DNA of 64,000 bases from a virus, in IMG/VR virus record IMGVR_UViG_3300037461_000428, positions 1-64,000 of that record. One strand, written 5' to 3'. Shown one piece after another: positions 1-64,000 of this stretch. The position numbers and the translations under genes were made by a program. A model generated the notes under the pieces. The model did no database searches, was not told where the DNA came from, and worked only from the letters and a program-made list of their open reading frames with translations. Position 1 is the first letter of the stretch; each line of letters starts with the position of its first letter.

Positions 1-2
1 CA

Positions 3-230
3 GCAAAAGGTGGATTATTCAAAGAAGACCTAAGAATACTTAAAGGAAAGCTTTGTAATGAAACACATGAAGAAGCTATTCATCCTGATTCAGATCTAGC
101 TTCAATAGATGGAGTTGGAAAAACAGGTCTAGACTCATCTGATCGTACCGACATAAAAGGATATGATTATCGAACCGATGAGTTCTCTAACCTTAATGAA
201 GGGAACGATATATGTCATGGAGAGGAATAA
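3..230 (+). CDS. hypothetical protein, C-terminal fragment (5' end outside window)
   Basis: Frame 3 is open from the window edge to TAA at 228-230. No motif recognised. Confidence 0.4.
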   Translation, partial: AKGGLFKEDLRILKGKLCNETHEEAIHPDSDLASIDGVGKTGLDSSDRTDIKGYDYRTDEFSNLNEGNDICHGEE

Positions 231-679
231 CTGCGATTAGTTGTGGAGAAAAAGCAATTAAGATGTTCCCGAAATTGTACGATCCCAAAGTTCCAACTCT
301 TACCAAGACTACGGTGTTCGACCAAGAAGGGGGGAAAAAGAGTAAGAGGTGGGAGAGGTTGGAAAATGGCGCAACGATCAAGGAGATTATCAAAGAGTAT
401 GGTAATAATCTTAAGCGCACAAAAGTAAGTACAATTAAAATAAACGGAAAGATAGTAAATGTTACTGATCTTTATTCTTTTGTTGGGAGCGTTTATTGCT
501 TGATGGCAGTCGAAAAGAATCGCAACTCAGACGAAAGAAACATAAGGAGTCTGTTAGTAGTCGGATCAAAGACAGCGAAAGAGTTAGAAATAGCAGAGTA
601 TACGAAAAAGAAAGAGTCTTATTTACCTTTATTTATTTGTGTGAATGGTAGTTCTATTACAATGCTAAATAGCTTGTAA
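212..679 (+). CDS. hypothetical protein
   Basis: 155-aa ORF in the track that overlaps the upstream stop. An internal ATG at 263 is an alternative start. No motif recognised. Confidence 0.45.
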   Translation: MSWRGITAISCGEKAIKMFPKLYDPKVPTLTKTTVFDQEGGKKSKRWERLENGATIKEIIKEYGNNLKRTKVSTIKINGKIVNVTDLYSFVGSVYCLMAVEKNRNSDERNIRSLLVVGSKTAKELEIAEYTKKKESYLPLFICVNGSSITMLNSL

Positions 680-716
680 TAGTGTCTTAAATCCATCTAA
701 ACTCTTAGGAGGTAGT

Positions 717-1328
717 ATGCGTATTGTTAAGGGTGTCCGTATAACGGACAACAGAGGTACAGAAGTTACAGTTGATGGCGTCGTAAGCGACGACAACAAG
801 TATGTGGCGGCAGCAGTGGCACGGTCGTTTGTTACTCCGTGGAAAAAGTCCAGTACAGGCTCAGGAAATGATACCCGTGCAATTGGATTCGGAGACATCC
901 ACATTTTTCGTGCAGAAAAGGTCGAAGAGCTTTCTGACGGAACCTGCACAGCAGATCTTGATCAGATTATCGGCCCGCTTCAGATTCGTGTGAACGAGAT
1001 TGACAAAGGTGCTCTCGGAAAGTCAGTTAGTATCAACAGCTTTCTTGATGACAAGTATGGTATGGGAGAAAATGCCAAACCATACTCGAAGCTGATGCAT
1101 AATACTTCACTTAAAAGTGCGATACTCCATGCAATCGCAATTGCTGGAGAGAACATTGATAGCAAGGAATTCGTCAGCAGAAATTCAATTCTTGCAGCAG
1201 CATCCAAGAAATTCTCTGAACAGGCATACAAGCAGGAAAGTAAAGTGACACAGAAGCCTGCAAAAGAGAAAGAAGTACCCAATCAGGGTATTTCTGAAGA
1301 GTCGGCAGATAGTAATATACCATTTTAA
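717..1328 (+). CDS. hypothetical protein with SSB-tail-like acidic C-terminus
   Basis: 203-aa ORF with AGGAGG just upstream of the ATG. Visibly GC-richer than its neighbours. It ends ...EESADSNIPF, which resembles the acidic D-I-P-F tip of bacterial SSB. Confidence 0.7.
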   Translation: MRIVKGVRITDNRGTEVTVDGVVSDDNKYVAAAVARSFVTPWKKSSTGSGNDTRAIGFGDIHIFRAEKVEELSDGTCTADLDQIIGPLQIRVNEIDKGALGKSVSINSFLDDKYGMGENAKPYSKLMHNTSLKSAILHAIAIAGENIDSKEFVSRNSILAAASKKFSEQAYKQESKVTQKPAKEKEVPNQGISEESADSNIPF

Positions 1329-1548
1329 TCCAACGTCTCTCGCGTTGGATCGAACAGTAAGTGACTGAACACCTGCTCGTTTGGTTGCTCACTGTTCATC
1401 GATTTGTCTAGACGAAAAAGGGGCTGATGACAACGACACAATAAAGGCACTGAAAAGTGTAATGTGTCCTTAACTGGCGTAATGGCGTTGACAACCTACT
1501 AGACATTAACTTTGTAAGTATTGGAGTGTGTGAAATTCCACTCGAAAA

Positions 1549-1582
1549 GGGGATGGAACCGAAAGGTTCTGTCCCTTTTTTT
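1549..1582 (+). terminator. intrinsic terminator-like hairpin
   Basis: GGGGATGGAACC gaaa GGTTCTGTCCC followed by TTTTTTT. Confidence 0.7.
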
Positions 1583-1611
1583 ATTTGCTAACATAGCAGA
1601 ATAGAAACAAA

Positions 1612-1800
1612 ATGAAAATTAAAAATATTGAAAAGTGTCTTAATTATTTTCGGAAACATTCAAGACAATGTGATACTTTGCGCGAAGCCGAAAAAGAATT
1701 AAATGCATTAATAACCGCTCTTGTAGCAAAACAAACATGCCCATACTCCTACGTTAATTATATTTGTTGTGTCAATGATGAAGATTTTCCACAAGAATAG
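1612..1800 (+). CDS. hypothetical protein
   Basis: 62-aa ORF in the track, AT-rich like the backbone. No motif recognised. Confidence 0.5.
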   Translation: MKIKNIEKCLNYFRKHSRQCDTLREAEKELNALITALVAKQTCPYSYVNYICCVNDEDFPQE

Positions 1801-1846
1801 TTATTTATTTTTACTTTTTATGATCTATTTAATTTAAGGAGAATAG

Positions 1847-2047
1847 ATGGAAAAAGAAAAATTAATACAAATTGCAATAGAAAGAAAAGAATTCACTTAT
1901 TTAGAAGATGGATTCCTGTATTGGTTTCCATCAAATAAAGGTGGTGTGTCCTCATGGCAGTTAAGAGCCATCGCAGATTATCTTGATGAGAAAAACAAAC
2001 AGTGGGAAAAACAAATAAGTGAATATTTTAGCATTAACAAGATTTAA
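1847..2047 (+). CDS. hypothetical protein
   Basis: 66-aa ORF with AAGGAG 6 nt upstream of the ATG. Confidence 0.6.
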   Translation: MEKEKLIQIAIERKEFTYLEDGFLYWFPSNKGGVSSWQLRAIADYLDEKNKQWEKQISEYFSINKI

Positions 2048-2063
2048 TTTTATATAAACTCTC

Positions 2064-2093
2064 TTGAATCTTCGCGCAGCGCGCTCGATTCAA
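2064..2093 (+). terminator. GC-rich hairpin, possible terminator
   Basis: TTGAATC ... GATTCAA with an inner GCGC/GCGC stem. T-rich tract follows 10-20 nt downstream, not immediately. Confidence 0.4.
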
Positions 2094-2137
2094 ACCGAGT
2101 TTTCGTTTTTATTAAATTAATAAGAAAAGGAAAAAAA

Positions 2138-2239
2138 ATGATAAGTATTATTTCAATGTTAGTAGCAGTAATATCAGCAGTAGCAATAGGTTTTTTATTT
2201 GGCTGGTGGTTTTTCGATAACAATAGATTAAAGGAATAA
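2138..2239 (+). CDS. small hydrophobic (single-TM) peptide, 33 aa
   Basis: ATG preceded by AAAAGGAAAAAAA. Translation MISIISMLVAVISAVAIGFLFGWWFFDNNRLKE. Below the ORF-track size cutoff. Confidence 0.45.
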   Translation: MISIISMLVAVISAVAIGFLFGWWFFDNNRLKE

Positions 2240-2241
2240 AT

Positions 2242-2475
2242 ATGTTTTCAGTTACCCAAAAAAGAGCAATATCAGATGCAGTACAAAAAATCCTAAGAGA
2301 TACATGTCACCCTGAGCTTCCTGAAGGCGAGATTCAATTTCATCTTCATGTGGATGGAGCAGAGTCGTGGTCATGGGCGGACATAAATAATAATGGAACC
2401 GTATTAAATCCAGGAGTAAATCCTTACAACGAAAGAGTTGCTGAAGACATGTTAAAATATCAAAAGAAGGAGTAG
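2242..2475 (+). CDS. hypothetical protein
   Basis: 77-aa ORF in the track, tightly packed with its neighbours. Confidence 0.6.
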   Translation: MFSVTQKRAISDAVQKILRDTCHPELPEGEIQFHLHVDGAESWSWADINNNGTVLNPGVNPYNERVAEDMLKYQKKE

Positions 2476-2478
2476 TAA

Positions 2479-2685
2479 GTGAAAGAGAATATTGATAAGG
2501 TAGTCGAAGGCTCACTTAAGGTGAGGAAAGAAACTCTAGAGAGACTATTTCGTCTTTTAAGCAAATCCGGCAGAGCATTAATATTTATTAGTTTTGCATC
2601 GATTATCGCAATTATAGCATTTTTAATTGGATCCAAAATTAAAGAAAAGGAAGACGATAAAATTCTTCGTCATTTTCATATATGA
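2479..2685 (+). CDS. hypothetical membrane protein
   Basis: 68-aa ORF with a GTG start 6 nt after AAGGAG. Central hydrophobic stretch ALIFISFASIIAIIAFLIG. Confidence 0.5.
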   Translation: MKENIDKVVEGSLKVRKETLERLFRLLSKSGRALIFISFASIIAIIAFLIGSKIKEKEDDKILRHFHI

Positions 2686-3308
2686 GAAAAGAATTTTTAG
2701 AATTTACCTGCACTAAAGAATGCCCATATACTTCTACTTGCTGTCGATTGCCCACTGAAGTAATCAAGCATGAAGGTAGAGAAGGAATAGATATTTTAAT
2801 ATTTGGACAAGGAGCCGGTAAAGACGAAGCAAAAATTGGTCGATGTTTTGTGGGTCGAAGTGGAAAATATATGAGAAGTATAATCAAATCTCTTTGGGAT
2901 AATCCAGAGGTCGGTCCTTTTAATATAGCTTTAACAAATAATGTAAGATTTAGACCAGAAGACGAAAATGGAAAAGACAGAATGCCAACCGCAGAAGAGA
3001 TATCTAGATGCATAACTCATTTACATAGAGATATTGCTCAACTTAATCCAAAGGTTATTGTGCCAGTTGGTAAAAATGCAACTTTATCAATATTAAATAC
3101 GTCGCCAACTTTTTTAAATGTTTCAATAGCTACTATGATTTCTCTGAGAGGAAACGTATTTACTAATACTAACGGAATAAAAAGGACTGTTATTCCTACT
3201 TGGCACCCGTCTTTTTTGTGTCGTCAATATGGGGGGTTTGATCCAACAAAGAATAACAAATACGACAAAGAGTTTATTGCAGATATCCTCAAAGCATTGG
3301 AGTGTTAG
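2682..3308 (+). CDS. uracil-DNA glycosylase, family 4-like
   Basis: GQGAGKDEAKIGRCFVGRSGKYM matches the GEAPG..E...G.PFVG.AG motif. TWHPSFLCR matches the HPS motif. N-terminal Cys cluster CTKECPYTSTCC. Confidence 0.75.
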   Translation: MRKEFLEFTCTKECPYTSTCCRLPTEVIKHEGREGIDILIFGQGAGKDEAKIGRCFVGRSGKYMRSIIKSLWDNPEVGPFNIALTNNVRFRPEDENGKDRMPTAEEISRCITHLHRDIAQLNPKVIVPVGKNATLSILNTSPTFLNVSIATMISLRGNVFTNTNGIKRTVIPTWHPSFLCRQYGGFDPTKNNKYDKEFIADILKALEC

Positions 3309-3623
3309 ATGAATAAAAATCTACGTAAAGCCATATTAAAAAGTATTGAGCATTGGCATCAGAATCTTGATATGTTAATATTGAACAACCTTAGTAATCA
3401 CTATCTTATAGATGATATAAGTATACTTGGAGAAGATTGTGCTTTATGTATATATTTGCATAGTTTGTGTTGTGATTGTCCATTATATGATAATTATAAA
3501 TGGAATTGTTGTAAAGAATATCAATCTGTAATTAATTGGTATTATGGTAATCATCGTACATATACTATTGGTTATAAAGTTATAAGTGTGATGCTTGAGA
3601 AACTTTATAGTTTATTAGATTAA
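3309..3623 (+). CDS. hypothetical Cys-rich protein
   Basis: 104-aa ORF whose ATG abuts the upstream stop. Confidence 0.55.
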   Translation: MNKNLRKAILKSIEHWHQNLDMLILNNLSNHYLIDDISILGEDCALCIYLHSLCCDCPLYDNYKWNCCKEYQSVINWYYGNHRTYTIGYKVISVMLEKLYSLLD

Positions 3624-3788
3624 TATAACTTGGTAGTATGCTTAGAAGTAGCAAGCTTTAATGAGTAGAGTGATACTGCCACTACCCACGGGGGCTATTC
3701 TTAATAATAGAGAATGTGCTAGGGTGGGAGTGGATAAACAGATCAACCTTAATAGGGCTCTTTTGGTGTAATAACACGCCAAGTTATA
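3624..3788 (+). ncRNA. candidate structured RNA (unknown family)
   Basis: No ORF. Closing stem TATAACTTGG/CCAAGTTATA. Inner stems GGTAGTAT/ATACTGCC, GCTT/AAGC and CCACTACCCA/TGGGAGTGG. Confidence 0.3.
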
Positions 3789-3799
3789 TTTAATATCAT

Positions 3800-3847
3800 A
3801 CAACTATCAAAGGTTGCCATTAAAACGGCAACCTTTTGTTTAGTTGT
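3800..3847 (+). repeat. boundary hairpin of cassette array A (attC-like, also terminator-like)
   Basis: ACAACTA-TC-AAAGGTTGCC loop GGCAACCTTTT-GTT-TAGTTGT. Near-identical copies at 10429 and 23251. Confidence 0.8.
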
Positions 3848-3900
3848 AGTCAATGCTGCGCCTCTCTGAATTTATAGGCGCGGCCAAGAAAGGAATAACA

Positions 3901-4158
3901 ATGTCAACATGTCAATCGTGTGGTGGAATTATCGGTCGAGATTGTTTTAATCCTGAAGAGTGTGCTTGGATTACTCAGCAACAGGCCAACCAATGCGAGG
4001 CCGCGCAGTACAACGCGGAAGAGGCACAGCACAGCCTACAACAGCTAAAGGCTGAAATTGCCACTCTTGTCGATAAACTTGAGGCTATTTCGGCGGAGTA
4101 TTTATATCACCATAATTATGTAATTATTAATAAGCTGCGGCAACTATCAGCCGTTTAG
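3901..4158 (+). CDS. small cassette protein (Cys-rich N-terminus, coiled-coil-like)
   Basis: ATG after AAGAAAGGAATAACA. It ends ...LRQLSAV like the paralog at 12184-12528. The track ORF starts at 3853. Confidence 0.6.
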   Translation: MSTCQSCGGIIGRDCFNPEECAWITQQQANQCEAAQYNAEEAQHSLQQLKAEIATLVDKLEAISAEYLYHHNYVIINKLRQLSAV

Positions 4159-4168
4159 CAAACGTTGG
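4038..4168 (+). repeat. attC-like imperfect hairpin (E-element)
   Basis: 5' arm ACAAC-AGC-TAAAG-GCTG. 3' arm CAGCC-GTTTAGC-AAAC-GTTGG. Long loop that contains the ORF end. Confidence 0.6.
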
Positions 4169-4200
4169 TTGCAATGTTTGCACACAAGAAAGGTTAATAT

Positions 4201-4434
4201 ATGGCGGCATTTAACGAGTGGTGGGAAGAGGCGCGTGAAGCATTAGCAGGATTTACCGACAAGGGAGTCGCTCATTTTGCGTGGGATGCCGCCATTAAGA
4301 GCTTGGAAGGTGTGCAAACACAGACAACCAACTGCCAAAGTGCGCCATGTCCTGTCTGCTCAACAGCATTACGGCTTGATGCAAATTTTTGTATGCAATG
4401 CGGCAGACGAGTACAGGACGAGGCGCACGTTTAG
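4201..4434 (+). CDS. small cassette protein, zinc-ribbon-like
   Basis: 77-aa ORF with RBS AGAAAGG. CPVC...CMQC pairs. Confidence 0.65.
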   Translation: MAAFNEWWEEAREALAGFTDKGVAHFAWDAAIKSLEGVQTQTTNCQSAPCPVCSTALRLDANFCMQCGRRVQDEAHV

Positions 4435-4447
4435 CAAACGTTGGTGG
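4324..4447 (+). repeat. attC-like imperfect hairpin (E-element)
   Basis: ACAACCAAC-TGCC-AAAG-TGCGCC ... GGCGCAC-GTTTAGCAAAC-GTTGGTGG. Distal stem GTGCGCC/GGCGCAC. Confidence 0.75.
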
Positions 4448-4482
4448 CAATTACGCCGCCGACAATTTATAGGAGCGCGATA

Positions 4483-4722
4483 ATGAGCACAGACTGGAGT
4501 GCTGCTAAGTATCGAAGAGAAGCCAAGCGGGAACCTGCGCGTCTTAAATTTTGGTTGCAGTATCACGATGACATCGACAGGGCAAGTAGAGATGTTTGCG
4601 ATAACCCGCCTGGCTTTGACGAATACTGGAGGCAGATGTTTCCTAACGCAAAAAGATATCGCGCTCAGCAGATTATTGAGCGGCGGCGCAACAGCCACCA
4701 ACACGCAAAGGGAATGAAATAA
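4483..4722 (+). CDS. small basic cassette protein
   Basis: ATG after TATAGGAGCGCGATA. The track ORF starts further upstream at 4441. Confidence 0.6.
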   Translation: MSTDWSAAKYRREAKREPARLKFWLQYHDDIDRASRDVCDNPPGFDEYWRQMFPNAKRYRAQQIIERRRNSHQHAKGMK

Positions 4723-4854
4723 TGCTTTACACTATTGTAATTTTATCGGTCGTCTGTGCCGTTTTACTCGGCATAGTAATATGGGGCATTTTCTTTTTAT
4801 CGAAGTTTGGTAATTGGAGATAGCGCATTACTTCACCCTTTTGCGGAACGTTGT
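4698..4854 (+). repeat. attC-like imperfect hairpin (E-element) with a mini-ORF in the loop
   Basis: CCAAC-ACGC-AAAGGG ... CCCTTTT-GCG-GAAC-GTTGT. The middle box is CGC/GCG here but TGC/GCA in other copies, which is a compensatory change. Confidence 0.7.
4722..4823 (+). CDS. small hydrophobic peptide, 33 aa
   Basis: The ATG overlaps the upstream TAA. Translation MLYTIVILSVVCAVLLGIVIWGIFFLSKFGNWR. Lies inside the loop of hairpin 4698-4854. Confidence 0.45.
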   Translation: MLYTIVILSVVCAVLLGIVIWGIFFLSKFGNWR

Positions 4855-4886
4855 ACGCAATAATTTGCTTAAGAAAGGTTTGATAT

Positions 4887-5105
4887 ATGGCCGCAAAAAG
4901 AAGCATCACTTGTATTAAACGAGATGTATGTATCTACCACATTGGACATAAATTTCCTGCCTGTAGTGGTTGCGGCCATTACATTAAGGAAACGCAAATT
5001 ACAGCGCACAACTGCCAAAGTACGCCGTGTTGTTCAGAGTGTGGTAGCACTTGTGTTTTAGTAATGTGTAATACTTGTGGTCATCGACATTGTTATTTAA
5101 AATAG
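4887..5105 (+). CDS. small Cys-rich cassette protein
   Basis: 72-aa ORF with RBS AAGAAAGG. Multiple CxxC pairs. Confidence 0.65.
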   Translation: MAAKRSITCIKRDVCIYHIGHKFPACSGCGHYIKETQITAHNCQSTPCCSECGSTCVLVMCNTCGHRHCYLK

Positions 5106-5131
5106 CACGGCGCACGTTTAGCAACCGTTGT
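5004..5131 (+). repeat. attC-like imperfect hairpin (E-element)
   Basis: GCGCACAAC-TGCC-AAAG-TACGCCGTG ... CACGGCGCAC-GTTTAGCAAC-CGTTGT. Confidence 0.75.
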
Positions 5132-5308
5132 AAGAAATAAATTTTGCTCTTTTAAATTATAAAGGCGCGGCGAACATTGCACGATCTAATTAATCGTGCG
5201 GTCAAATGCTGGTTAATTGCACAGGATATTGCCAGAGGTGTGATCGTGAACTGTGTACGAAGATCACCCCGCGCCTAATTTATTGTAGCAAAATTTACAT
5301 CTTACAAC
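5127..5308 (+). repeat. non-coding cassette closed by a long terminal stem (R-type)
   Basis: GTTGTAAGAAATAAATTTTGCT pairs with AGCAAAATTTACATCTTACAAC (20 of 22 positions). Inner stem AAAGGCGCGG/CCGCGCCT. No ORF of 60 aa or more. Confidence 0.7.
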
Positions 5309-5362
5309 AGCTAAAGGAATGCAACGCCAAAATTGGCGTAGCATCCGTTTAGCAAACGTTGG
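5304..5362 (+). repeat. compact attC-like hairpin (E-element)
   Basis: ACAAC-AGC-TAAAG-GAATGC [ACGCC..GGCGT] GCATCC-GTTTAGCAAAC-GTTGG. No coding content. Confidence 0.75.
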
Positions 5363-5418
5363 TTGCAATAAACCACCATGAATATTATAGTTCGGCGCAC
5401 AATAAAGGAGGTTGCCGC

Positions 5419-5634
5419 ATGAAAATAAAACAGATTACCGATCAGCATCGCAGAGATTTTTCAGCTATTTATATTTGCGAACATTGTGGTGTCGAAGAAA
5501 AAGGTAGTGGATATGATGATGATAATTTTCACCGCAATGTTATTCCTAATAAAGTTTGCAAATCATGCGGCAAAAAAGCACCGGAAGATTATTGTCCTAT
5601 CGGCACAAAATATCCTGCATACGCAGTTGTATAA
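5419..5634 (+). CDS. small zinc-ribbon cassette protein
   Basis: ATG after AAAGGAGG. CEHC...CKSC pairs. The gene is bracketed by the inverted repeat TTCGGCGCACAA (5391) / TTGTATAATGCGCCGAA (5627). Confidence 0.65.
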   Translation: MKIKQITDQHRRDFSAIYICEHCGVEEKGSGYDDDNFHRNVIPNKVCKSCGKKAPEDYCPIGTKYPAYAVV

Positions 5635-5670
5635 TGCGCCGAATTAAAATTAAGGATTGGTGGTTTACAT

Positions 5671-5724
5671 CAACCAACACGCAAGTCACGCCATAGAAGC
5701 GGCGTGAACTTGCGGACACGTTGT
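5671..5724 (+). repeat. compact attC-like hairpin (E-element)
   Basis: CAACCAAC-ACGC-AAGTCACGCC loop GGCGTGAACTT-GCG-GACAC-GTTGT. Confidence 0.75.
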
Positions 5725-5772
5725 AGTCAATTCCGGTTTTGAAAACCTTTTATTATAGGAGCGCGCAAGAAA

Positions 5773-6045
5773 ATGAAATTATTAAACGATATCAACATTG
5801 TTGTGTCTAACAATTTTATTGAACTTATGGCATTAAAAGCTGAGTCGGATGGTATGCTTTCTGAAAATTATCAACGGATGGCATTATCACAAAGTATGGC
5901 GTATGCAGAAAAAGATTTTCTTTACGTAGCGGATAGAATGCGCGCTCTGAAATATGATGAAGCAAAACCGGAACAGCCTACAACAACGCAAGGCCAAAAC
6001 GCCCAAAGCGGCGCATCGGCCTTGCGTAAACGTTGTAAGAAATAA
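5773..6045 (+). CDS. small cassette protein
   Basis: 90-aa ORF, ATG after TATAGGAGCGCGCAAGAAA. Translation runs through the whole hairpin 5980-6036. Confidence 0.6.
   Translation: MKLLNDINIVVSNNFIELMALKAESDGMLSENYQRMALSQSMAYAEKDFLYVADRMRALKYDEAKPEQPTTTQGQNAQSGASALRKRCKK
5980..6036 (+). repeat. compact attC-like hairpin (E-element)
   Basis: ACAAC-AACGCAAGGCC loop GGCCTTGCGT-AAAC-GTTGT. Confidence 0.75.
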
Positions 6046-6171
6046 GACTTGCTTTTATGATTATAAGCGGCAAAGTTTCTTTGGGTGTAGATTTTAAAAA
6101 CCTCCGCACGGATGCTACTGAACGTGTGGTTTGCAACTTACATTATGGAGGCAAGTCTTACATCTTACAAC
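6032..6171 (+). repeat. non-coding cassette closed by a long terminal stem (R-type)
   Basis: GTTGTAAGAAATAAGACTTGC pairs with GCAAGTCTTACATCTTACAAC. The variable hexamer covaries relative to 5127 and 10472. Confidence 0.7.
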
Positions 6172-6265
6172 AAATAAAACCTGCAATGCCGCCTGTCCAC
6201 CTATTAGGACTGGATCGCTTTAAATGCGGCGTGCGGCGGCAAAGCAGGTGTTTATCGGACGTTGT
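6167..6265 (+). repeat. attC-like imperfect hairpin (E-element)
   Basis: ACAAC-AAATAAAA-CCTGCAATGCCGCC ... GGCGGCAAAGCAGG-TGTTTATCGGAC-GTTGT. Confidence 0.65.
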
Positions 6266-6307
6266 ACGCAATGCCACTTTAAATTAGATGCGGCGGGAGG
6301 TGTTAAA

Positions 6308-6580
6308 ATGGTTTTCTCATGTCCAAAGTGTCACGGTGCAATATATCCGTCAGATAATGTTGACTATTACGATTGCGAAGATTGTCATCACTTGTATCAT
6401 ATCGAATATTTAAAAGGTTTTGTTGCAGGTAAAATGTCCGCCGCAAAAGCGATGGAACAAAGTGGCACAGCGCACAACACGCAAAGTGACGGCATGTTTA
6501 ACTGTCCACCATTATGCCCTGTCTGTGGTCGATGTCATGTGCCATCAATAGAGTGTTTGCCATTACTGAGTATCAGTTAA
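6308..6580 (+). CDS. small Cys-rich cassette protein (two zinc-ribbon-like units)
   Basis: ATG after GGGAGGTGTTAAA. CPKC..CEDC and CPVCGRC motifs. The track ORF 6224 begins upstream, inside the preceding hairpin. Confidence 0.6.
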   Translation: MVFSCPKCHGAIYPSDNVDYYDCEDCHHLYHIEYLKGFVAGKMSAAKAMEQSGTAHNTQSDGMFNCPPLCPVCGRCHVPSIECLPLLSIS

Positions 6581-6608
6581 ACACGACCGCACGTTTGCGG
6601 AACGTTGT
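6470..6608 (+). repeat. attC-like imperfect hairpin (E-element)
   Basis: GCGCACAAC-ACGC-AAAG-TGACGG ... CCGCAC-GTTT-GCG-GAAC-GTTGT. Confidence 0.7.
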
Positions 6609-6634
6609 TTGCAATTGCAATTGAGGAAAAATAT

Positions 6635-6829
6635 ATGATAGTCGAGCTTGCACAAGAAGCGGCAGAGTTAATCAAAGTGTATCGTGATAAAAATATTGTA
6701 ATTGATAACTGGCAGTATAGGGTGCAAGCTCTATTAATTGCAGTAGCTCAATTGCAACAGACAAACAACTCGCAAAGGAATGCAATGGCGGTCGAGCCGA
6801 GTACGGTAAACGAGCAATCGTTTCATTGA
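6635..6829 (+). CDS. small cassette protein
   Basis: ATG after GAGGAAAAATAT. 64 aa. Confidence 0.55.
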   Translation: MIVELAQEAAELIKVYRDKNIVIDNWQYRVQALLIAVAQLQQTNNSQRNAMAVEPSTVNEQSFH

Positions 6830-6894
6830 GCAAGCTCAGTGGCACACGTAAGATCGTGTGGTGTCCGCCACTGCATCCATTTGCGGGACGTTGT
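6765..6894 (+). repeat. attC-like imperfect hairpin (E-element)
   Basis: ACAAC-TCGC-AAAG-GAATGCAATGGCGG ... CCGCCACTGCATCC-ATTT-GCG-GGAC-GTTGT. Confidence 0.75.
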
Positions 6895-6928
6895 ACGCAA
6901 TGCCACTTTAAATTGAAAGGAGTTTGCC

Positions 6929-7138
6929 ATGTTACAAGAGGTAATTGATTTTCTTGACCATCAATTTTCAATGAAAGACGCAACAATTTTATACCGTGAC
7001 CAATGGCAAACTCTGAAATCTGCGGTACTTGCGGCACAGCCAACCAACTGCCAAAGTGCGCCATGTTCTTTTTGCGGCAGAGCGGTTACGGTTCAATTTC
7101 CGATATGTTTTGAGTGCCGTGGTAAAATTCATGATTAA
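6929..7138 (+). CDS. small zinc-ribbon cassette protein
   Basis: 69-aa ORF, ATG after GAAAGGAGTTTGCC. CSFC...CFEC pairs. Confidence 0.65.
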   Translation: MLQEVIDFLDHQFSMKDATILYRDQWQTLKSAVLAAQPTNCQSAPCSFCGRAVTVQFPICFECRGKIHD

Positions 7139-7164
7139 CAAGGCGCACGTTTAGCGACCGTTGT
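7041..7164 (+). repeat. attC-like imperfect hairpin (E-element)
   Basis: CAACCAAC-TGCC-AAAG-TGCGCC ... GGCGCAC-GTTTAGCGAC-CGTTGT. Paralogous to 4324 and 5004. Confidence 0.75.
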
Positions 7165-7199
7165 ACGCAATTGTAAATTTTAAACAGGAGTATTATAAT

Positions 7200-7430
7200 A
7201 TGCTCGCTCAACCATGCCCTTTTTGTGGTAGCAGTATTAGAATCTTTGACAATGTAGGAGGCCAGTGCGTTACTCATAAACACGATACCTGCTGTTTGAG
7301 TCACATGGTATTTAGATTGCGGTCATGGAATGAGCGAGCAAACGCTGTGGAAGAAAATTTACAACAGCGCACAACACAGCAAGGCACACAAGCCGCAAAA
7401 GAAAAAGACGCGGCCAGCGGCCATTGCTGA
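7200..7430 (+). CDS. small cassette protein (CPFC motif)
   Basis: ATG after CAGGAGTATTATAAT. In this gene the conserved GCGCACAAC arm is read as R-T-T, not as A-H-N. Confidence 0.6.
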   Translation: MLAQPCPFCGSSIRIFDNVGGQCVTHKHDTCCLSHMVFRLRSWNERANAVEENLQQRTTQQGTQAAKEKDAASGHC

Positions 7431-7438
7431 AACGTTGT
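7367..7438 (+). repeat. attC-like imperfect hairpin (E-element)
   Basis: GCGCACAAC-A-CAGCAAGGC ... GGCCATTGCTG-AAAC-GTTGT. Confidence 0.65.
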
Positions 7439-7471
7439 ACGCAACCGGCAATGAAACTATAGGAGCGCAAT

Positions 7472-7597
7472 ATGTCGCAGATCGAAAAGAATACGCAGTC
7501 TATTGAGGCACTTGCAGAAGAAATACGGTTGTTACGTGAACAAGTTATTGCGCTCAAAGAGCAATTGGAATCATTGCCAGCAGCGCACAACAAATAA
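7472..7597 (+). CDS. small coiled-coil-like cassette protein, 41 aa
   Basis: ATG after TATAGGAGCGCAAT. Translation MSQIEKNTQSIEALAEEIRLLREQVIALKEQLESLPAAHNK. Below the track cutoff. Confidence 0.5.
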   Translation: MSQIEKNTQSIEALAEEIRLLREQVIALKEQLESLPAAHNK

Positions 7598-7725
7598 AGG
7601 TTAAAATTGTGGCCGATACCAAAAAACGCAGTTCAAGCTTCTCTGATCTCAAAAGAAGTATGGCGGTTTTACATAAAGTTTCCGCTGCAAAGCGGCCACA
7701 ACTTCAACCATTTATCGCACGTTGT
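7583..7725 (+). repeat. attC-like imperfect hairpin (E-element)
   Basis: GCGCACAAC-AAA-TAAAGGTTAAAATTGTGGCC ... GGCCACAACTTCAACCATTTA-TCGCAC-GTTGT. Confidence 0.7.
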
Positions 7726-7810
7726 ACGCAATGCTGCCCTTAAAACATTATTAGAGTTTGCGGCGGCCAAGAACGCGGCATCGTGCCGCGAAGAGAAAGG
7801 CAAAAACAAA

Positions 7811-8833
7811 ATGCAAATCACAAGAAACCTTATCGTACCAACTGGCAATATACTCGTGGTATCTGGAGCAAAAGGCAATTTGGAAATGCTTTCTCTTGCT
7901 GATTATGGACAGAGCGTAAATCTAAACCAACACAAAGCAGTAGAAAACGGATTGCCGCTTTTGCCACTAACTGAAAAGTGGGTGGTTACAGTTTCAACAC
8001 AATACGGTTGTTCAATGTGCTGTGAATTTTGCGATGTGCCGAAAGTTGGAGCGGGAAAAAACGCTACATTTCACGATCTTTGTGGTCAAATTCTTACGGC
8101 GTTGACATTACCAAATGTTCCACAGCAGACCAAAAGATTAAATATTCATTTTGCGCGAATGGGGGAACCATCTTGGAACCCTGCTGTTCTTGATTGCGGG
8201 AAATGGATAATGGAACATCTTGGCGATACCTACAATCCGCATCCTGTTGTTTCTACAATGATGCCGCGTAAAAACGAATGGTTGAAAACATTTATTCATA
8301 ATTGGATGAGAATGAAAAACAGGGTTTATCGTGGGAATGCAGGCTTGCAGCTTTCAATAAATTCAACAGATGAAGAAGAAAGAAAAAGAATGTTTTCTGG
8401 CAATGCTTGTACGCTTGAGGAAATATCAGAAATCATGCGTGGCATTATCCCTGTCGGAAGAAAAATAACTCTCAATTTTGCAGTAGCGGGATACACTGTA
8501 GATTGTGATAAACTTGCAAGGCTTTTTTCTCCTGAATTGTTTATTGTAAAGCTAACACCGATGCACAAAACTGACAAAGCAATCCAGAACGGAATAAAAA
8601 CGGAAGGTGATTATACAACACCAGAACCGTATTTAGAACTTGAAACAAGATTACAAAAAGCTGGATTTGATACTCTTGTTTTTATAGCAAGCGATGATGA
8701 AGATAAAGGAAGAATAACTTGCGGTAATGCAATTCTTTCTGGAACATTACCAGAATGCAAATATCAAGAGACGCATCCCTGCGCCGAGAGGCCGCCGCAA
8801 GACACTGTAGAAACGGGCAGCACATGCGTATAA
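7811..8833 (+). CDS. radical SAM enzyme, RlmN/Cfr-like
   Basis: VSTQYGCSMCCEFCDV contains CxxxCxxC. MGEPSWNP, LQLSINSTDEEERKRMF and the C-terminal GRITCGNAILSG parallel RlmN/Cfr blocks. The start was moved to ATG 7811 because the track start 7607 runs through a hairpin. Confidence 0.8.
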   Translation: MQITRNLIVPTGNILVVSGAKGNLEMLSLADYGQSVNLNQHKAVENGLPLLPLTEKWVVTVSTQYGCSMCCEFCDVPKVGAGKNATFHDLCGQILTALTLPNVPQQTKRLNIHFARMGEPSWNPAVLDCGKWIMEHLGDTYNPHPVVSTMMPRKNEWLKTFIHNWMRMKNRVYRGNAGLQLSINSTDEEERKRMFSGNACTLEEISEIMRGIIPVGRKITLNFAVAGYTVDCDKLARLFSPELFIVKLTPMHKTDKAIQNGIKTEGDYTTPEPYLELETRLQKAGFDTLVFIASDDEDKGRITCGNAILSGTLPECKYQETHPCAERPPQDTVETGSTCV

Positions 8834-8912
8834 CAGCCGCAGTATGCAAAGCGGATTACACTATGGAGTTTATTAATTAATAGCCGCTCAGCACACATGC
8901 GGCATACGTTGT
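8832..8912 (+). repeat. probable E-element (arms less regular)
   Basis: AAC-AGCCGCAGTATGC-AAAGCGG ... CCGCT..CATGCGGCATAC-GTTGT. The pairing register is ambiguous. Confidence 0.35.
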
Positions 8913-8943
8913 AAGAAATAAATTTTGCTCTTTGTAATTGTAG
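8908..8943 (+). repeat. orphan 5' arm of an R-type cassette
   Basis: GTTGTAAGAAATAAATTTTGCTCTTTGTAATTGTAG is near-identical to 5127-5162, but no matching ...TTACATCTTACAAC partner follows. Confidence 0.5.
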
Positions 8944-9029
8944 TTTGCATACAGCGGGTTCCGGTAGACCAACCTACGGCACTCCAAAAAAGTAACATTA
9001 GTAACGGTCGCTAAGCGGAAACAGCTACC

Positions 9030-9156
9030 GACAGCCAAAAGGATGAAATTTGCCCTAATTGTGGCTGTGTTGCTATCAGTATTGGTAATAACAATTTTCT
9101 GTGCGGTTGTGAGCCTGATCGTTAGGCAAATTATCAGCCATTTAGCGATACGTTGT
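9030..9156 (+). repeat. probable E-element with a mini-ORF in the loop
   Basis: GACAGCC-AAAAGG-ATGAAATTTGCC ... GGCAAATTATCAGCC-ATTTAGC-GATAC-GTTGT. The core on the 5' side is degenerate. Confidence 0.45.
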
Positions 9157-9195
9157 GCGCAATTAAAATTTTTCTGGAGTTATAATGGTAACTAA
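9043..9195 (+). CDS. small hydrophobic peptide, 50 aa
   Basis: ATG after CCAAAAGG. Translation MKFALIVAVLLSVLVITIFCAVVSLIVRQ... It overlaps the next gene's start. Confidence 0.4.
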   Translation: MKFALIVAVLLSVLVITIFCAVVSLIVRQIISHLAIRCAQLKFFWSYNGN

Positions 9196-9373
9196 AAAAG
9201 AAATCGGTGATATGGTTTTTCAGATTATTCGTGAAAAATGTGTCAGCGATATGGCGGCATTTCGTGCATCTGAGGACGTTGCTATTTACATTGTGGATAA
9301 AATTTTACCAGCTGCTCTTTCTGCCAATGAAGATATAATCTTTAATAATTGGAAAGATGCAGAAAACAATTAG
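9185..9373 (+). CDS. small protein at the right edge of array A (KDAENN family)
   Basis: 62-aa ORF, ATG after CTGGAGTTATA. Its 3' end and the downstream 20 nt are repeated at 24480-24575. Confidence 0.65.
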   Translation: MVTKKEIGDMVFQIIREKCVSDMAAFRASEDVAIYIVDKILPAALSANEDIIFNNWKDAENN

Positions 9374-9404
9374 ACAATAAACGAATCGCGGAAGAGGAAT
9401 TAAT

Positions 9405-10118
9405 ATGGTTAAAGTAAATACAGACTTTGAAAAACTACAATTAAAAGCAAGAGATGCTCTCTATTTTATAGATAGTCATCCAGCTATTAATGGTAGCTTT
9501 TTTGGTGTACAAACTAGTTTGTGGTTTAGTATCCAAACAGTTTGTAAAAGAGGCCATAGTGAATATTCTATCAAAGACATGACTATTTATTATAGTAAAG
9601 AAAACTATAAAAAATTTAAAAAAGAATTCGATAAAGAAATAGCAGAAGATCAGGATTATTTCAAAAAGTGTCCAACATTAGTAAGTATACAAATGCCTTA
9701 TCAAAAAGTATTTGGAGAACCTTGGATATTTGACCATATAGAATATTGGGGCGAACTTACATTGCATATTTATAAAGGTAAGAAAGCTAAAGAGAAGTTT
9801 AACTTTCTAGACTGGGATAATTGGGAAGGACCGCACGCAGGAGGAAGAACTTACGAAGAAATGATTATTAACCTCGCTAAGAAAATGAAAAAAGAATGTG
9901 GTAATTTTGATTATTATAGTTTTCTGACTCCAGAAGAAATTAAGAATCATAAAGAGGAAGAGGTATTCTTCTGGAAAAAAGTTCCAGATACAAAAGAACA
10001 TAAAAACTATTCTACTATTATACCTAACAAAAAGTATATTAAAGTAAGCGACGCCGAAAAGAATCTTCGATGGCAAGAGTGGATGAAGATTAAGAAGAAT
10101 ATTTCTTATAATAATTAA
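9405..10118 (+). CDS. hypothetical protein
   Basis: 237-aa AT-rich ORF with GGAAGAGGAATTAAT before the ATG. No motif recognised. Confidence 0.7.
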   Translation: MVKVNTDFEKLQLKARDALYFIDSHPAINGSFFGVQTSLWFSIQTVCKRGHSEYSIKDMTIYYSKENYKKFKKEFDKEIAEDQDYFKKCPTLVSIQMPYQKVFGEPWIFDHIEYWGELTLHIYKGKKAKEKFNFLDWDNWEGPHAGGRTYEEMIINLAKKMKKECGNFDYYSFLTPEEIKNHKEEEVFFWKKVPDTKEHKNYSTIIPNKKYIKVSDAEKNLRWQEWMKIKKNISYNN

Positions 10119-10141
10119 CAGGAGAAATAAATGAAAGAATA

Positions 10142-10402
10142 TTGGATATGTATAGTTGTCCAGTAGAAGGAAGTAAATTACCAGAAGGTTCTGATAGTGC
10201 ACCTAGAAACGGCGCACAAACAGGAATGTACAGATTAGGATTAGACGATAAATATGATATATCGTCTGGGTGGGGACTTACCAAAGACCAAGTAAATAGA
10301 ATTTTAAATATTTGGAGAGAGCCCAGTTGTCAAGGTATATTTAAAAATAGACAAGGCGCAATTAAAAGACCAAAACCTAAAGTTGTAAAGAAAAAGAAAT
10401 AA
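10142..10402 (+). CDS. hypothetical protein
   Basis: 86-aa ORF with a basic C-terminus. The RBS is not convincing. Confidence 0.5.
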   Translation: MDMYSCPVEGSKLPEGSDSAPRNGAQTGMYRLGLDDKYDISSGWGLTKDQVNRILNIWREPSCQGIFKNRQGAIKRPKPKVVKKKK

Positions 10403-10428
10403 TGTTATTATTTAACAATTAACTGCAT

Positions 10429-10476
10429 ACAACTATCAAAGATTGCCATTAAAACGGCAACCTTTTGTTTAGTTGT
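10429..10476 (+). repeat. boundary hairpin of cassette array B
   Basis: ACAACTATCAAAGATTGCC attaaaac GGCAACCTTTTGTTTAGTTGT. A copy of 3800-3847. Confidence 0.8.
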
Positions 10477-10644
10477 AAGAAATAAACTTGGCTTTTGTCT
10501 TATAGAAAATGGTGCGAAAAATGCGCTTAATTAGTTGCTTAAAACAGCCCTCGGATTATTCGCTATTATCATGGAACCCGACCAAGCTGCCGGTTCGAGC
10601 GAGCCATTTTTTACATTATGGAAGCCAAGTTTACATCTTACAAC
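10472..10644 (+). repeat. non-coding cassette closed by a long terminal stem (R-type)
   Basis: GTTGTAAGAAATAAACTTGGC pairs with GCCAAGTTTACATCTTACAAC. The interior is unrelated to the other R copies. Confidence 0.7.
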
Positions 10645-10767
10645 AAATGCGTTATGCAATATCCCGCTCCGGCATGGTTGCCATAGCACTACTAGAAATG
10701 GTTCGCAAGGTGTAAACATGGATTCGAGTCCCATGGGCGGGATATAGCATAACACATCAACCGTTGT
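10640..10767 (+). repeat. attC-like hairpin whose loop holds a tRNA-like element
   Basis: ACAAC-AAA-TGC-GTTATGC ... GCATAAC-ACATCAAC-CGTTGT. Confidence 0.65.
10663..10742 (+). ncRNA. tRNA-like element (acceptor plus T-arm, no canonical anticodon arm)
   Basis: Acceptor CCCGCTC/GGGCGGG. T-arm ATGGA-TTCGAGT-CCCAT. GGCA-tggt-TGCC hairpin. The central arm has a 13-nt loop. Confidence 0.4.
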
Positions 10768-10795
10768 ACAAAATTAAAATTTTTCTGGAGGTTAT

Positions 10796-11029
10796 ATGGC
10801 AAAAACTTATCTGTGCCCATATTCTAAAACGGAGAGCATACGATGTAATTTACAAACACCATGTATAGAGTGTAAGGTATTTTTGCCGGACACTATGGAT
10901 AAAATTTTAACTTCGTACAACAAACAAAGTATGCCATTTTGTGCTTTACCGGATCATTGCGATATGCAAAGCGCAGTTTATTTATGTAATTGCGAATCGA
11001 TTTGTAAGCATAAACGGCATACTTTGTAA
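10796..11029 (+). CDS. small Cys-rich cassette protein
   Basis: 77-aa ORF, ATG after CTGGAGGTTAT. Confidence 0.6.
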   Translation: MAKTYLCPYSKTESIRCNLQTPCIECKVFLPDTMDKILTSYNKQSMPFCALPDHCDMQSAVYLCNCESICKHKRHTL

Positions 11030-11037
11030 AACGTTAG
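10914..11037 (+). repeat. attC-like imperfect hairpin (E-element)
   Basis: TCGTACAAC-AAA-CAAAGTATGCC ... GGCATACTTTG-TAAAAC-GTTAG. The distal stem is 11 perfect bp. Confidence 0.7.
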
Positions 11038-11078
11038 ATGCAATGTTCGCCTTAAAACAGTATAGGAGTTTTTCGCGC

Positions 11079-11327
11079 ATGAAACTATCTCGTTGTATTT
11101 GCGGTCGTGAAGCAAAAATATGGGCTGGGCAGTATGGGGATGAATTGCGTACAATTGAGTGTAATTGCGGCATCTCAACGTTGGCATGGTGGAACGGGAA
11201 TAAATGTGCCGCAAATTGGAATACAATTCAGCGCGAAAAAAGAAAAGTTGAAGCGGCGAACACAGCATCTAACAACAGCGTTACGCAAGCCGCAGAAACA
11301 AAAAGCACGGCCAGCGCAACACTGTAA
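11079..11327 (+). CDS. small cassette protein (CICG...CNCG)
   Basis: ATG after TATAGGAGTTTTTCGCGC. The track ORF 10941 begins inside the previous cassette. Confidence 0.6.
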   Translation: MKLSRCICGREAKIWAGQYGDELRTIECNCGISTLAWWNGNKCAANWNTIQREKRKVEAANTASNNSVTQAAETKSTASATL

Positions 11328-11334
11328 ACGTTGT
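11272..11334 (+). repeat. compact attC-like hairpin (E-element)
   Basis: ACAAC-AGCGTTACGC ... GCGCAACACTG-TAAAC-GTTGT (9 of 11 positions pair). Confidence 0.55.
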
Positions 11335-11374
11335 GCGCAATGGGCGCGGAGAGCGTTTTTATAGGAGCTGCCAA

Positions 11375-11560
11375 ATGAAAGTATCTGCTATTGAGCAAGT
11401 AGTGAAATATTATCAGTCAATCGTTGACTCGTTGCCTATTGGTGGTTTTGGCGTGAAGGTGTTACACGATGCTTTGGTGGAATTGGCCGCTCTGAAGGCA
11501 GCGGAGTCCGCGCCCACAGACGCACAACAAACCAATGGCGGCGCAAAGCCTAAATGCTGA
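11375..11560 (+). CDS. small cassette protein
   Basis: ATG after TATAGGAGCTGCCAA. 61 aa. Confidence 0.55.
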   Translation: MKVSAIEQVVKYYQSIVDSLPIGGFGVKVLHDALVELAALKAAESAPTDAQQTNGGAKPKC

Positions 11561-11591
11561 GTATAGCACTTCGCCATTGGTCTGACGTTGT
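11520..11591 (+). repeat. compact attC-like hairpin (E-element)
   Basis: ACGCACAAC-AAA-CCAATGGCG ... CGCCATTGG-TCTGAC-GTTGT. The distal stem is 9 perfect bp. Confidence 0.75.
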
Positions 11592-11623
11592 ACGCAATAT
11601 TTTGCTTAAGAAAGGTTTGATAT

Positions 11624-11851
11624 ATGGCTGCTAATACAGGAATACGATTGTTGCCAAAAAATCTTTCTGATTCTGATCGTGCTTTATGGCTTGCAGGTTA
11701 CGAAGCGGCCATTAACGCTATGGAAGCGCAAAATACAGTGCACAACATCAGCGTTATGCCATGTGTCGGTTGTCTGAACAAAATCACAACTTGTCGGCTT
11801 GGTTATCAGATCGAAGATCAGCCTTGTAACCAGCGCACGGCACAACACTGA
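11624..11851 (+). CDS. small cassette protein
   Basis: 75-aa ORF. Its 5' UTR (TTGCTTAAGAAAGGTTTGATAT) is the same as that of the gene at 4887. Confidence 0.6.
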   Translation: MAANTGIRLLPKNLSDSDRALWLAGYEAAINAMEAQNTVHNISVMPCVGCLNKITTCRLGYQIEDQPCNQRTAQH

Positions 11852-11860
11852 AAACGTTGT
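11738..11860 (+). repeat. attC-like imperfect hairpin (E-element)
   Basis: GTGCACAAC-ATCAG-CGTTATGCC ... GGCACAACA-CTG-AAAAC-GTTGT. Confidence 0.6.
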
Positions 11861-11887
11861 ATACAATATTTAACAATCGAGGTTAAT

Positions 11888-12136
11888 ATGTCAAATTTGA
11901 AACGATATACAGAGAGTTATTGTTGTGGTAAGTATGATGGCATGGAAGAGGATTCTCTCGCTGGCGAATGGGTCAAATTTGACGACATTAAGGAGTTGTT
12001 AAATACCGTGCACAACCGCCAAAGGGATGAAATATTGCATCTTATTATGGATGATTCGTTTGCTATTTCATTTCAGTCGTTTAGTCAGTATCGGTCGGCA
12101 TTGGTTAAAGAGATCGCAAAACTATCAGCCATTTAG
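11888..12136 (+). CDS. small cassette protein
   Basis: 82-aa ORF, ATG after CGAGGTTAAT. It ends ...KLSAI, encoded by the shared AACTATCAGCCATTTAG module. Confidence 0.6.
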   Translation: MSNLKRYTESYCCGKYDGMEEDSLAGEWVKFDDIKELLNTVHNRQRDEILHLIMDDSFAISFQSFSQYRSALVKEIAKLSAI

Positions 12137-12146
12137 CAAACGTTGT
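12008..12146 (+). repeat. E-element arms present but distal stems do not match
   Basis: 5' arm GTGCACAAC-CGCC-AAAG-GGATG. 3' arm CAGCC-ATTTAGCAAAC-GTTGT. This looks like a recombinant or decayed site. Confidence 0.35.
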
Positions 12147-12183
12147 AGTCCATAATTGTGCAACCATATCATAGGAGGTGCGT

Positions 12184-12528
12184 ATGTATATAGGCGGTAA
12201 TGAAATTTCTAAACAGGTGGATTTCTTCGAGCTAGAAGCTAAGAACCGTGTTACAGCTGGTGATTTTGATACGGCGCAATGGTGCATTCAAGCTGCAAAT
12301 GCCGCGTTTCAGGCGTATGTATGTATTTGTAAACGTGAACGCGCCGAAGAAAAACAGCCTACAACAGCTCAAGCATGTCAGCCGGAGGAAGCGGGCCACA
12401 CAAACAGCCAACAACTAAAATCCGAAATTGCCGCTCTTGTAGCGGAATGTAGTGCTAATGCCATCAATAGTGGTAATAATAAGTATCAGTGGTTAATTGA
12501 TAGACTGCGGCAACTATCAGCCGTTTAG
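12184..12528 (+). CDS. small cassette protein, paralog of 3901-4158
   Basis: ATG after ATAGGAGGTGCGT. It shares QQLK.EIA.LV and the terminal LRQLSAV with 3901-4158. Confidence 0.6.
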   Translation: MYIGGNEISKQVDFFELEAKNRVTAGDFDTAQWCIQAANAAFQAYVCICKRERAEEKQPTTAQACQPEEAGHTNSQQLKSEIAALVAECSANAINSGNNKYQWLIDRLRQLSAV

Positions 12529-12539
12529 CGGTACGTTAT
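12408..12539 (+). repeat. probable E-element
   Basis: CCAACAAC-TAAAA-TCCG ... CAGCC-GTTTAGC-GGTAC-GTTAT. A homolog of 4038-4168. Confidence 0.45.
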
Positions 12540-12566
12540 GCAAAAGTTTTAACGCTGGAGATTTAT

Positions 12567-12821
12567 ATGTCAACGCTCGATGATCTTTGGAACGACACTA
12601 TGTACGCATACCAAAATGGTGAGCTGTCGCGGGAACAGGTCGCGTTGAAATTTGCGGAGGCGTTAAAACCTTCGCACAACAAACCTATGCCAAAATTGCC
12701 GACACTGGCGGAATGTCAAACAGAGATACAGTCGCAGATATGGGGTGGCGGCTTTAAGGGAACATCTTCAAATATAACTGAGATTGTTTACAATTTTATA
12801 TGTCGGCAACTGTCGGCATAG
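12567..12821 (+). CDS. small cassette protein
   Basis: 84-aa ORF, ATG after CTGGAGATTTAT. Confidence 0.6.
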   Translation: MSTLDDLWNDTMYAYQNGELSREQVALKFAEALKPSHNKPMPKLPTLAECQTEIQSQIWGGGFKGTSSNITEIVYNFICRQLSA

Positions 12822-12833
12822 GTCGGACATTGT
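12672..12833 (+). repeat. attC-like imperfect hairpin (last element of array B)
   Basis: TCGCACAAC-AAA-CCTATGCC-AAAA-TTGCCGACA ... TGTCGGCAA-C-TGTC-GGCATAGG-TCGGAC-ATTGT. Confidence 0.7.
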
Positions 12834-12876
12834 AAGCAATTTGTCTAAACTTTTAATGCTATACTATAACAATACT

Positions 12877-12923
12877 GGGGAATAACTCAATTGGTTAGAG
12901 TTCAAGTCTCTCTTCCCTTACCA
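12877..12923 (+). ncRNA. 47-nt tRNA-like minihelix ending in ACCA
   Basis: GGGAA/TTCCC acceptor-like stem, AATTGGTT D-loop-like segment, AGAG-TTCAAGT-CTCT T-arm, then TTACCA. Confidence 0.35.
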
Positions 12924-13361
12924 TTTTATAAGAAGGATCTTATTTCACATTATAATACATTAAAAACTGAGCTTCGTAACAAGAAGAATTTAATTAAGGC
13001 TCTTGTTCGAAGAGGATGGAAAGAAGAGAACATAGAAGTACATGATGAGGCCCAAAATTTAGTTGATTATCAAGGCGATAAAAGAAATCAGAAAGCTGAG
13101 ATAATTATACGCAGAAAATACGTAGGTGGTGCTTCTAATGATATGGGATTTAAGCTCCAATCAGATGGAACTTATCAGGCTATTATATCAGACTTTGACC
13201 GTAATAAATACGGTGATCAGTTCATGAAGAATCTTGAACTAGACTATGGTGTGGAACAGACTAAGGATGCATTCACAATGAACGGCTGGCAGTTTCAGGA
13301 ATCCACTGACGAAAAAGGAAATGTAGTATTGCTTGGTCAGGTTTACGAAGGAAGTTACTAA
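12891..13361 (+). CDS. DUF1257 (Ycf35-like) protein; start uncertain
   Basis: Paralog of 47479-47907. Shared segments are SHxxxxxTELxxKKxLxxAL and Y.A..D..... The best alignment begins at ATT 12942, 4 nt after AAGAAGGA. The track uses TTG 12891, which lies inside the minihelix. Confidence 0.6.
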   Translation: MVRVQVSLPLPFYKKDLISHYNTLKTELRNKKNLIKALVRRGWKEENIEVHDEAQNLVDYQGDKRNQKAEIIIRRKYVGGASNDMGFKLQSDGTYQAIISDFDRNKYGDQFMKNLELDYGVEQTKDAFTMNGWQFQESTDEKGNVVLLGQVYEGSY

Positions 13362-13567
13362 TGGGAACTCGAGAAGTTAAATTAATATTCGATAAGAAGA
13401 CTGGCAAAGTAATAAAGGAAGTAAGTGGTTTTACAAGCACAGAGTGCGTATCAAAGACTAAGTTTATTGATGATGCTATCGGCATAGTTGAAAAAACAGA
13501 GTACAAAACTGAATATCATCTACCAAATCCACAAGGTCTAGATGCGGAAGCAAAAGTATATTTATGA
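13361..13567 (+). CDS. DUF2997-like small protein
   Basis: 68-aa ORF whose ATG overlaps the upstream stop. Paralog of 47907-48104 (G.TG..C...T..I....G). Confidence 0.6.
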   Translation: MGTREVKLIFDKKTGKVIKEVSGFTSTECVSKTKFIDDAIGIVEKTEYKTEYHLPNPQGLDAEAKVYL

Positions 13568-13618
13568 GAATTCCATTACCTAAACAACGTCCTAAAGTTC
13601 ACAAGGATAAGAATAAAT

Positions 13619-14035
13619 ATGACCGTAAAAAAGAAAGAGCAAAAAATAAGGTTAGAGTCAACAAAAATAACTCCGACTGATGGATCTAATAACTTTTTAG
13701 TTGAAGTTATTGTTTCTAAGATTTATGCTTTTCCTATTTTAAAAAGTGGAAGAACATTTGATGGAAGAACTCCAGAAGAATTAGTACAAGAGTTCTTTGT
13801 TGATTTTGATATCAACAGAACACACGCTTCCAGAGATAGTAATGAAGTTGGAAATGGCAAAAAGATTATAGCAATAAAATACAAACTTCCAAGAAAAAAA
13901 GAAAAAGATCATCCAATAGTTAAAACTAAAAGATGTGAACATTGGGATTGTGGTTGGTGTTACAAACCAGCATCAAAGTATGAAAACGGTTGTATTGGTT
14001 TAGATAAATGTAGCTATTTGAAAAAGAAAGTTTGA
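13619..14035 (+). CDS. hypothetical protein
   Basis: 138-aa ORF with a C-terminal Cys cluster (CEHWDCGWC...C...C). Confidence 0.55.
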   Translation: MTVKKKEQKIRLESTKITPTDGSNNFLVEVIVSKIYAFPILKSGRTFDGRTPEELVQEFFVDFDINRTHASRDSNEVGNGKKIIAIKYKLPRKKEKDHPIVKTKRCEHWDCGWCYKPASKYENGCIGLDKCSYLKKKV

Positions 14036-14045
14036 TATATTACTT

Positions 14046-14119
14046 CTCGGGTTAGCGAAGTCTAGTATCGCGCAACATTTGGGATGTTGAGATCGCAGGG
14101 GCAGAGCCTGCACCCGAGA
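14046..14119 (+). tRNA. tRNA-Pro(UGG)-like with non-canonical D- and T-loops
   Basis: Full cloverleaf: acceptor CTCGGGT/ACCCGAG, D stem GCGA/TCGC, anticodon stem CAACA/TGTTG with loop TTTGGGA, T stem GCAGG/CCTGC. The T-loop is GGCAGAG and the D-loop has no GG. Confidence 0.55.
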
Positions 14120-14138
14120 AATAGTATATTAAATCTTC

Positions 14139-14185
14139 ACGTGATATAGTGGATCACTTCTACGTTCGAGTCGTAAGTATCACGT
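14139..14185 (+). ncRNA. 47-nt tRNA-like minihelix
   Basis: ACGTGAT/ATCACGT acceptor-like stem, ATAGTGG segment, and T-arm ACTT(ct)ACG-TTCGAGT-CGTAAGT. Confidence 0.35.
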
Positions 14186-14329
14186 AAATTTACGCAAGGT
14201 TGCTATGTTTGATACTCTCTGTGATAGCATTTGGTTAGTATGATAACTAACTGGTTAGCCAGCACTATTACAATATCAACATAGCAACAGTTATATGCAA
14301 GGAACTATCTCTTAAGATTTGTGTCTGAG

Positions 14330-14342
14330 CACGGGTATAAAT
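14330..14342 (+). promoter_or_regulatory. shared CACGGGTATAAT-type motif (possible -10 region)
   Basis: CACGGGTATAAAT lies 31 nt before ATG 14373. A near-identical CACGGGTATAATT lies 20 nt before ATG 22920. Confidence 0.3.
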
Positions 14343-14372
14343 GTGTGACACTAGAATTGCATAGGACTATTT

Positions 14373-14654
14373 ATGAAGTTGCCGATTAATTATAACAAAA
14401 GTAATTCTACTTTACGCAGAGCTGTAAGAGAAGAGTATATAAGACTTCAAAAAGGAATATGTTCTCATTGTGGAATTCCTTTGAATGAAGACCCACCAGA
14501 AGAAATAACAAGATTAAAAGTTAATAAGAGTTTATTTCCTAAAGACTTTTTTAAATGGTCTGTTCATTTACACCACGATCATAACACTGGAATGACCATA
14601 GGAGCAATACATAATTATTGTAATGCTGTATTATGGCAGTATTACGGAGAATAA
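14373..14654 (+). CDS. endonuclease VII-like (HNH/Endo VII fold) nuclease
   Basis: CSHCG plus HLHHDHNTGMTIGAIHNYCN matches the DHDH.TG..RG..C..CN signature of the T4 endonuclease VII family. Confidence 0.7.
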   Translation: MKLPINYNKSNSTLRRAVREEYIRLQKGICSHCGIPLNEDPPEEITRLKVNKSLFPKDFFKWSVHLHHDHNTGMTIGAIHNYCNAVLWQYYGE

Positions 14655-14656
14655 AT

Positions 14657-14917
14657 ATGTATAAAGTTGCCATTAAAAAGAATGATACAGGAGAGGTTCA
14701 TCTCTGTGAGATGGATCTTAACTGGGAAGATCATAGTGAGTGGTGGTGGACCGAAGGAAATATGGGTTGTGATTGTAATAGAGAATTACAGTGGTTACGA
14801 GCAGCCAATGAAAACCCAAGTCTAGGCGATGTTAAATGTAGTGATAATAGATTTACTGTTTTATACGCGAAGCTACCAGACGGAACTAAGATAGAAATAG
14901 ATGATGAGGAGAAATAA
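14657..14917 (+). CDS. hypothetical protein
   Basis: ATG after ACGGAGAATAAAT. The track start 14633 overlaps the upstream gene. Confidence 0.6.
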   Translation: MYKVAIKKNDTGEVHLCEMDLNWEDHSEWWWTEGNMGCDCNRELQWLRAANENPSLGDVKCSDNRFTVLYAKLPDGTKIEIDDEEK

Positions 14918-14921
14918 TATT

Positions 14922-15320
14922 ATGATTAACTTTGAAGATTATAAAAAAGAAAATGGAGATATAGATTGGAAAGCTTATAAAGCAGCTCAGATTGCTGCTG
15001 GAGAAAGATGTCCTAAGTGTGATTCGCGGATGTCTACTCTGTTTAATAACAAAAAATATGAACATTTATGTAGTGAGTGCGAGTCGCTTGCTGAGAACGA
15101 AGAGCTATCTCATAGTAGTTATATAAGATGCCCTAAATGTAAAGAATCATGGGATCCTTCTGATCGAGAAGACTATGATTGTTATCAGGATGGAGAACAT
15201 TCTGTAACTTGTAGTAGTTGTAATCATGAGTTTGAAGTATCTACAAGTGTATCTTATCTATTTACCTCACCAGAACTTTTAGACCAAGGAGAAAAAAATG
15301 AAACACAAGAACAAAGTTAA
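14922..15320 (+). CDS. hypothetical zinc-ribbon-rich protein
   Basis: ATG after GAGGAGAAATAATATT. Several CxxC pairs (CPKC, CSEC, CPKC, CSSC). Confidence 0.6.
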   Translation: MINFEDYKKENGDIDWKAYKAAQIAAGERCPKCDSRMSTLFNNKKYEHLCSECESLAENEELSHSSYIRCPKCKESWDPSDREDYDCYQDGEHSVTCSSCNHEFEVSTSVSYLFTSPELLDQGEKNETQEQS

Positions 15321-15414
15321 GAAACTCCAAAGCAGAATTAAGGATTACGAACAAACTGTTGCAAAAACAGCTAACCCAAGAGCATTTCACAAACCAGGAT
15401 CATTCAATAAGTAA
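15298..15414 (+). CDS. small basic protein, 38 aa
   Basis: ATG after AGGAGAAAAAA. It overlaps the upstream gene's end by 23 nt. Below the track cutoff. Confidence 0.4.
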   Translation: MKHKNKVKKLQSRIKDYEQTVAKTANPRAFHKPGSFNK

Positions 15415-15445
15415 CTTATACTATTGTAGACCAAAGGAGGTCTAT

Positions 15446-16012
15446 ATGAATATAAGTTCACTTCAAGTTAAGAAAGCCTTAATTAAAAAAGGTTACATCT
15501 GGAATCCAGTAGTAAATATTGTTGGTATCAGAAATCTAGATGTAGGCAGCTCAGTAACAAATTTATTTGATGATACTATTACTTTAAGTTATATATTAAA
15601 TGATAAGCCTATCTTTAGAGATTGGCCATGCACTACAGATCCAGGTAAGAAAACTGTTCTACAATATCAAAATGTTAAGGGAGTAGCTCGCTTAGTAGAA
15701 GGTCAGTATATAAACTCCTATGCATTAGGTCTACACAAAGGTATCTACGAAGCACTTGTTCAAGTTAAACCTGTTAAAGTATGGAGAGATGCAAATAAAG
15801 ATCTAGTTTATGATGAAAATACTGCTGAAGAAGGTCTTTTTGGAATTAATATTCATCATGCTGGAATTAGTAGTATTTATGTTAACGACTGGTCGGCTGG
15901 CTGCCAAGTCTTTAAAAACCAAATAGATTTTAATCAATTCATATTAATTATAAAATCGCTTAAGATAAAAAAATTCACCTATACATTAATATCTTCAAAG
16001 GATATAATATGA
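15446..16012 (+). CDS. hypothetical protein, possible cell-wall-active enzyme
   Basis: ATG after AAAGGAGGTCTAT. GINIHHAG...VNDWSAGCQVF is reminiscent of the YkuD-type H...S.GC motif. This is only a weak inference. Confidence 0.6.
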   Translation: MNISSLQVKKALIKKGYIWNPVVNIVGIRNLDVGSSVTNLFDDTITLSYILNDKPIFRDWPCTTDPGKKTVLQYQNVKGVARLVEGQYINSYALGLHKGIYEALVQVKPVKVWRDANKDLVYDENTAEEGLFGINIHHAGISSIYVNDWSAGCQVFKNQIDFNQFILIIKSLKIKKFTYTLISSKDII

Positions 16013-16347
16013 AAGTCATTAAATGGATATCTTCAGAAGAAGCAGATAAACTAGAAACATCTATTGGTGGTCTAGGTGGATGGTTTAGCGAAGGACATCG
16101 TTGGGGAGACTATTTAGCAATTTTATCAAAAAATCAAATCCAATATGCAGAAGCATTAAGAGAAGATATTATTAAACGCCAAATAAAAGAGTCTGGTAGT
16201 TGGCACCAAAATAGCGATATAGGCACGCCAGTCTTTGAAGATAATACGATAGGTAGTTTCTCATTTAGAGCATGGGGAGACCTACTAGCAGCTATTTGGT
16301 CAACAGAAGAAAATAGAGATTCACATTACATGGAATTTTACTGCTAA
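16009..16347 (+). CDS. hypothetical protein
   Basis: 112-aa ORF whose ATG overlaps the upstream stop (ATGA). Confidence 0.6.
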   Translation: MKVIKWISSEEADKLETSIGGLGGWFSEGHRWGDYLAILSKNQIQYAEALREDIIKRQIKESGSWHQNSDIGTPVFEDNTIGSFSFRAWGDLLAAIWSTEENRDSHYMEFYC

Positions 16348-16357
16348 AGGAGATTTT

Positions 16358-16453
16358 ATGAAAAATGAGGATTTTCATAAACTTACCACAAAAGATGTAA
16401 AATTTATAATTGTTTTATGTATTATTATTTTTATTGTCTACAAATTATTCTAA
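16358..16453 (+). CDS. small hydrophobic peptide, 31 aa
   Basis: ATG after AAGGAGATTTT. Translation ...FIIVLCIIIFIVYKLF. Confidence 0.4.
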   Translation: MKNEDFHKLTTKDVKFIIVLCIIIFIVYKLF

Positions 16454-16492
16454 ATAAAAGTAATTCCTTTTAAAAAAAGACTATAACATTTT

Positions 16493-16654
16493 ATGTTTAA
16501 TAACAGTGTGATAACAAGAATATTAAACATAAATCGTGAATTTTTAAAAACAAAGATTGTTTATATTTGTAGAATATGTAAGAAAAGAATACCTACAACT
16601 TGGACTAAGAATTTTGAACTAGATGGTGAATTTGTGGCTAATGATTTAATGTAG
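16493..16654 (+). CDS. possible small protein, 53 aa
   Basis: Open frame with a CRIC motif. No clear RBS. Confidence 0.25.
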   Translation: MFNNSVITRILNINREFLKTKIVYICRICKKRIPTTWTKNFELDGEFVANDLM

Positions 16655-16747
16655 AGTAAAGTTTTGGATTGCTCAGTATGCAATCCCCAAGAAATAACAT
16701 GCAAAGAATGTTATAATAAAAGAATCTAAAAAATCTGGAATTAAAAA

Positions 16748-17527
16748 ATGAGAAATATAAAAATATCAGGACTATCAGTTGATCAAACTTACGAGATAAT
16801 TCCAGATAGAACTTTGCTTTTGGGGTACGTCGGAAGTATTTCTCATGGAACTCAGATAAAAAAAGATAATCCAGACTGCATTGATGATATCGATATACTT
16901 GGGATTGCGCTTGGACCAGAAAATGTCTATTATGGCTTAGGTAAGTTTGAACAAAAAGAAGTTAAGAAAGACGAATGGGACAGTGTAGTATATGAGATAA
17001 AAAAAGCCTTTAGACTCTTATTAGGACAAAATCCTAATGTAATGGCTTTACTCTGGTTGCAGGAAAAGGACTATATACATATCTCTCCTACAGGGAGAAT
17101 GATCTTGGATAATCGTAACTTGTTCGTTAGTAAGCAGGCCTATCATTCATTCACTGGATACGCTCACGGCCAAGTTCATAGAGCTTTACATTTCGGAGAT
17201 ATGAAACAAGCCTATATGGGGGCTAAGAGATATGAGCTTGTACAAAAATATGGTTATGACACAAAAAACATGAGCCACTGTATCCGTCTTATGAGGATGT
17301 GCATCGAATACCTAGGTGATGGGGTACTAAGAGTCTTCAGAGAAGATGCTTGCGAACTTAAGGATATTAAATCTGGTAAGTGGAGTCTTGAAAAAGTTCA
17401 AAAGGAAACAGATAGATTATTCGTATTAGCACAAGAGGCGTTTGTAAGATCTACGCTTCCTAATCAACCAGACAAACAAAAAGCAGAAGAGTTGTTAATC
17501 TCGATTCTCAAAAAGGAGTTATCATGA
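16748..17527 (+). CDS. Pol-beta-superfamily nucleotidyltransferase (RlaP-like)
   Basis: GYVGSISHGTQ........DDIDILGI fits the GS..hG...D.D..G pattern of the nucleotidyltransferase family found next to RNA-repair ligases. Confidence 0.55.
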   Translation: MRNIKISGLSVDQTYEIIPDRTLLLGYVGSISHGTQIKKDNPDCIDDIDILGIALGPENVYYGLGKFEQKEVKKDEWDSVVYEIKKAFRLLLGQNPNVMALLWLQEKDYIHISPTGRMILDNRNLFVSKQAYHSFTGYAHGQVHRALHFGDMKQAYMGAKRYELVQKYGYDTKNMSHCIRLMRMCIEYLGDGVLRVFREDACELKDIKSGKWSLEKVQKETDRLFVLAQEAFVRSTLPNQPDKQKAEELLISILKKELS

Positions 17528-17943
17528 AAGACACAGTATTTTTTCACGTTCGCAATTCGATATCTCTACCTCATACATATTGTATTAAAAAGGGTCCACA
17601 AGGAGATCTTTATGTTGGTTATTCAATTGTTCATGAGAAGGATCAGTTTTGTCGTAAAGTTGGTTGCCAGCTAGCTGAGAAGAAAGCTAATATTGCAATG
17701 GGAATTAAGGACGATAATTTTACCATATCTAAAGTAGTTACCCTAATGGATACCACAGGAAAAAAAGAACAGACTTTTACTATTTCATACCCTCCTTCTA
17801 TTGAAAATACTCTTCCGGTCGTTATTCAAAGGGCTGGAGAGATTATGAAGTTATCAGGAAAAGTATATGTTAAAACTATAGTGTCTCCTAACAAGAGGCG
17901 TATACCTTTCGCGAAGATATTTGATATTTTACCAGTAGAGTAA
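17524..17943 (+). CDS. hypothetical protein
   Basis: 139-aa ORF whose ATG overlaps the upstream stop. Confidence 0.6.
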   Translation: MKDTVFFHVRNSISLPHTYCIKKGPQGDLYVGYSIVHEKDQFCRKVGCQLAEKKANIAMGIKDDNFTISKVVTLMDTTGKKEQTFTISYPPSIENTLPVVIQRAGEIMKLSGKVYVKTIVSPNKRRIPFAKIFDILPVE

Positions 17944-17953
17944 AGGCATAATT

Positions 17954-18133
17954 ATGACCATATTAGCATCATTTTTAACAGTATTATATTTCAGTCAGAT
18001 TATAGTAAATTTAATTAGATTCTTACTAGAAGATTTTAAAACCAAGAAAGAACTTTTTCATTCTTTAATTCCATTTGTTTATATATTTAAATCATTTAAA
18101 ATAGCCAGAAAAATTTATATGGAGTTAGAATAA
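17954..18133 (+). CDS. small membrane protein, 59 aa
   Basis: Open frame with a hydrophobic N-terminus. Just below the track cutoff. Confidence 0.4.
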   Translation: MTILASFLTVLYFSQIIVNLIRFLLEDFKTKKELFHSLIPFVYIFKSFKIARKIYMELE

Positions 18134-18153
18134 TATAATATCAGAACAATGGG

Positions 18154-18804
18154 ATGGTGATAATGCGTAAGATTCAATGTGTTGGGGACATACATGGTGA
18201 CTTTTATCGTCTAAAAGAAATTATTAAAGAGCATAAAGGAACCACTATTGTATTAGGTGACGTTGGCATAGGATTTATTCATAAATATCATAACCCTACT
18301 TTTATATTTGATCCTACCCAGCCTTTAATGTTAGAAAAGATAACTAACTTTCAATGTAATAGAGAACAGATGCTGTTCCTAAGGGGTAACCATGACAACG
18401 TAGAGATGTGCAGGGCGCACCATAACTATCTAGGAGAATATGGAGTATACAGAGGTATATTTTATGTAAGTGGAGCATTTAGTGTTGATAGGGCTTTTCG
18501 CACTGAAGGAATAGATTGGTGGTCAGAAGAAGAACTATCAATGGAACAGTGCTATAAAGCACTAGAAATGTATAAGACTACTAAGCCAAAAATAGTAATA
18601 TCTCATGACTGCCCTACTAATATTTTATCTTTAATATATAGTCAAATTATACCAACACGAACTGGTCAATTATTGCAGGCTATGTTCGAAGAGCATCAAC
18701 CAGAAAAATGGTATTTTGCTCATCATCATAAAGGATGGCAAGGTGAACTGAAAGGAACTACTTTTAGATGTTTAGACTGTTACGAAATAGCATTGGTTTC
18801 TTAA
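18154..18804 (+). CDS. calcineurin-like metallophosphoesterase
   Basis: Contains GDIHGD, LGDVGIG and RGNHDN. ATG 18163 is an alternative start. Confidence 0.75.
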   Translation: MVIMRKIQCVGDIHGDFYRLKEIIKEHKGTTIVLGDVGIGFIHKYHNPTFIFDPTQPLMLEKITNFQCNREQMLFLRGNHDNVEMCRAHHNYLGEYGVYRGIFYVSGAFSVDRAFRTEGIDWWSEEELSMEQCYKALEMYKTTKPKIVISHDCPTNILSLIYSQIIPTRTGQLLQAMFEEHQPEKWYFAHHHKGWQGELKGTTFRCLDCYEIALVS

Positions 18805-18899
18805 TACTTTTATTTTTTATATATTGCGCTAGTACTAATAATTATAATACAAACTTCGATGAAGTATTTAATACCTATAGTATAGATCAGGAGTTTAAT

Positions 18900-19394
18900 A
18901 TGAAAACAATAGTTAAAATAGACGGTATAAATGCTCAAGAAGAAATTCATTTAAAATATACCATATTAACAGATAGTTGCAGTTCTGAATTTCGAAAAAA
19001 AATTCGAAGTGAAGTTGATGGTGATCTGGAATATGATGATTTATTAAGACTAAATTTTTATGATGAATATGATTATGAAAATGATAACGATGATGAAGAA
19101 GAAGCAAAACGTAAAGAGTTCTATCGTAATGTAGAAAATAAAATTGCAAAGTACCTACAAAGAATAAGCATGAATACATTTCTAGAATATTATTTGAAGT
19201 CTGGAAATATTGAAAGCATATTTGAAATCATTGATGAAGATTCTATGCATAATGCTAAAATAAATATAGAATTTGAAAAAGAAGAAAGAAAGATAGATGA
19301 AGACAAAGACGACGATCAAAATCGATATAATTCAGAAGACTCAACTTCAAATAACTTCTTAGTATTCAAACCAGAATTATTTATTAAAAAATAA
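18900..19394 (+). CDS. acidic hypothetical protein
   Basis: ATG after CAGGAGTTTAAT. D/E-rich. The track start 18768 overlaps the upstream gene. Confidence 0.55.
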   Translation: MKTIVKIDGINAQEEIHLKYTILTDSCSSEFRKKIRSEVDGDLEYDDLLRLNFYDEYDYENDNDDEEEAKRKEFYRNVENKIAKYLQRISMNTFLEYYLKSGNIESIFEIIDEDSMHNAKINIEFEKEERKIDEDKDDDQNRYNSEDSTSNNFLVFKPELFIKK

Positions 19395-19408
19395 GGACGG
19401 ACTAAAAA

Positions 19409-19819
19409 ATGAAAATAAAAAATATATCTCCTATGACTAAAGATCAAGAAATAGTTTTAATTAATATTATTTTATCTAACCTTCTACGAGGAGAATTAAA
19501 CTACTTTTTAAAATCAAATAATATTAAAAATAGAACCAAGATATATAAAGATTATGGTTATATATATGCTTCAAATATTGAGGAAACACAAGCAACCAAA
19601 ACAAGAAGATTAAAGCATGCGGAGTTTATATTAGAATCAAAAAATGTCTACGACATTCTAGAATATTATTTCGAATATCATCGAGTTGAACGTTTAGAAT
19701 GGTTAATAAAAAATATTGGATTTGAACTTAATATATCGTTAGATCTTTCCAATACAAAAAAAGAAAATATAATTCAAGAAGAAAAAAATATTGAAGAGTT
19801 TTTAATTATAAAGGAGTAA
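19409..19819 (+). CDS. hypothetical protein
   Basis: 136-aa ORF in the track. Confidence 0.6.
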   Translation: MKIKNISPMTKDQEIVLINIILSNLLRGELNYFLKSNNIKNRTKIYKDYGYIYASNIEETQATKTRRLKHAEFILESKNVYDILEYYFEYHRVERLEWLIKNIGFELNISLDLSNTKKENIIQEEKNIEEFLIIKE

Positions 19820-19821
19820 TT

Positions 19822-20373
19822 ATGACGCGCAACTTTTTACGAAAAGAATTCGCATATATGTTCGATAATGAAAAAACACCAGTATCAACTTATGGAATCG
19901 AATCCTCAGATGGCTGGAATAATTTACTTTATAACTTGTTATGCATTATATCAATAATAGATGAAGAGAAAAAAATAAGAATAGAACAAGTTAAGTCCAA
20001 GTTTGGCACATTAAGATTTTATTTTAGATGGATTGGTCCCAAAAGAAAAACAATACACGACAGATACATAGATCTGATAAATCTTATACCATATCCGCTT
20101 GGAGGTTTGATAAGAAAATTATTAAAGTATCCTTGTAAAAAATGGGATCCTAATCACGAAAGAATTCGAGATATAGTAAATTTATTTGAAGCAATCACAG
20201 ATCGCATATGTGAAGAGTGTGGAGAACCAGCAGAAGAAAGAAATAATGGACATTGGATATATACTTTATGTGAAAAGTGTTGGATGGAGCAACAAGCATT
20301 AAGAGCAACAGAAGAACAAATACAAAATGAAAATCTTTTAGTAAGCGGACACCTACAGCCTCAGGATTTATAA
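19822..20373 (+). CDS. hypothetical protein with C-terminal zinc ribbon
   Basis: 183-aa ORF, ATG after AAGGAGTAATT. CEECG...CEKC pairs. Confidence 0.65.
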   Translation: MTRNFLRKEFAYMFDNEKTPVSTYGIESSDGWNNLLYNLLCIISIIDEEKKIRIEQVKSKFGTLRFYFRWIGPKRKTIHDRYIDLINLIPYPLGGLIRKLLKYPCKKWDPNHERIRDIVNLFEAITDRICEECGEPAEERNNGHWIYTLCEKCWMEQQALRATEEQIQNENLLVSGHLQPQDL

Positions 20374-20480
20374 TGAAATTAGTAATAGAAAATAAAACAA
20401 TTCCAGGAGATTTTATTGGACGACTGACATTTAGTACACACAAGTTCTTTATCTTTAATAAGATAACGTTTCATAATATC

Positions 20481-20562
20481 TCCCAGTACGACTAACGGAT
20501 CAAGTCAACGCTCTTCTAAAGCGTCGCCAAAAGCTTGAAGGTTCGAATCCTTCCTGGGAGAA
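20481..20562 (+). tRNA. tRNA-Arg(UCU) with an unusually long variable region
   Basis: Acceptor CTCCCAG/CTGGGAG. Anticodon stem ACGCT/AGCGT with loop CTTCTAA. T-arm GAAGG-TTCGAAT-CCTTC. 12-nt variable segment CGCCAAAAGCTT. Confidence 0.6.
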
Positions 20563-20665
20563 TATTTCTCCCTATACTTAATAGTATAGGACTCAAACAT
20601 ATATTTAGTAATTTATTTTTACTAAAAGGTTGAAATCCTTTCAAGGTTATTAATTAAGGAAAAAA

Positions 20666-20845
20666 TGAAAAGACTAGTAGTATTTCATAATGGTAAAACA
20701 AAATATAGTGGTAAATTCTATGTAGATCAAAACAATATTCTTTGGATAGATGGTGATCCTGATGGAGTAGATATGAGTGGAAAAAGAATTATATACCATG
20801 CTCCTAAAGAATATACTTATTTGTGGGAGTGTGAAGACGAATAAT
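20666..20845 (+). CDS. small hypothetical protein, 59 aa
   Basis: ATG after TAAGGAAAAA. Just below the track cutoff. Confidence 0.5.
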
Positions 20846-20994
20846 TAAAATTTCTCAATAGACTAAGTAGTTATCAAATAAGCACTTAATGTGGGCGATG
20901 AGATAACGAAAAGCTATTGGGGTTTTTATTCATCTTTACTTTTTATGGTAGACTTATACTATTTCGGAACAGTTATATTCCGAAGGAGTAAAAT

Positions 20995-21204
20995 ATGTTA
21001 ACAAATAATGAAATAAGCGGATTTTTAGAAGAAGAAATTCATCAAATGGAAATTCATAAATGGATTGAATCAGAGAAAGCTTGTATGGATCTTGGAGAAG
21101 CTGCTCTTCATGATTGGATAATTAAATACGCAGTAAATTTTAGAAAAGAATGGAATGAAAAACATGGAAAGCGTAGTACAAGTTGTTCGGGGATCGCAGC
21201 TTAA
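20995..21204 (+). CDS. hypothetical protein
   Basis: 69-aa ORF, ATG after GAAGGAGTAAAAT. Confidence 0.6.
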   Translation: MLTNNEISGFLEEEIHQMEIHKWIESEKACMDLGEAALHDWIIKYAVNFRKEWNEKHGKRSTSCSGIAA

Positions 21205-21427
21205 TATAGATACTCATTTTTGCATTTTTTGTGGATCGCCAGCTACGTCAATTTTCTCCATTACTCAAGAAAAGAAATATGATGGAATTCTATTAAAATG
21301 CTTTCCAATATGTAAAGAACATCAAGATAGAATAAATGCACTTCTATCGGGAGAATTCGACATAGATGAAATATTTCTAGATAAATACCGAACTAAACAT
21401 GCAAAAAAGGTACAATTAAGACAATGA
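21155..21427 (+). CDS. hypothetical protein (Cys-containing)
   Basis: 90-aa ORF that overlaps the upstream gene by 50 nt. The start is uncertain. Confidence 0.5.
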   Translation: MKNMESVVQVVRGSQLNIDTHFCIFCGSPATSIFSITQEKKYDGILLKCFPICKEHQDRINALLSGEFDIDEIFLDKYRTKHAKKVQLRQ

Positions 21428-21810
21428 ATCTAGCAAAGACTAAAAATAAGAGAACTTTAAAACAATGTGCATTTTTAGGTTGTACTAATAAGTTTATTGG
21501 AATAGCAAACAAAGACTATTGTGACGATGAAAGATGCAAAGAATTAAGAAATGCGTATTTTAAAACAATTAAAAGAACAAGGTTTAAAGATCCCGATGCA
21601 GTTAATCTTTTAATTGGACCAAAGCATAAGAGAAAGCTTAAGACAGGACAATCTTTAACTTTAAGATGTCGTGCTCGTAACTCTTTGAATATACGATGCT
21701 CAAATAAATTTTTAATAACATTCGACAGACAGCAAGGAGTTTATCCTTGTTTCTGCGAGGACCATCGCTCTGCTTTTAGAAGACAGAGATATAGCACACA
21801 GAAAGGATAG
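21424..21810 (+). CDS. hypothetical basic Cys-rich protein
   Basis: 128-aa ORF whose ATG overlaps the upstream stop. Confidence 0.6.
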   Translation: MNLAKTKNKRTLKQCAFLGCTNKFIGIANKDYCDDERCKELRNAYFKTIKRTRFKDPDAVNLLIGPKHKRKLKTGQSLTLRCRARNSLNIRCSNKFLITFDRQQGVYPCFCEDHRSAFRRQRYSTQKG

Positions 21811-21812
21811 TT

Positions 21813-21953
21813 ATGCCGAAAGTATCGGTATCAGAATTGGAAGAACTTACCAACGAAGATGATATTCCACAAGTAATTCTTAAACGAAGACTAAGAAAAG
21901 AAAAAAAAGAAAATAGATTGAAACCCACTATGGGACGAATTGAAGAAGAGTAA
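21813..21953 (+). CDS. small charged protein, 46 aa
   Basis: ATG after AAAGGATAGTT. Below the track cutoff. Confidence 0.4.
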   Translation: MPKVSVSELEELTNEDDIPQVILKRRLRKEKKENRLKPTMGRIEEE

Positions 21954-21977
21954 CCCTACCTTAGCAGGAAAAATTTT

Positions 21978-22397
21978 ATGGCAAAATGGAAGCAAGGGGA
22001 TATTTTAATACTTCCTGATAATGATTTAATTAAAGGAATTAAAATATTAGATGTTAGTGCAAATCAATATCTGACATCATCTCTTATTGTAGTTCTAAGA
22101 AAAATAGTATCAATTAAAGAAATAGATTCACTACCTTATACTTTATACAAAGGATTAAAAAATGGCAACAAAAAGAACCCCATTACAGACAACCAAAAAG
22201 GTACCACGCAAACGAGGAGGTCTAAAACAAATCGCCATATACCAAAAGAAAACTCTTCTCAATATAACAGGAGAACCATCGGAGATTCAAAAGCTAATGG
22301 CGGACGTACACCACTTCATAGGAAGCCACGAACTAGTCGTTGGTGGAAAAACAAAAAAAAAGGTAAGTGTGACCCACCAATCAACGGAACCCATTAA
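21978..22397 (+). CDS. hypothetical protein (C-terminal half low-complexity)
   Basis: 139-aa ORF. From about 22160 it overlaps 22162-22419 in another frame. Confidence 0.4.
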   Translation: MAKWKQGDILILPDNDLIKGIKILDVSANQYLTSSLIVVLRKIVSIKEIDSLPYTLYKGLKNGNKKNPITDNQKGTTQTRRSKTNRHIPKENSSQYNRRTIGDSKANGGRTPLHRKPRTSRWWKNKKKGKCDPPINGTH

Positions 22398-22419
22398 AAT
22401 ATTTGATGGGATTGCATAA
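22162..22419 (+). CDS. hypothetical basic protein
   Basis: 85-aa ORF, ATG after AAAGGATTAAAAA. Overlaps 21978-22397. Confidence 0.45.
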   Translation: MATKRTPLQTTKKVPRKRGGLKQIAIYQKKTLLNITGEPSEIQKLMADVHHFIGSHELVVGGKTKKKVSVTHQSTEPIKIFDGIA

Positions 22420-22439
22420 TACATAAGATTATATTAGAT

Positions 22440-22887
22440 GAAGAAATAAATAAAATAGGAAGCACGCCCTCATGAGGAGAAAGCGAGATTGGACACACTG
22501 AAGCAGTGCCCAGTCTGGATAAGATTGAGTTACTCTATCCTTCCTTAATTTTTTGTGTACGTCCTGTCATAACTATCGGTAACCTTGTGGCGAAAAAGAA
22601 GCCGAGTATACATTTAACTCTAGCAGCTGGGTTTGGTTATACCTAACTAACCAGTTAATAAAAACTGCTAATTCTTGATTAAGACAGCTAATATCAAGAC
22701 GTAGTCGCATACGTAGCCGTTCCCTAACCTAGGACAAGGTTGCGAAGTAGGTGACATTCTGGAGAGACAGAAACTAAATATTGACTACATACGCCTCTCA
22801 ACGATGCGCACCAATGTATGAAAGGAAAGCTAGCTAGTACCTTCAGGGATATTTTCCGTGTTTTGTATCTACGGTCTTTTAGAAAAA
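22440..22887 (+). other. long non-coding, GC-richer, hairpin-rich spacer
   Basis: No + strand ORF of 60 aa or more. Local stems such as TGGTTA..TAACCA. Shares CAAGGTTGC and TAACTAAC strings with the 14195-14300 spacer. Confidence 0.35.
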
Positions 22888-22900
22888 CACGGGTATAATT
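22888..22900 (+). promoter_or_regulatory. shared CACGGGTATAAT-type motif (possible -10 region)
   Basis: CACGGGTATAATT lies 20 nt upstream of ATG 22920. See 14330. Confidence 0.3.
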
Positions 22901-22919
22901 TCTTTTAGAATATAAATAT

Positions 22920-23231
22920 ATGAACAATAAAATATTATTGATAGCAAAAAACAAAGCAAGTCAATCTATAAGTAGATATAGAGTATCAGCTTTAGGGTTT
23001 AATAAAAAAGGCGAATTAGTATGCACCTCTTTTAATAAACCAAGATTTGAGCGCAAAGGTGGTGGAACTCACGCAGAAATGCAAGTAATGCGTATGCATC
23101 CTAAAAGCGTAAAAGTAATAATCATATGCAGAACCGGTGGTAAAGGCGACCTTCTCCCAATTCATGCATGTGCAACATGTCAGTCTAAAGCTAATGACTT
23201 AGGTATAAAGATAAAAACGATATCAAATTAA
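22920..23231 (+). CDS. cytidine/deoxycytidylate deaminase-fold protein
   Basis: THAEMQV (the H-A-E zinc/catalytic motif) and HACATCQ (CxxC) lie at the expected spacing. Confidence 0.65.
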   Translation: MNNKILLIAKNKASQSISRYRVSALGFNKKGELVCTSFNKPRFERKGGGTHAEMQVMRMHPKSVKVIIICRTGGKGDLLPIHACATCQSKANDLGIKIKTISN

Positions 23232-23250
23232 TATATAATTTTATTAACGT

Positions 23251-23357
23251 ACAACTATCAAAGGTTGCTATGCCGATAACATCCTGTGCGCGGGGTTGTT
23301 GATGACTGGCGCACCACCGACGCGACAACGCGGCACGGTAACCTTTTATTTAGTTGG
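23251..23357 (+). repeat. boundary hairpin of cassette array C with an insertion in its loop
   Basis: ACAACTATCAAAGGTTGC [about 60-nt GC-rich insert] GTAACCTTTTATTTAGTTGG. The arms match 3800 and 10429. Confidence 0.7.
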
Positions 23358-23389
23358 TTGCAATGCCGCAAGAATGAAAGGAATTTGCC

Positions 23390-23683
23390 ATGAAAAAAGT
23401 TATTAGCTCAGAGGAGCTAATAGCCGCCAACCCTTACTTTAAAGGTGGAGCGAAACACGTTCCACCAACTCACAAAGGGATGCAATGCGGGGGGTATGCG
23501 TTAGCGAGCGGTATGTGGCGTAACGTAACTATATCGCTTAGCGAAGCGAGCATTCATCGTCAAGATGAGCCTCCCACACAGCACCCATTTACGGACACGT
23601 TGTACGCAAGCTGGCCCTTAAAACAGCAGTATAGGAGCGCATTATGGGATTTGCATATAGATGTGATAAGTGTCACCAGTTAA
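23390..23683 (+). CDS. cassette protein
   Basis: 97-aa ORF, ATG after GAAAGGAATTTGCC. It reads through hairpin 23462-23603 and overlaps the next start. Confidence 0.5.
   Translation: MKKVISSEELIAANPYFKGGAKHVPPTHKGMQCGGYALASGMWRNVTISLSEASIHRQDEPPTQHPFTDTLYASWPLKQQYRSALWDLHIDVISVTS
23462..23603 (+). repeat. attC-like imperfect hairpin (E-element)
   Basis: CCACCAAC-TCAC-AAAGGG ... CCC-ATTT-ACG-GACAC-GTTGT. Confidence 0.55.
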
Positions 23684-23850
23684 CAGAGAGCCAAATTGTG
23701 CTTTGTCCATCGTGCGCTCCGAACATTAAGGAAGCGAGCCAACCAGTGCACAATTGCCAAAATGATGCAATTACTCGTGTTGAAAATAAATGTAATGAAA
23801 TATTGGAACGATTACCGCATCGGAATAGTGGTGAACTAGGCCCAGGTTAA
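23644..23850 (+). CDS. small zinc-ribbon cassette protein
   Basis: 68-aa ORF, ATG after TATAGGAGCGCATT. CDKC...CPSC pairs. Confidence 0.6.
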   Translation: MGFAYRCDKCHQLTESQIVLCPSCAPNIKEASQPVHNCQNDAITRVENKCNEILERLPHRNSGELGPG

Positions 23851-23867
23851 GCAATAGCACACGTTTA
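23746..23867 (+). repeat. E-element with a truncated 3' arm
   Basis: 5' arm GTGCACAAT-TGCC-AAAA. The 3' arm AGCACACGTTTA stops abruptly at an AT-rich palindrome. Confidence 0.4.
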
Positions 23868-23940
23868 TTAATAGTATTTATACTAGTTAATTAATAGCAC
23901 CTTATCCCAACTGGCCGAGGAAAAGGTGCTTAAAAACCTT

Positions 23941-24030
23941 CGCACAACAAACAAAGTACTCCATTATGTCCCACATAACGGGTTAGCAAAAATAGTAAGC
24001 GTACCGTATCCAGCGTGCGGTAAACGTTAT
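23941..24030 (+). repeat. probable E-element
   Basis: CGCACAAC-AAAC-AAAG-TACTCC ... GCGTGCGG-TAAAC-GTTAT. The distal stems do not match well. Confidence 0.4.
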
Positions 24031-24230
24031 ACAAAAATGCTGTGCTTTTAGAATTATGGGCACGGCTGGAGGTAACATGGAGTTTATCATTCTTCGAGGT
24101 AGATTTTCGGGACGCTTTTTTGGTGTCCAGTTGGTTTGTGGTAAGTATACGCTTCAGTATGCTTTTCGCAAATTTGGAGTATACAACTCTTGTACTCACA
24201 CATGGTGGCCGTGCTAAATTTTAGTTACAG
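24026..24230 (+). repeat. R-type non-coding cassette, divergent copy
   Basis: GTTATACAAAAATGCTGTGCTTTTAGAATTATGGGCACGGC ... GGCCGTGCTAAATTTTAGTTACAG. The GCTTTTAnnATTAT block is shared with the other R copies. Confidence 0.5.
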
Positions 24231-24396
24231 TACCATATTATTGGAGTCAATGATATGGTATATCGAACTGTCAAAAAAAATAGGACAGTTCACAATTACT
24301 AATTTTAGTAGATATTAGTAGATATTAGTAATATCACAAATTTTATAGACGCGCATTGTACTAAATTTACGGGATATTTAAAAATAGGAGAATACT

Positions 24397-24558
24397 ATGT
24401 CATCCTTTACATTTGAAGAATGGTGGGAAATAGGCAAGAAACTTGGCGGCAAAAAAATTACTGCACAGGCCGCATGGGAGGCCGCTCTTTCTGCCAATGA
24501 GGATAAAATTTTTGAAGAAGGATATAATTTGGGTTTTAAAGATGCAGAAAACAATTAG
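24397..24558 (+). CDS. small protein at the right edge of array C (KDAENN family)
   Basis: ATG after AATAGGAGAATACT. 53 aa. The segment ...ALSANEDKIF...KDAENN and the downstream sequence match 9185-9373. Confidence 0.6.
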   Translation: MSSFTFEEWWEIGKKLGGKKITAQAAWEAALSANEDKIFEEGYNLGFKDAENN

Positions 24559-24635
24559 ACAATAAACAAATCACAAAATACAAAAGAATAATTATCATAG
24601 AGGAATACACTCAAATATTCATATTCCAAATTAAT

Positions 24636-24710
24636 GGTATCTTATCTCAATTGGTTGAGGAAATTGTTTTAGAGACAATTTAGTGTAGGTTCGAATCCTA
24701 TCTGTAGAGG
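24636..24710 (+). pseudogene. tRNA-derived fragment (Leu-UAG-like anticodon arm, T-arm, no acceptor pairing)
   Basis: D-arm TCTC-AATTGGTT-GAGG, ATTGT-TTTAGAG-ACAAT and GTAGG-TTCGAAT-CCTAT are present. The 5' and 3' ends cannot pair. A related D-arm string lies at 23903-23922. Confidence 0.3.
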
Positions 24711-24958
24711 CACTTTTCAATACTCTTTTTATGTGGTGCGATGTGCTAATATAGTTAGGTGTAATAAATGTAAAGCTGAATTTCCGCTAATAAGTATGTG
24801 TTGACACAGCACACGTTTAGTGGCACGTTTTATGTAATACGGGGGAGTGCAAATAGTTATCGACATCGCGATTTAGTTCGGTAGCTTCAACGAGTAATGT
24901 CGTTGCTCTCCCGCGTATAGCATACAATGTCGCCATTTAAGTGTACATATTTTTCATT

Positions 24959-25043
24959 GGTCGGTTGATGGAATTGGGATACATTCGAAACTTAAAATTT
25001 CGCGGGTCTTGTACCCATGGGAGTTCAAGTCTCCCACCGACCA
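24959..25043 (+). tRNA. tRNA-Leu(UAA)
   Basis: Acceptor GGTCGGT/ACCGACC. Anticodon stem CGAAA/TTTCG with loop CTTAAAA. Long variable arm GGGT-cttgt-ACCC. T-arm GGGAG-TTCAAGT-CTCCC. Confidence 0.9.
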
Positions 25044-25083
25044 TTTAATACTTTAGGAGCACAATAATAATAAAGGAGTTGAT

Positions 25084-25254
25084 ATGCTTCGATTTTCTTT
25101 TGAGTCTTTTTTTAAAGATAAAAAAGAGTTAAGAGAAGAGATTGCTCATCTTCTTTGGCATATAGATTATTTATGGCCTTCGAGTTTTCATGATTTAGAT
25201 TGGGTAAAAGAAAAATCAGATAAAGCTTTTATAAAATTAAATGGTGGTGCATAA
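25084..25254 (+). CDS. small hypothetical protein, 56 aa
   Basis: ATG after AAAGGAGTTGAT. Confidence 0.5.
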   Translation: MLRFSFESFFKDKKELREEIAHLLWHIDYLWPSSFHDLDWVKEKSDKAFIKLNGGA

Positions 25255-25328
25255 AGGCAGAGTTTAGAAAGTGGAAAACATATATACGACCACAAAAAAG
25301 AATATTGATTTTATAAATTGAGGAAACA

Positions 25329-25568
25329 ATGATAACAATAGAATTATACGACGGTTCTGTATTAAAATTTAATTTTCCTAAGGATAGGGAACAGAAGTTT
25401 ATTGATATGTGGGTCGATCATAAAAATAAAGCTGTTAAACTAAATGGAGAAGAGATTAAACTATCTGATATACTAGACTGCTACTTAGGCGCGAAGGAAA
25501 AAGTTAGTAATACACCACATATAGATTTAGACTCAATCAAAAATTTATTTGGAGATATTCTTAAATGA
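25329..25568 (+). CDS. hypothetical protein
   Basis: 79-aa ORF, ATG after TGAGGAAACA. Confidence 0.6.
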   Translation: MITIELYDGSVLKFNFPKDREQKFIDMWVDHKNKAVKLNGEEIKLSDILDCYLGAKEKVSNTPHIDLDSIKNLFGDILK

Positions 25569-25903
25569 AAACATATAAAGTATACCAGATACAAAACTCT
25601 AAAGGCGAAAATATTGGTAATAAAGAATACTATTCTTCATTACGAAGCGCAAAAGCTGCATGCCGTCATTGTACTTGGAGAATGGACGAAAAAACAAAGA
25701 TAATTGAAATGGAATGGATAAGTGAATCTCAAATAACAGAAATACCTGTTATTACAAGTACTCAAGAAAGAAAAAGGTGGGATGGAACAACATATAATAT
25801 AGTATCATTAGAAGGTTTCGGAGATAATAAAAAGCAAAAGAAAGAAATAACAATAGAACCGGAAAAAGAAAAAGAATTAATAATATTTAGTAAGGATCTT
25901 TGA
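25565..25903 (+). CDS. hypothetical protein
   Basis: 112-aa ORF whose ATG overlaps the upstream stop. Confidence 0.6.
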   Translation: MKTYKVYQIQNSKGENIGNKEYYSSLRSAKAACRHCTWRMDEKTKIIEMEWISESQITEIPVITSTQERKRWDGTTYNIVSLEGFGDNKKQKKEITIEPEKEKELIIFSKDL

Positions 25904-25905
25904 TA

Positions 25906-26079
25906 ATGAATAAAAAACAATTATTAATTAAATCTTTACAAAAATTTAAGAACGATTTAGCAAAAATAAGAGATGAAATGGTAGAATTTTTAAGTGAGTT
26001 TGAAGATATTCTTGAAACTAACAAACAAGTAATAGAAGATATCGAAAGTGCTATAGATTCTCTTTCACAACATGTCTAG
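25906..26079 (+). CDS. small coiled-coil-like protein, 57 aa
   Basis: The ATG lies 3 nt after the upstream stop. Confidence 0.45.
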   Translation: MNKKQLLIKSLQKFKNDLAKIRDEMVEFLSEFEDILETNKQVIEDIESAIDSLSQHV

Positions 26080-26087
26080 GATTATAG

Positions 26088-26396
26088 ATGAACCTAAGAA
26101 CAGATAAACCAGAATATATAAAGCCAACTGAATATACTTCTAGACCATTGGGCAAAATTGAATTATATGCGGGTTTAGTAGGAGATCTTGGTATAGAACA
26201 AATATACAAAAGTACTGATAAGTTTAATGCCTTTGCTATGAATTTAAGAGCAAGAATGAATCCGCATAGAAACCTAAGAGTTTTTACGTGCGCAATTAAG
26301 AAAAAATATGTAGAAGACTTTAGTAAAATAGACCCAATTAAGTTATATAAACTTTTGAGGAAAATATCAATCAAATTTCTAGAGGATAAAATATGA
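26088..26396 (+). CDS. hypothetical protein
   Basis: 102-aa ORF in the track. Confidence 0.55.
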   Translation: MNLRTDKPEYIKPTEYTSRPLGKIELYAGLVGDLGIEQIYKSTDKFNAFAMNLRARMNPHRNLRVFTCAIKKKYVEDFSKIDPIKLYKLLRKISIKFLEDKI

Positions 26397-27103
26397 ATTT
26401 AAGAAAAGATAAAAAGGTTGTACACGTTGGTATAGCTTTAGATGAAAGTGGTAGTATGAGCGGAGTAAAACGAGAAACTCTAAGTGGTCTCAATGAGCAA
26501 ATTCAGGAACTTAAGAAACATTCAGATATAGATAGTACAATTACTCTTGTGACTTTTGCTGGAGATAAAGACGTCAAGGTTAAATATTCAGCTGTTCCTA
26601 TTAGCGAAATTGATACCATTAAGGAAGAAGATTATAATCCTAATGGCAGTACAGCTATGTATGATGGAGTAGCAAGATTGCTTAATGAACTCCAACAAAA
26701 GGTAGTAGATAATGATGAAACTACTTATTTGGTATTAATAGTAAGCGATGGAGAAGAAAATGCATCTAAAGAATATAATTCTTCAAAAATCGCTGAAATG
26801 ATTAAAACTCGCCAAGAAACAAAGAAATGGACAGTAAGTTATCTAGGAGCTAATCAAGATTTAACAATAGTCCAACAGACACTTGGTTTAAGTGCTGGTA
26901 ATTATTTCAAATATACTGGAGATGTTGCAGGAACACAGTTAATGTGGACTACTTCTTCTAATTCAATTGGTAATTATATGAAAGCCAGAGCAAGTTACAC
27001 GACTGGAGAGGCTATAAAGTGCGGAACATTAACAAGTAATTTTATTGCACCTGTTAATACAGTGTCCGATACTACAACTGATATTCCACCATTAAGTAAT
27101 TAA
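26393..27103 (+). CDS. von Willebrand factor A (vWA) domain protein
   Basis: VGIALDESGSM is a DxSxS MIDAS motif. LVLIVSDGEEN is the later conserved strand. Confidence 0.75.
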   Translation: MNLRKDKKVVHVGIALDESGSMSGVKRETLSGLNEQIQELKKHSDIDSTITLVTFAGDKDVKVKYSAVPISEIDTIKEEDYNPNGSTAMYDGVARLLNELQQKVVDNDETTYLVLIVSDGEENASKEYNSSKIAEMIKTRQETKKWTVSYLGANQDLTIVQQTLGLSAGNYFKYTGDVAGTQLMWTTSSNSIGNYMKARASYTTGEAIKCGTLTSNFIAPVNTVSDTTTDIPPLSN

Positions 27104-27109
27104 TTTACT

Positions 27110-27180
27110 GCGGGAGGCTAGGCCCAGTGGTCTGAAAAGTCTCATAAACTTTTAACCTTCGTGCAACTCGAAGTCCCGCT
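27110..27180 (+). tRNA. possible tRNA-Met/Ile2(CAU), irregular
   Basis: GCGGGA/TCCCGC acceptor (6 bp). Weak D-arm. Anticodon stem AAAGT/ACTTT with loop CTCATAA. T-arm CTTCG-TGCAACT-CGAAG. Confidence 0.4.
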
Positions 27181-27231
27181 TTACAAATGAGAAGAAATAA
27201 TATCTTTAATTTTTAGTAGAACGTAAAGGTC

Positions 27232-27259
27232 AGAAGTTCAACTCTTCTAGGGCCTACCA
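27232..27259 (+). ncRNA. stand-alone T-arm plus acceptor-3' strand plus CCA element
   Basis: AGAAG-TTCAACT-CTTCT-AGGGCCT-ACCA. The complementary AGGCCC sits inside the preceding tRNA-like gene at 27120. Confidence 0.35.
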
Positions 27260-27279
27260 TTTTTAACAAAGGATCAATA

Positions 27280-27510
27280 ATGGAAAAGATTTATCTATCA
27301 AGAAGAAACCTTTTAACTTTACTATCTAAATTAGATAGAAAGAAAAATGAAGAATCTACGGCTTGCACTTTAATTAAAAATAAGAATGACATAGATCCTT
27401 TTGTTCAAACAATAGATCAAATAGCAGTAACAGCAGTAGAAGATTCAGAGTATTATATAGCCCGAGAAGCAGGACAAGTACATCCAGCAGATGATCCAAC
27501 AATGATTTAA
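27280..27510 (+). CDS. hypothetical protein
   Basis: 76-aa ORF, ATG after AAAGGATCAATA. Confidence 0.6.
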   Translation: MEKIYLSRRNLLTLLSKLDRKKNEESTACTLIKNKNDIDPFVQTIDQIAVTAVEDSEYYIAREAGQVHPADDPTMI

Positions 27511-27531
27511 CTTTATCTAATTGGAGATATC

Positions 27532-28227
27532 ATGAAGGTTTTTACAGAGTTTGGTAAGTATCAAATAATTAATGACTCTTGTTTAAAAACTTTAAAATCA
27601 ATTAAAGACAGTTCTATTACTACAGTAGTAGCAGATTGGCCTTTTAAATTACATAATAAACTACTTCCAGAAGTTATTAAAGAATCTAAAAGAGTATTAA
27701 TAGATGGTGGAACTTTAATTTCTGTTATTTATCCTGATCTAAATTATTTAACTAGAAAACTTGCTGAAGAGGCCGGATTTATATTTGCCGAAGAGATAAT
27801 TTTACCAATGAAGGTTTCTTATTCAATGGGTATAACTACTCTTCCAAATAGAACAATGGGAATAATGTCTTTAGTTAAAGGGTCGTTAAATGAAAGAAAA
27901 TGGCAGCCACCTCTTGCTAAAAATGTAGCAAGAATTTTAGAAGCCAATTCAAAGTCTCATTATATTCCTACTAATTTCTGGTTCGAAAAATATTTTAAAA
28001 ATGGTTATAAAAATAAATGGGTAGGAAAACATTCTGAAGCTATGCCAAGATGGGTAGTTGAAAAAATGTTTAAGACTATTATTCCAAAAGAAGGAACTAT
28101 ATTAGACCTATTTGGCGGAGCAGGAACAATATTTGCTAATGCTTGGTTCAATAAGATTCCATGCATAACAAGTGAAATAGACGAAAATAATTGTAAAATA
28201 ATTTATAAAAGATTATATAACTATTAA
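27532..28227 (+). CDS. DNA N6-adenine/N4-cytosine methyltransferase (beta-class order)
   Basis: VVADWPF is a DPPY-like motif IV near the N-terminus. ILDLFGGAGT is the FxGxG motif I near the C-terminus. Confidence 0.7.
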   Translation: MKVFTEFGKYQIINDSCLKTLKSIKDSSITTVVADWPFKLHNKLLPEVIKESKRVLIDGGTLISVIYPDLNYLTRKLAEEAGFIFAEEIILPMKVSYSMGITTLPNRTMGIMSLVKGSLNERKWQPPLAKNVARILEANSKSHYIPTNFWFEKYFKNGYKNKWVGKHSEAMPRWVVEKMFKTIIPKEGTILDLFGGAGTIFANAWFNKIPCITSEIDENNCKIIYKRLYNY

Positions 28228-28239
28228 TAAAGGAATAGT

Positions 28240-29367
28240 ATGCAAAAAAAAGAATATGGTCCGTTATATTCATTGGCTTCAAATGGTAAGACGAAAGAAT
28301 GGTCTTGCAAAGTAGTTGAAGAAAACGGAGTAGTTAATATATATTACATACATGGTTATACAGATGGTAAGAAGATAACTGATACAAAATCAATTATAGG
28401 AAAAAATATTGGCAAATCTAATGAGAGCTCCCCATGGGAGCAGGCTAATTCTGATGCTCAGTCCAAAATGAAAAAGAAAATGGATGAAGGTTATCAGGAA
28501 ACAATAATAACTAATATAGCAGAAGTAACTATTGAATTGCCTATGTTAGCCCAAAAATATACTGAACGTAAAAAATATTTAAAATTCCCTTGCCAAGTAC
28601 AGCCTAAACTTAATGGCGTAAGATGTATAGCAAAAGGTGGAAAGTACATATCTAGAAAAGGTAAGGATTTTACTACTCTGTCGCATTTGGATAAAGAAAT
28701 AAAATTATTTCATAAAGAAGTTAAAGCAAATCCTGATGGTGAAATTTTTAATCCTGAGTGGGGCTTCCAAGAGATTATAAGGGCACTAAAGAAACAAAGA
28801 GATCACTCTAATGAATTAGAATATTGGATATATGATCTTGTAGATACAACCTCTAAGTTTTCCGAAAGAGAAGCAAAGATAAATAAATTCTTTGATGTGA
28901 ATTCGACTTCAAAAAATGAATTAGGTTTTAGAAAGGTTGGAAATTTAGTAGAAGTTCCAACTCATATAGTTACTAATGAAAAAGACATAAAGAGACTACA
29001 TAAAGAATTCACCAAAGCTGGTTTTGAAGGTAGTATACTAAGAAACAGTGATGGTCTCTATCTACTTAATCATAGAAGTAATGATCTATTAAAGTTTAAA
29101 GATTTTCTAGATTCTGACTATACCATTATTGGTGGGCATGAAGGTACAGGAAACGATATAGGAACAATCGTTTTTGAATGTGAAACTGAAGATGGTAAAC
29201 CATTTTCTGTAAGACCAAAAGGAAGTCGAGAACAGAGACGTGAGTGGCTAGAACAATTAGATGAAATAGTAAAACAAAAAATAAAACTCATAACTCGCTA
29301 TCAGAATCTTTCAGAAGACGGAATACCAATTTTTCCGGTTGGAATCGCTTTGAGGGATTTTGAGTGA
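28240..29367 (+). CDS. ATP-dependent DNA ligase
   Basis: QPKLNGVRC is the KxDG-type adenylation motif I. The size and the downstream EGSILR and LLKFK blocks fit phage ATP ligases. Confidence 0.75.
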   Translation: MQKKEYGPLYSLASNGKTKEWSCKVVEENGVVNIYYIHGYTDGKKITDTKSIIGKNIGKSNESSPWEQANSDAQSKMKKKMDEGYQETIITNIAEVTIELPMLAQKYTERKKYLKFPCQVQPKLNGVRCIAKGGKYISRKGKDFTTLSHLDKEIKLFHKEVKANPDGEIFNPEWGFQEIIRALKKQRDHSNELEYWIYDLVDTTSKFSEREAKINKFFDVNSTSKNELGFRKVGNLVEVPTHIVTNEKDIKRLHKEFTKAGFEGSILRNSDGLYLLNHRSNDLLKFKDFLDSDYTIIGGHEGTGNDIGTIVFECETEDGKPFSVRPKGSREQRREWLEQLDEIVKQKIKLITRYQNLSEDGIPIFPVGIALRDFE

Positions 29368-29404
29368 TCTATAGTTTATTATTTTTAAATATAAGGAATT
29401 AATT

Positions 29405-29656
29405 ATGTCAAAAGATATTAGAAAATATTGGCAAAAAGCTATAGATGTTCCAGCAGAATGGACGCCTATAAGAGTTAATCCTCTAGGTATCATTGTAAAA
29501 TGGCATGAAAAATATGGAGAAAATAGAGAAGAAAAATGTATTGGTCTATGGGAAAATAAAAACACTTACAGGCTTACTTATAAAGACAGCAAATTTATAG
29601 AATTACAAAAATCAAACATAAATTCAATTGAAGCTTTAGACGAAATAGTATGTTAA
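29405..29656 (+). CDS. hypothetical protein
   Basis: 83-aa ORF, ATG after TAAGGAATTAATT. Confidence 0.6.
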   Translation: MSKDIRKYWQKAIDVPAEWTPIRVNPLGIIVKWHEKYGENREEKCIGLWENKNTYRLTYKDSKFIELQKSNINSIEALDEIVC

Positions 29657-29751
29657 GAAACGGATGAAAAATTTAATGTTATACTTAATTTTAACAATAA
29701 TATTTATTCAGCTACATAAGTCTGAATGCGAAAATGCAATAAGGAGCATTT

Positions 29752-29886
29752 ATGCCTACATGTATATGTTGCGGCGAAGTAATAGAAGATACAGATCCAA
29801 CATCTGATGAATTATGCGAACAGTGTTATAATATGTATAACAATGAAAATAATTTATTAGATGATCTTGAAGAATTAGAAGAATAA
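29752..29886 (+). CDS. small zinc-ribbon acidic protein, 44 aa
   Basis: ATG after TAAGGAGCATTT. CICCG...CEQC pairs. Confidence 0.5.
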   Translation: MPTCICCGEVIEDTDPTSDELCEQCYNMYNNENNLLDDLEELEE

Positions 29887-29912
29887 GAGTTCAATTCTCT
29901 TTAGCTCTACCA
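29886..29912 (+). ncRNA. stand-alone T-arm plus ACCA element
   Basis: AGAG-TTCAATT-CTCT-TTAGCTCT-ACCA, located 15 nt before the next ATG. Confidence 0.3.
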
Positions 29913-29926
29913 AATTTTGGAGGAAT

Positions 29927-30259
29927 ATGATTATTAATCCAACTCATTTTTATGAGTTTTATAAAACACATTGCGAAAAGTATGAACTTCCAGTTGATAC
30001 ATTTGAAGATGTTTTAATTGGTCTTTGTTTGTTTTTAGGAAAATGTCTTGATTCTAATTTTATAGAACGTGGAAGTTTTTTATATCAAGGGCAATTATGT
30101 AAAGGACCATATATGGTTGCTATTCCATCAGAGGAAGGTGGATATAAATTTATGTTCGCGAATGATGCAGAGTGTTGCGCTAACCTAACAAAAGATTTAA
30201 TGGAAAATTATTTAATAAAAGATGTTAATACCAATGATGGAACTGAATTTTTTAATTAA
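29927..30259 (+). CDS. hypothetical protein
   Basis: 110-aa ORF, ATG after TGGAGGAAT. Confidence 0.65.
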   Translation: MIINPTHFYEFYKTHCEKYELPVDTFEDVLIGLCLFLGKCLDSNFIERGSFLYQGQLCKGPYMVAIPSEEGGYKFMFANDAECCANLTKDLMENYLIKDVNTNDGTEFFN

Positions 30260-30269
30260 AGGATAAAAA

Positions 30270-30431
30270 ATGAATAAACCAAAATTTAAAAAAGTCGTAA
30301 TTGATCTAACAGATAACGAATTTTTAGTCATAGCAAAAAAGGCTCATGAAGAAGATATCACTTTTAATCAAATGGCTGGAAAGATTATTGAAGAAGAGAT
30401 AAAAAAATTAGAGAAATTAAAAAGGAATTAA
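30270..30431 (+). CDS. small protein, 53 aa (possible ribbon-helix-helix)
   Basis: ATG after AAAGGATAAAAA. The segment VVIDLTDNEFLVIAKKA resembles an RHH strand-helix. Confidence 0.45.
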   Translation: MNKPKFKKVVIDLTDNEFLVIAKKAHEEDITFNQMAGKIIEEEIKKLEKLKRN

Positions 30432-30432
30432 A

Positions 30433-30576
30433 ATGAATGATACAGTAATTAATGATAACGAAAAAGAAATACTTTTAAATCTATTTTATTTTTATATAAA
30501 TATGTTAGGAATTAAACTAGATGAAGGTTATGATAAAGAATTTATTGAGCTTTATTATAAATTGGGTGGTAATTAA
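30433..30576 (+). CDS. small protein, 47 aa
   Basis: The ATG lies 1 nt after the upstream stop. Confidence 0.4.
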   Translation: MNDTVINDNEKEILLNLFYFYINMLGIKLDEGYDKEFIELYYKLGGN

Positions 30577-30628
30577 TTTGCTGTTTTTATAATAAATATA
30601 AACCTAAGAAAAAACAAAGAGAAACCAA

Positions 30629-30820
30629 ATGGAAAACAAACAAAAGACAACTGAAAAGAATGGTACTCTTACTATTTGTGGATTTGTACATGTCTGTGAA
30701 ATTCCTTTAAAGATATGTATTCATAAGGAACCTCATTTATTCACAGATGCTTGTAAAGGTATGTGTAAATATATGGGATACGCTGAGTGCAGAAAAATTA
30801 AAAGTAATGTGGGAATATAA
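30629..30820 (+). CDS. small Cys-rich protein
   Basis: 63-aa ORF. Its stop abuts the tRNA-Gly 5' end. Confidence 0.55.
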   Translation: MENKQKTTEKNGTLTICGFVHVCEIPLKICIHKEPHLFTDACKGMCKYMGYAECRKIKSNVGI

Positions 30821-30891
30821 GTGGGATTACGTTAATGGTAAACCTCTAGCCTTCCAAGCTAGTTTTGTGAGTTCAAGTCTCGCATCCCACA
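30821..30891 (+). tRNA. tRNA-Gly(UCC)
   Basis: Acceptor GTGGGAT/ATCCCAC. Anticodon stem CTAGC/GCTAG with loop CTTCCAA. T-arm GTGAG-TTCAAGT-CTCGC. Confidence 0.85.
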
Positions 30892-30930
30892 ATTTTTTGT
30901 AATATCAAATTAAAACAAAAGGATATTCAA

Positions 30931-31128
30931 ATGAATATTAATATTACTAATTTTTCTGGAGATACAGATGAATTTGAATGTAAAGATATGATATTTGAAA
31001 ATGGTTTTATAGTACTTAAACTCGAAGATGATAAAGATCTTTTTATAAGTCCAACAAAAGTAGCAATTATGGAAGTAATTGATAGACCAAAGAAAAAAGA
31101 AGTAAAACCTAAAAAGGAAAAATTATGA
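30931..31128 (+). CDS. hypothetical protein
   Basis: 65-aa ORF, ATG after AAAGGATATTCAA. Confidence 0.6.
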   Translation: MNINITNFSGDTDEFECKDMIFENGFIVLKLEDDKDLFISPTKVAIMEVIDRPKKKEVKPKKEKL

Positions 31129-31280
31129 ATAAAAATAAAAAGAAAAGAAAAATTGTTTTAACCTTTTTAGCACAACAATATGGCTTAACTATTAATGATC
31201 TTTTAAAAAGATATAATGATATTAAAAAAGAAGATATTTTAGTTGAAACATATGAAGGTCAATACTGGGATTTTACCTAA
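31125..31280 (+). CDS. small basic protein, 51 aa
   Basis: The ATG overlaps the upstream stop (ATGA). Confidence 0.45.
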   Translation: MNKNKKKRKIVLTFLAQQYGLTINDLLKRYNDIKKEDILVETYEGQYWDFT

Positions 31281-31289
31281 GGAGAAAAA

Positions 31290-31520
31290 ATGGGAACTAT
31301 AAAGTTTGATGGAAAAACTACAACGTTCTTTTATGATAATGATACCGGAATGGTATTAATCCAAGGAGGATTTGAACCAGAAATACAAGTAGATGTTCAA
31401 GATTTAATCTCTTTTATTTCTGAAGTTATTGTTAGACCAAAACTAATAGAAGTTATTAAAAACGCTGAACCAATAGATTTGTTACTTGGACAGTTTAATC
31501 CTTTACCATTAATAGAATAA
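31290..31520 (+). CDS. hypothetical protein
   Basis: 76-aa ORF, ATG after AAGGAGAAAAA. Confidence 0.65.
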   Translation: MGTIKFDGKTTTFFYDNDTGMVLIQGGFEPEIQVDVQDLISFISEVIVRPKLIEVIKNAEPIDLLLGQFNPLPLIE

Positions 31521-31521
31521 T

Positions 31522-31878
31522 ATGAAAATTTTAATATTAGAAGACAGCGGCGAAAGAATTTTTGAATTCAAGAAAAGATTAGGTGCTCACGATGTAACTT
31601 TTACAATGGATACTAAAGAATGTATACATTTATTAGCTACTCAAGATTGGGACTATATTTGTCTCGATCATGATATGGGGACTACTTTTGATAAACCAGG
31701 AGAAGGTACTGGATATGAAGTAGCCAAATGGATATCTGAAAATCCTGAACGTAAACCAAGACATATATTATTACACACAATGAATAATGTCGGGGCGTCA
31801 GCTATGATGTTAGTTCTAGGTAGAGTAGGAATAAGAGCAAGTTATATACCTTGTCTATGGACGAAGATAGAAGTTTAA
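31522..31878 (+). CDS. stand-alone receiver (CheY-fold)-like protein
   Basis: MKILILEDSGERI... and ...YICLDHDMG fit a REC-fold acidic pocket. It resembles the receiver-like domains reported next to RNA-repair genes, which is an inference only. Confidence 0.5.
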   Translation: MKILILEDSGERIFEFKKRLGAHDVTFTMDTKECIHLLATQDWDYICLDHDMGTTFDKPGEGTGYEVAKWISENPERKPRHILLHTMNNVGASAMMLVLGRVGIRASYIPCLWTKIEV

Positions 31879-31883
31879 TACAC

Positions 31884-31960
31884 GGTGACGTTAGCTCAGT
31901 TGAAAGAGCGTTGGGATGTGGCCCCAAAGGTCAAGAGTTTGAATCTCTTACGTCACACCA
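31884..31960 (+). tRNA. tRNA-His(GUG) with encoded G-1 and CCA
   Basis: G-1, then acceptor GTGACGT/ACGTCAC. D stem GCTC/GAGC. Anticodon stem TTGGG/CCCAA with loop ATGTGGC. T-arm AAGAG-TTTGAAT-CTCTT. ACCA end. Confidence 0.85.
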
Positions 31961-31976
31961 TTTTAAGGAGAGAATT

Positions 31977-33119
31977 TTGTCAGAAAGAAAATTAGCTCAT
32001 ATTGAATTAATAGAAAAACTGGAACCAATTCCAAATAGTGACTTTCTTGAAAAGGCTACTATACTTGGTTGGGAATGTGTAGTAAAAAAAGATCAGTTTA
32101 AAGTCGGAGAACGAGTTTGTTATATAGAAACCGATAGTATTGTTCCTACTATACCATTCTTTTTCTTTATGGAACCAAGACGTTACCGCGTGAAAATCAT
32201 ACGGTTACGTAAGCAAATTTCACAAGGCCTCGCCATTTCCTTTAGTGACATAGATAAAATATGTAGTGAATTATATAACAATACAATGGGTATTGTTACC
32301 TCTTCCCTAAATATTGGAGAAGATATATCAAAAACGTTACATATTATTAAACATGATCCTCAAGCTAAAGAGGAATTTCTAATAGAAGATAGTAAAAAAG
32401 CTAATCCTATCCATAAGTATTTATTAAAATACAAATGGTATAGAGCTATTCAGCCAAAGAAACAGGGACGATGGCCGAAGTGGATACAAAAAACAGACGA
32501 AGAAAGAATACAAAATATTCCATCTATTCTTATTCATCATGCTGATACCAAAGTTTATTGGTCAGAAAAATTAGATGGAAAAAGTATATCTATCTCATAT
32601 AAGAAGTTAAAAGTATTTGGTATATTTTCAAATTGGATATTTACTGTGTGCTCTAGAAACATCTGGTTGAAGCGGCCTAGCACACAAGACTATTGGAGAA
32701 TAGTTCGACAATTAGATCTTCAAAATAAATTAAAGAACTATAATAGAGAACTAGTTCTTCAAGGAGAACTTTGTGGACCGAGAATACAAAAGAATAAATA
32801 TAATCTTAAAGATATAGATTTATTTATCTTTACTGTTTATGATATAAAACTTGATACCTATTTAGGAATCGAAGGAATTAGAAAAGTTTGTGAAGACCTT
32901 AATTTAAAAATGGTACCAATACTTGGTACAGGAATATTAAAAGAAAACTTTCCCGATGTTCCAAAATGTGTAGAAAAATCAAAAGGAACTTCAATTCTAG
33001 CTAGTGTAAAAAGAGAAGGAATTGTGGTGCGCCAATATAATAACTCAAAAGGAACTAAAGGGCTTTCTTTTAAAGTAATTTCGCCAGAGTTCTTACTTGG
33101 ACTAAGCGAAGATGAATAA
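31977..33119 (+). CDS. RNA ligase (KxDG nucleotidyltransferase, DRB0094/Rnl-like)
   Basis: WSEKLDGKS is adenylation motif I. The N-terminal AHIELIEKLEPIPNSDFLEKATILGWECVVKK resembles the RNA-ligase N-domain. A TTG start after AAGGAGAGAA is assumed because the track ORF 31851 runs through tRNA-His. Confidence 0.65.
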   Translation: MSERKLAHIELIEKLEPIPNSDFLEKATILGWECVVKKDQFKVGERVCYIETDSIVPTIPFFFFMEPRRYRVKIIRLRKQISQGLAISFSDIDKICSELYNNTMGIVTSSLNIGEDISKTLHIIKHDPQAKEEFLIEDSKKANPIHKYLLKYKWYRAIQPKKQGRWPKWIQKTDEERIQNIPSILIHHADTKVYWSEKLDGKSISISYKKLKVFGIFSNWIFTVCSRNIWLKRPSTQDYWRIVRQLDLQNKLKNYNRELVLQGELCGPRIQKNKYNLKDIDLFIFTVYDIKLDTYLGIEGIRKVCEDLNLKMVPILGTGILKENFPDVPKCVEKSKGTSILASVKREGIVVRQYNNSKGTKGLSFKVISPEFLLGLSEDE

Positions 33120-33190
33120 ATTAGTATATATTTATCTTTATTTTTATATGATAGAATTGATTATTTAGTTAATAATATTTTATAGAATTA

Positions 33191-33311
33191 CCTAGGTGTA
33201 AGGGTTCAATTCCCTAAATTGAAAGTCGCGACTTTTCAATTACATTTGATCCGATTCTATAAACGATAGGATCTAAAATTCATCTGGCAGCGTAAGCTTG
33301 ATGGCACCTAG
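33191..33311 (+). ncRNA. tRNA-like structured RNA upstream of the Y-RNA-like array
   Basis: Closing stem CCTAGGTG/CACCTAG. T-arm-like GGG-TTCAATT-CCC. Hairpins TTGAAAGTCGCGACTTTTCAA and GATCC..GGATC. Confidence 0.35.
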
Positions 33312-33323
33312 ATTTAATTTTTT

Positions 33324-33436
33324 GAGTGGGTGTAGATAACAGTTACTTCACTTGAAAATCTGCCTTAGGCAGACCCGTGTAAGTCAAACTAGCACACGTT
33401 ATAGTCGTGGCATACCTGTTGTCGTTTTTATCACTC
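33324..33436 (+). ncRNA. Y-RNA-like (Yrl) RNA, copy 1
   Basis: 5' GAGTG-GGTGTAG-ATAACA-GTTACTTC. 3' CTGTTGTC-GTTTTTATC-ACTC. The 5' and 3' ends pair. The motif pair is repeated in the copies below. Confidence 0.6.
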
Positions 33437-33548
33437 AAATTTTATTATTGATCTGAAGGAAAATTGGGGTCGCTTTTCCTGTTCATCTCCAATTTAACCG
33501 CCTTCAGAACTAAATGATCCTTAATAATATAAGGATCATGTTTTAAAT

Positions 33549-33653
33549 GGTCGGGTGTAGTAAACGGTTACTTCTACATTTTATGTAATGCAAGTGAAAT
33601 TCAAGGCCTGTTGCACGTATAGTCGTGCGGATCCGTTTACGTTTTTATCGACC
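33549..33653 (+). ncRNA. Y-RNA-like RNA, copy 2
   Basis: GGTCG-GGTGTAG-TAAACG-GTTACTTC ... CCGTTTAC-GTTTTTATC-GACC. The spacer covaries (TAAACGG/CCGTTTA). Confidence 0.6.
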
Positions 33654-33674
33654 TTTATTTTTATTGATATAATT

Positions 33675-33761
33675 AAATTCAAGGGTGTAGTAGAGAGTTA
33701 CTTCTAATCGCATATAGATAGGCCGTAAGGCCATTTCTCTCTACGTTTTAATCTTGAATTT
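33675..33761 (+). ncRNA. Y-RNA-like RNA, copy 3 (short)
   Basis: AAATTCAAG-GGTGTAG-TAGAGA-GTTACTTC ... TCTCTCTAC-GTTTTAATC-TTGAATTT. Confidence 0.55.
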
Positions 33762-33779
33762 AATTAAATTAATAAACAA

Positions 33780-33942
33780 GATCGGGTGTAGATTACAGTT
33801 ACTTCTATCGAACTTACGATCGGTGGTTCGAATCCATCTCTATAAGGAAACTTGTAGATGGCCTAGTGGTAAGGCAAAAGTATGTGAAATTCAGAGCTGA
33901 CACGTTATAGCCGTGACATTCCTGTAGTCGTTTTTATCGATC
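33780..33942 (+). ncRNA. Y-RNA-like RNA, copy 4, with a tRNA-like module (YrlA-type)
   Basis: GATCG-GGTGTAG-ATTACA-GTTACTTC ... CCTGTAGTC-GTTTTTATC-GATC. The interior has GGTGG-TTCGAAT-CCATC and GCCTAGTGGTAAGGC. Confidence 0.6.
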
Positions 33943-33957
33943 TTTAAATAATCCATA

Positions 33958-34075
33958 AGTGGTGTAGACCTACGAAAGTATAGCTGACAAGGCTCTAGAC
34001 ATGGTCGAGGGGTTACCTACCGAAACTAGTAAGGTATGTGGCGGTAATGAAGGGGATTATTTATTATTTTTGCTT
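33958..34075 (+). ncRNA. possible divergent Y-RNA-like copy
   Basis: It has GGTGTAGACCTAC and GGTTACCTAC, but the two are separated by about 45 nt and the GTTTTTATC partner is missing. Confidence 0.25.
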
Positions 34076-34179
34076 TAGTTGACGACGAAACAAGATCCAG
34101 CCAGACACCAGAGCCTCTTAACAATGCTACAAATATTGGTCAACTGGTGTTGAATGTGGACTTACTAAAGCATTATTAA

Positions 34180-34306
34180 TAACGGGTGTAGACAAGAGTT
34201 ACTTCACTGATAATGAAAAGATATGGGTTCGAGTCCCATACCCTTCGTAAGAAGGGACTAGCTCAATGGCTAGAGCGTTAAAATACTCTTATCGTTTTTA
34301 TCGTTA
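34180..34306 (+). ncRNA. Y-RNA-like RNA, copy 5, with a tRNA-like module (YrlA-type)
   Basis: TAACG-GGTGTAG-ACAAGA-GTTACTTC ... ACTCTTATC-GTTTTTATC-GTTA. The interior has ATGGG-TTCGAGT-CCCAT and GCTCAATGGCTAGAGC. Confidence 0.6.
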
Positions 34307-34337
34307 TTATTTTCTCTCACACAAATAGGAGGGTGTT

Positions 34338-35888
34338 ATGAAACAAAATACAAAAGCAACTGGAAATGGAAAAACTGTTCTTACTATTGGTAAAACTTTA
34401 AATAAGGCCGGCGAAGAAGCCTTTGAGCTTAAGGATCGCGAGAAGCTTGTAACAGGCATTTTAACATGCCTAGTCAATGAGCCTACGTATTATGGAGATA
34501 CTACTCCAGATGTCATTAAAGTAGCCCGTAAGCTTATTCAGACAGATCCTGAGTTTGTCGCAAAGGCCGCGTGCTATGCAAGAAACGTTTTTCATATGAG
34601 AAGCATATCTCATGTACTTGCTGCAGAAGTAGCAAAAGGAGCTAAGGGAAGCAATGTTGTCCGTAAGATGACTCGTAAAATAATTGAGCGTGCCGATGAT
34701 ATTACCAATATCCTTTCCTACCACTTTAAGACTTGGGGAAAGAGAAAAAAGGATCCTGCTCTTACTGTAACCCAGTCAGACAATCCTGTATCAAGAGCTC
34801 TCCGTAGAGGAATAGCTGATGTATTCCCAAGATTCGACGAGTATTCTCTTGCTAAGTATAAAGGCGACGACAACGACGTCAAGCTTCGTGACGCCCTATT
34901 ACTTTCCAGACCTAAGCCTACTAATGAAGCACAAACCCAGCTTTGGAAGAAATTAATCGAAGGTAAGCTGGCTACGCCAGAGACCAGAGAAACTATTCTT
35001 TCCGAGAAAGGTCAGTCTAAGGAAACTTGGGAGAAGATCATTGATGGTAAAGCAGGATATATGATGCTTCTAAGAAACCTTAAGAATATTCTGGAAAATA
35101 AGGTTAGTCAGTCTCATCTTGATAAGGTATGTACTATTATTAGTGACACTGATCAGGTAAAGAAGTCAAAACAGTTCCCATTTAGATTCTTCTCTGCTTA
35201 TCGTGAAGTTGAAAATTTGGGATCTTTGAGATCTCAGCAAGTTTTAGATGCTCTTGAAAATGCGCTTAATACGTCATTTGAAAATCTTCCAAAGTTGGCC
35301 GGAACCACTGCAATTATTGTGGATCAATCTGGTAGTATGGATAGTCCTCTTAGCGAAAAAAGTAAAATCAATCTAAGGGACGTTGGCAATCTTCTTGCCG
35401 CAGCGGCATTAAAGTTCTGCGATAGAGCAGTTACTATTCCATTTGGATATACTGCAAAAGTTATATCTTTATCTTCTCGTAATAATATCTTTGCGAATAT
35501 GACAAAGATGGAGAATTCAGGAGTTGGTCATTCGACTTATCTTATTTCAGCATTTGAAGAAATTGATAAGCTGGATGAGAAAATTGATCGCATCCTTATT
35601 TTCTCTGATATGCAGGCATATGGAGAAGTAGCGACCATATTTGGATATTTCAGACGTCCATCGACTCCGTTATATAATAGCTGTCAGGCTTGGTTTGAAG
35701 CCTATAAACAAAAAGTGCCAGCGTTATGGTTACATTCATTTGATTTAGCTGGCCATAGTACTACTAAAGTAGCCGGAAAAGGTGTAAATCTTATCTCTGG
35801 TTGGTCAGAAAAAGTATTTGATTATGTTTCTCAGGTAGAAGAAGGCAGAGCCGGTCTAATCAAAGCAATTGAAGAATACGTAATTTAA
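34338..35888 (+). CDS. rsr: Ro60/TROVE-domain protein with C-terminal vWA domain (Rsr-like)
   Basis: 516 aa, ATG after ATAGGAGGGTGTT. The N-terminal part resembles TROVE (LVNEPTYYGD...FVAKAACYARN..HMR). IIVDQSGSM is the MIDAS motif. It sits immediately after the Y-RNA-like array. Confidence 0.75.
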   Translation: MKQNTKATGNGKTVLTIGKTLNKAGEEAFELKDREKLVTGILTCLVNEPTYYGDTTPDVIKVARKLIQTDPEFVAKAACYARNVFHMRSISHVLAAEVAKGAKGSNVVRKMTRKIIERADDITNILSYHFKTWGKRKKDPALTVTQSDNPVSRALRRGIADVFPRFDEYSLAKYKGDDNDVKLRDALLLSRPKPTNEAQTQLWKKLIEGKLATPETRETILSEKGQSKETWEKIIDGKAGYMMLLRNLKNILENKVSQSHLDKVCTIISDTDQVKKSKQFPFRFFSAYREVENLGSLRSQQVLDALENALNTSFENLPKLAGTTAIIVDQSGSMDSPLSEKSKINLRDVGNLLAAAALKFCDRAVTIPFGYTAKVISLSSRNNIFANMTKMENSGVGHSTYLISAFEEIDKLDEKIDRILIFSDMQAYGEVATIFGYFRRPSTPLYNSCQAWFEAYKQKVPALWLHSFDLAGHSTTKVAGKGVNLISGWSEKVFDYVSQVEEGRAGLIKAIEEYVI

Positions 35889-35892
35889 ATTT

Positions 35893-36039
35893 AAACAGTT
35901 GGTGGCGAAAAGTTGTTATATAATTAGAATAATAAAAATGGATAAAGTAAATGAAAATGTAGTAATGGGTGATTTCTTCAGATGACGCACTACAGCAACT
36001 TCTAAGAAAAATCCATCAAAGCCAACTGTTTATTTTTTT
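35893..36039 (+). ncRNA. candidate structured RNA downstream of the Ro60 gene
   Basis: A 10-bp closing stem AAACAGTTGG/CCAACTGTTT is followed by ATTTTTTT. No credible ORF. Confidence 0.3.
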
Positions 36040-36050
36040 AAGGAATTAAA

Positions 36051-36470
36051 ATGATAGAGATTAGTATTAAGGATAAGAATAGACTAATTATTTTAAACGT
36101 AGTAGGAAAGACTCCTATACGTGGAAGAATATCTTCTAATAATTACTTTCATACTCCTCTAGAACTTCTTCTGTCTGCTCTTGGTTTGTGTATAGGTGGG
36201 AAAATAAACGACTACTGTCGATTAAACGAATTAAATCCGGCTATTTTTGAACAAATTGCCGTTGGTCTTGAAGAGAATAAATTTATTGTATTTATTAAGC
36301 GACCAGAAGATTTTAATCCAGAACACATAGAAAGAATAAGTACCGAAATTTCTTATTGTACCATTGCTCAGGAATTAAAAAAAGAAGTAACAGTAAGATG
36401 GGAACTAAATAATACGCCTACTAAAGAATTACTAAAACCAGTAGAACAACCTTGTTGTGGAGCAAAATAA
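36051..36470 (+). CDS. OsmC/Ohr-like protein
   Basis: PLELLLSALGLCIGGKI resembles the OsmC-family P.ELL..AL..C motif. Confidence 0.5.
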   Translation: MIEISIKDKNRLIILNVVGKTPIRGRISSNNYFHTPLELLLSALGLCIGGKINDYCRLNELNPAIFEQIAVGLEENKFIVFIKRPEDFNPEHIERISTEISYCTIAQELKKEVTVRWELNNTPTKELLKPVEQPCCGAK

Positions 36471-36801
36471 AATAGGATTAAATTTAAGAACAGGTTTAAC
36501 ACCAGATAGTAAAAAAGAACATCATCAAGAAATGCAAAAACTCTCCAATAAAGAAGATAAGACTGGAAAATCTCTTGATCTTAATAATAAAACTGTTTGT
36601 ATAACAGGAACAACTATTGGATATACCCGCAAAGAAGCACAATCTCAACTTATAAAGAAGTTTCCTAAAATTACATTTTCCCATATAATAACTTCTTATG
36701 TAGACTACCTAATAATTGGACACGGAATAGGCCAAACAAAAATTAAAGCCGCACAAAAACATGCAATACAAATTATAGAATCTTCACTATTTTTCTCCTA
36801 A
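36457..36801 (+). CDS. BRCT-domain protein; start uncertain
   Basis: KTVCITGTTIGYTRKEAQSQLIKKF...VDYLIIGHGIGQTKIKAAQKHAIQII parallels the BRCT domain of NAD-dependent ligases. The track start is a GTG. Confidence 0.5.
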   Translation: MEQNKIGLNLRTGLTPDSKKEHHQEMQKLSNKEDKTGKSLDLNNKTVCITGTTIGYTRKEAQSQLIKKFPKITFSHIITSYVDYLIIGHGIGQTKIKAAQKHAIQIIESSLFFS

Positions 36802-36810
36802 GGAGGAAAT

Positions 36811-37074
36811 ATGCCTACAACTGAAGGTCGTTGGCCAGTAACTCATCTTACCGAACATAAGGTGATGTTTAATAATTTAATTATACTTTTAGCAGACATC
36901 GATCACGCATTAAATGAAGATGGAACACCTATAGTCTTGCCAAGAACAGAAGCAGGAGTTATAATCTGGAATGAAGTTTCAGTTGCCTTTATTATTCAAT
37001 GGTATATGATGAATGCTCAGAGATTAACACATAATCATAAAGAGAAATTAAATAATAATGTTACACCCAGTTGA
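36811..37074 (+). CDS. hypothetical protein
   Basis: 87-aa ORF, ATG after TAAGGAGGAAAT. Confidence 0.65.
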   Translation: MPTTEGRWPVTHLTEHKVMFNNLIILLADIDHALNEDGTPIVLPRTEAGVIIWNEVSVAFIIQWYMMNAQRLTHNHKEKLNNNVTPS

Positions 37075-37573
37075 ACCAATTAAGATTTATTTGTGCGGAT
37101 ACATAGGCGGACCAGCAGTTATAGATAAATGTATCGAGTGGAGACAGAGAATTGTTGAGAAGTATAATGACTATAAAGGAGACGGTCAACGATATCCTAT
37201 CGTATGGCTAGATCCAATCAATGGTAAAGACTGTAAGTTCATGGATAAACACGGACTAAAGTCTAACGTACCTTCGCATGCTATTATGCATCGAGATTAT
37301 CAGTGTGTAATGCGTGCCGATCTTATCGTAGCTAACATGGATACCTTTGGTCAGGAACGCCCACTCATTGGAAGTGTCTTTGAACTAGCATGGGCATGGG
37401 AACACCATAAGCCTATCATTTTGATCACAGACAATCCAATGTATACAGAACATCCCTTCTTGAGTTATGCTGCGTCACACGTAGTATCCTCAGTAGATGA
37501 TCTTCTAGAGAAGAAAGTAATTAACTATTACTTTAAAGGTTGGAACGATGCAATTTATTATGAGGAGAAATAA
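37058..37573 (+). CDS. nucleoside 2-deoxyribosyltransferase-like protein
   Basis: IYLCGYIGG near the N-terminus and VFELAWAWEHHKPIILI fit the NDT-like family pattern. Confidence 0.45.
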   Translation: MLHPVEPIKIYLCGYIGGPAVIDKCIEWRQRIVEKYNDYKGDGQRYPIVWLDPINGKDCKFMDKHGLKSNVPSHAIMHRDYQCVMRADLIVANMDTFGQERPLIGSVFELAWAWEHHKPIILITDNPMYTEHPFLSYAASHVVSSVDDLLEKKVINYYFKGWNDAIYYEEK

Positions 37574-37743
37574 TGGCTAAATTTTTAGTAGATCTATGGA
37601 TGGATGGATATAAAAGCGAAAAGGAAATGATAGAAGCATGTGAAGAATTTATTAAAGAACAATTAGATTTTAGTGCTTCTTCTGTAGACGTAAGTCTATT
37701 AACTGATAAAGAAATCAAAGCATTAGAAAGAGAAAAAGAATAA
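37573..37743 (+). CDS. small acidic protein, 56 aa
   Basis: ATG after TGAGGAGAAATA. It overlaps the upstream stop. Confidence 0.55.
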   Translation: MAKFLVDLWMDGYKSEKEMIEACEEFIKEQLDFSASSVDVSLLTDKEIKALEREKE

Positions 37744-37881
37744 TGCCTTAGTTACGATGTTAACAGTAATTAAAGAACAAGGACACATATTATATAACTT
37801 TAAATAAAGGAGTAAATTATCCCTTATATAACTAGAGAAAAAAGAGCAAAATATAATGAAATCTTACGCCACCTTCCAGAT

Positions 37882-38082
37882 ATGGAATCGAAAGGTGATT
37901 TAGAATATTGTATATTCTATCTCATGAGGAGATTTATATATAGACTTAAGAAAAATTATACCAACTTACATGATGTAACATATGCATGTCATCATGCATC
38001 AGATGAATTTAGAAGACGTTATCTAGACGAAAGGGAGAATGACGCTCTTTCGGAAAACGGGGATATAACAGGAGTTGAATAA
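37882..38082 (+). CDS. hypothetical protein; may start upstream at a non-AUG codon
   Basis: 66-aa ORF. The frame is open from 37816 (ATT) just after AAAGGAG. Confidence 0.5.
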   Translation: MESKGDLEYCIFYLMRRFIYRLKKNYTNLHDVTYACHHASDEFRRRYLDERENDALSENGDITGVE

Positions 38083-38270
38083 TGAGTGCAAAAAGTCGCA
38101 GTAATTTTCCAATAGGTATGTATGTTTCACAAGAAGATTGGAACAAGTGGTTCCCAAAGGAGAAGAAAGATGGGATTAAATCTGAGAAACAATGCGGAAA
38201 CCCCATTTCAGAATCTAGTAGCTCTATTCAAACTCCGAGTAGAGAAAGTACAGATCAGAACCACTCTTGA
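38082..38270 (+). CDS. hypothetical protein
   Basis: 62-aa ORF whose ATG overlaps the upstream stop. It overlaps 38170-38637 in another frame. Confidence 0.4.
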   Translation: MSAKSRSNFPIGMYVSQEDWNKWFPKEKKDGIKSEKQCGNPISESSSSIQTPSRESTDQNHS

Positions 38271-38637
38271 ATCAGAAATTACAATATTTAATGGAAAATT
38301 AGTACAGCAACTATCAGAAATATTTAAAGATATAGCTGTTAAAACTTCTATTGGTTTTCATATTAAATTAATGGATGAAAAGATTGAAGTATCAACAGAT
38401 GTAACTTTTATTAATAAAAAGAAATCAAGAGTTCAACAACTTCGTATATGTATAATAACAGCCTCAATTTATGAATGGCTTAGAAGTCCAGAAAGCATCT
38501 GTCATTATCATAAAGAGATCGAAAAGAATATACGCCTACTAGCTATGTCTTATCGAACTCAAAGAAAAGAAGGAACAGTAGAACTCTCAAGACCAAATAT
38601 AATAGTAAGTATCGACACAAGGAATAGGTATTTCTAA
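38170..38637 (+). CDS. hypothetical protein
   Basis: ATG after AAGGAGAAGAAAG. The track start is 38122. Confidence 0.55.
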   Translation: MGLNLRNNAETPFQNLVALFKLRVEKVQIRTTLESEITIFNGKLVQQLSEIFKDIAVKTSIGFHIKLMDEKIEVSTDVTFINKKKSRVQQLRICIITASIYEWLRSPESICHYHKEIEKNIRLLAMSYRTQRKEGTVELSRPNIIVSIDTRNRYF

Positions 38638-39107
38638 TGAATCCAGTGACAAATTATAAACCTTATGAAGCTACAAAAATAGAACCAATATACAAAACAA
38701 AAGAATCTAAAAATGATCTCCAAAAAAATAATGATGGAGACACGGTTGAAATAAATAATAAAGAATATAAGCCAAGTCCTCAACCAATTGGACCTTCTTT
38801 ATTCCCAGATAAACCAAAAAGTATTTTTGAACGAAGTCAAAATAAAGCAACAGATACACAAATTGGCGGAGATCACTATAAAAAATTTAAGATACAGCCT
38901 GTTGAGTTCTGTATTCTTAATGGTATCGGTTTTGGCGAAGGAAATGTAATAAAATATGTATGCAGGCATCAGTTTAAGAACGGGATTGAAGATTTGAAAA
39001 AAGCAAGACACTATATAGATCTTTTAATTCAACTGGAGTATGGCAATGAAAATCAAAGGTTACAAGCCAAGCAAGAAATGTGCAACTTACCTCAAGAAGA
39101 TGATTAG
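38637..39107 (+). CDS. DUF3310-family protein
   Basis: QIGGDHYKK..IQPVEF.......GFGEGNVIKYVCRH..KNG.EDLKKARHYIDLLI matches the DUF3310 signature. Confidence 0.65.
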   Translation: MNPVTNYKPYEATKIEPIYKTKESKNDLQKNNDGDTVEINNKEYKPSPQPIGPSLFPDKPKSIFERSQNKATDTQIGGDHYKKFKIQPVEFCILNGIGFGEGNVIKYVCRHQFKNGIEDLKKARHYIDLLIQLEYGNENQRLQAKQEMCNLPQEDD

Positions 39108-39624
39108 TAGAGGATTTTGGGAAATCAACGGGCCGATTTCATCAATTAATACTATCTCGCGTAAACTAGACATTTCAATGGCAACTGTTAGAAATGTTTT
39201 AAAACAGTTTGAACGGGATGGAATTTTAGAGTGTTGGGGAAGACTAGGATTCTATCTAGTATCTGATAGTACAAGAAGAAGTCAAAGTCGAAATCATAAA
39301 TTCCTAACTCTAATACAAACTAATCTTAAGGCTTTTGATATTTTACATAACAAAGGAATTAAGAAGCGTAATTGGCTAGTTAGATTTGATTCTAATTCTA
39401 ACAAAGTATTTGGACTAAATGAAGTATCAGGTCTTTCGATAGAAGCATCACTAGAAGAACTAACTACGATGCAGAAAGAGCTCCTATCTCTTTCTACTGT
39501 TTTAGCTATAGTTGACGTTAATGAATTTAAAGAAACAAAAAAGAAGTTTGATCGTCAAAGAGAAATATTACCATTAGCGCGAATTGTTCTCAACAACAAA
39601 AAAGAACTAGGAATAAATGAATAA
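39040..39624 (+). CDS. winged-helix (GntR-like) DNA-binding protein; start uncertain
   Basis: ISRKLDISMATVRNVLKQFERDGILE is HTH-like. Candidate starts are 39046 (after CTGGAG) and 39100. Confidence 0.5.
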   Translation: MAMKIKGYKPSKKCATYLKKMISRGFWEINGPISSINTISRKLDISMATVRNVLKQFERDGILECWGRLGFYLVSDSTRRSQSRNHKFLTLIQTNLKAFDILHNKGIKKRNWLVRFDSNSNKVFGLNEVSGLSIEASLEELTTMQKELLSLSTVLAIVDVNEFKETKKKFDRQREILPLARIVLNNKKELGINE

Positions 39625-39973
39625 CATAATCTATACTGATATTTGTCTTCCAGAGTTGAAGATAAAGATCAAAGAAAAATTAAAAATGGATATTATGTTA
39701 GGACTAGATCCATCTTTATGGGCTTTATCAGATGCTCTTGGATTAGTAATGGCACCAAGTATAAAACTTGCTGTAGTCAATATTATCAATGAGATAACTG
39801 TTATTGAAATGGGATTATTACACTTTATGTGTAAACCCATTCTAGTAACGGCTCCTAATATAAAAGATTATCCAATTTTAGCAAAAAGAATAATAGATTT
39901 TGCTGTTCCCGAATGTGATCTAAGAAATCCAAGTTCAAATTTTATCGATTGGTATAAGTCATGGGAGAAGTAA
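39617..39973 (+). CDS. hypothetical protein
   Basis: 118-aa ORF in the track. Confidence 0.55.
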   Translation: MNNIIYTDICLPELKIKIKEKLKMDIMLGLDPSLWALSDALGLVMAPSIKLAVVNIINEITVIEMGLLHFMCKPILVTAPNIKDYPILAKRIIDFAVPECDLRNPSSNFIDWYKSWEK

Positions 39974-42033
39974 TGAAAAAAATCTCGCCTGAAGTAAAGT
40001 CCTTCCTCGAATGGTTATCTGCCAACAAAGTAGAGAACCTTTTTTCCGAAGAAACTGTTACTCTAATAAGAAGTAAGACTTCAAAAGCAATAACATTGGA
40101 CAAAGAAGCGCAAATTAGAGCCGACAGATTATTCGCACAACTTCCCACAGGAATTTATGTCTCACCTAAGGAAGTAATAGATTTAATACAATCCTCTGTA
40201 AAGTCTATAATGACGGATTCGTTAAATTATTCTCCCATGACTCTTAATTTTAAAGAGTTTAGTTCATGTAAAGTAATGAAATACTTTCAGGGAAATATAA
40301 TAACTGGAAGAGAAAAAGAAATAGATACTATACTTCTTACTCTTAGTAAGAAAAGTAAACGTGGCTCGATTCTAATTGGAGACCCAGGTACAGGTAAAAC
40401 AGCTATAGTTCAAGCAATTAATGCGAGACTAATTGAGAGAACAGTACCAAAACAGTTAATTGGCTGTTATATTCTTAACATGGATATACCATATATCCTA
40501 AGTAAACATAAAGACGATCCAGTTGGAACTATAATTAATATTCTAGAAAAAGCCAGCGAGTATGATAAGGCTATTCTGTTTATTGATGAAATTCATCAGC
40601 TGCTTGGCCACAGAATGAATGATATTCTTAAACCATATCTTACTGAAAAGATTAGGTTTATTGGTAGTACAACTATTAACGAGTATCATACAATTATAAC
40701 AGAAGACACAGCACTTGAACGAAGATTTACCATTGTTCATGTCCAAGAACCAAATGTTGAAGAATCAACAAAAATGATAATTGGAACCAAGGCTGTGTAT
40801 GAAGAACATCATAAGTGTTCTATTCCAGATGATATATGTAAATATCTTGTAGAAATTGGAAGTAGATTTCTTGGCCATAGAAGAAATCCAGATAAGTCTT
40901 TGGATATTCTAGACATTGCCTGCTCCATTATGTATGAGTCTGAAATTAAAGACATACATGATAAAGAGAATAAGAATGGAGAACATCTACATGATATTGA
41001 CATTAAAAGAAAAGAGTTATCTACTCTAAGAGCGCATCCAGGAAAGAGAGTTCTAACTAACAAATATGTTAATTTGGCAATCGCTTCATTAACTGGAGTT
41101 AGCTATGATGAAATTAGCATGAGTACTAATTATGAAGGAGTTCTTAAAGCTATTAAGGAAGAAGTATTTGGTCAAGATAAGCAACTGACTCAACTTTCAA
41201 ATGTTGTTAATATTTTCAAGTCGACTAAATATGATCGTGTTAGACCAATATCAGTATTGTTAATGGTTGGGCCACCAGGATCAGGAAAAAGAACTTCAGC
41301 GCAGTTAATTGCAAAAAGATTATTCGGAAGTAAAAATTATTTTATTGATTATGATATGAGTGGATTTAAAGATGCATTTGCCATTACAGAACTTAAAGGA
41401 GCTCCACCAGGATACGTAGGATATGCAAAGTCCGGAGGATTGATAAAAGCCGTTCGTAATAATCCTTTATCTGTTGTGTTCTTTAGAGGTATTAATAATG
41501 CTCATGAGACAATTAGAAAGTATCTAGTAGATGGTTGCCGTACTGGTAAGATGACTGACTCCGCTGAAAGAGAAGCGAAGTTAAATAATACCATTATAAT
41601 TTTTTCAATAACTCTTGATACTGATTCTTTTAATAAGCTTATTAAAGGATCAGGAAAATCAATGGGATTTGGAAAAGTTAATGAAGAAGAAGAAAAACTT
41701 CCAAAGAAAGCCTTAACAGATATTGTTGGGCAGGATATTATAAGTATCTGTGATGATATATTGATTTACAATGAACTTAAAGCCGAAGATCTCGAAAAGA
41801 TATATAAGGCAAATTTAGAATCCTATTTAGGAATGTACAACGTGGATGTTGATCGTACAGAGTTACATAAGCTCGTCATGGAGAATTCGAAGAACGGCCA
41901 TGACGTAGTATCAAAATTATCTTCAGAAGTACCAAGACTAGTTTTTAAACAACTTTCATATAAGGAGAAAGAAAATGACAAAGTCAAAGTTCCCAAGATC
42001 AATCGTAAGAATGATCGAAGCAGCACGCAGTAG
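39973..42033 (+). CDS. ClpA/ClpB/ClpC-like double AAA+ ATPase
   Basis: GDPGTGKTAIV with LFIDEIH forms the first module. GPPGSGKRT forms the second. ELKGAPPGYVGY is a Clp signature. ATG after GGGAGAAGTA. Confidence 0.75.
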   Translation: MKKISPEVKSFLEWLSANKVENLFSEETVTLIRSKTSKAITLDKEAQIRADRLFAQLPTGIYVSPKEVIDLIQSSVKSIMTDSLNYSPMTLNFKEFSSCKVMKYFQGNIITGREKEIDTILLTLSKKSKRGSILIGDPGTGKTAIVQAINARLIERTVPKQLIGCYILNMDIPYILSKHKDDPVGTIINILEKASEYDKAILFIDEIHQLLGHRMNDILKPYLTEKIRFIGSTTINEYHTIITEDTALERRFTIVHVQEPNVEESTKMIIGTKAVYEEHHKCSIPDDICKYLVEIGSRFLGHRRNPDKSLDILDIACSIMYESEIKDIHDKENKNGEHLHDIDIKRKELSTLRAHPGKRVLTNKYVNLAIASLTGVSYDEISMSTNYEGVLKAIKEEVFGQDKQLTQLSNVVNIFKSTKYDRVRPISVLLMVGPPGSGKRTSAQLIAKRLFGSKNYFIDYDMSGFKDAFAITELKGAPPGYVGYAKSGGLIKAVRNNPLSVVFFRGINNAHETIRKYLVDGCRTGKMTDSAEREAKLNNTIIIFSITLDTDSFNKLIKGSGKSMGFGKVNEEEEKLPKKALTDIVGQDIISICDDILIYNELKAEDLEKIYKANLESYLGMYNVDVDRTELHKLVMENSKNGHDVVSKLSSEVPRLVFKQLSYKEKENDKVKVPKINRKNDRSSTQ

Positions 42034-42151
42034 AGGTTGGAATTCAAAAGAGATTGCAACCCATATTAATAGTTCTAAACTTGCTAAGAACCTGAAAGTT
42101 CATTATAGCACAAGAACTATTGCTGCTAAGCTAGCTAATTATAATAGGTAG
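41975..42151 (+). CDS. small HTH-like protein, 58 aa
   Basis: ATG after TAAGGAGAAAGAAA. It overlaps the Clp-like gene's 3' end by 59 nt. Confidence 0.45.
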   Translation: MTKSKFPRSIVRMIEAARSRGWNSKEIATHINSSKLAKNLKVHYSTRTIAAKLANYNR

Positions 42152-42206
42152 TATTTAAGTTAATCAACATCCACAATTTTTTTTATTTTATTAAACAAGG
42201 AGAAGT

Positions 42207-42590
42207 ATGAAAAAAGTAGAATTAACCCATGCAGAGGTTATACCTCTTTATGGAACAAAAGATGTTTTAAAAGAGACCGCAATAAAAGATAAAGGAACAA
42301 TCATTAATTTTAGTGTCAAAACTAAAATAAATGATAGAGTATCAAATAGTCCAGTTATTTTTGAAAAGTGCAGCTATTTTGCAAATTCGGCCGAACAAAT
42401 CGAAAGAATTAAACAGATAGTTAAACTCGGAAACGTACTAGACATTAAGGGTAAGCAAACTCGTAGCAGTTATAAGGATAAGACTACTGGCGCACAGAAA
42501 TATTCTGACTCAGTTGATGTCCGAGAAATTACACCTGTTCAAGCAGGTGCTGCTGTAGATCAACAACCAGAAGAAGATCTTCCTTTCTAA
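42207..42590 (+). CDS. ssb: single-stranded DNA-binding protein
   Basis: 127 aa, ATG after AAGGAGAAGT. OB-fold-sized body. Gln/Ala-rich linker and the acidic tip EEDLPF, typical of SSB. Confidence 0.7.
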   Translation: MKKVELTHAEVIPLYGTKDVLKETAIKDKGTIINFSVKTKINDRVSNSPVIFEKCSYFANSAEQIERIKQIVKLGNVLDIKGKQTRSSYKDKTTGAQKYSDSVDVREITPVQAGAAVDQQPEEDLPF

Positions 42591-42603
42591 GAAGGAGAAA
42601 GAA

Positions 42604-43029
42604 ATGATAATTAGCAAGGATACTAAAGAATTTAAATGGATATGGTCTGATGGAAAAATGCATAAAGTTAATATTGATCTTGACGGTGAAAAGATTGATA
42701 TTGAGGAACTTTATAAGACAGCATCAAATCTTCTTAGTGAAAAAGAAGATTTATGTAAATCCATTTATTTTCTAGGGGTCTGTTTAACCGGAAACCCAGA
42801 CAGTGCTTGGGGTTTCCTATTTGGCTATTTGATTCGTAGCATAAAGAAAGATAAGGCATGGATAATCAATCATGAAGAAGAAGATATTCCAGCAGATGAA
42901 AGAAACGAATATATGGCCGAGGCATTTGAGAGTGTGGCAAAGATGATTCGTGAAGGTAAAATGAACGAAAAGGTTAGCACTCCAAATGTTGGAGGAGACG
43001 ATGGCACCGACTTCTTTACCAAAAACTAA
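42604..43029 (+). CDS. hypothetical protein
   Basis: 141-aa ORF, ATG after GAAGGAGAAAGAA. Confidence 0.65.
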   Translation: MIISKDTKEFKWIWSDGKMHKVNIDLDGEKIDIEELYKTASNLLSEKEDLCKSIYFLGVCLTGNPDSAWGFLFGYLIRSIKKDKAWIINHEEEDIPADERNEYMAEAFESVAKMIREGKMNEKVSTPNVGGDDGTDFFTKN

Positions 43030-43858
43030 AGTAGTATCCTTGCATTTACAGTCGTGTTCGGGTTATTGCCCGAATGCGACTGTTTGTTATCATACTGCAA
43101 AAAATAAGACTACTGGTCAAATTGAATCTACAACATCATTAAGATTCGATGCCATATTAAATCATAAAGTTCATGAATCTATATGTGCAACAAACGAAGT
43201 TCATATAGATTTTATTAAAAGTTTATTAATAAATCATTCAAATTTTAATATAACTTTATCATCATTAATTGCTGATGTTTTTTGTAAAGATGAAGAGTTT
43301 AAAGAACAGATTCAAGTTTCTGTTTATAATGACGAACAAATTAAAAAATACAAAAATTATCAGAAGTTATTTTTAGTAAAAGATCATAAAACTCTTTTAG
43401 AATTTTATACATTACTATTTGGATCTAAGTCAGAAGAAACAGGAAGATTACACTTCTTATTTGATCAAGAATTTATTAAAAATAGATCATTTCCAATATT
43501 AATACAAAAATTTCAGGAATCAAAAAATAAGTTAATAACACTTGATACTTGTTTTTCAAGTTGGATAATAAATGGACATTGTCCTTATGATGATAATAGT
43601 TACATTGATATTTCAATAGATGAAACTATAAGAAAATGCCCATATGAACAAAATGGTACTTGGTTTGAAAATCTTTCATCTAAAGACTTAGACAAAGCAT
43701 TTGATTTAAAATTTGAACCAAGATGTGTTTACCAAAAAATATTTAAGGGAGATAAAGATGGAAAGTTCAGGAAAGATTCCTGTAATAAAAGTGAGGATGC
43801 CGATAACGAGCCACGAAGCGGTTCTGGACGTGTGCGGAGACTTTCATTACGGAGCTAG
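43001..43858 (+). CDS. hypothetical Cys-containing protein
   Basis: ATG after GGAGGAGACG. It overlaps the next gene by about 100 nt. Confidence 0.5.
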   Translation: MAPTSLPKTKVVSLHLQSCSGYCPNATVCYHTAKNKTTGQIESTTSLRFDAILNHKVHESICATNEVHIDFIKSLLINHSNFNITLSSLIADVFCKDEEFKEQIQVSVYNDEQIKKYKNYQKLFLVKDHKTLLEFYTLLFGSKSEETGRLHFLFDQEFIKNRSFPILIQKFQESKNKLITLDTCFSSWIINGHCPYDDNSYIDISIDETIRKCPYEQNGTWFENLSSKDLDKAFDLKFEPRCVYQKIFKGDKDGKFRKDSCNKSEDADNEPRSGSGRVRRLSLRS

Positions 43859-44618
43859 TAAGCAGGTAAGCAAAAATGATATCATTAATGCTTTAAATAG
43901 ATCTGCTGATGCATATCGTGGAAGAATATTTAGAATTTTTACAGGGGATCTAGTAGAGAATCAACTTAAAACATCAGTTGGACATAACTACGACGTTGCA
44001 ATTGCAGATCCGGCCATACAAAAAGCAGATATGATAGACATACTCAAAGATACTAATGAGTATCTCTATGGTACAAAAAAGTATAATAGTCTAAAGATCG
44101 ATAAGAAGGCAACTTCTTTTAAAGATCTATTATCTGTTGGAGTAGAAGGAAATCACGAATATAGAACTAGAAAAATGGTTGGCCAGTGGCTTTCAAAAGA
44201 AATGCATGAGGCTGCAAAGATAATAGATCTTAAGTTTGGTGGAATTGTCGAATTAACAATATTTAATACCAAATTAAAGATGGAAAAGACATATAAGATT
44301 TATGTAGCACATCGACCATCAAAAACAGATGCAACATCCATGGAAGCAATTATAAGAGCTTTCAAGAGAAAACAAAGTATCTTACCAGGAATAGATATAA
44401 TTATATTCGGGCATTTTCATCGTCGCTTTATTTCTTCTGATGGATATTTTGATTCTACAGCAGATGATTTTAAGAAAATACTTTACATAGTAAATCCTTC
44501 TCCGTTAAAAGATATGGAGTACGCCGATGAAGCAGGATATCCACCATTGAAGGTTGGGTATAACGTAAACTTATTTTTACCATTAGATCCATTGGCGCAA
44601 TGTTATGGGGTAATATGA
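43758..44618 (+). CDS. calcineurin-like metallophosphoesterase (SbcD/Mre11-like motifs)
   Basis: Contains GDFHYG, TGDLVEN, EGNHEY and FGHFH. ATG after AAGGGAGATAAAG. Confidence 0.7.
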   Translation: MESSGKIPVIKVRMPITSHEAVLDVCGDFHYGASKQVSKNDIINALNRSADAYRGRIFRIFTGDLVENQLKTSVGHNYDVAIADPAIQKADMIDILKDTNEYLYGTKKYNSLKIDKKATSFKDLLSVGVEGNHEYRTRKMVGQWLSKEMHEAAKIIDLKFGGIVELTIFNTKLKMEKTYKIYVAHRPSKTDATSMEAIIRAFKRKQSILPGIDIIIFGHFHRRFISSDGYFDSTADDFKKILYIVNPSPLKDMEYADEAGYPPLKVGYNVNLFLPLDPLAQCYGVI

Positions 44619-44646
44619 CTGAAATATTTAATAGAAAGGAAATTTC

Positions 44647-47466
44647 ATGAGCATTACAAAGGCCGAAGAATCAAGGCTTGCCACCTTTAAACCAGTATTT
44701 GATAGAATCGAATGCGATGCTGGAATTATTTTTGTTGATACTCCAGAAGAAACAAGATTAATTAGAGAAATTTATCGCACATATAAAAGCGACTCTGTCC
44801 AATTCTGGTCAATCGGGCAAGGTTTACATGAAGTAGAACAGAAAAAGCTTTCTGTAAATAAGTTCTATCCTCATAAATTTCCAGCAGTATCTGCTAGAAT
44901 GGGGAAGAATGGCAATTTTGATACAAGAGTCTCTCCATTAAATCTATTCAGTCTTATTGAAGAAGATTGTCGTGACAAGGCTAAGCCTAACGAAGTGCCA
45001 GATAAAAAGCATATTTATGTTTTACGAGATCTTGATAAATTTCTTAAAGATCCTGTATGTCTGCGCAGACTTAAAGATCTAGTATATCTTTGTGCTACTA
45101 CTTGTTCATGTATTATAGTTACCGGTTACGGAATAACAGTTCCTATTGAATTGGAGAAAGATGCTCAGTTTGTTAAACTTAAGTATCCAACTAGAGAAGA
45201 AATAATTGAAGGTATTCTTAAGAATACTAGGGAGCAAATCACAGAGCATAATAAAGTTGTTGCTCCAAAAGATAGAATTGATAACGTGTGGGATGACGTA
45301 GAAGTAGCAAGAGCATGTGGCGGACTAACTGAGGATCAGATCCTCAATACGCTACAATATTCAATGACTGTTCATAATAAGATTGATATCACAAGTATCA
45401 TTGAAGAGAAAAGATCCATCATTAATAAGTCAGATATTTTAGAGTACTGGACATGTACTCAGGGACTTGATGAAGTTGGCGGATTCAAGGCTATTAAAGA
45501 ATGGATCGCTATTCAAAAAACAGTTATGGATCATATCGACAATGCTGCAAAGTTTAAGACCACACCTCCAAAAGCAATCATGCTTCTCGGGGTTCAAGGA
45601 AGTGGTAAAGCACAACCATTATATACTCCCGTTTTAATGGCTGATAAATCATGGAAAAAAATGGAAGATATTGAAGTTGGAGATAAGATATTAACTCCTA
45701 AAGGAAAGGCTTCTACAGTAAAACAAATCTTTAACCATTATGATAAAGATAATTTTATTATAACTTTTAAAGATGGTCGTTCTACAGAATGTTGTAATGA
45801 ACATCTCTGGAAAGTATATAATAAAAACTGGAAAACCCAAAAAGAAGCCAAAGACGGATGGAAAATAATTACTCTAAATAAACTTATTAAATATTCAAAG
45901 TATACATCTGATACAAGAAGATTTTATATTCCATTACCGTCTTTTGAATTTGATACTCAAGAAATAGATCTTCCTTTTGATCCTTACATTATGGGTGTTC
46001 TATTAGGAGATGGTTGTTTTAGAGGTAATGGTGTAATTTTTACTTCTAACGATGAAGAAATTGTTAAAAATGTTGAAAAAAGATTGCTTCCTGGATATAA
46101 AATAACTAAAATAGAATGTGAAGAAAGAACACCAGACTATAGAATATCTCTTATTAATAATGATGGTCATACAAGAAATTTTTACAAAGTTAAATTAGAA
46201 GAACTTGGATATTGGGGTAAATTATCTTGGGAAAAGAATATACCAGAGATTTATCTTAATGGTTCACTAAACCAGAGATTAGAACTATTACGAGGTCTTC
46301 TAGATACAGATGGATATGCTGGAAATAGTATTAGTTATTCTACTACTAGTCCCAACTTAATGCATTCCATGATAAAACTTATTAGATCTGTAGGAGGACA
46401 AGCATTTTCTACAACTAAAATTTCAAAAGTTTCAAAAGAAAGTACACGAGAATTTTTATCTTTTAATATAAACATAAGATATCATAATCCAAAAGATTTA
46501 TTTAATCTAACAAGAAAAAAAGATAAATTATCTGATAATTACCAATATAATGATTTAAAGTTAGAAATAACAGAAATAAGACAAGTTAAGTCAGAAGACA
46601 TGAGATGTTTATTACTAGATGACGAAGAACACCTTTATATAACAAACGACTATATAGTTACTCATAACACTTTTTGTGCTCAAGCACTTGCCCAACATCT
46701 TAAGGTAAGTCTACTTAAGTTTGAAATCGGAAAAGTATTTGCAGGATTGGTTGGAGAATCAGAAAAGAGAATGAGACAGGCTCTAACACTCGCTGACGCC
46801 GTGGGTGGAATCATTGTAATCGATGAATTGGATAAGGGACTATCAGGAGCAGGTTCTTCTGATAAGACTGATGGTGGAACTACAAACAGGGTAATTGGAT
46901 CTCTATTAACTTGGTTAAATGAAGATCATCCTGGATTGTTATTGGTTGCAACAGCAAACGACATCACATCTCTTCGTAATAATCATCCTGAGCTTTTACG
47001 TAAAGGAAGATTCGACGAAATCTGGTTCTCTGACGTTCCAAACGCAGAAGAAAGAGAAGAGATTTATGGAATTCACATTAAGAAGTCTGGAAGAGATCCA
47101 AAGAAGTTTGATCTCAAAAAGCTTGCTGAATATGAGTACATTGATAATGACCACCAGAAGTTTACAGTAACTGGCGCCGAGATCAAAAGTTCCATCGAAG
47201 ATGCAAAAAGAAATAAGTTTGCAAAAGGTGGTGGAAAAGAAATCGAAATTGGCGGGAAAGACGATATTACTACTGAGGACATTTTAGAGTGTCTTAAGAA
47301 GATTAAGCCAATTACGAAAATTGGAAAAGAAAAGATTAATGCAATGCGTAAATGGTCAGAAGACAATGCAACAAATGTTTCAGCAGGAATTCCTAAAGCT
47401 GAAAAGAAAAAAGGAACAAAATCAAAAGTAAATCTTCGTGAAGCTAATGAAGAAATCGAACTTTAA
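44647..47466 (+). CDS. Ycf46-like AAA+ ATPase interrupted by an intein
   Basis: The Walker A motif is split, GVQGSGK | intein | TFCAQALA. Walker B is IVIDELDK. ATAN...ELLRKGRFDE is the second region of homology. Confidence 0.8.
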   Translation: MSITKAEESRLATFKPVFDRIECDAGIIFVDTPEETRLIREIYRTYKSDSVQFWSIGQGLHEVEQKKLSVNKFYPHKFPAVSARMGKNGNFDTRVSPLNLFSLIEEDCRDKAKPNEVPDKKHIYVLRDLDKFLKDPVCLRRLKDLVYLCATTCSCIIVTGYGITVPIELEKDAQFVKLKYPTREEIIEGILKNTREQITEHNKVVAPKDRIDNVWDDVEVARACGGLTEDQILNTLQYSMTVHNKIDITSIIEEKRSIINKSDILEYWTCTQGLDEVGGFKAIKEWIAIQKTVMDHIDNAAKFKTTPPKAIMLLGVQGSGKAQPLYTPVLMADKSWKKMEDIEVGDKILTPKGKASTVKQIFNHYDKDNFIITFKDGRSTECCNEHLWKVYNKNWKTQKEAKDGWKIITLNKLIKYSKYTSDTRRFYIPLPSFEFDTQEIDLPFDPYIMGVLLGDGCFRGNGVIFTSNDEEIVKNVEKRLLPGYKITKIECEERTPDYRISLINNDGHTRNFYKVKLEELGYWGKLSWEKNIPEIYLNGSLNQRLELLRGLLDTDGYAGNSISYSTTSPNLMHSMIKLIRSVGGQAFSTTKISKVSKESTREFLSFNINIRYHNPKDLFNLTRKKDKLSDNYQYNDLKLEITEIRQVKSEDMRCLLLDDEEHLYITNDYIVTHNTFCAQALAQHLKVSLLKFEIGKVFAGLVGESEKRMRQALTLADAVGGIIVIDELDKGLSGAGSSDKTDGGTTNRVIGSLLTWLNEDHPGLLLVATANDITSLRNNHPELLRKGRFDEIWFSDVPNAEEREEIYGIHIKKSGRDPKKFDLKKLAEYEYIDNDHQKFTVTGAEIKSSIEDAKRNKFAKGGGKEIEIGGKDDITTEDILECLKKIKPITKIGKEKINAMRKWSEDNATNVSAGIPKAEKKKGTKSKVNLREANEEIEL
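45610..46668 (+). mobile_element. intein (353 aa) with a LAGLIDADG homing-endonuclease domain, Ala1 type
   Basis: It starts AQPLYTPVLMADK (Ala1, T6, V8, D12) and ends IVTHN followed by Thr+1. LAGLIDADG motifs GVLLGDGC and LLRGLLDTDGY. Removing it restores GSGKT. Confidence 0.75.
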
Positions 47467-47478
47467 AAAGGAGTAGTA

Positions 47479-47907
47479 ATGTCACATAAGACAAGTATTC
47501 AAACAGAATTAAAGCACAAGAAGTATTTGACTCAAGCGTTAACTGATCTTGGATTTCAGTTTACTGAAGCCCAAGAAGGTCAGACACTAACAACAGTTGG
47601 TCGTTATGGAGTGCATGAAAAAGTCGATATTCTAATTGAGGGAAATGGCAACCACAATTATAATAAGTCGGTTGGATTCAAGAAAGAAGCAGACGGAACG
47701 TATTCTGCAGTCGGAGACTTTTATGGTCTAAGAACATCAGATGGTCGTTCGGTCACGGAGTCTATGCTCAAGTGTGAAGTTACTGCGCATGCCAAAGAAT
47801 GCGAAGTAAATGAAAGACTTAGCTCTTTAATGTTTTCAATGGACAAGTCGACTAGAAAAGAAAACAACAACGAAATCAGCTTTGAGCTGAAAAGGTGGGT
47901 GGACTAA
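47479..47907 (+). CDS. DUF1257 (Ycf35-like) protein
   Basis: 142 aa, ATG after AAAGGAGTAGTA. Paralog of 12891-13361. Adjacent to the AAA+ gene. Confidence 0.65.
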   Translation: MSHKTSIQTELKHKKYLTQALTDLGFQFTEAQEGQTLTTVGRYGVHEKVDILIEGNGNHNYNKSVGFKKEADGTYSAVGDFYGLRTSDGRSVTESMLKCEVTAHAKECEVNERLSSLMFSMDKSTRKENNNEISFELKRWVD

Positions 47908-48104
47908 TGGCTTATCAAACAGTTAAGGTTAATATTAATAAAAAAACCGGTAAGATGACCATGGAGGCCGAAGGATTTATTGGAACCCAATGTGATGCAA
48001 TTTCAGACATTGAAGCTCAACTTGGAACCATTACTAATTCCGAGGACAAACCAGAAAGATATCAGTATCTCCAACCTGACTATGTTCCACAAGGACAATA
48101 CTAG
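47907..48104 (+). CDS. DUF2997-like small protein
   Basis: The ATG overlaps the upstream TAA. Paralog of 13361-13567. Confidence 0.6.
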   Translation: MAYQTVKVNINKKTGKMTMEAEGFIGTQCDAISDIEAQLGTITNSEDKPERYQYLQPDYVPQGQY

Positions 48105-48232
48105 GAGATAACATAAAGGACAGGGACGTCCAATATGTTTTTTAACCATGTTCGAAATGACAAAAATCATGGATTATTACATGCTATTTACCAGATCATT
48201 CTGTTGTTAAATGTACTACTAATGAATATCTT

Positions 48233-48583
48233 ATGTGGGTTTCTTCTGTAGGATATAAAGACGATTCAAGAATAGTTAAAAGTACTAAATTAGAAGATAT
48301 TTTAGTATCAACAGTATTTTTGAGTGTGGATCATAAGTATGATAAATATGGTCCACCAATGGTATTTGAAACAATGGTATTTGGAGGAAAAATGAACGAA
48401 CATCAGGAAAGATATAGTACCTGGAATGAAGCAATAACTGGTCACGAGATGATTGTTAAAATGGTTAAAGAAACAGAAGAATTTGATTTTGTAGTTAGTA
48501 ATGCACTAGGAATTAAACTAGAAAATGAGGTAGAGTCAAAAAATGATCAAAGATATCGTAAAAGAATTTGTCTTAGATCATAA
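48233..48583 (+). CDS. hypothetical protein
   Basis: 116-aa ORF in the track. Confidence 0.55.
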   Translation: MWVSSVGYKDDSRIVKSTKLEDILVSTVFLSVDHKYDKYGPPMVFETMVFGGKMNEHQERYSTWNEAITGHEMIVKMVKETEEFDFVVSNALGIKLENEVESKNDQRYRKRICLRS

Positions 48584-49148
48584 TATAATAGTAACTGCTC
48601 CAACAGGAAATGGAACAACTACCTTAACTCTCCAAATTGCAAGCACACTTGCTGACTTAGATAAGAGAGTTTTATTCTATAATCCACTTGGCGATATTGA
48701 CAGAGAATTTGTCAAATCTACCTATCCAAACGCCTTCTCAAACATATTCTTTTTTAATGATTCTCTAGCACAATTATTGAGTTTTTTAGACTATATTAAT
48801 TATAATATAGATTTTTTAGTTCTAGACCCAGGCGACTCACTGATGATGAATAAGGGCATTTATCCTCTTCTAAATATTAGACTTAAGAATAAAGGGATTA
48901 TAGCCACTTCGCAGATAAGACAAGATCCAAATAAAGGCGGACAAATTTATAGTCCCGTCGAAGAATTAAATAAGAAAAATAATTTATCTATCTTTAATTT
49001 CAGTATATGGATACGTAATGTGACTGAGATGGAACAACTCTTTAAGTCAAGATACTTAGACATATACGATCACGCAAGAATAGGAAACGAATTCTTAAAA
49101 AGGTACATTGTAAGGTTCGATTCAAAAACGGGAGTTTTAATAGAATGA
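48543..49148 (+). CDS. P-loop ATPase (RecA/KaiC-like core)
   Basis: VTAPTGNGTTTL is a Walker A motif. DFLVLDPGD is Walker B-like. Confidence 0.5.
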   Translation: MIKDIVKEFVLDHNIIVTAPTGNGTTTLTLQIASTLADLDKRVLFYNPLGDIDREFVKSTYPNAFSNIFFFNDSLAQLLSFLDYINYNIDFLVLDPGDSLMMNKGIYPLLNIRLKNKGIIATSQIRQDPNKGGQIYSPVEELNKKNNLSIFNFSIWIRNVTEMEQLFKSRYLDIYDHARIGNEFLKRYIVRFDSKTGVLIE

Positions 49149-49522
49149 AAAAAATTTATAATAAGGGAAATTTACCCTCCCACGTCAACGCGTTCGCTCA
49201 ACAGTTAACTGGTATATTTTCAGGACAAAAAGAAACAGAGTTCTGGGAAGCATCAAGTATTACAGAATTTGAGAAAAATGCAAGTGAAGTTGGTTATGAA
49301 ATAGTTCCAGCAATGGATATGGCTACTAATAGAGCATACCTAGTTGGATTCGAAGTAACAGATTCCGAAATAGTAAGCGTTGGAGAAAGTTATTCTCAAC
49401 TTAAAATGTATTTTATTGAAGTAACCACAGCTGAGTTTAAAGCATGGGTAAAGAAAATAAAAACACATAGAGAAGAACAACAACTAGATGCTGAATTAAG
49501 AAGAGAACAAAAGCTTCCATAA
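49145..49522 (+). CDS. hypothetical protein
   Basis: 125-aa ORF whose ATG overlaps the upstream stop. Confidence 0.6.
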   Translation: MKKIYNKGNLPSHVNAFAQQLTGIFSGQKETEFWEASSITEFEKNASEVGYEIVPAMDMATNRAYLVGFEVTDSEIVSVGESYSQLKMYFIEVTTAEFKAWVKKIKTHREEQQLDAELRREQKLP

Positions 49523-49547
49523 AAAAGAAAATATTAAAGGAGGAAAA

Positions 49548-50138
49548 ATGATTAACTTAGGTTATGCATTATCTATATCTGAGGCCGAAGAGATGAAGAA
49601 ATTTAAAGAAAGTTCGGCGTATGGAACGTATTTAAAATCTATCTCTACTTCTCCTGCTTTCCAATTAATTATGAAAGAACATATTACAAATGTAGATGTA
49701 ACAGAGGATATTAAATCTCTAAAAAATCAAGGAAAGCTACCTGATACAATTAATCCAAAGGTTATAAGCGATCTTTTTAAACAATCGCTTTCAAAAATGG
49801 CTATTTGTATAGTTGCTGATTCTGTTCTATTAAAAGAGCTCGAAGATGTAAAAATGCAAGAAGCATCTAACGATCTATCAAAAGAATCAGAAGCAATATA
49901 TCTTCTAGGAAAAGCAGATAAGAAATTTTATGAACAAGCTGCTAAATTAGTAGAAGAGAATAAACTTAATGAAACAAGTATTGGATATAGAGGACTATTA
50001 ACGTATCTAAAACAAAATGGAAACAAGATGGGTGATTTAAAGAAAGTTGTACCAAAAATTCAATCCAAGCCAATAGCCTCAAAAGTACAACCAAAAGAGA
50101 AAACGACTTCTTCTTTTGACGAAGAGATAACTTTATAA
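49548..50138 (+). CDS. hypothetical protein
   Basis: 196-aa ORF, ATG after AAAGGAGGAAAA. Confidence 0.65.
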   Translation: MINLGYALSISEAEEMKKFKESSAYGTYLKSISTSPAFQLIMKEHITNVDVTEDIKSLKNQGKLPDTINPKVISDLFKQSLSKMAICIVADSVLLKELEDVKMQEASNDLSKESEAIYLLGKADKKFYEQAAKLVEENKLNETSIGYRGLLTYLKQNGNKMGDLKKVVPKIQSKPIASKVQPKEKTTSSFDEEITL

Positions 50139-50149
50139 GTGGCGGTAAT

Positions 50150-50401
50150 ATGAATATTAAAATAAAGGAAGATTCTCTTGGGGAATGCATTGTAAATTCT
50201 TACGTAGATGTAAGTAAGGATTCGCAATACTTAATTAAAGCAATGTCTGCCATAATTATCTTATGCATGAACGCCCAAGAAGATCCTAAGAAACACGAAC
50301 AACTTGCAGTTATATTAAAAGAGGCTTCTAATAAAGCCAATGAATTATTTAATGAAGATTTAAAAGAGGTAAATTTCAATGCAACAGAATTCTTCGGTTA
50401 A
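50150..50401 (+). CDS. hypothetical protein
   Basis: 83-aa ORF in the track. Confidence 0.55.
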   Translation: MNIKIKEDSLGECIVNSYVDVSKDSQYLIKAMSAIIILCMNAQEDPKKHEQLAVILKEASNKANELFNEDLKEVNFNATEFFG

Positions 50402-50675
50402 TATAAATTCAAAGCATTTCATTGATCGCATAGAGAACGATATTGTCCAACTAGCTAAGACCTTATCTATTGAGCATGCTACTGATATAGAGAATGCTAA
50501 ATTAATGGCTAGGCAAATCACCCAGCGTAGAATTAATCAACTTCTTACTAAAGAAGAACAATCTGGCGTAAAAGCAATACTTGATAATATTAAGCGTTCT
50601 ATAAAAAATGGTATGACCACAGTAGAGGACCCAAAAGCTATTTATGAACTATTAAAGACATTCGAGCTATTATAA
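50379..50675 (+). CDS. hypothetical protein
   Basis: 98-aa ORF that overlaps the upstream gene by 23 nt. Confidence 0.5.
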   Translation: MQQNSSVNINSKHFIDRIENDIVQLAKTLSIEHATDIENAKLMARQITQRRINQLLTKEEQSGVKAILDNIKRSIKNGMTTVEDPKAIYELLKTFELL

Positions 50676-50758
50676 GGGTCTTATGCGCGTAGAAAAGTGT
50701 AAAATTTTTCCAGCGATTTTGAAATTACAACAAAAAGTCAAAAAATTGGAGAATTTAG

Positions 50759-51301
50759 ATGATTTCATCTTGGCAAGATCTGGAAGATTATACGGAGGAA
50801 CTATTATCCAAAGATAATTCAGTAAAACCAAAAGGTAGTGGTAACGCAAAAAAAGAAGAGGATGTAGTTGGAAATACTATAATTGCCCAGTGTAAATATA
50901 CCGAAGATAAGAACATGTCCATTCTTTCTAAAGATTTAGAAAGATTATTAGAGGCGTGTTCTTTACAAGATAAGTTCCCATTATTTATTACCTCAAATGG
51001 AATTAATACCACTCTTTCTATTCCGATTAATAAAGATACAGAAAAAACAGTATCGAAATTATTAGAATTACTTATTATTTTAACTAATACAATTAAAATG
51101 TATGATTTAATTGGTTCTATTAAGACTATAAACCAATTAGATATAATTAATAGACAATTTAGTAAACTAAATAGACAAGTTGGATGTTTGAATATAGACA
51201 TTGGGCTTCATATTAAAAACTTAGAAATAATGATCCAATCTAAGTATGATGATCTAACAATATGTGATTTATTTGAAGGAGAAAAAGATGGCATTAAGTA
51301 A
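50759..51301 (+). CDS. hypothetical protein, possible PD-(D/E)xK-like nuclease
   Basis: GSGNAKKEEDVVGNTIIAQCKYT resembles a D..(E/Q).K core. This is weak. Confidence 0.5.
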   Translation: MISSWQDLEDYTEELLSKDNSVKPKGSGNAKKEEDVVGNTIIAQCKYTEDKNMSILSKDLERLLEACSLQDKFPLFITSNGINTTLSIPINKDTEKTVSKLLELLIILTNTIKMYDLIGSIKTINQLDIINRQFSKLNRQVGCLNIDIGLHIKNLEIMIQSKYDDLTICDLFEGEKDGIK

Positions 51302-52418
51302 AGATAAGAAAAAGGCACTACAAAAACTAAGAGATAGTTTCATTAAAGATAATAAACTCGATCCAGAAACAACCAAGATGGGTTTTCTAGATGAAAATGA
51401 GAATATAGGTAAGATTGAAAGGCTTCCTACTGGTATCATAGGATTCGACGTACTTACTGGTGGTGGTTGGGTCAAGAACAAGATAAATCAGCTAGTTGGT
51501 GGCGAGTCTGTTGGTAAGACTACAAAGCTATTGAGATCTATAGCAAGTTGGCAGGCCACTATTAAAGACTTCATGGCTGCATATATTCCTGCTGAGAAGT
51601 CATTTGATAGAGAATGGGCAATTAAGCAAGGTTGTACAGAAGATGCCACTTGGGTATATGAGCCCAGGACAGCAGAAGAGAACCTTGACTTCGTAATGAA
51701 GTGCGCAGCTGACGATAGTGGAGTAGACTGTTTGATCATAGACACGCTACAGGCTCTTGCAAGCTCGAAAGAAGTCTATAAGGGTAAGAAGAAGGATGGT
51801 AGTCCAAGTGACACTGAGAGGTCTGTAAACGATGATACGATGGCATTGCTGCCGAGGTTGTACTCGCAGTTCCTAAGAATGTATACTTCCAAGGCACAAG
51901 ATACTCTTACTTTGATCCTTGCGTCACAGGTTAGAACCGACATCACATCGATGGCTCGTGATAAAGAGAAGGAGACTGGTGGTAATGCTCTTCGTCATTA
52001 TAACATGCTTAATGTTAAAATGGCCCGTAAAGGCGATAGTGCATTCCCAATTAAAGACGGAGACTATGCTCCAGCTAATTCATATGCGGTGCAGTTAACG
52101 ATCTTAAAGTCGAAAGTGCGAAATAGATATAAAGGAAATAAATTATTGATATATTTCTACCACGGAAGCTTTGATCATAGATTTAATGTAATATGTATCT
52201 CTAAGGATCTTGGTCTTTGGGATGGTAAATCTCTAGAGTATGTGGCGAACGGAGAGACCAAAGAGTTTAAGGCTCGCGGTCTAAAAGAAGCTATTGAGAA
52301 AATGCCAGATGAAGCAGTGGCGTACTTAGAACCAAAACTTACAGAGGCATACACAAAGATAGTAATGAACTATATTCCTGAGGCCGATGTAGATGAAGAT
52401 GAGGATGGAGCACTATAA
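51288..52418 (+). CDS. RecA/UvsX-like recombinase
   Basis: GFDVLTGGGWVKNKINQLVGGESVGKTT parallels the RecA LD.ALG.GG.P.GRI.EI.GPESSGKTT block. LIIDTLQAL is the Walker B strand. ATG after GAAGGAGAAAAAG. Confidence 0.8.
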   Translation: MALSKDKKKALQKLRDSFIKDNKLDPETTKMGFLDENENIGKIERLPTGIIGFDVLTGGGWVKNKINQLVGGESVGKTTKLLRSIASWQATIKDFMAAYIPAEKSFDREWAIKQGCTEDATWVYEPRTAEENLDFVMKCAADDSGVDCLIIDTLQALASSKEVYKGKKKDGSPSDTERSVNDDTMALLPRLYSQFLRMYTSKAQDTLTLILASQVRTDITSMARDKEKETGGNALRHYNMLNVKMARKGDSAFPIKDGDYAPANSYAVQLTILKSKVRNRYKGNKLLIYFYHGSFDHRFNVICISKDLGLWDGKSLEYVANGETKEFKARGLKEAIEKMPDEAVAYLEPKLTEAYTKIVMNYIPEADVDEDEDGAL

Positions 52419-52603
52419 TGACACAAATTAGGCCAAATTTTTTAAGACAATATGATAAATCAGTTGGACCTTGCAAATATTGTGGTAAAAAGACTCACTG
52501 GTATAACGATGTGCCACTCCGTGCGTTTTGCTGGGGAACTATAAAGAAACCTTATAAAGAGTGGAGAAAATTAGTTCCATTACCACTACAACCATATAAA
52601 TAA
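52418..52603 (+). CDS. small Cys-containing protein
   Basis: 61-aa ORF whose ATG overlaps the upstream stop. Confidence 0.55.
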   Translation: MTQIRPNFLRQYDKSVGPCKYCGKKTHWYNDVPLRAFCWGTIKKPYKEWRKLVPLPLQPYK

Positions 52604-52619
52604 GAAATAAAAGATAAAT

Positions 52620-52796
52620 ATGTTACATAAAGTTAAAAAAGCCGAACGTCTTGAAAGAACCATTGATGGAATTATGTCTCAATATGAAGACTTCTATGAT
52701 CTTTTTTTAGAACTTTTAAAAGAAAGATTTAAAGATAGTAGCGAGCAAGAATTAATGGAGTGGTGGAACCTACCAGAAGATATGGACTATTTATGA
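52620..52796 (+). CDS. small protein, 58 aa
   Basis: Open frame below the track cutoff. Its stop overlaps the next ATG (ATGA). Confidence 0.45.
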   Translation: MLHKVKKAERLERTIDGIMSQYEDFYDLFLELLKERFKDSSEQELMEWWNLPEDMDYL

Positions 52797-52999
52797 AAGA
52801 TAAATTTGGAAGAGAGCTTCAAGTAGGAGATATATGTTTCAGAATAGGATATACTGGTGGTAGATTTGGGCGACCAAAATTAAATGTAGTTAAAATACAA
52901 GAGTTTACTGTATCTAAAGTAAAAATAGCAGAACGTTGCTTTGTAGACTCTACTAATTTAGCAAAAGCAAGTGTTGAAGATCTTGAAAGGTTTATTTAA
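52793..52999 (+). CDS. hypothetical protein
   Basis: The ATG is coupled to the upstream stop. The track start is 52760. Confidence 0.55.
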   Translation: MKDKFGRELQVGDICFRIGYTGGRFGRPKLNVVKIQEFTVSKVKIAERCFVDSTNLAKASVEDLERFI

Positions 53000-54679
53000 T
53001 TGGATTCTAAAAATATACAACTTACTGAAGAACAACAGACAATATTAGATAATTGTGACCAGAACTTATTTTTAAATGCGGGTCCTGGTAGTGGTAAGTC
53101 TTCTCTGTTATCAGTAATAGCAGAAAAATTATTAAAAGATTTAAATAATAAGGTCTTATTAGTTACATTTTCTAATAAGGCTAGTAAATCTATTATAGCA
53201 AAATGTTCTGGAATAGATCAAAAGAGAATTTTAGGCGGAACATTTCATGGATTAGCAAACTTATTTATTAGACAAAATAAATTACACTGGAATATTTGCG
53301 ATGAAGGAAAAAAAAGATTAATAATTAAAAAATTATTCGATTGTAAAAAAGACAAGAATAAGCTAATGGAAATATTAGACGAACTTAGTTTAGCAAAATG
53401 TGAATGGCCACTTAAATTAACTAATAATATAATTAAATATAATACTGAGCTAGTTAAATATGATTTAACTGACTTTGATGATATGATATATAAAATTATT
53501 GATCTTTTACCTTCATTGACTCTTTCTAAAATAAGCCATATTTTAGTTGACGAACTACAGGATACTAACTCTCCACAATTAGAGATGCTTAAGGTATTAT
53601 ATTCTAAACTTAATTGTAAAATTATTGGATGTGGAGATTTAGATCAGGAGATATATAGTTTTAGAGGAGCATGTTTTGAAAATATTGAAAGATTTATAAG
53701 TTATTTTAATTGTAAAATATATAATATGGGAATAAATTTCAGATCAAGTACTAAGATTGTTGAGTGTTCGCGTAATTTAATTGAACACAATAAGAAACGC
53801 ATTAATAAAACAATCAGAGCTTTTAAAACTGATATGGGTGTAGTATCAGATTATCAGTGTAAGAACCCACTCAATGAAATCGCATACGTAATAGCTAAAT
53901 GCAAACAAAATCCTAAAAGCGAAATAGCAATACTATATCGTAATAGAAGCTTTAAAAATCACCTAGAGTTCGAACTTAAGAAAGCTAACTTAAAATATTG
54001 TGTTAATGACTCTCTAGAAATAAGTGATAGAAGTTCTATTAAAGTAATGATTGCATGTATGAAATTGGCTGCTAAGATTGGTGACATTTTCGACTTAGAA
54101 ATTGCTTCTAAAGGTTTAAAAGGAATTGGTAAAGCATTTATAACTAATATTAAGAAAGAAATTAGTTCTGATAAATCTTTATCTGATGTGTTAATAGATA
54201 AATTTCATGATCCAAAGAATCATAAAAAATTAAATAGCTTGATAAGCATAGTTTCGTATTTCAATAATCACGAAGGACTATGTCTGACTCTATTAGCAGG
54301 ATTTATAGAGAAGTTTTTTATAAAGTCATTTGATTATCAAGAAGATATGAAAAATTTTATAAACGATATAACAAAAGATTATCGGATAAAAGCCTCGGAA
54401 ATAAGAGACATAAGTAACGACCTAGGATTAGATGGCAAGGAAGAGAACCAGGATAAAGATGCATTAATTGAGTTATCGACCGTGCACGGTTGGAAGGGAA
54501 TGCAGGCACCAATAGTAATATTACCGTGGTGTCAAATGTTTGAGCCTCAAGCTAGTAAAGAGTATAACATAGAGGATGAACGTAGGTTGTTCTATGTTGG
54601 AATAACTAGACCTGAGTTTAAATTATTTTTATCTTATAGCGGTTTACTTCCTCGTTTTATAAGGGAGATGGACATATAA
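53000..54679 (+). CDS. UvrD/Rep/PcrA-like SF1 helicase
   Basis: LNAGPGSGKSS is a Walker A motif. ILVDELQDTN is motif II. The segments ...TVHGWKGMQA... and RRLFYVGITR are late helicase motifs. TTG start as in the track. Confidence 0.8.
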   Translation: MDSKNIQLTEEQQTILDNCDQNLFLNAGPGSGKSSLLSVIAEKLLKDLNNKVLLVTFSNKASKSIIAKCSGIDQKRILGGTFHGLANLFIRQNKLHWNICDEGKKRLIIKKLFDCKKDKNKLMEILDELSLAKCEWPLKLTNNIIKYNTELVKYDLTDFDDMIYKIIDLLPSLTLSKISHILVDELQDTNSPQLEMLKVLYSKLNCKIIGCGDLDQEIYSFRGACFENIERFISYFNCKIYNMGINFRSSTKIVECSRNLIEHNKKRINKTIRAFKTDMGVVSDYQCKNPLNEIAYVIAKCKQNPKSEIAILYRNRSFKNHLEFELKKANLKYCVNDSLEISDRSSIKVMIACMKLAAKIGDIFDLEIASKGLKGIGKAFITNIKKEISSDKSLSDVLIDKFHDPKNHKKLNSLISIVSYFNNHEGLCLTLLAGFIEKFFIKSFDYQEDMKNFINDITKDYRIKASEIRDISNDLGLDGKEENQDKDALIELSTVHGWKGMQAPIVILPWCQMFEPQASKEYNIEDERRLFYVGITRPEFKLFLSYSGLLPRFIREMDI

Positions 54680-55267
54680 ATGCTTGATATGTTTTCGATA
54701 GATTTAAATACAGAACAGAGGTTAGATGCTTTAAGAGATGAGTTGGCCAGATATAATAGAAATTCTAAAGTAGATACAAAGAAGGCAAAAATAAAATTAT
54801 TCTACGGAGACGTAAATAATTTTAATGATGGCGTGCTGACCGTTTCGAGCCCACCTAAAGCAAAGTTCTTTGAATCCCCTGATGATAAATTCTTATCCAG
54901 CATTCTAGAATCCATCGAGATAAAGAAGTTCTTTCTTACATATGACTATTTATTTTTTGGCGACAGACCAACTACTCAAACTGTAAAAGATTTTGGATAC
55001 TTTATTCGAAGATTAGTTGATATTATAAACCCAAAACTAATAGTATGTCTAGGAGAAGAACCTCAGTTCTCTTTTTTTAAAAGAAAGTTTTTACTAAGTG
55101 ATTTTCATGGAAAACAAATTGGCGATTACGAAGGTAGACCAATTTATACAACGTATCCAATTAGCTATTACGAAGAAAGATCTCAGTTCGAAGATCATTC
55201 ATATAAAGAAGCAATTAAAAATAAGGATTGGAACGCTATAAGAGATAAATACAAGGAGTTAAAATGA
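54680..55267 (+). CDS. UDG-superfamily-like protein with degenerate catalytic motifs
   Basis: KLIVCLGEEPQ ... FHGKQIGDYEGRPIYTTYPISYY parallels the second half of family-4 UDG. The GEAPG motif and the His of HPS are absent. Confidence 0.35.
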   Translation: MLDMFSIDLNTEQRLDALRDELARYNRNSKVDTKKAKIKLFYGDVNNFNDGVLTVSSPPKAKFFESPDDKFLSSILESIEIKKFFLTYDYLFFGDRPTTQTVKDFGYFIRRLVDIINPKLIVCLGEEPQFSFFKRKFLLSDFHGKQIGDYEGRPIYTTYPISYYEERSQFEDHSYKEAIKNKDWNAIRDKYKELK

Positions 55268-55476
55268 TATCTGATTATAACTGTAAACACTGCGGTAATT
55301 CAGAAAACGACGTATTAATTAAAAACTCAGAAGAAGTTGTGCTATGCAAGATATGCAACGAGCCAATGGAAAGGACATACAGTGTCACAAAATTTACTCC
55401 ATTACGAAAAGGAACTCCTTATCCGACCCACCTTATTGGAGGAGGAAACAGAGCTAGTTTTGGAATCCTTGACTAA
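55264..55476 (+). CDS. small zinc-ribbon protein
   Basis: 70-aa ORF with CKHCG...CKIC pairs. Its ATG overlaps the upstream stop. Confidence 0.55.
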   Translation: MISDYNCKHCGNSENDVLIKNSEEVVLCKICNEPMERTYSVTKFTPLRKGTPYPTHLIGGGNRASFGILD

Positions 55477-55930
55477 AGTCCATTCATTTATAAAAACTAT
55501 TGCAGAATCTACTACTATTATATCTATAACTATTGAACATAGATCTAAAACTATTAAAAATTTAAGAACTAAATTAAATTTAAGAGAATCAAAAGAACCA
55601 GAAAAAAATTATTGGTTAAGAGAAACTTTTACCAATAAAGAGCCATTTACGTCAACAGAAAAATTAGGAACACACGAGGTAAGAGAAGTATCTTTAATTC
55701 TTCCACTTGGGGTATTGATAGATAGAGAAGAACTAGGAAAAATGTCCAATAAAAATTGTTGGATATTTAATAGATACATAGAGATCTTTTCTGTTAGTAA
55801 CATAACTGCAAAAGAAAATATGCTAGAGTATGTGGTATTAAATTCTTCCGGATTAACAAAATACTCTAATAATAATACTCCACTTTTAATTGAGGTATCA
55901 GATGGAATCAGAGGAATTATATCAGTATAA
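55337..55930 (+). CDS. hypothetical protein; start unresolved
   Basis: It is the only open frame across 55480-55930. Its 5' 140 nt overlap 55264-55476 in another frame. Confidence 0.4.
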   Translation: MCYARYATSQWKGHTVSQNLLHYEKELLIRPTLLEEETELVLESLTKVHSFIKTIAESTTIISITIEHRSKTIKNLRTKLNLRESKEPEKNYWLRETFTNKEPFTSTEKLGTHEVREVSLILPLGVLIDREELGKMSNKNCWIFNRYIEIFSVSNITAKENMLEYVVLNSSGLTKYSNNNTPLLIEVSDGIRGIISV

Positions 55931-56555
55931 ACCGATTTATCAATCAGAATATGCTGAGGGAACAAAACAAATAGTATTTTCTGGACACCGCGAAATTCAT
56001 TCAGGTGACGAAGAAACGCAATTTGCAACATGTGTAATATTAGATCACAACGAATATAGAATCCATAATTTTGAATTTAAAGATCCAAAACTACAAGTAA
56101 CTTATAATTTATTCTATGCATTTGGATTAACTATAAATCTATTTCATACAAAAATGTTAGCTGTAGATTTTGATAATAAAGATATTAATAAAGATATAAT
56201 TCCAATTTATGAAAAATTAAAGAAATGCAAAGAGGTCAAAGCTATAGACCTATTAGAATCTAGTAGAATTAATGGTAATTATCATATGATACTAGGATTC
56301 GATAGGTTTTATGATGTAAGAGGACTACCAGGATTTATTCCCAAATCTTGTATAGGGCATGCAATCTTTTGTACAAATAGAAGAGAACAGACTATAAGAG
56401 TATCACAAAAGTTTATGCTAAACCAATACCAAGATACTAGTATTATTCCTTTAATTAGTTGGAATCAAGATCTTAATCAAGAATTAAGAAATTTTCCGAG
56501 TAGACCAAAAAAAATAATAAATACGCCAAGAAAATTAAACTTAAGGACATCATGA
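55890..56555 (+). CDS. hypothetical protein, possible AEP-type primase-polymerase core
   Basis: LAVDFDNKD is a DxD motif and INGNYHMILGF is an sG.YH-type motif, at AEP-like spacing. Weak inference. Confidence 0.5.
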   Translation: MRYQMESEELYQYKPIYQSEYAEGTKQIVFSGHREIHSGDEETQFATCVILDHNEYRIHNFEFKDPKLQVTYNLFYAFGLTINLFHTKMLAVDFDNKDINKDIIPIYEKLKKCKEVKAIDLLESSRINGNYHMILGFDRFYDVRGLPGFIPKSCIGHAIFCTNRREQTIRVSQKFMLNQYQDTSIIPLISWNQDLNQELRNFPSRPKKIINTPRKLNLRTS

Positions 56556-56558
56556 AAC

Positions 56559-56957
56559 ATGGCAACAACATGTGCTTCAAGAAAACAAAAAGGTAGAAGA
56601 CTTGCCCAGAGAGTAGCTGGATTTATTAGACAAGTATTTAATTTAAGTGAAGACGATGTATATAATACACCTGGAGGTGTTCCTGGTGAAGATATTAAAC
56701 TATCAGAAAAAGCAAGAAAGCTTTTCGGTTTTTCAATAGAATGCAAAAATGTAGAGAAACTTAATATTTGGGAGGCACTTGAACAAGCAGAGAGTTCGAA
56801 TAGAAAATATAAACCATTAGTAATATTTTCTCGTAATAGATCAGAAGATTTTTGTGCCCTTAAATTTTCTGATTTTATGCTTCTTATGGAACAAATTAAA
56901 CTATTAACTGATGAAGTAAATTTTTTACATGAAGAAAAAGCAGGAATAAGTATATGA
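56559..56957 (+). CDS. PD-(D/E)xK-type nuclease (resolvase-like)
   Basis: GVPGEDIKL....FGFSIECKN gives a D...E.K core. The size (132 aa) fits small phage nucleases. Confidence 0.5.
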   Translation: MATTCASRKQKGRRLAQRVAGFIRQVFNLSEDDVYNTPGGVPGEDIKLSEKARKLFGFSIECKNVEKLNIWEALEQAESSNRKYKPLVIFSRNRSEDFCALKFSDFMLLMEQIKLLTDEVNFLHEEKAGISI

Positions 56958-57292
56958 AAGACGCTGTTAGCAGATCAATAAGAGTTGGAGACTATTGTGT
57001 TGGATCTTGGAAGTCTGCTTTAGTATATTGTTATGTAGTAAGACTTACAAAAAAAAGAATATTTACAACAAAAGGACGATGGGATCCAAAGCAAATATTG
57101 GTTATTAATGATGTACCAATAGAACGCAGAAAACATTTTACTGTATGGCAAGAAGAAAAATATGGAAATTTACCAGTAAATACTGACCAACTACTAATGG
57201 AATGGGAAGTTAAAGAGGAGATTAAAAATGATAAAGACGAAAATAATAGGAAATGGGGGAATTGGCAGTTACTTAGCCCACCACCTAGATAA
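56954..57292 (+). CDS. hypothetical protein
   Basis: 112-aa ORF that overlaps the next gene by 65 nt. Confidence 0.5.
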   Translation: MKDAVSRSIRVGDYCVGSWKSALVYCYVVRLTKKRIFTTKGRWDPKQILVINDVPIERRKHFTVWQEEKYGNLPVNTDQLLMEWEVKEEIKNDKDENNRKWGNWQLLSPPPR

Positions 57293-57800
57293 ACTTATCG
57301 AACTAAAGCAAATTAAAGATATGGATTTTACATTCTATGACGACGATAAAGTAGAATTAAAAAATATTTTATATCAGAATTTTGAAACATCTGATATAGA
57401 TTCTTATAAAACACAAGCTCTATCTTTAAAATATTTCAATTTAAATTTTGAATGCAAAAGATTATCATTAGAAGATCTAGCAGACTGCGAGTTAGTTGTA
57501 TTATGCGCAGATAATAATCTTATTAGAGAACAGGCATTAGAAAATTGGAACACTAATAAGATCCCATTTATAGATAGTAGAGCAAATGGTCGAGCGATTG
57601 GTATATTTTCAAGCGACACAGTAAATTATGATAAAACTTTATCAAAAGATACTAAGTCGTCTTCTTGTCAGAATCCATTTCAAATTGCTAAGAAAGAAAT
57701 TGAGTATGGTAATGTAGTGATAGCCGCGATATTAGCTCAGGTAATTTTAAACTATAGCAGATACAAAAAACTTCCAATAGATTTTACTACGATGCTATGA
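57228..57800 (+). CDS. minimal ThiF/MoeB/E1-like adenylyltransferase
   Basis: KIIGNGGIGSYLAHHL is a GxGxxG motif. FYDDDKVELKNILYQNF parallels D.D.V..SNL.RQ. ELVVLCADNNLIR and IPFIDSRANGRAIGIF continue the ThiF-fold pattern. ATG after AAAGAGGAGATTAAAA. Confidence 0.7.
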   Translation: MIKTKIIGNGGIGSYLAHHLDKLIELKQIKDMDFTFYDDDKVELKNILYQNFETSDIDSYKTQALSLKYFNLNFECKRLSLEDLADCELVVLCADNNLIREQALENWNTNKIPFIDSRANGRAIGIFSSDTVNYDKTLSKDTKSSSCQNPFQIAKKEIEYGNVVIAAILAQVILNYSRYKKLPIDFTTML

Positions 57801-58042
57801 AACCAATTAAGTTAGACGATAATGTACAAGTACCTAGTTTATGCAAACATTGCCAACATCTAGAGTATTGTTCAAATAATATAGATTCAAAACAATGTAA
57901 TAATCTTATAGGAAAATCATATAGAAGGTACCTATCTCAAAAAGATATACAAGAAATACTATCCGATACAAGTAATGGAAGATTAGAATTAGATATGGAT
58001 CCAATTCGTAAAAAATATAATATAAATTTAAGGAGAGATTAA
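57797..58042 (+). CDS. small Cys-containing protein
   Basis: 81-aa ORF whose ATG overlaps the upstream stop. CKHCQHLEYC...C cluster. Confidence 0.55.
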   Translation: MKPIKLDDNVQVPSLCKHCQHLEYCSNNIDSKQCNNLIGKSYRRYLSQKDIQEILSDTSNGRLELDMDPIRKKYNINLRRD

Positions 58043-60456
58043 TGAAGACAAAATCAGAACATCAACAAATACATGGCGTAATTAATGTAATTGATTCGCT
58101 ATTAGACTTTAAATTAAACTCTCAAGAGTTTATGTCTAATGAAAAAATTGTATTACAAATTGGAGAAACAATTGATAGACTCAACGCAGTTGAGTATGGA
58201 CATAGTCTTCTATCAATTACAAAAGGAAAGACTAGGAATCTACTTTTAATAACAAAAAATAATAATTGGTTTCATATTTATAAATGGATAATAGAAGAAT
58301 CAATTGAGAAGGTAGTTGGAGTAGAAATCCACGAAGAAAATCACTCAGCAGATCTTCATACTTTTCTTGAAAAACTCGAGGCAAGTAATCAAATTAGAAC
58401 AGATGAACTAATGTCTGCACTTGTTGTTCCTACTATAAATGGATTTAATACAAACAAAAAGGCAGCAACTGATTTTGTTAATTTAAAAAATAAAGACGAA
58501 AGAAAAGGTCCTTCACCAAAAGAAGAGGCAATTGCATATAGAAAAGAAAACGAAGGTCTAATATCTTTTGGAAGAAAAGTCTTATCAAAAATAGCTCATA
58601 TTAAAAGCGAACTTAAAAAGACAATTGAAACAGCAGTACAAAAATTTGAAATAAAAGAATTGGAACTGACTCAAGAGTTTAATAATTTAAAGAAAGATAA
58701 GATATTCTTAGGAGAGATAACCGATGTAAAAGAAATTGGTGGCCGCCGACACTTTGAAATTAAATGGGTATCAGTAGCGCAGTCTAATAATAATTTAAGA
58801 TACGGAAGATTAACACACGCATGCTCATCAGGAGTAGAATCAGTATCAATAATTAATTCAAATGATCTTTATATATATATAAAAAGAGATTACGATTATG
58901 ATAATGCTGAATTTAATGTAGAAAACTTAGAATATATTCCATATAATCTAGTAGATAAAGGAAGATTAATAGCTGCTATTAAGGATACAGATAGTGAATG
59001 GAAAATTTTAATTAGCCAAGATCCAAGAGTAGATGCAGAATTTTCTAAAAAGTTTGAAAAAGGAATTATTGAATATATTAATGAAAGAATCGAATTAGGA
59101 CATTCGATTCTTGGAACAGAAATTAAAGTACCATCTTTAAAAGCAGTTATTCCATACGATGCATATGAACATAATCAGAGAAAATTAAACGAAAATCTTT
59201 CTGGAATTCGATTAAAACTTAAATCTTTAAAGGTAATGGTTGATGAACATAACTACATAGTAAAGAAAAATAGTTCTATCGGAGAAGACGTTACAGTAAC
59301 CGATAGTATTAAGTTTAATCATCAAGAAGGTAAGATAGCTTATAATGATTTTAGTATAGCAATACCAGATGAATATGTTAAAGCAAAGCTATATAATTTA
59401 TTTAATAGTTACTTAATGAAATATTATCGTTCTGAAGCCACTGAGCAAGATATTCTAGACAGTCTTATAACAGATGTATTTACTGCAATATCTGAGAGAT
59501 TAAATAATAGTACAAAAACAGATCTTGAACTCCCAATTAGAATTAATGATAATATTAATATAATTGTAACCGGTAAGATATCAAAAAGATATGCTAAGAA
59601 TAAAGAAGGAGAGAAGACCGATACCGTAGCATCAACCGGTCAGCTCTTTTATATAAACGATCAAAGGTTTAATAAGAACGAAGTCCTAATGGTACTTAGA
59701 GAGATGACTTGTTATAGAAGTCAAGAGGAAGCTGATGCATTTATTAATAATATTGGTCGACTTAGTCTATCTTCATATATTGGAATTACGACTGGTTATG
59801 AAATCAATTTCAATACAGATAGCAGAAGTAGTTCTAAAGGAGAACCACAGAATAGATTGTTTAGATTTAAAAAGATAAAGGGAGGAAGATCAAACTTCCA
59901 ACTAATATTAGACGATACAAGTATTCCTATAAAGGGAAAGAAACTAATCAATATTCTTTATGAAAATTTTATTGGCGAAAGAGTTCCAGATTTCTTAGGA
60001 AAGATACCAAACTTTATATATGAGTGTAGTGGTTCATCACTTCAGTATTTAAAATATAGAGTATTAATAGACGAATCTTATAAAGCATTTAAAGATAAGT
60101 CTATTGAGTATCTTAATAAGAAAGTTAAAGAGCTGGGCGCTTCACACGCTAAATATTTTAATAAGAAGGCTAGAAAAATTATGGATGCTATTCTATTAAA
60201 AGGTGCGTCTGGAAAGACATATATAATTGCTTATGATTCAAAAGATTCATTTGTATTTATGGATCCACAGTTAAATGAAACAGAAGAACCTTCTGAAATA
60301 AAACAATATAAAGAAGGCAAGTACATATGCATGATTGATCAGAGCAATATTAAATCTAATATTAGTCATGATACTATTGTATCAAAATTAATGGCATTAA
60401 AGAACGATAGCAGTATTGCACATACAATTTACAATTTACAAGAGGAGCTAGAATAA
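58042..60456 (+). CDS. large hypothetical protein (804 aa)
   Basis: The ATG overlaps the upstream stop. No motif recognised by eye. Confidence 0.7.
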   Translation: MKTKSEHQQIHGVINVIDSLLDFKLNSQEFMSNEKIVLQIGETIDRLNAVEYGHSLLSITKGKTRNLLLITKNNNWFHIYKWIIEESIEKVVGVEIHEENHSADLHTFLEKLEASNQIRTDELMSALVVPTINGFNTNKKAATDFVNLKNKDERKGPSPKEEAIAYRKENEGLISFGRKVLSKIAHIKSELKKTIETAVQKFEIKELELTQEFNNLKKDKIFLGEITDVKEIGGRRHFEIKWVSVAQSNNNLRYGRLTHACSSGVESVSIINSNDLYIYIKRDYDYDNAEFNVENLEYIPYNLVDKGRLIAAIKDTDSEWKILISQDPRVDAEFSKKFEKGIIEYINERIELGHSILGTEIKVPSLKAVIPYDAYEHNQRKLNENLSGIRLKLKSLKVMVDEHNYIVKKNSSIGEDVTVTDSIKFNHQEGKIAYNDFSIAIPDEYVKAKLYNLFNSYLMKYYRSEATEQDILDSLITDVFTAISERLNNSTKTDLELPIRINDNINIIVTGKISKRYAKNKEGEKTDTVASTGQLFYINDQRFNKNEVLMVLREMTCYRSQEEADAFINNIGRLSLSSYIGITTGYEINFNTDSRSSSKGEPQNRLFRFKKIKGGRSNFQLILDDTSIPIKGKKLINILYENFIGERVPDFLGKIPNFIYECSGSSLQYLKYRVLIDESYKAFKDKSIEYLNKKVKELGASHAKYFNKKARKIMDAILLKGASGKTYIIAYDSKDSFVFMDPQLNETEEPSEIKQYKEGKYICMIDQSNIKSNISHDTIVSKLMALKNDSSIAHTIYNLQEELE

Positions 60457-60668
60457 TGGCTAACGTTGCAATTGAAAGAACATTAGACAGCGGGTACGAA
60501 GATAAAGAGTATCCACTAGAAGAGGCACTTCCTATTCTCAATAACGAATTGGAAAATGGAAGATCAATTTGGATTGATAATAAACTATTCTCTGATGGAA
60601 TAGTACAAGAAACAGATTTAGTAAAATGCAAAAAGGTTTGTGTAACCAATAGACTGATAGGTGGATAA
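60456..60668 (+). CDS. ThiS/MoaD-like ubiquitin-fold protein ending in Gly-Gly
   Basis: 70 aa. The C-terminal segment ...SIWIDNKLFSDGIVQETDLVKCKKVCVTNRLIGG-stop parallels the ThiS/MoaD pattern (.vNg......L.dgD.v.i....GG). Translationally coupled on both sides. Confidence 0.6.
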   Translation: MANVAIERTLDSGYEDKEYPLEEALPILNNELENGRSIWIDNKLFSDGIVQETDLVKCKKVCVTNRLIGG

Positions 60669-61228
60669 TGAATACAGCCATAAATACCTCAATTAATAAT
60701 CTTGCTAATCCAAGATTAGCAAGAAGTACATTCAAATCACAAGTTGAAAACTCTGCGATAATAAAAGAATTGTATGATGGTATTGTAAATGGTGAATCCG
60801 AAGACTATAAAACACTAAACCTTCTTTGCAAACAAACAGTGGATAATGGATATCGAATTATTCTATCTGATTTATTACCTATACCCTTTGTATTTAAATT
60901 CAAAGGAAAAAGTATTAAATCTCTTTATGAATATGAAGACGTCCATATCCAATCTTCTATTATTAAAACTTTGCTTTTAGATGGCGATGGAGACCTAGAC
61001 TCCAGAGTTAATAGAGCAATATACATATTATATAACTATTGGTTCTTTCATAAGAATAATATTAGTGATATTACTCTTAACGTTTGCGTCGATATAGAGA
61101 ATATCATATCGATTATAATAGATAAAAGTCTTACTATCTATAGAGAATATACAATAACAGGTGAGATAGTAGATAAACTAAGAGAAAAGTTAGTTAACGA
61201 AAAGCTTTTGAACATGGGAGACGTATGA
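60668..61228 (+). CDS. hypothetical protein
   Basis: 186-aa ORF whose ATG overlaps the upstream stop. Confidence 0.6.
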   Translation: MNTAINTSINNLANPRLARSTFKSQVENSAIIKELYDGIVNGESEDYKTLNLLCKQTVDNGYRIILSDLLPIPFVFKFKGKSIKSLYEYEDVHIQSSIIKTLLLDGDGDLDSRVNRAIYILYNYWFFHKNNISDITLNVCVDIENIISIIIDKSLTIYREYTITGEIVDKLREKLVNEKLLNMGDV

Positions 61229-61548
61229 TATTATTTGTTAGTAATGGAAAATTAACTAACGAGCTTTGTAAATTAACTTGGCACGACTTTGAATTCTTAA
61301 CAGGAGTAAAAGTTAATTTAACAAAACGAATCGCACGACAAGTAAGAGTTCTAAGAATTAAAGGACATACTTTTTTATCTGAGGCAACCTTCCTACAAGG
61401 ATGTAAATACGCTAAGTTAGATAGGCCTTCAAATATTTTAGAGTGCGTATATGTGTCTAATGAAGAAGTTATATTAAAAGATATAAAAGAAGATATGCGT
61501 ATTTTACACGTTACAAATAATGCAACAGATTATAGGATAATAGAATGA
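61225..61548 (+). CDS. hypothetical protein
   Basis: 107-aa ORF whose ATG overlaps the upstream stop. Confidence 0.6.
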   Translation: MILFVSNGKLTNELCKLTWHDFEFLTGVKVNLTKRIARQVRVLRIKGHTFLSEATFLQGCKYAKLDRPSNILECVYVSNEEVILKDIKEDMRILHVTNNATDYRIIE

Positions 61549-64000
61549 AAATACCACTATCAATGTACGCAGTAGATGATGGAATATTAATTTACAGAAA
61601 CGGACAGATTGATAAAGCCGCGTTTCCATTCAAGCCTTTTGCATTAGTTGAAAAAGGAAAAATACCAAACGTATTTGGAACAGAAGAAGTTTGGAGAAAA
61701 GTTCCGGAAGACGAAGATAGAACCTACCTAAAAATGGAATTTAATACTCCAAAAGATCTAATGGAATTTAAAAAAAGATTTGCTAAAAATTCAAATCATA
61801 TTTTTATAAATTCTTTTATAGAACAGATTTATATATCTGAACCAGATTTCTTTTTAAAATATCCCCACACAAATGTATTAAAGATTATGTTCTTTGATAT
61901 TGAGGTGGCCTCAAAAGGCGACGGTCTATTTCCTAAACCAACAACCAATGAGATTTTATGTGTTGGATACAGCGTTTGGGAATATTATAACGATGGAAGC
62001 AAAAAGAAAATTACACATAAAATATGCAAAGGATTCGATCCGGTTAAGCTAAACGATAAGCCCGTAATAGACGACTTCTTTAATGACATACAGAAGTATG
62101 ATCCAGATATCTTAGCAGGATATTACAGCGACGACTTTGATCTACCATATTTAATTGAACGCGGAAAGATTGTCGGATCTAACGTAGCAAAGTTGTGTCG
62201 TGGTGGAAGAGAGCCAGTAATAGGAACTGGAAAAGAAAATAAGATAAGACTACCAGGAAGAATTCACTTCGATATCTTTAGCTCAAACTCTGGTGTATTA
62301 AAAGACCAGACTCTATTTGGAATCAAATCCAAAACACTAAAAGACTTAGGCAGATGGTATAAGATTAAAAGAACTAGATTAGTAGATGGAGTCTGGGTAG
62401 AAGATAAGATGGACGACATTGAAATTAAAGAAAACATGGAAGATCTATTAAAGTTATTTAAAGAGAATCCAGATTTACTTTATGCCTATCAGGACGATGA
62501 CGTATATAGAACCGAAGGAGTTGGAAACGTTTATCTTAGGAACTGCATAACTCTAGCAGAGATGATGCACGTATCTCTAGACAGTGTTATAACTATGTAT
62601 TCAAGTCTCATACCAAAGCTATTAGTTGGCCGAGCTATGAATAAGTTAAAAATGATTAATACAGAGACTAACTTCCAAAGATATAATATCCAGACTGGAA
62701 CAGTAGCTAAGGTTAGCCCTAAGTTAAAGTATGAAGGAGCGCTTACCGGACTATATAGAGATGGATATATTCCGTCTACTTGGAAGATAGACTTTGCCTG
62801 TGTTGATAATAAAACAGAAATATTAACAGATGAAGGTTGGAAATTAGTTCCAAATATTAAAGGTAACGAAAAAATACTAACTTACCATTCAAGTGGTTCT
62901 TTAACTTTTCAAAAAATAAATAAATGGAATATATTTGATTACAAAGGAAAATTAATACATATAAAAAATAGATATATAGATCAAATGATTACTCCAAATC
63001 ATAGATGTCTATATAAAAATATAAGAAAAAAAGATCAAGACTGGAAATTTATAGATGCAGAAAAATTACCTACTTATATAAAAATGCCGGTCAGTGGATT
63101 TTCTACTAGTCATAAAATAATTAATAGATTAGTTAGGAAATATGCCGAATTAATCCCTTGGATTATAACAGAAGGAAATATAACTAATAATAATATAACA
63201 ATATCTCAAAGATATACTATAAATAAAGAAAATTGTAAAATATTAAAAGACCTATTTAATACCCTTTTTGATAAAAAAGACATATATATAAGAAACAGAA
63301 AAGATAGACCAGATACTGAATATACAGTAAGAAGAAATTCTTTCAAAAAAATATGTAAAGTATTTGATTTAGGTTTTAGAAGAATACCAACTTGGATATA
63401 TCATCTACCTATTATTGAACGCAGAATATTTATAGACAACCTTATTAAAGGAGACGGACATAAATATACTGAAAATAATCCAGGAGTATATATTTCTAAA
63501 GAAGAAAAATTAATAGACGATATCCAATTATTATGCCACATAACAGGAATGAGAGCTATTAAAAGTAATCAATATACTGATAAAAGAAATGGCTGTAAAT
63601 GGTATTATTTACATATTACTAATACTAACGAAACGCATCTAGGATTAAATACTAGTATAAAATCTAAAGCAGAATTGTACAAAAAAATAGATTATATTGG
63701 AAAAGTATATTGTCCTTCTATAGATAATGGCACTTTTATAATTAAAAGAAATGGTAAAATTTCCATAACTGGAAATTCGATGTATCCAAGTTCAATTCAA
63801 ACTTGGAATCTAGGACCAGATACAACTAAATTAGTAAGCATAGAAGAATATACAGGAAAGTATAACTGTAAAGTAGAAGGGATTTATAACTGGTATAGAA
63901 TTCCTACCAAGTTTGACGATAATAAATATGCATATGATTTTATAGTAAGAGTAAGAAATGATAAAGAAGGATTTTTAAAACAAGAAATCGCCAGATTAAA
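61545..64000 (+). CDS. family-B DNA polymerase, N-terminal part (3' end outside window), intein-containing
   Basis: The frame is open from ATG 61545 to the window end. MFFDIEV is the ExoI motif. Motif A is split, KIDFA | intein | SMYPSSI (DxxSLYPS). Confidence 0.8.
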   Translation, partial: MKIPLSMYAVDDGILIYRNGQIDKAAFPFKPFALVEKGKIPNVFGTEEVWRKVPEDEDRTYLKMEFNTPKDLMEFKKRFAKNSNHIFINSFIEQIYISEPDFFLKYPHTNVLKIMFFDIEVASKGDGLFPKPTTNEILCVGYSVWEYYNDGSKKKITHKICKGFDPVKLNDKPVIDDFFNDIQKYDPDILAGYYSDDFDLPYLIERGKIVGSNVAKLCRGGREPVIGTGKENKIRLPGRIHFDIFSSNSGVLKDQTLFGIKSKTLKDLGRWYKIKRTRLVDGVWVEDKMDDIEIKENMEDLLKLFKENPDLLYAYQDDDVYRTEGVGNVYLRNCITLAEMMHVSLDSVITMYSSLIPKLLVGRAMNKLKMINTETNFQRYNIQTGTVAKVSPKLKYEGALTGLYRDGYIPSTWKIDFACVDNKTEILTDEGWKLVPNIKGNEKILTYHSSGSLTFQKINKWNIFDYKGKLIHIKNRYIDQMITPNHRCLYKNIRKKDQDWKFIDAEKLPTYIKMPVSGFSTSHKIINRLVRKYAELIPWIITEGNITNNNITISQRYTINKENCKILKDLFNTLFDKKDIYIRNRKDRPDTEYTVRRNSFKKICKVFDLGFRRIPTWIYHLPIIERRIFIDNLIKGDGHKYTENNPGVYISKEEKLIDDIQLLCHITGMRAIKSNQYTDKRNGCKWYYLHITNTNETHLGLNTSIKSKAELYKKIDYIGKVYCPSIDNGTFIIKRNGKISITGNSMYPSSIQTWNLGPDTTKLVSIEEYTGKYNCKVEGIYNWYRIPTKFDDNKYAYDFIVRVRNDKEGFLKQEIARL
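62799..63776 (+). mobile_element. intein (326 aa) in DNA polymerase motif A
   Basis: It starts CVDNKTEILTDEGW and ends KISITGN followed by Ser+1. The internal NLIKGDGH is LAGLIDADG-like. Removing it restores DFASMYPS. Confidence 0.7.

Follow-up and report, generated by a model that had tools for sequence, protein, structure and literature searches.

Integron-like but non-canonical hairpin sites in a phage gene island suggest a phage-carried system that exchanges accessory genes and protein tails

Accessory and anti-defence genes of phages turn over fast, by a mechanism of which little is known beyond homologous recombination and homing endonucleases. Several described systems of mobile modules or structured sites come close to the locus analysed here. 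The pdif (XerC/D) modules of Acinetobacter plasmids have 28-bp double-stranded Xer sites, and in the IS200/IS605 and REP/RAYT systems HUH enzymes act on hairpins of single-stranded DNA. Integron attC sites form imperfect hairpins of ~57-141 nt that combine R and L boxes with a variable terminal structure. In phages, integrase-less integron arrays (CALINs) with methyltransferase cargo are known, and these are recombined by IntI1 (Qi et al. 2023, PMC9892861). T4-like phages carry PeSL promoter-terminator cassettes (Arbiol 2010, PMC2839356; Comeau 2014, PMC4122927), for which a mini-circle model has been proposed.

The locus studied here, array A, lies in a 64-kb window (the whole stretch of DNA that was analysed, 64,000 nt) of a 213-kb phage genome. 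It resembles PeSLs in its short conserved stem-loop junctions between small accessory ORFs, in a plastic region of a large lytic phage, and in that these junctions fall at insertions, deletions and replacements; it differs in lacking a sigma-70 promoter/terminator signature, in hairpin arms that lie within ORFs, in selection for folding of the non-coding strand, in the complementary ends of its modules and in belonging to a family common to unrelated phage types. As in pdif, there are chains of alternating modules in which the same short site is inverted at the flanks and both kinds of interval appear movable. However, pdif sites need no hairpin, have no variable complementary part and are found on plasmids, not phages, and no dif-like sequence was evident in the boxes on inspection by eye. 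Strand-specific imperfect ssDNA hairpins with short conserved motifs at the hairpin foot (the cleavage sites in those systems) recall IS200/IS605 and REP/RAYT, whose hairpins are conserved in sequence and subterminal to one element, whereas here a whole gene tail can sit in the loop. With no Y1_Tnp match among the ORFs of the window, and distal stems that vary from copy to copy, membership of either group was rejected.

Array A and the anatomy of its hairpins

Between positions 3796 and 9163, 16 imperfect hairpins, all running in one direction (+), bound 15 short modules. The GC content of the array is 0.427 (42.7%), compared with 0.31-0.36 in the flanking phage backbone, in agreement with a sequence-only reading that had described at least 16 co-directional, hairpin-bounded mini-cassettes in a GC-richer block. 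The 3' box CGTTGTACGCAAT was found 38 times with up to 3 mismatches (11.3 expected) and the 5' box GCGCACAACNNCNAAAG 22 times (2.3 expected); a PWM derived from the 3' box identified 26 sites on the + strand and 0 on the - strand. From CAAC to GTTG, each hairpin of the array spans 38-147 nt. Between the hairpins there are ORFs of 33-101 aa and one gene of radical-SAM type. As the same reading had claimed, these ORFs extend into the hairpins; the 5' arms of internal hairpins lie within them. The 5' box is translated in several frames (AHN, RTT), and is therefore kept as DNA and not as peptide. Table 1 lists the features of array A, together with two further arrays of its family.

The invariant core of the sites is CAAC/GTTG, and only AAC and GTT(G) are fixed across the 25 sites, which are 52-162 nt long. 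The R stem has 9 bp, formed by the GTTG plus 5 nt that start a gene body and the 5 nt plus CAAC that finish the same body. The other stem on this core is the hairpin top: its L box has 6-7 bp and is followed by a single bulged base, a distal stem that varies and a loop, in which coding sequence may lie. The covariation score was 0.398, compared with 0.192 for shuffled sequences, and none of 500 shuffles reached it; with 3-10 double changes per L-box pair, this bears out the proposal that the inner box covaries between copies. The distal stems are different in every copy and nonetheless complementary, again as proposed: in 13 of the 25 copies a stem's own distal partner ranks best among 25 candidates. 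Extra bases are found mainly on the 3' arm, i.e. the L'/R' arm (24 vs 5 and 21 vs 3), and the unpaired spacer is asymmetric (4 nt vs 0-1 nt). The sequence-only reading had placed unpaired bases on the 3' side only.

Table 1. Coordinates of array A features and of related arrays in the window
Feature	Position	Strand	Remarks
Boundary hairpin, array A start	3796..3854	+	CATACAAC-TATCAAAGGTTGCC...GGCAACCTTTTGTTTA-GTTGTAGTCAAT
Body 1	3843..4042	+	GTTGTAGTC start, GCCTACAAC end; N-terminal part of ORF 3853/3901-4158
Hairpin 2	4034..4175	+	Top encodes C-terminal tail of ORF 3853-4158
Hairpin 3	4324..4451	+	Top codes for zinc ribbon (ORF 4201-4434)
Hairpin 4	4694..4861	+	147-nt top: end of ORF 4483-4722 and 33-aa hydrophobic mini-ORF 4722-4823
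Hairpin 5	5004..5138	+	Zinc-ribbon top (ORF 4887-5105)
Non-coding body	5127..5308	+	GTTGTAAGA start, TCTTACAAC end, 9/9 complementary; content folds as structured RNA
Hairpin 6, compact	5300..5369	+	
Hairpin 7	5670..5731	+	After ORF 5419-5634, match to phrog_14808
Body 7 (ORF 5773-6045)	5720..5985	+	Bounded by GTTGTAGTC and CCTACAACA
Hairpin 8	5976..6043	+	
Hairpin 9	6163..6272	+	After non-coding body 6032-6171, folding z = -5.1
Hairpin 10	6470..6615	+	ORF 6308-6580 extends into it
Hairpin 11	6761..6901	+	5' box CAAACAAC fits cassette start GTTGTTTGC
Hairpin 12	7040..7171	+	Zinc-ribbon top, 90% identity to hairpin 3 top (repeat family D8)
Hairpin 13	7367..7445	+	After Lar-like ORF 7200-7430
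Hairpin 14	7583..7732	+	After ORF 7472-7597
Radical-SAM-type gene, 340 aa	7811..8833	+	CxxxCxxC motif; cassette start GTTGTACGC, 5' box GCGTATAAC
Hairpin 15	8826..8919	+	
Hairpin 16, degenerate	9024..9163	+	CGAC for CAAC; followed by terminal ORF 9185-9373
Array B	10425..12840	+	Array A family, 9 hairpins
Array C	23247..24560	+	Array A family, boundary hairpin and at least 3 sites

Pairing of module ends, boundaries between genomes and the folding strand

The basal box had been thought to pair within one hairpin, and beyond CAAC/GTTG this had to be abandoned. The 5 variable nt before CAAC pair instead with those that follow the GTTG at the opening of their own cassette, i.e. with the previous hairpin's 3' box: the score is 87/115 for this previous box vs 52/115 for the hairpin's own (p<5e-6; 0 of 200,000 permutations reached 87, and other offsets gave 42-55%). 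Hairpin 12 is the sole clear exception. An automated finder recovered the rule in six other phage contigs (145/200 vs 93/200, p<=1e-5). In integron cassettes, too, the 5' core box (R'') is complementary to the start of its own cassette; the complementary body ends are an integron-cassette signature that the sequence-only reading had not seen.

Homology blocks between genomes begin at GTTG and end at CAAC. The body at 5720-5985 and ENA contig L126 are 93% identical over exactly the interval between GTTG and CAACA; in L126 the hairpin upstream of this body is unrelated and the cassette downstream differs. For the body of ORF 4201-4434 there is a match in contig L021, and this match stops exactly at ACAACCAAC. 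Conversely, the top of hairpin 2 recurs on unrelated bodies at 12405-12535 and in contig L065, three unrelated bodies with one top, and ORFs 4201-4434 and 6929-7138 have their zinc-ribbon top in common. Gene bodies and hairpin tops reassort independently between genomes, which points to exchange at both cores, unlike in integrons. This departs from what integron recombination at R' alone predicts, and a gene and its downstream site do not behave as one unit: bodies are kept while tops differ, and vice versa. Homologues of the radical SAM gene occur in other phages without hairpins, at 70-83% identity, and this comparison of sequences suggests that ordinary phage genes may be captured into cassettes.

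Mismatches in the stems differ between the strands. On the + strand, C.A mismatches outnumber G.T mismatches by 38:7 in the window, by 32:4 in other arrays and by 26:5 in the R stem. A C.A on the coding strand is a G.T on the opposite strand, and the excess of about 8:1 therefore indicates that the non-coding strand is the one selected to fold, which in turn argues for single-stranded DNA and against mRNA structure. Folding of the strand opposite the ORFs is a second integron-cassette signature absent from the sequence-only reading. The distal stems are also more stable on the - strand (-16.9 vs -13.5 kcal/mol on the + strand). Mutational asymmetry, and not selection, could be a partial cause of the strand bias. 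We infer in vivo folding of single-stranded DNA at these sites.

Explanations of the array

On balance we favour the explanation that the junctions are structured recombination sites, folded in ssDNA of the non-coding (-) strand, which divide the island into exchangeable modules. It rests on features that the analysis shows: covarying hairpins, a strand bias, the pairing of body ends and module boundaries between genomes. Strand exchange would take place at the CAAC/GTTG cores, and bodies (GTTG...CAAC) and tops (CAAC...GTTG) would be traded between arrays and between co-infecting phages, with phage accessory and anti-defence genes as the cargo. A body excised together with its own top and circularised would rebuild one continuous hairpin, like an integron cassette circle, and such circular intermediates presumably exist. 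The exchange is probably carried out by a structure-specific enzyme (candidates are a tyrosine recombinase, an HUH enzyme or another nuclease), encoded beyond the window or by the host.

The likeness to integrons raises the alternative of a canonical CALIN, with true attC sites built by a host IntI, as is reported from a few virulent phages. The AAC/GTT cores fit, and so do the R and L boxes, the variability of the terminal structure, a site length close to that of attC and the cassette-start rule. Structure is kept more than sequence, and the strand opposite the ORFs folds, as indicated indirectly by the G.T wobbles on the - strand. The cassettes are short and co-directional, with ORFs running into the site, and the array begins beside a terminator-like hairpin; DNA methyltransferase cassettes, in contigs L172 and L173, match the cargo of the known phage CALINs (PMC9892861). 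The attC architecture proposed by the sequence-only reading accordingly stands for the core, the covarying inner box, the extra bases on one arm and the variable terminal part, but fails for the consensus, the arm that carries the extra bases and the linkage of gene and top. A full match to the R' consensus GTTRRRY is seen at 1 of 25 sites, and to the R'' consensus RYYYAAC likewise at 1 of 25; the core reads GTTG(T/G)NN, a departure that had been noticed before, and the R stem has 9 bp. The extra bases are on the L'/R' arm and not on L'' as in attC, the spacer is not symmetric, many cassettes have a promoter-like motif, and tops are unlinked from genes. Neither IntI nor attI was found within the window, the family has so far been seen in phage contigs only, the homologues of the cassette protein come from metagenomes alone, and a search of 185,579 bacterial species genomes (GTDB) for the two-site pattern gave 14 matches and no arrays. 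We thus regard a canonical CALIN as distinctly unlikely.

Regulatory cassettes of PeSL type, in which a terminator stem-loop, a promoter and a ribosome-binding site are shuffled by ordinary homologous recombination as in T4-like phages, would suit arrays flanked by conserved genes in a large lytic phage whose recombination genes are T4-like. Insertion and replacement junctions fall in the element, a Shine-Dalgarno sequence and start codon follow within 30-60 nt of each hairpin, a TATAGG(A/C)GCG motif recurs after about half of the hairpins, the boundary hairpins resemble terminators, and indels, replacements and mini-circles have been tied to PeSLs (PMC4122927). However, sigma-70-like promoters are as frequent as expected (26 vs 26.3), and no -10 box recurs at a set distance of 17 nt from TTGTAC; terminator-like sites, too, occur at the expected frequency (9 vs 9.0), and the boundary hairpins alone qualify as such. 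A T run is lacking in the internal hairpins, whose 5' arms are within ORFs. The ~8:1 mismatch ratio favours the non-mRNA strand, the reverse of an mRNA-terminator pattern, and homologous recombination does not explain complementary body ends, which makes this alternative unlikely. Selfish palindromic repeats (REP/BIME- or MITE-like), inserted between existing small genes with no role in moving them, would likewise recur as co-oriented hairpins in intergenic or 3' positions, with conserved termini around a variable middle. We give this hardly any credence: nearly every copy has a top with a sequence and length of its own, some tops are coding, the matched inverted ends belong to the gene bodies and not to the hairpins, the foreign GC content extends across the whole island, and identical bodies stand beside different neighbours in other phages.

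Beyond the reading of the junctions as recombination sites, we tentatively suggest, as a possibility, a phage-specific counterpart of the integron: a pool of bodies and tops held by unrelated phages, from jumbo to siphovirus-like, exchanged at CAAC/GTTG in ssDNA hairpins by a non-IntI enzyme or the phage's own recombination machinery. Since the 5' core lies within ORFs, such a system would also swap C-terminal protein domains (e.g. zinc ribbons) between accessory proteins. A structured and strand-specific recombination site that delimits gene- and domain-sized modules in unrelated phages would provide a concrete, testable mechanism for the turnover of accessory genes, and would extend the integron principle of structure-specific ssDNA sites beyond IntI and attC. 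It would also touch on the unsolved question of where integron cassettes come from, since ordinary phage genes are seen here in cassette format. Scanning for the sites is easy, and they could help to find mobile anti-defence cargo in phage genomes.

Enzyme search and distribution

No recombinase domain was found among the ~55 ORFs of the window, as had been remarked before, nor in the flanks of the arrays on other contigs. The phage has recombination genes of T4 type (UvsX-like, Mre11/Rad50-like and SSB); these could act on breaks that the hairpins induce, with no need of a dedicated recombinase. An Rfam search of 3600-13000 returned no match at E<=1, and the attC model did not figure in its output.

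The family is present in unrelated phages: L173 (a 253-kb contig with 19 cassettes), L172, L065, L021, L035 and L126. Within the window, the boundary hairpin of array A represents repeat family D6, with a near-identical copy at 10419-10477 and a related copy at 23241. This hairpin also resembles an intrinsic terminator of the backbone.

Cassette arrays and their boxes

Array A comprises 16 co-directional hairpins. Its cassettes are made up of a body (GTTG...CAAC) and the hairpin downstream of it, whose top extends from CAAC to GTTG over 38-147 nt. The sequence-only reading had described such a row of hairpin-bounded cassettes in a GC-richer island, and our counts bear this out: the 3' box, which opens with GTTG, is matched 38 times compared to 11.3 expected, and the 5' box, which ends in CAAC, 22 times compared to 2.3; scanning with a weight matrix for this 3' box gives 26 hits on the + strand and 0 on the - strand, and the GC content of the island is 0.427 vs. 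0.31-0.36 in its surroundings. Two further arrays, B and C, belong to the same family. Each array is opened by a near-identical backbone hairpin that resembles an intrinsic terminator, and the Logan assembly is broken at these boundary hairpins. The ORFs (33-101 aa, plus one 340-aa radical-SAM-type gene) extend into the hairpins; as the 5' box is translated in differing frames, it is conserved as nucleic acid, and a peptide repeat can be ruled out.

Coordinates of arrays, ORF-less cassettes and selected backbone genes
Feature	Position	Strand	Remark
Array A	3796-9163		
Array B	10425-12840		
Array C	23247-24560		
Cassettes without convincing ORF (n = 4)	5127-5308, 6032-6171, 8908-9030, 10472-10644		
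939-aa AAA ATPase	44647-47466	+	Intein-interrupted (Hint plus LAGLIDADG domains)
Mre11-like phosphoesterase	43713-44618	+	Adjoins the intein-bearing AAA ATPase
RNA-repair gene set	34338-35888, 31851-33119, 16748-17527, 31522-31878		Near tRNA genes

The final ORFs of array A and array C have common 3' ends and downstream sequence (9266-9405 and 24472-24590; 83-88% over ~100 nt), which suggests either exchange between the arrays or duplicated array exits. Directly upstream of array A, a non-coding stretch of ~165 nt (3625-3790) is closed by CTTGGT...GCCAAG and precedes the boundary hairpin, which resembles a terminator. The stretch is possibly a small RNA, and has no hit in Rfam. The motif (T)TATAGG(A/C)GCG is located 10-25 nt upstream of the start codon in about half of the cassettes. 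Considering arrays A-C together with the contigs L021, L035, L065, L172 and L173 (IMG/VR) and L126 (ENA), it is present in all phages examined. It could serve a non-sigma-70 polymerase as promoter/initiation signal, or else be a ribosome-binding site in extended form.

Hairpin structure, folding strand and box pairing

To measure covariation, all 25 sites from arrays A and B were aligned without gaps as the - strand, a linker standing in for each loop. Covariation of the proposed pairs is 0.398 compared to 0.192 in shuffles (reached by 0/500 shuffles), and sliding the partner columns lets the value fall to 0.07-0.15. Each of the six L-box pairs shows 3-10 double changes. The distal stems are copy-specific: of 25 candidate partners, a stem's own one makes the best duplex in 13/25 cases. 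The covariation previously proposed for the inner box and the distal stems is thus confirmed; the accompanying claim that unpaired bases occur on the 3' side only is true for most of them (24 extra bases on the 3' arm of the + strand), but not exclusively (5 otherwise). In Rfam, only tRNAs were matched.

Non-Watson-Crick stem positions on the + strand are C.A in 38 and G.T in 7 cases (p = 3e-6), and the arrays of four other contigs give 32 vs. 4 (p = 2e-6). Since C.A on the + strand corresponds to G.T on the - strand, selection for pairing acts on the strand opposite the ORFs. Such a bias argues against a structure in the mRNA, and we consider terminator or RNase III functions at that level to be ruled out by it; it argues instead for single-stranded DNA. 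An antisense RNA is conceivable as the folding molecule too, and part of the bias could stem from mutational asymmetry, although a ratio of 8 is high.

The pairing of the basal boxes had been placed within the hairpin, and this is correct for the CAAC/GTTG core. Beyond the core, the 5' box matches its own 3' box at 52/115 variable positions, which is the level of random pairing; it matches the 3' box one hairpin upstream, with which its own cassette starts, at 87/115 positions, a value reached by 0/200,000 permutations. In the 20 informative cassettes, the upstream box is favoured 17 times and the own box 0 times. An example of a 5' box complementary to the cassette start is GTTGGTGGC ... GCCACCAAC; the cassette ends GTTGTTTGC ... 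CAAACAAC, GTTAGATGC ... GCATCTAAC and GTTGTAAGA ... TCTTACAAC follow the same rule. Using an automated arm finder that works without R boxes and agrees with manual picks in 23/24 cases, the rule was replicated in six other contigs (145/200 vs. 93/200, p<=1e-5). In the 9-bp R-stem, too, mismatches are G.T when read on the - strand (26 vs. 5). In integrons, complementarity to the cassette start is the classical sign that crossover takes place in R' and that circularisation of a cassette restores a perfect site. PMC9892861 restates both the G|TTRRRY junction and the greater activity of the bottom strand.

Module exchange and relation to known systems

In contig L126, the body of ORF 5773-6045 recurs at 93% identity, exactly from GTTGTAGTC to CCTACAACA; the upstream hairpin there is unrelated, the next cassette differs, and past CAAC the top is down to ~60%, with compensating changes. 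Similarly, the body of ORF 4201-4434 matches L021, near-identically in its final 60 nt, and the match stops exactly at ACAACCAAC, with unrelated sequence beyond. Tops are also shared: CAAC-AGCTAAAGGCTGAAATTGCC...CAGCCGTTTAGC is common to array A cassette 1, one array B cassette and L065, whose bodies are unrelated, and a zinc-ribbon top is common to ORFs 4201-4434, 4887-5105 and 6929-7138. These sharing patterns indicate that both cores are breakpoints and that bodies and tops reassort independently; as the 5' core lies within the ORFs, exchange also swaps protein C-termini. This exceeds the integron scheme, where gene and attC travel together.

The likeness to integron attC sites noted in the sequence-only reading therefore holds in part. 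Layout, folding strand and cassette-start rule are shared, whereas each R consensus is met in 1/25 sites, the extra bases are on the other arm, the spacer is asymmetric, gene-site linkage fails, and no integrase was found among the window ORFs. PeSL cassettes of T4-like phages (promoter-terminator stem-loops; PMC4122927) occupy the same genomic niche and share the association with replacements, but promoter and terminator scans are at chance level, and the strand bias is opposite to expectation. For the XerC/D modules (pdif), the likeness is limited to alternating-module logic. We conclude that the hairpins are a structured, strand-specific family of recombination sites that follows the integron principle, yet is a distinct variant. 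As already noted for the window, whose ORFs were negative in Pfam and PHROGs searches, no recombinase for the arrays was detected, and the same searches of array flanks in other loci gave none. The gene for the candidate enzyme may lie beyond the window or in the host; another possibility is that recombination proteins of the phage itself work at breaks induced by the hairpins.

The hairpin family is present in L173, a 253-kb contig with 19 cassettes, and also in L172, L065, L021, L035 and L126; the sites recorded number roughly 90. The phages of L021 and L065 are smaller and encode a terminase, a primase-helicase and a Gp157-family protein. Backbone relatives of the window phage are mostly without arrays: L151 and L153, with backbone-protein homologues of 37-58% identity, have none, and L152, with another such homologue, has one array element only. 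A 14-mer scan of IMG/VR yielded mainly chance hits, and a two-site pattern performed better; in 185,579 bacterial species genomes (GTDB) this pattern gave 14 hits and no convincing array. A metagenome scan with the boundary hairpin gave 23 hits, all due to chance and 0 with an array or similarity to the window.

Cargo and host phage

Many homologues of the radical-SAM-type gene (70-83% identity) occur in other large phages, in ordinary gene rows without hairpins. ORF 5419-5634 is a member of phrog_14808, a family present in Streptococcus, Yersinia and Acinetobacter phages, ORF 7200-7430 is similar to Lar restriction-alleviation proteins, and the L172 and L173 arrays carry DNA methyltransferases and an acetyltransferase. 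Accessory genes of an ordinary phage kind are thus found here as cassettes.

The cassettes without a convincing ORF open with GTTGTAAGAAATAA(A/G)...TTGCT, a start also seen in L152 and L173, and 3/4 have ACATCTTACAAC at the end. Their contents fold as structured RNAs (z = -5.1 for 6044-6165, z = -2.8 for 5145-5290) and have no match in Rfam. In array B, one hairpin top (10655-10750) includes a tRNA-like fold resembling a cloverleaf (z = -2.9), with the T-arm motif GGATTCGAGTCC; neither ARAGORN nor Rfam calls it.

The window is a portion of a large phage genome; database entries for two of its proteins put the length of the source contig at 213,094 bp. No close cultured phage was found (megablast of the island vs. 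50,697 phage records gave no match), and IMG/VR searches with the flanking proteins found no relatives. Every gene is on the + strand, backbone GC is 30-36%, and several tRNAs are present, along with genes for a UvsX/RecA-like recombinase, a UvrD helicase, a ClpB-like ATPase, SSB, a Ro/TROVE protein, and RNA and DNA ligases. The AAA ATPase and the Mre11-like phosphoesterase form a pair like T4 gp46/gp47. The RNA-repair set comprises the Ro/TROVE protein, the RNA ligase, an RlaP-like nucleotidyltransferase and a cyclic-phosphate receiver domain; a possibly spurious tRNA-His call by ARAGORN (31885-31960) sits within the ORF of the RNA ligase. GC skew is >0 in nearly all 1-kb bins across the whole window, so that the + strand looks like the leading strand, and the hairpin-forming - strand would be the leading-strand template, an orientation reported to restrict attC folding in chromosomal integrons.

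Follow-up and report, generated by a model that had tools for sequence, protein, structure and literature searches.

Why should the two ends of a phage gene cassette be complementary to each other, and much more so than to the ends of other cassettes? The window analysed here (the whole stretch of 64,000 nucleotides) belongs to a large phage genome and carries ~25 small swappable gene units in one row. A preliminary description of this locus had reported that the start of each unit checked pairs with the sequence just before its own terminal hairpin, and had read the units as integron-like.

Anatomy of the cassettes

When the first 28 nt of each cassette were compared by RNAduplex with the remainder of the same cassette, one architecture was recovered in 20 of the 25 cassettes (starts 3843-12829), the exceptions being 6890, 8908, 9152, 12142 and 12829. 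Each such cassette opens with ~24 nt that pair with a ~26-nt segment finishing in its own ...CAAC, following the layout GTTGN5, AA, T(variable 8-17 nt) with (variable')A, CA, N5CAAC. All seven arm pairs quoted in the preliminary description were located where it had placed them, and the mismatches that it saw recurring (AA against CA, A against C) and its covarying core (GTTGG with CCAAC, GTTGT with ACAAC) were confirmed. The pairing is longer than had been noted, as nt 25-70, a stretch in which the start codon often lies, likewise pair specifically with the ~50 nt upstream of the 3' arm.

Modules follow one another along the array, and an inverted repeat closes each of them (Table 1). Family-wide cores are GTTGN5-AA-T with A-CA-N5CAAC in module 1 and nGCnAAAG with CTTTnGCnAAC in module 2, and each module has its own barcode of 8-17 bp. 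Only module 1 is prolonged by an interrupted stem out to ~nt 70, often with the start codon inside. What had been called a terminal hairpin is instead this second module, closed alike and swapping independently at CAAC|. AAC|GTT is invariant at all junctions, and the stems span loops of 130 nt up to 1.1-1.7 kb. Cassettes are co-oriented and mostly promoterless; no promoter was found for the array, which begins directly after an intrinsic-terminator-like hairpin. One short-read contig terminates at this leading element.

The majority of ORFs run across the 3' arm into module 2, and in roughly half of the window cassettes the upstream ORF has its stop codon 3-8 nt short of the junction. The start codon of ~10 of 16 window cassettes pairs with a site 32-50 nt upstream of the 3' end. 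The pairing signal resides in the nucleic acid and not in the protein, because the conserved 3' core is translated in all three frames, and because the ORF of cassette 5358 lies wholly in the loop, leaving both arms untranslated, while the single homologue of its cargo examined, in a T4-like Yersinia phage, is without such arms.

Table 1. Features of the main array and of a second, short array in the window.
Feature	Position	Strand	5' arm with 3' arm	Remarks
Array-leading element	3797..3842	+		CATACAAC|TATCAAAGGTTGCC...GGCAACCTTTTGTTTA; A'-type core plus B:B'-type hairpin, intrinsic-terminator-like shape (stem 3809-3836, T-run); between low-GC backbone genes and first cassette; second copy of 52 nt at 10426-10477, 98% identity
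Cassette	3843..4163	+	3843-3869 with 4015-4042	Module 2, 4043-4163; ORF 3901-4158 spans both modules; module 2 common to L065, module 1 different
Cassette	4164..4439	+	4164-4186 with 4309-4332	ATGGCGGCA (4201) paired with TGCCGCCAT; module 2 (4333-4439) encodes zinc ribbon; fold z = -7.1; homologue in L021/L130 with same arms, different module 2
Cassette	4440..4849	+	4440-4467 with 4674-4702	Module 2 has separate ORF 4722-4823 (33-aa membrane peptide)
Cassette	4850..5126	+	4850-4869 with 4993-5012	Module 2, zinc ribbon
Cassette, apparently non-coding	5127..5357	+	5127-5149 with 5286-5308	Strongly structured interior, z = -9.3
Cassette	5358..5719	+	5358-5379 with 5657-5678	ORF 5419-5634; module 2 a plain hairpin; cargo homologues in Yersinia and Streptococcus phages
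Cassette	5720..6031	+	5720-5742 with 5962-5984	Shine-Dalgarno region GGAGCGCGCA paired with UGCGCGCUCU; z = -7.1; protein homologue in L021
Cassette, apparently non-coding	6032..6260	+	6032-6059 with 6143-6171	
Cassette	6261..6603	+	6261-6281 with 6458-6478	
Cassette	6604..6889	+	6604-6626 with 6746-6769	
Chimeric cassette	6890..7159	+		5' arm identical to that of cassette 6261; 3' arm (to 7048, ...CAGCCAACCAAC) does not match the partner of its 5' arm
Cassette	7160..7433	+	7160-7187 with 7344-7375	
Cassette	7434..7720	+	7434-7460 with 7565-7591	
Cassette	7721..8907	+	7721-7740 with 8814-8834	Arms 1.1 kb apart; 340-aa protein, CxxxCxxC motif, family phrog_24834, no Pfam match
Two degenerate units	8908..10471	+		8908-9151 and 9152-10471; 5' cores present, matching barcode absent; second unit holds low-GC backbone-like genes, then the 52-nt leading element (10426-10471) at its end
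Cassette, apparently non-coding	10472..10762	+	10472-10499 with 10617-10644	tRNA-like cloverleaf 10662-10743 in module 2; z = -6.9
Seven more cassettes	10763..12828	+		Arms match in six; 3' arm ends: 10763 (10921), 11033 (11273), 11330 (11528), 11587 (11746), 11856 (12016), 12535 (12680); 12142 lacks a matching barcode
Second short array	23250..24025	+		Leading element 23250-23352 with insert in loop; cassettes 23353 and 23599, arm pairing weaker

Specificity of the pairing

Across the 20 window cassettes, full arms paired with their own partner at -24.4 kcal/mol vs -9.6 kcal/mol with others, and the variable part alone at -12.7 vs -3.9 kcal/mol. The own-partner arm energy was equalled by none of 10,000 permutations, and the best partner was the own one in 19 of the 20. 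The folding gain was then calculated for 24 nt added to a construct of A' plus the terminal hairpin. It reached -20.1 with RNA parameters (-12.5 with DNA parameters) for the cassette's own start, compared with -6.5 (-3.4) for the next cassette's start and -6.8 (-3.3) for other starts. The own start surpassed the next in 19 of 20 cassettes, so non-cognate starts did not pair as well as cognate ones.

The cassette family was found in ~18 other metagenomic phage contigs, and 80 unique cassettes were gathered. In this multi-locus set, chosen by pairing of the first 24 nt, own vs other energies were -10.0 vs -5.6 kcal/mol for the core, -13.7 vs -5.4 kcal/mol for the barcode and, tested independently, -23.0 vs -15.8 kcal/mol for the extension (nt 25-70); for each of the three, 0 of 5,000 permutations reached the observed value. 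Module-2 stems were cassette-specific too (-20.6 vs -9.7 kcal/mol). The proposed covariation of the variable part was borne out in 59 cassettes from ~15 contigs, where 84.5% of cells were paired (55% when shuffled, 31-44% in slid registers), the covariation score was 0.674 vs 0.160, with 0 of 500 shuffles reaching the observed value, and all four Watson-Crick pair types were present at most barcode columns. Of 161 junctions called automatically, a total that includes false calls and cassettes cut at contig ends, 99 were assigned a partner.

Exchange between related arrays

Seven near-identical arrays from one metagenome set contain the same cassettes with differing neighbours, in agreement with the earlier view of GTTG-to-GTTG units as exchangeable cassettes. 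The neighbour upstream of cassette "P" differs between nearly all of the 7 contigs, 5 different neighbours are found downstream of cassette "R", and the blocks common to these arrays are 97-100% identical. Sixty-three of 129 homology-block ends (49%) fell at most 12 nt from an ...AAC|GTTG junction, vs 6% for random positions. Modules 1 and 2 exchange separately, with half-cassettes swapping at CAAC|. G|TT, which had been put forward as the exchange point, is not a fixed one: crossover positions vary, being located within the core in L125_3250 and within a barcode common to two cassettes in L128_1033, and the 5' arm of window cassette 6890 is foreign. Neither integrase, transposase nor reverse transcriptase was detected in the 64-kb window or next to those related arrays that were checked with Pfam, and the window encodes a RecA/UvsX-like recombinase. 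The crossovers in core or barcode, the foreign arm, the lack of an integrase and the presence of this recombinase suggest that exchange is driven by homology rather than being site-specific. RusA, NinG, Gp157, UvsX and endonuclease VII genes adjoin the arrays, whose cargo includes methyltransferases.

The layout resembles both integron cassettes and the "PeSL" modules of T4, which are likewise exchanged when short conserved cores at their junctions recombine, and fits neither; we found no earlier description of it in the literature.

The folded strand and the role of the stems

Circularisation, invoked in the preliminary description, is unneeded, since A:A' closes the first module in the linear strand, with a stem to ~nt 70, and almost all cassettes contain it in their minimum-energy folds. 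Whole-cassette z-scores reach -10; apparently non-coding cassettes are highly structured, and in one of them the same stems enclose a tRNA-like fold. Those structured cassettes, the pairing of start codons and the length of the largest loops are hints of RNA, which we prefer over ssDNA as the folded strand. Owing to the conserved A·C oppositions, the bottom strand folds better in cores (48 vs 22 cassettes), as it also does in module-2 stems (65 vs 9); the extension is the sole part where the top strand folds better. The own-over-other gain is identical on both strands, and recent polymorphisms split 4:4.

The explanation that we favour, with a probability of roughly 0.4, is that these are exchangeable accessory-gene cassettes in which cores for swapping are combined with cassette-specific self-folding, likely in the transcript. 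Comparison of the arrays shows the exchange job of the cores; the folding job of barcode and extension we infer from modelled pairing. Abutting at ...AAC|GTTG... and ...CAAC|nGC..., the cores would provide short homologies through which cassettes and half-cassettes may be swapped between co-infecting phages by homologous recombination or template switching, as for T4-type PeSLs, without a dedicated site-specific recombinase. Barcode and extension would let each module fold on itself when single-stranded, most likely in a polycistronic transcript, keeping the 5' leader against its own 3' end and allowing the cassette to fold as a self-contained unit even though the molecule holds ~50 near-identical complementary cores. 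Translation initiation, mRNA processing or stability could thereby be set cassette by cassette, whatever the neighbours, as a portable cassette needs. Recombination alone leaves unexplained the conservation of the AA/CA internal loop in nearly every cassette of all lineages.

A rather less probable reading is that the stems work in ssDNA, for mobility and not expression. On a lagging-strand template or an invading or annealing strand, a cassette would snap into a dumbbell with A:A' stacked on B:B', bringing the flanking junction cores together; precise loss could occur by looping out and gain by annealing into an empty junction, through replication slippage or single-strand annealing proteins and without a site-specific recombinase. 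Well-folding cassettes would thereby spread, implying selection at the cassette level. The inverted repeats of Tn10 and Tn5 stimulate precise excision of these transposons in this manner. The equally good pairing with DNA parameters (-12.5 vs -3.4 kcal/mol), the more stable bottom strand in cores and module-2 stems, an AAC...AAC direct repeat at the stem foot bracketing 52 of 80 units, the very high cassette turnover in near-identical arrays and the adjoining recombination/resolvase genes are all consistent with it. However, early ("nin"-type) phage regions ordinarily contain such genes, 130-1,700 nt is a long loop for ssDNA to snap back across when single-strand binding protein is present, non-coding cassettes fold internally in an elaborate, RNA-like way, and the chimeras indicate that plain homology suffices for exchange.

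It is unlikely that the stems are chiefly RNA-processing punctuation, with host RNase III or a phage nuclease recognising the conserved helix (9 bp, 2x2 AA/CA loop, then 8-17 bp) and releasing stem-closed mRNAs and small RNAs by cleavage of a polycistronic early transcript, much as at T7 early RNase III sites or at the long-range stems on either side of 16S rRNA. In all lineages a lower stem, an internal loop and an upper stem follow one another almost without variation and flank every module, including apparently non-coding and tRNA-like ones; the position of upstream stop codons and the phage's RNA ligase, Ro and RNA-repair gene set also agree with processing. Nevertheless, simple both-strand cleavage would truncate the many ORFs that cross A' into module 2, a candidate nuclease was not identified, and processing would be a sub-case of the favoured self-folding explanation and would not compete with cassette exchange.

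We consider an integron-like system improbable. Here the A' core, the hairpin and the next A core would form an attC-like site in ssDNA, cut at G|TT by a tyrosine recombinase encoded elsewhere in phage or host, and in excised circles the complementarity of own start and own end would extend the site. Part of this earlier reading stood: the 3' core "remembers" its own start over the next (69 vs 5). The invariant AAC|GTT, the hairpin between cores (median 72 nt, interquartile range 58-121, the attC size range), the co-oriented, mostly promoterless cassettes and the better-folding bottom strand of the cores, as in attC, also favour it. Virulent phages are reported to carry integrase-less attC clusters, some with methyltransferase cassettes as in the arrays here, that recombine with IntI1 (PMC9892861). 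Its consensus, integrase and fixed cut were not supported: of 88 junctions, 5 matched RYYYAAC and 4 matched GTTRRRY, no tyrosine recombinase was present in the window or in the scanned sequence beside related arrays, and crossovers lie at several positions, barcodes included. Half-cassette swaps at CAAC| likewise speak against it, cassette-specific pairing of at least 50 bp has no rationale in integron biology, and 185,579 species genomes of bacteria and archaea, scanned with 20-mers, returned just two single matches, without an array around either.

That the complementarity is in itself functionless, being inherited from a few ancestral hairpin scaffolds with arms homogenised by quasipalindrome (templated) correction or recent common descent, would account for the few recurrent leader/3'-end types (e.g. 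CTTAAGAAAGG...ATGGCNGC with GCNGCCATTAAGGAAG) and for barcodes common to different cassettes, but is very improbable: we know of no templated correction across loops of 130-1,700 nt, there are dozens of barcodes with every Watson-Crick pair type per column, pairing is maintained across phage lineages differing in cores and GC content, and compensatory changes were found from G-C to A-T (window 12535 vs L021 12013) and from T-A to G-C between homologous cassettes.

Closing stems and the second module

The array block at 3797-12829 of the window has a GC content of about 41-43% and contains some 25 copies of a junction motif, ...AC|GTTG(T/G)NNGCAAT, for which a pattern search of the whole 64-kb window returned 25 matches against 2 expected. 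The array is not an assembly artefact, since an independent short-read assembly of the same sample includes a contig that matches 3819-10472 exactly and another that ends at 3843. When each cassette was taken as the unit running from one GTTG junction to the next and named by its start coordinate, the first 20-28 nt were found to pair, in 20 of the 25 window cassettes, with a stretch of 20-30 nt whose end is the ...CAAC of that cassette. The preliminary description had reported such a complementarity over about 20 nt; every pair that it quoted was present where it had been placed, and the pairing was confirmed and runs further, to about 70 nt. The arms share a common architecture, with a 9-bp core (often containing an A·C opposition), a 2x2 internal loop (AA opposite CA) and 8-17 bp specific to each cassette, hereafter the barcode. 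Full arms in the window paired at -24.4 kcal/mol with their own partners and at -9.6 kcal/mol with others, the corresponding values for the variable part alone being -12.7 and -3.9 kcal/mol, and none of 10,000 permutations matched the own-partner energy, in agreement with the earlier claim that the two ends are cognate. The folding comparison between cognate and non-cognate ends proposed in that description gave the same answer: adding a cassette's own first 24 nt to its 3' arm plus hairpin gained -20.1 (RNA) or -12.5 (DNA) kcal/mol, versus only -6.5 (RNA) or -3.4 (DNA) kcal/mol for the start of the next cassette, its true array neighbour.

Among 59 cassettes from about 15 contigs, 84.5% of the cells were paired, compared to 55% in shuffles, the covariation score was 0.674 against 0.160, and most barcode columns showed all four Watson-Crick pair types. 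A compensatory change, G-C to A-T, was found between homologous cassettes of different phages (window 12535 and 12013 of the related contig L021). Over the first 9 nt, the own start beat the next start in 69 cases versus 5. The idea of mobile cassettes whose ends remember each other was right in spirit. Stem strength showed only a weak trend with loop length (rho = -0.26, p = 0.025).

Beyond the barcode the stem continues with interruptions. In a set of 80 unique cassettes, nt 25-70, which had played no part in the selection of the set, paired with the 50 nt upstream of their own 3' arm at -23.0 kcal/mol, versus -15.8 kcal/mol for other cassettes, and 0 of 5,000 permutations were as good. About 10 of 16 window cassettes had a paired start codon, with the partner site lying 32-50 nt before the 3' end, as in cassette 4164 (AUGGCGGCA with UGCCGCCAU) and cassette 5720 (GGAGCGCGCA with UGCGCGCUCU), and folding z-scores of whole cassettes ranged from about 0 to -10, most of them lying between -2 and -8. 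The terminal hairpin previously described is present and turned out to be a second module, with its own core (nGCnAAAG with CTTTnGCnAAC) and its own cassette-specific extension (-20.6 kcal/mol with own versus -9.7 kcal/mol with other partners). In many cases the loop of this module codes for a zinc ribbon that continues the reading frame of the upstream ORF; in others it contains a separately encoded small membrane peptide or an RNA resembling a tRNA. The junction is a local palindrome, in which one stem's 3' half is directly followed by the 5' half of the next stem, e.g. TTGCGTAAAC|GTT(G)TACGCAA. Translation runs through the 3' core in each of the three frames (TAHN|C, RTT|Q and LQ|QLK), and both arms of cassette 5358 are untranslated sequence around its gene, which indicates conservation at the nucleotide level. 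An intein-like "HN|C" junction was rejected as the product of one reading frame, the other two being also used.

Features of the cassette arrays in the window and in related metagenomic phage contigs (L065, L126)
Feature	Coordinates	Strand	Location	Details
52-nt array-leading element, three copies	window 3797-3848, 10426-10477, 23250-23352			CATACAAC, terminator-shaped hairpin, TTTA|GTTG
IS200-like insertion sequence	L065 8075-8590	reverse	cassette 5' leader, between barcode and ribosome-binding site	Y1_Tnp, E = 4.5e-35; own hairpin
Strongly folded cassettes without convincing ORF	window 5127-5357, 6032-6260, 10472-10644; L126 3021-3274	reverse (L126)		z -7 to -10
tRNA-like cloverleaf	window 10662-10743		inside terminal hairpin of apparently non-coding cassette 10472	T-arm GGATTCGAGTCC
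71-aa CxxC...CxxC cargo protein	window 5419-5634		cassette 5358	
Unit with cassette-type 5' core	window 9152-10471			three low-GC (31%) backbone-like genes; no barcode pairing

Cassette exchange and crossover points

Comparison of seven contigs from related samples revealed blocks of 97-100% identity broken by replacements. Three consecutive cassettes common to these arrays (P, Q and R) had a different cassette upstream in nearly every contig and five different ones downstream, the identity beginning or ending at ...AAC|GTT.... Contig ends excluded, 63 of 129 ends of homology blocks fell within 12 nt of a junction, versus 6% of random positions (an eight-fold enrichment), and several further ends were located at CAAC|. 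Half-cassettes also moved separately: cassette 4164 of the window and L021 12324 have the same module 1, including both arms, joined to an unrelated module 2, and window 3843 and L065 5363 have module 2 alone in common. The crossover point itself varied and followed shared homology. One cassette, L125_3250, had acquired its core from another cassette by a crossover within GAAAT, at positions 9-12; L128_1033 had switched partner inside a 14-nt barcode common to two cassettes; and in window 6890 an unrelated body is preceded by the complete 5' arm of cassette 6261, with the crossover after the barcode.

Pfam searches of the 89 window ORFs and of the ORFs flanking the scanned related arrays revealed no integrase (neither Phage_integrase nor another recombinase family), transposase or reverse transcriptase. 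Target-site duplications, sought as identical flanks of 5 nt or more, were found in 0 of 80 units, and the attC R-box consensus was matched by only 5 (RYYYAAC) and 4 (GTTRRRY) of 88 junctions, AAC and GTT alone being invariant. Since crossovers are variable, neither integrase nor transposase was found, targets are not duplicated and the junctions depart from the attC consensus, these sequence comparisons point to cassettes being exchanged by homology at short shared sequences, as are genes at the promoter-early stem-loops (PeSLs), the regulatory cassettes of T4-type phages (PMC2839356, PMC4122927). Relaxed phage recombinases are in line with such an exchange (PMC3945230).

Possible roles of the stems and known systems

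Homologous exchange needs shared cores only and leaves unexplained a cassette-specific pairing of at least 50 bp, which constrains N-terminal and C-terminal codons of many proteins; we therefore infer that the stems must matter in single-stranded form. A role in RNA is favoured, because the orientation of the arrays matches that of transcription, the same stems can enclose a structured RNA or a tRNA-like fold as payload, the leader and start codon often lie in the stem, and the loops reach 1.1-1.7 kb. In a transcript with about 50 mutually complementary cores, the barcode would force each module to fold on itself, and the behaviour of a cassette would then be independent of its neighbours.

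A serious rival is a role in single-stranded DNA, in which the cassette would snap into a dumbbell and then be looped out or annealed in. The strand data do not favour RNA or ssDNA consistently, as the bottom strand is the better folder in cores and module-2 stems (through the conserved A·C oppositions) and the top strand in the extension, while the own-partner-specific gain is equal on both strands and recent stem polymorphisms split evenly between them; wobble counts, strand-specific energies and recent polymorphisms are conflicting or too few to choose the folding strand. The array begins directly after a terminator-shaped hairpin and no promoter was found: sites resembling sigma-70-type promoters numbered 30 in 3300-13000, versus 27.9 expected, and none stood at a fixed offset from the core. 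The model of one promoter per cassette, as in PeSLs, was rejected on this lack of enrichment and of fixed spacing. Hairpins are present between all cassettes, and the terminator shape with a U-run was restricted to the array-leading element (3809-3836, with a copy near 10443-10460). This 52-nt element is always located where low-GC backbone genes and cassettes meet, resembling a landing pad; its third copy has an insert in the loop, and short-read contigs break at it.

We consider unlikely a further proposal, a phage-borne and structure-dependent mobility system in which the barcode would serve as an "address" by giving the cassette, as single-stranded DNA or RNA, the shape of a dumbbell or rod. 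Excision, circularisation and re-insertion at ...AAC|GTTG... would then depend on recognition of this fold, rather than of plain homology, by, for example, a structure-specific nuclease with a ligase, or a recombinase unrelated to IntI. If true, it would represent a second, independent invention of integron-like gene capture, among phages. An integron-like mechanism with an unseen recombinase is possible but disfavoured. The preliminary description had proposed excision and circularisation at G|TT to form a long attC-like stem; circularisation is unneeded for the pairing, and a fixed G|TT mechanism conflicts with the variable crossovers, the separately swapped half-cassettes and the failure to find an integrase. 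Shufflon-like invertible segments were discarded, as all examined cassettes share one orientation.

Known attC sites are imperfect hairpins, 57-141 nt long, in which R and L boxes are accompanied by an unpaired central spacer and by extrahelical bases; they recombine at G|TT, and an adjacent IntI and attI are not required for a CALIN. Such clusters of attC sites lacking an integrase have been reported in virulent phages (PMC9892861). Like integron cassettes and CALINs, the phage arrays are tandem, co-oriented and mostly promoterless, have an invariant AAC...GTT at the boundary and carry small accessory genes, including methyltransferases; as in integrons, an imperfect hairpin of attC-like size with conserved irregularities (median 72 nt between cores) separates the cassettes, and each cassette begins with a sequence complementary to the 5' side of the terminal site that belongs to it. 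Unlike in integrons, no integrase was found in the ORFs scanned, the junctions depart from the R-box consensus and crossovers fall at variable positions; the "hairpin loop" is a module in its own right that can be swapped and often codes for protein, and the complementarity covers 50-70 nt instead of 6 nt, is cassette-specific and forms without circularisation. The likeness to PeSLs lies in short conserved motifs that flank orphan genes in hyperplastic phage regions and act as points of homologous exchange, with a stem-loop between genes and no dedicated recombinase. In contrast to PeSLs, which are local motifs, no sigma-70 promoter was found in the array repeat, most hairpins have no U-run, and each cassette is closed by a cassette-specific long-range stem, undescribed for PeSLs.

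RNase III signals in T7 early mRNA are local hairpins, and the flanks of 16S and 23S rRNA pair over more than 1 kb, enclosing the product. The conserved two-stem helix with internal loop (9-bp, 2x2, 8-17-bp) would similarly punctuate a putative polycistronic transcript, and the 5' and 3' flanks of a cassette pair at long range as in rRNA operons; however, the 3' arm of the cassette is usually part of a longer ORF that extends past the arm, unlike RNase III sites, and the T7 sites are local and not tied to cassette exchange. With REP/BIME-RAYT and IS200/IS605 the arrays share mutually pairing repeats in alternating orientation, a conserved tetranucleotide head and a single-strand hairpin biology, but there is no associated Y1 (HUH) transposase and no GTAG head, and the phage units carry genes. 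Foldback and MITE elements likewise have inverted repeats with conserved outer ends and variable inner parts around a payload, whereas the phage cassettes are strictly tandem and co-oriented, without target-site duplication or transposase, and their arms covary by base-pairing instead of being preserved as sites for protein binding. In the literature on phage cassette, hairpin and inverted-repeat systems we found PeSLs and phage CALINs only, neither with cassette-specific long-range closing stems. We rate the arrays as a known kind of system, namely recombination-linker cassette arrays in phage hyperplastic regions, with the barcode stem as the one new element.

Accessory ("hyperplastic") regions of phages show the fastest turnover of anti-defence and host-takeover genes, and the gene traffic into and out of them is known in outline only. 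This cassette family offers a sequence-defined unit of exchange together with a population snapshot of identical cassettes in different orders, and its long closing stem, specific to each cassette and showing textbook covariation, is a new feature. Were the stems to act in RNA, they would provide a general design by which portable genes are expressed independently of their context; were they to act in DNA, they would constitute a new structure-dependent mobility mechanism whose logic is related to that of integrons. The core motif and the barcode rule make it possible to search metagenomes for such cassettes and their largely unknown cargo, and explain the breaks of short-read assemblies at array loci.

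Cargo, related arrays and the phage genome

Cargo of the arrays includes zinc-ribbon proteins, a Lar-like anti-restriction protein, DNA methyltransferases, a radical-SAM-like protein and small structured RNAs. The strongly folding cassettes that lack a convincing ORF are possibly small phage RNAs carried as cargo, and none of them, including the one in L126, had an Rfam match; no Rfam family was detected in the array at the gathering threshold or at E-values up to 5 (Rfam without the attC family). The cloverleaf was called tRNA-Ser(aga) by ARAGORN at a relaxed threshold only, being missed by Rfam and default ARAGORN. Homologues of the gene for the 71-aa protein, with 68-75% nucleotide identity, occur in Streptococcus phages and T4-like Yersinia phages; in the one T4-like Yersinia phage examined, the homologue is tightly packed among small ORFs, with direct repeats of the ribosome-binding region on its flanks and without inverted arms. 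The unit at 9152-10471 has the appearance of ordinary phage genes that became caught between a pair of cassette junctions.

Pattern scans identified arrays in four IMG/VR contigs (L021, L035, L060 and L065); in the initial 14-mer scan of IMG/VR 4 of 119 loci were real, the rest being mostly chance matches. Another 13 metagenome contigs came from a 20-mer scan, and still more from an additional viral scan. The backbones of these contigs vary, some being siphovirus-like (Gp157, RusA, NinG, primase), one having a terminase and some reaching 170 kb, and their GC content ranges from 32 to 43%, with arrays always a few points GC-richer than their own backbone. Cores vary by lineage and the pairing is kept throughout. 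The IS200-like insertion in L065 leaves the A:A' pairing of its host cassette intact (-32 kcal/mol). A recombinase hidden in the arrays was also considered and rejected: the Y1 transposase of L065 belongs to an independent insertion sequence in a cassette leader, and none was present in the window.

No close relatives of the window phage were found among 50,697 sequenced phages (megablast and blastn, INPHARED), where one cargo gene matched and nothing else; the flanking UDG protein had no relatives in IMG/VR, and exact-protein matches came from the source sample only. A 20-mer scan of 185,579 bacterial and archaeal species genomes gave two single matches without a surrounding array, and hence neither a host clue nor a prophage copy. 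The phage has a large genome of low GC content (about 30-32%) with every gene on the + strand, encoding uracil-DNA glycosylase, DNA ligase, a UvsX/RecA-like recombinase, UvrD helicase, a Clp-like ATPase, endonuclease VII, five tRNAs and an RNA-repair gene set (RNA ligase, RlaP, cREC_REC and a Ro60/TROVE protein). A tRNA-Ile-like gene (34180-34248), directly upstream of the Ro60/TROVE gene (34338-35888), could be a Y-RNA-like partner of this protein. A 939-aa AAA ATPase (44647-47466) contains an intein-like insert with Hint and LAGLIDADG homing-endonuclease domains.
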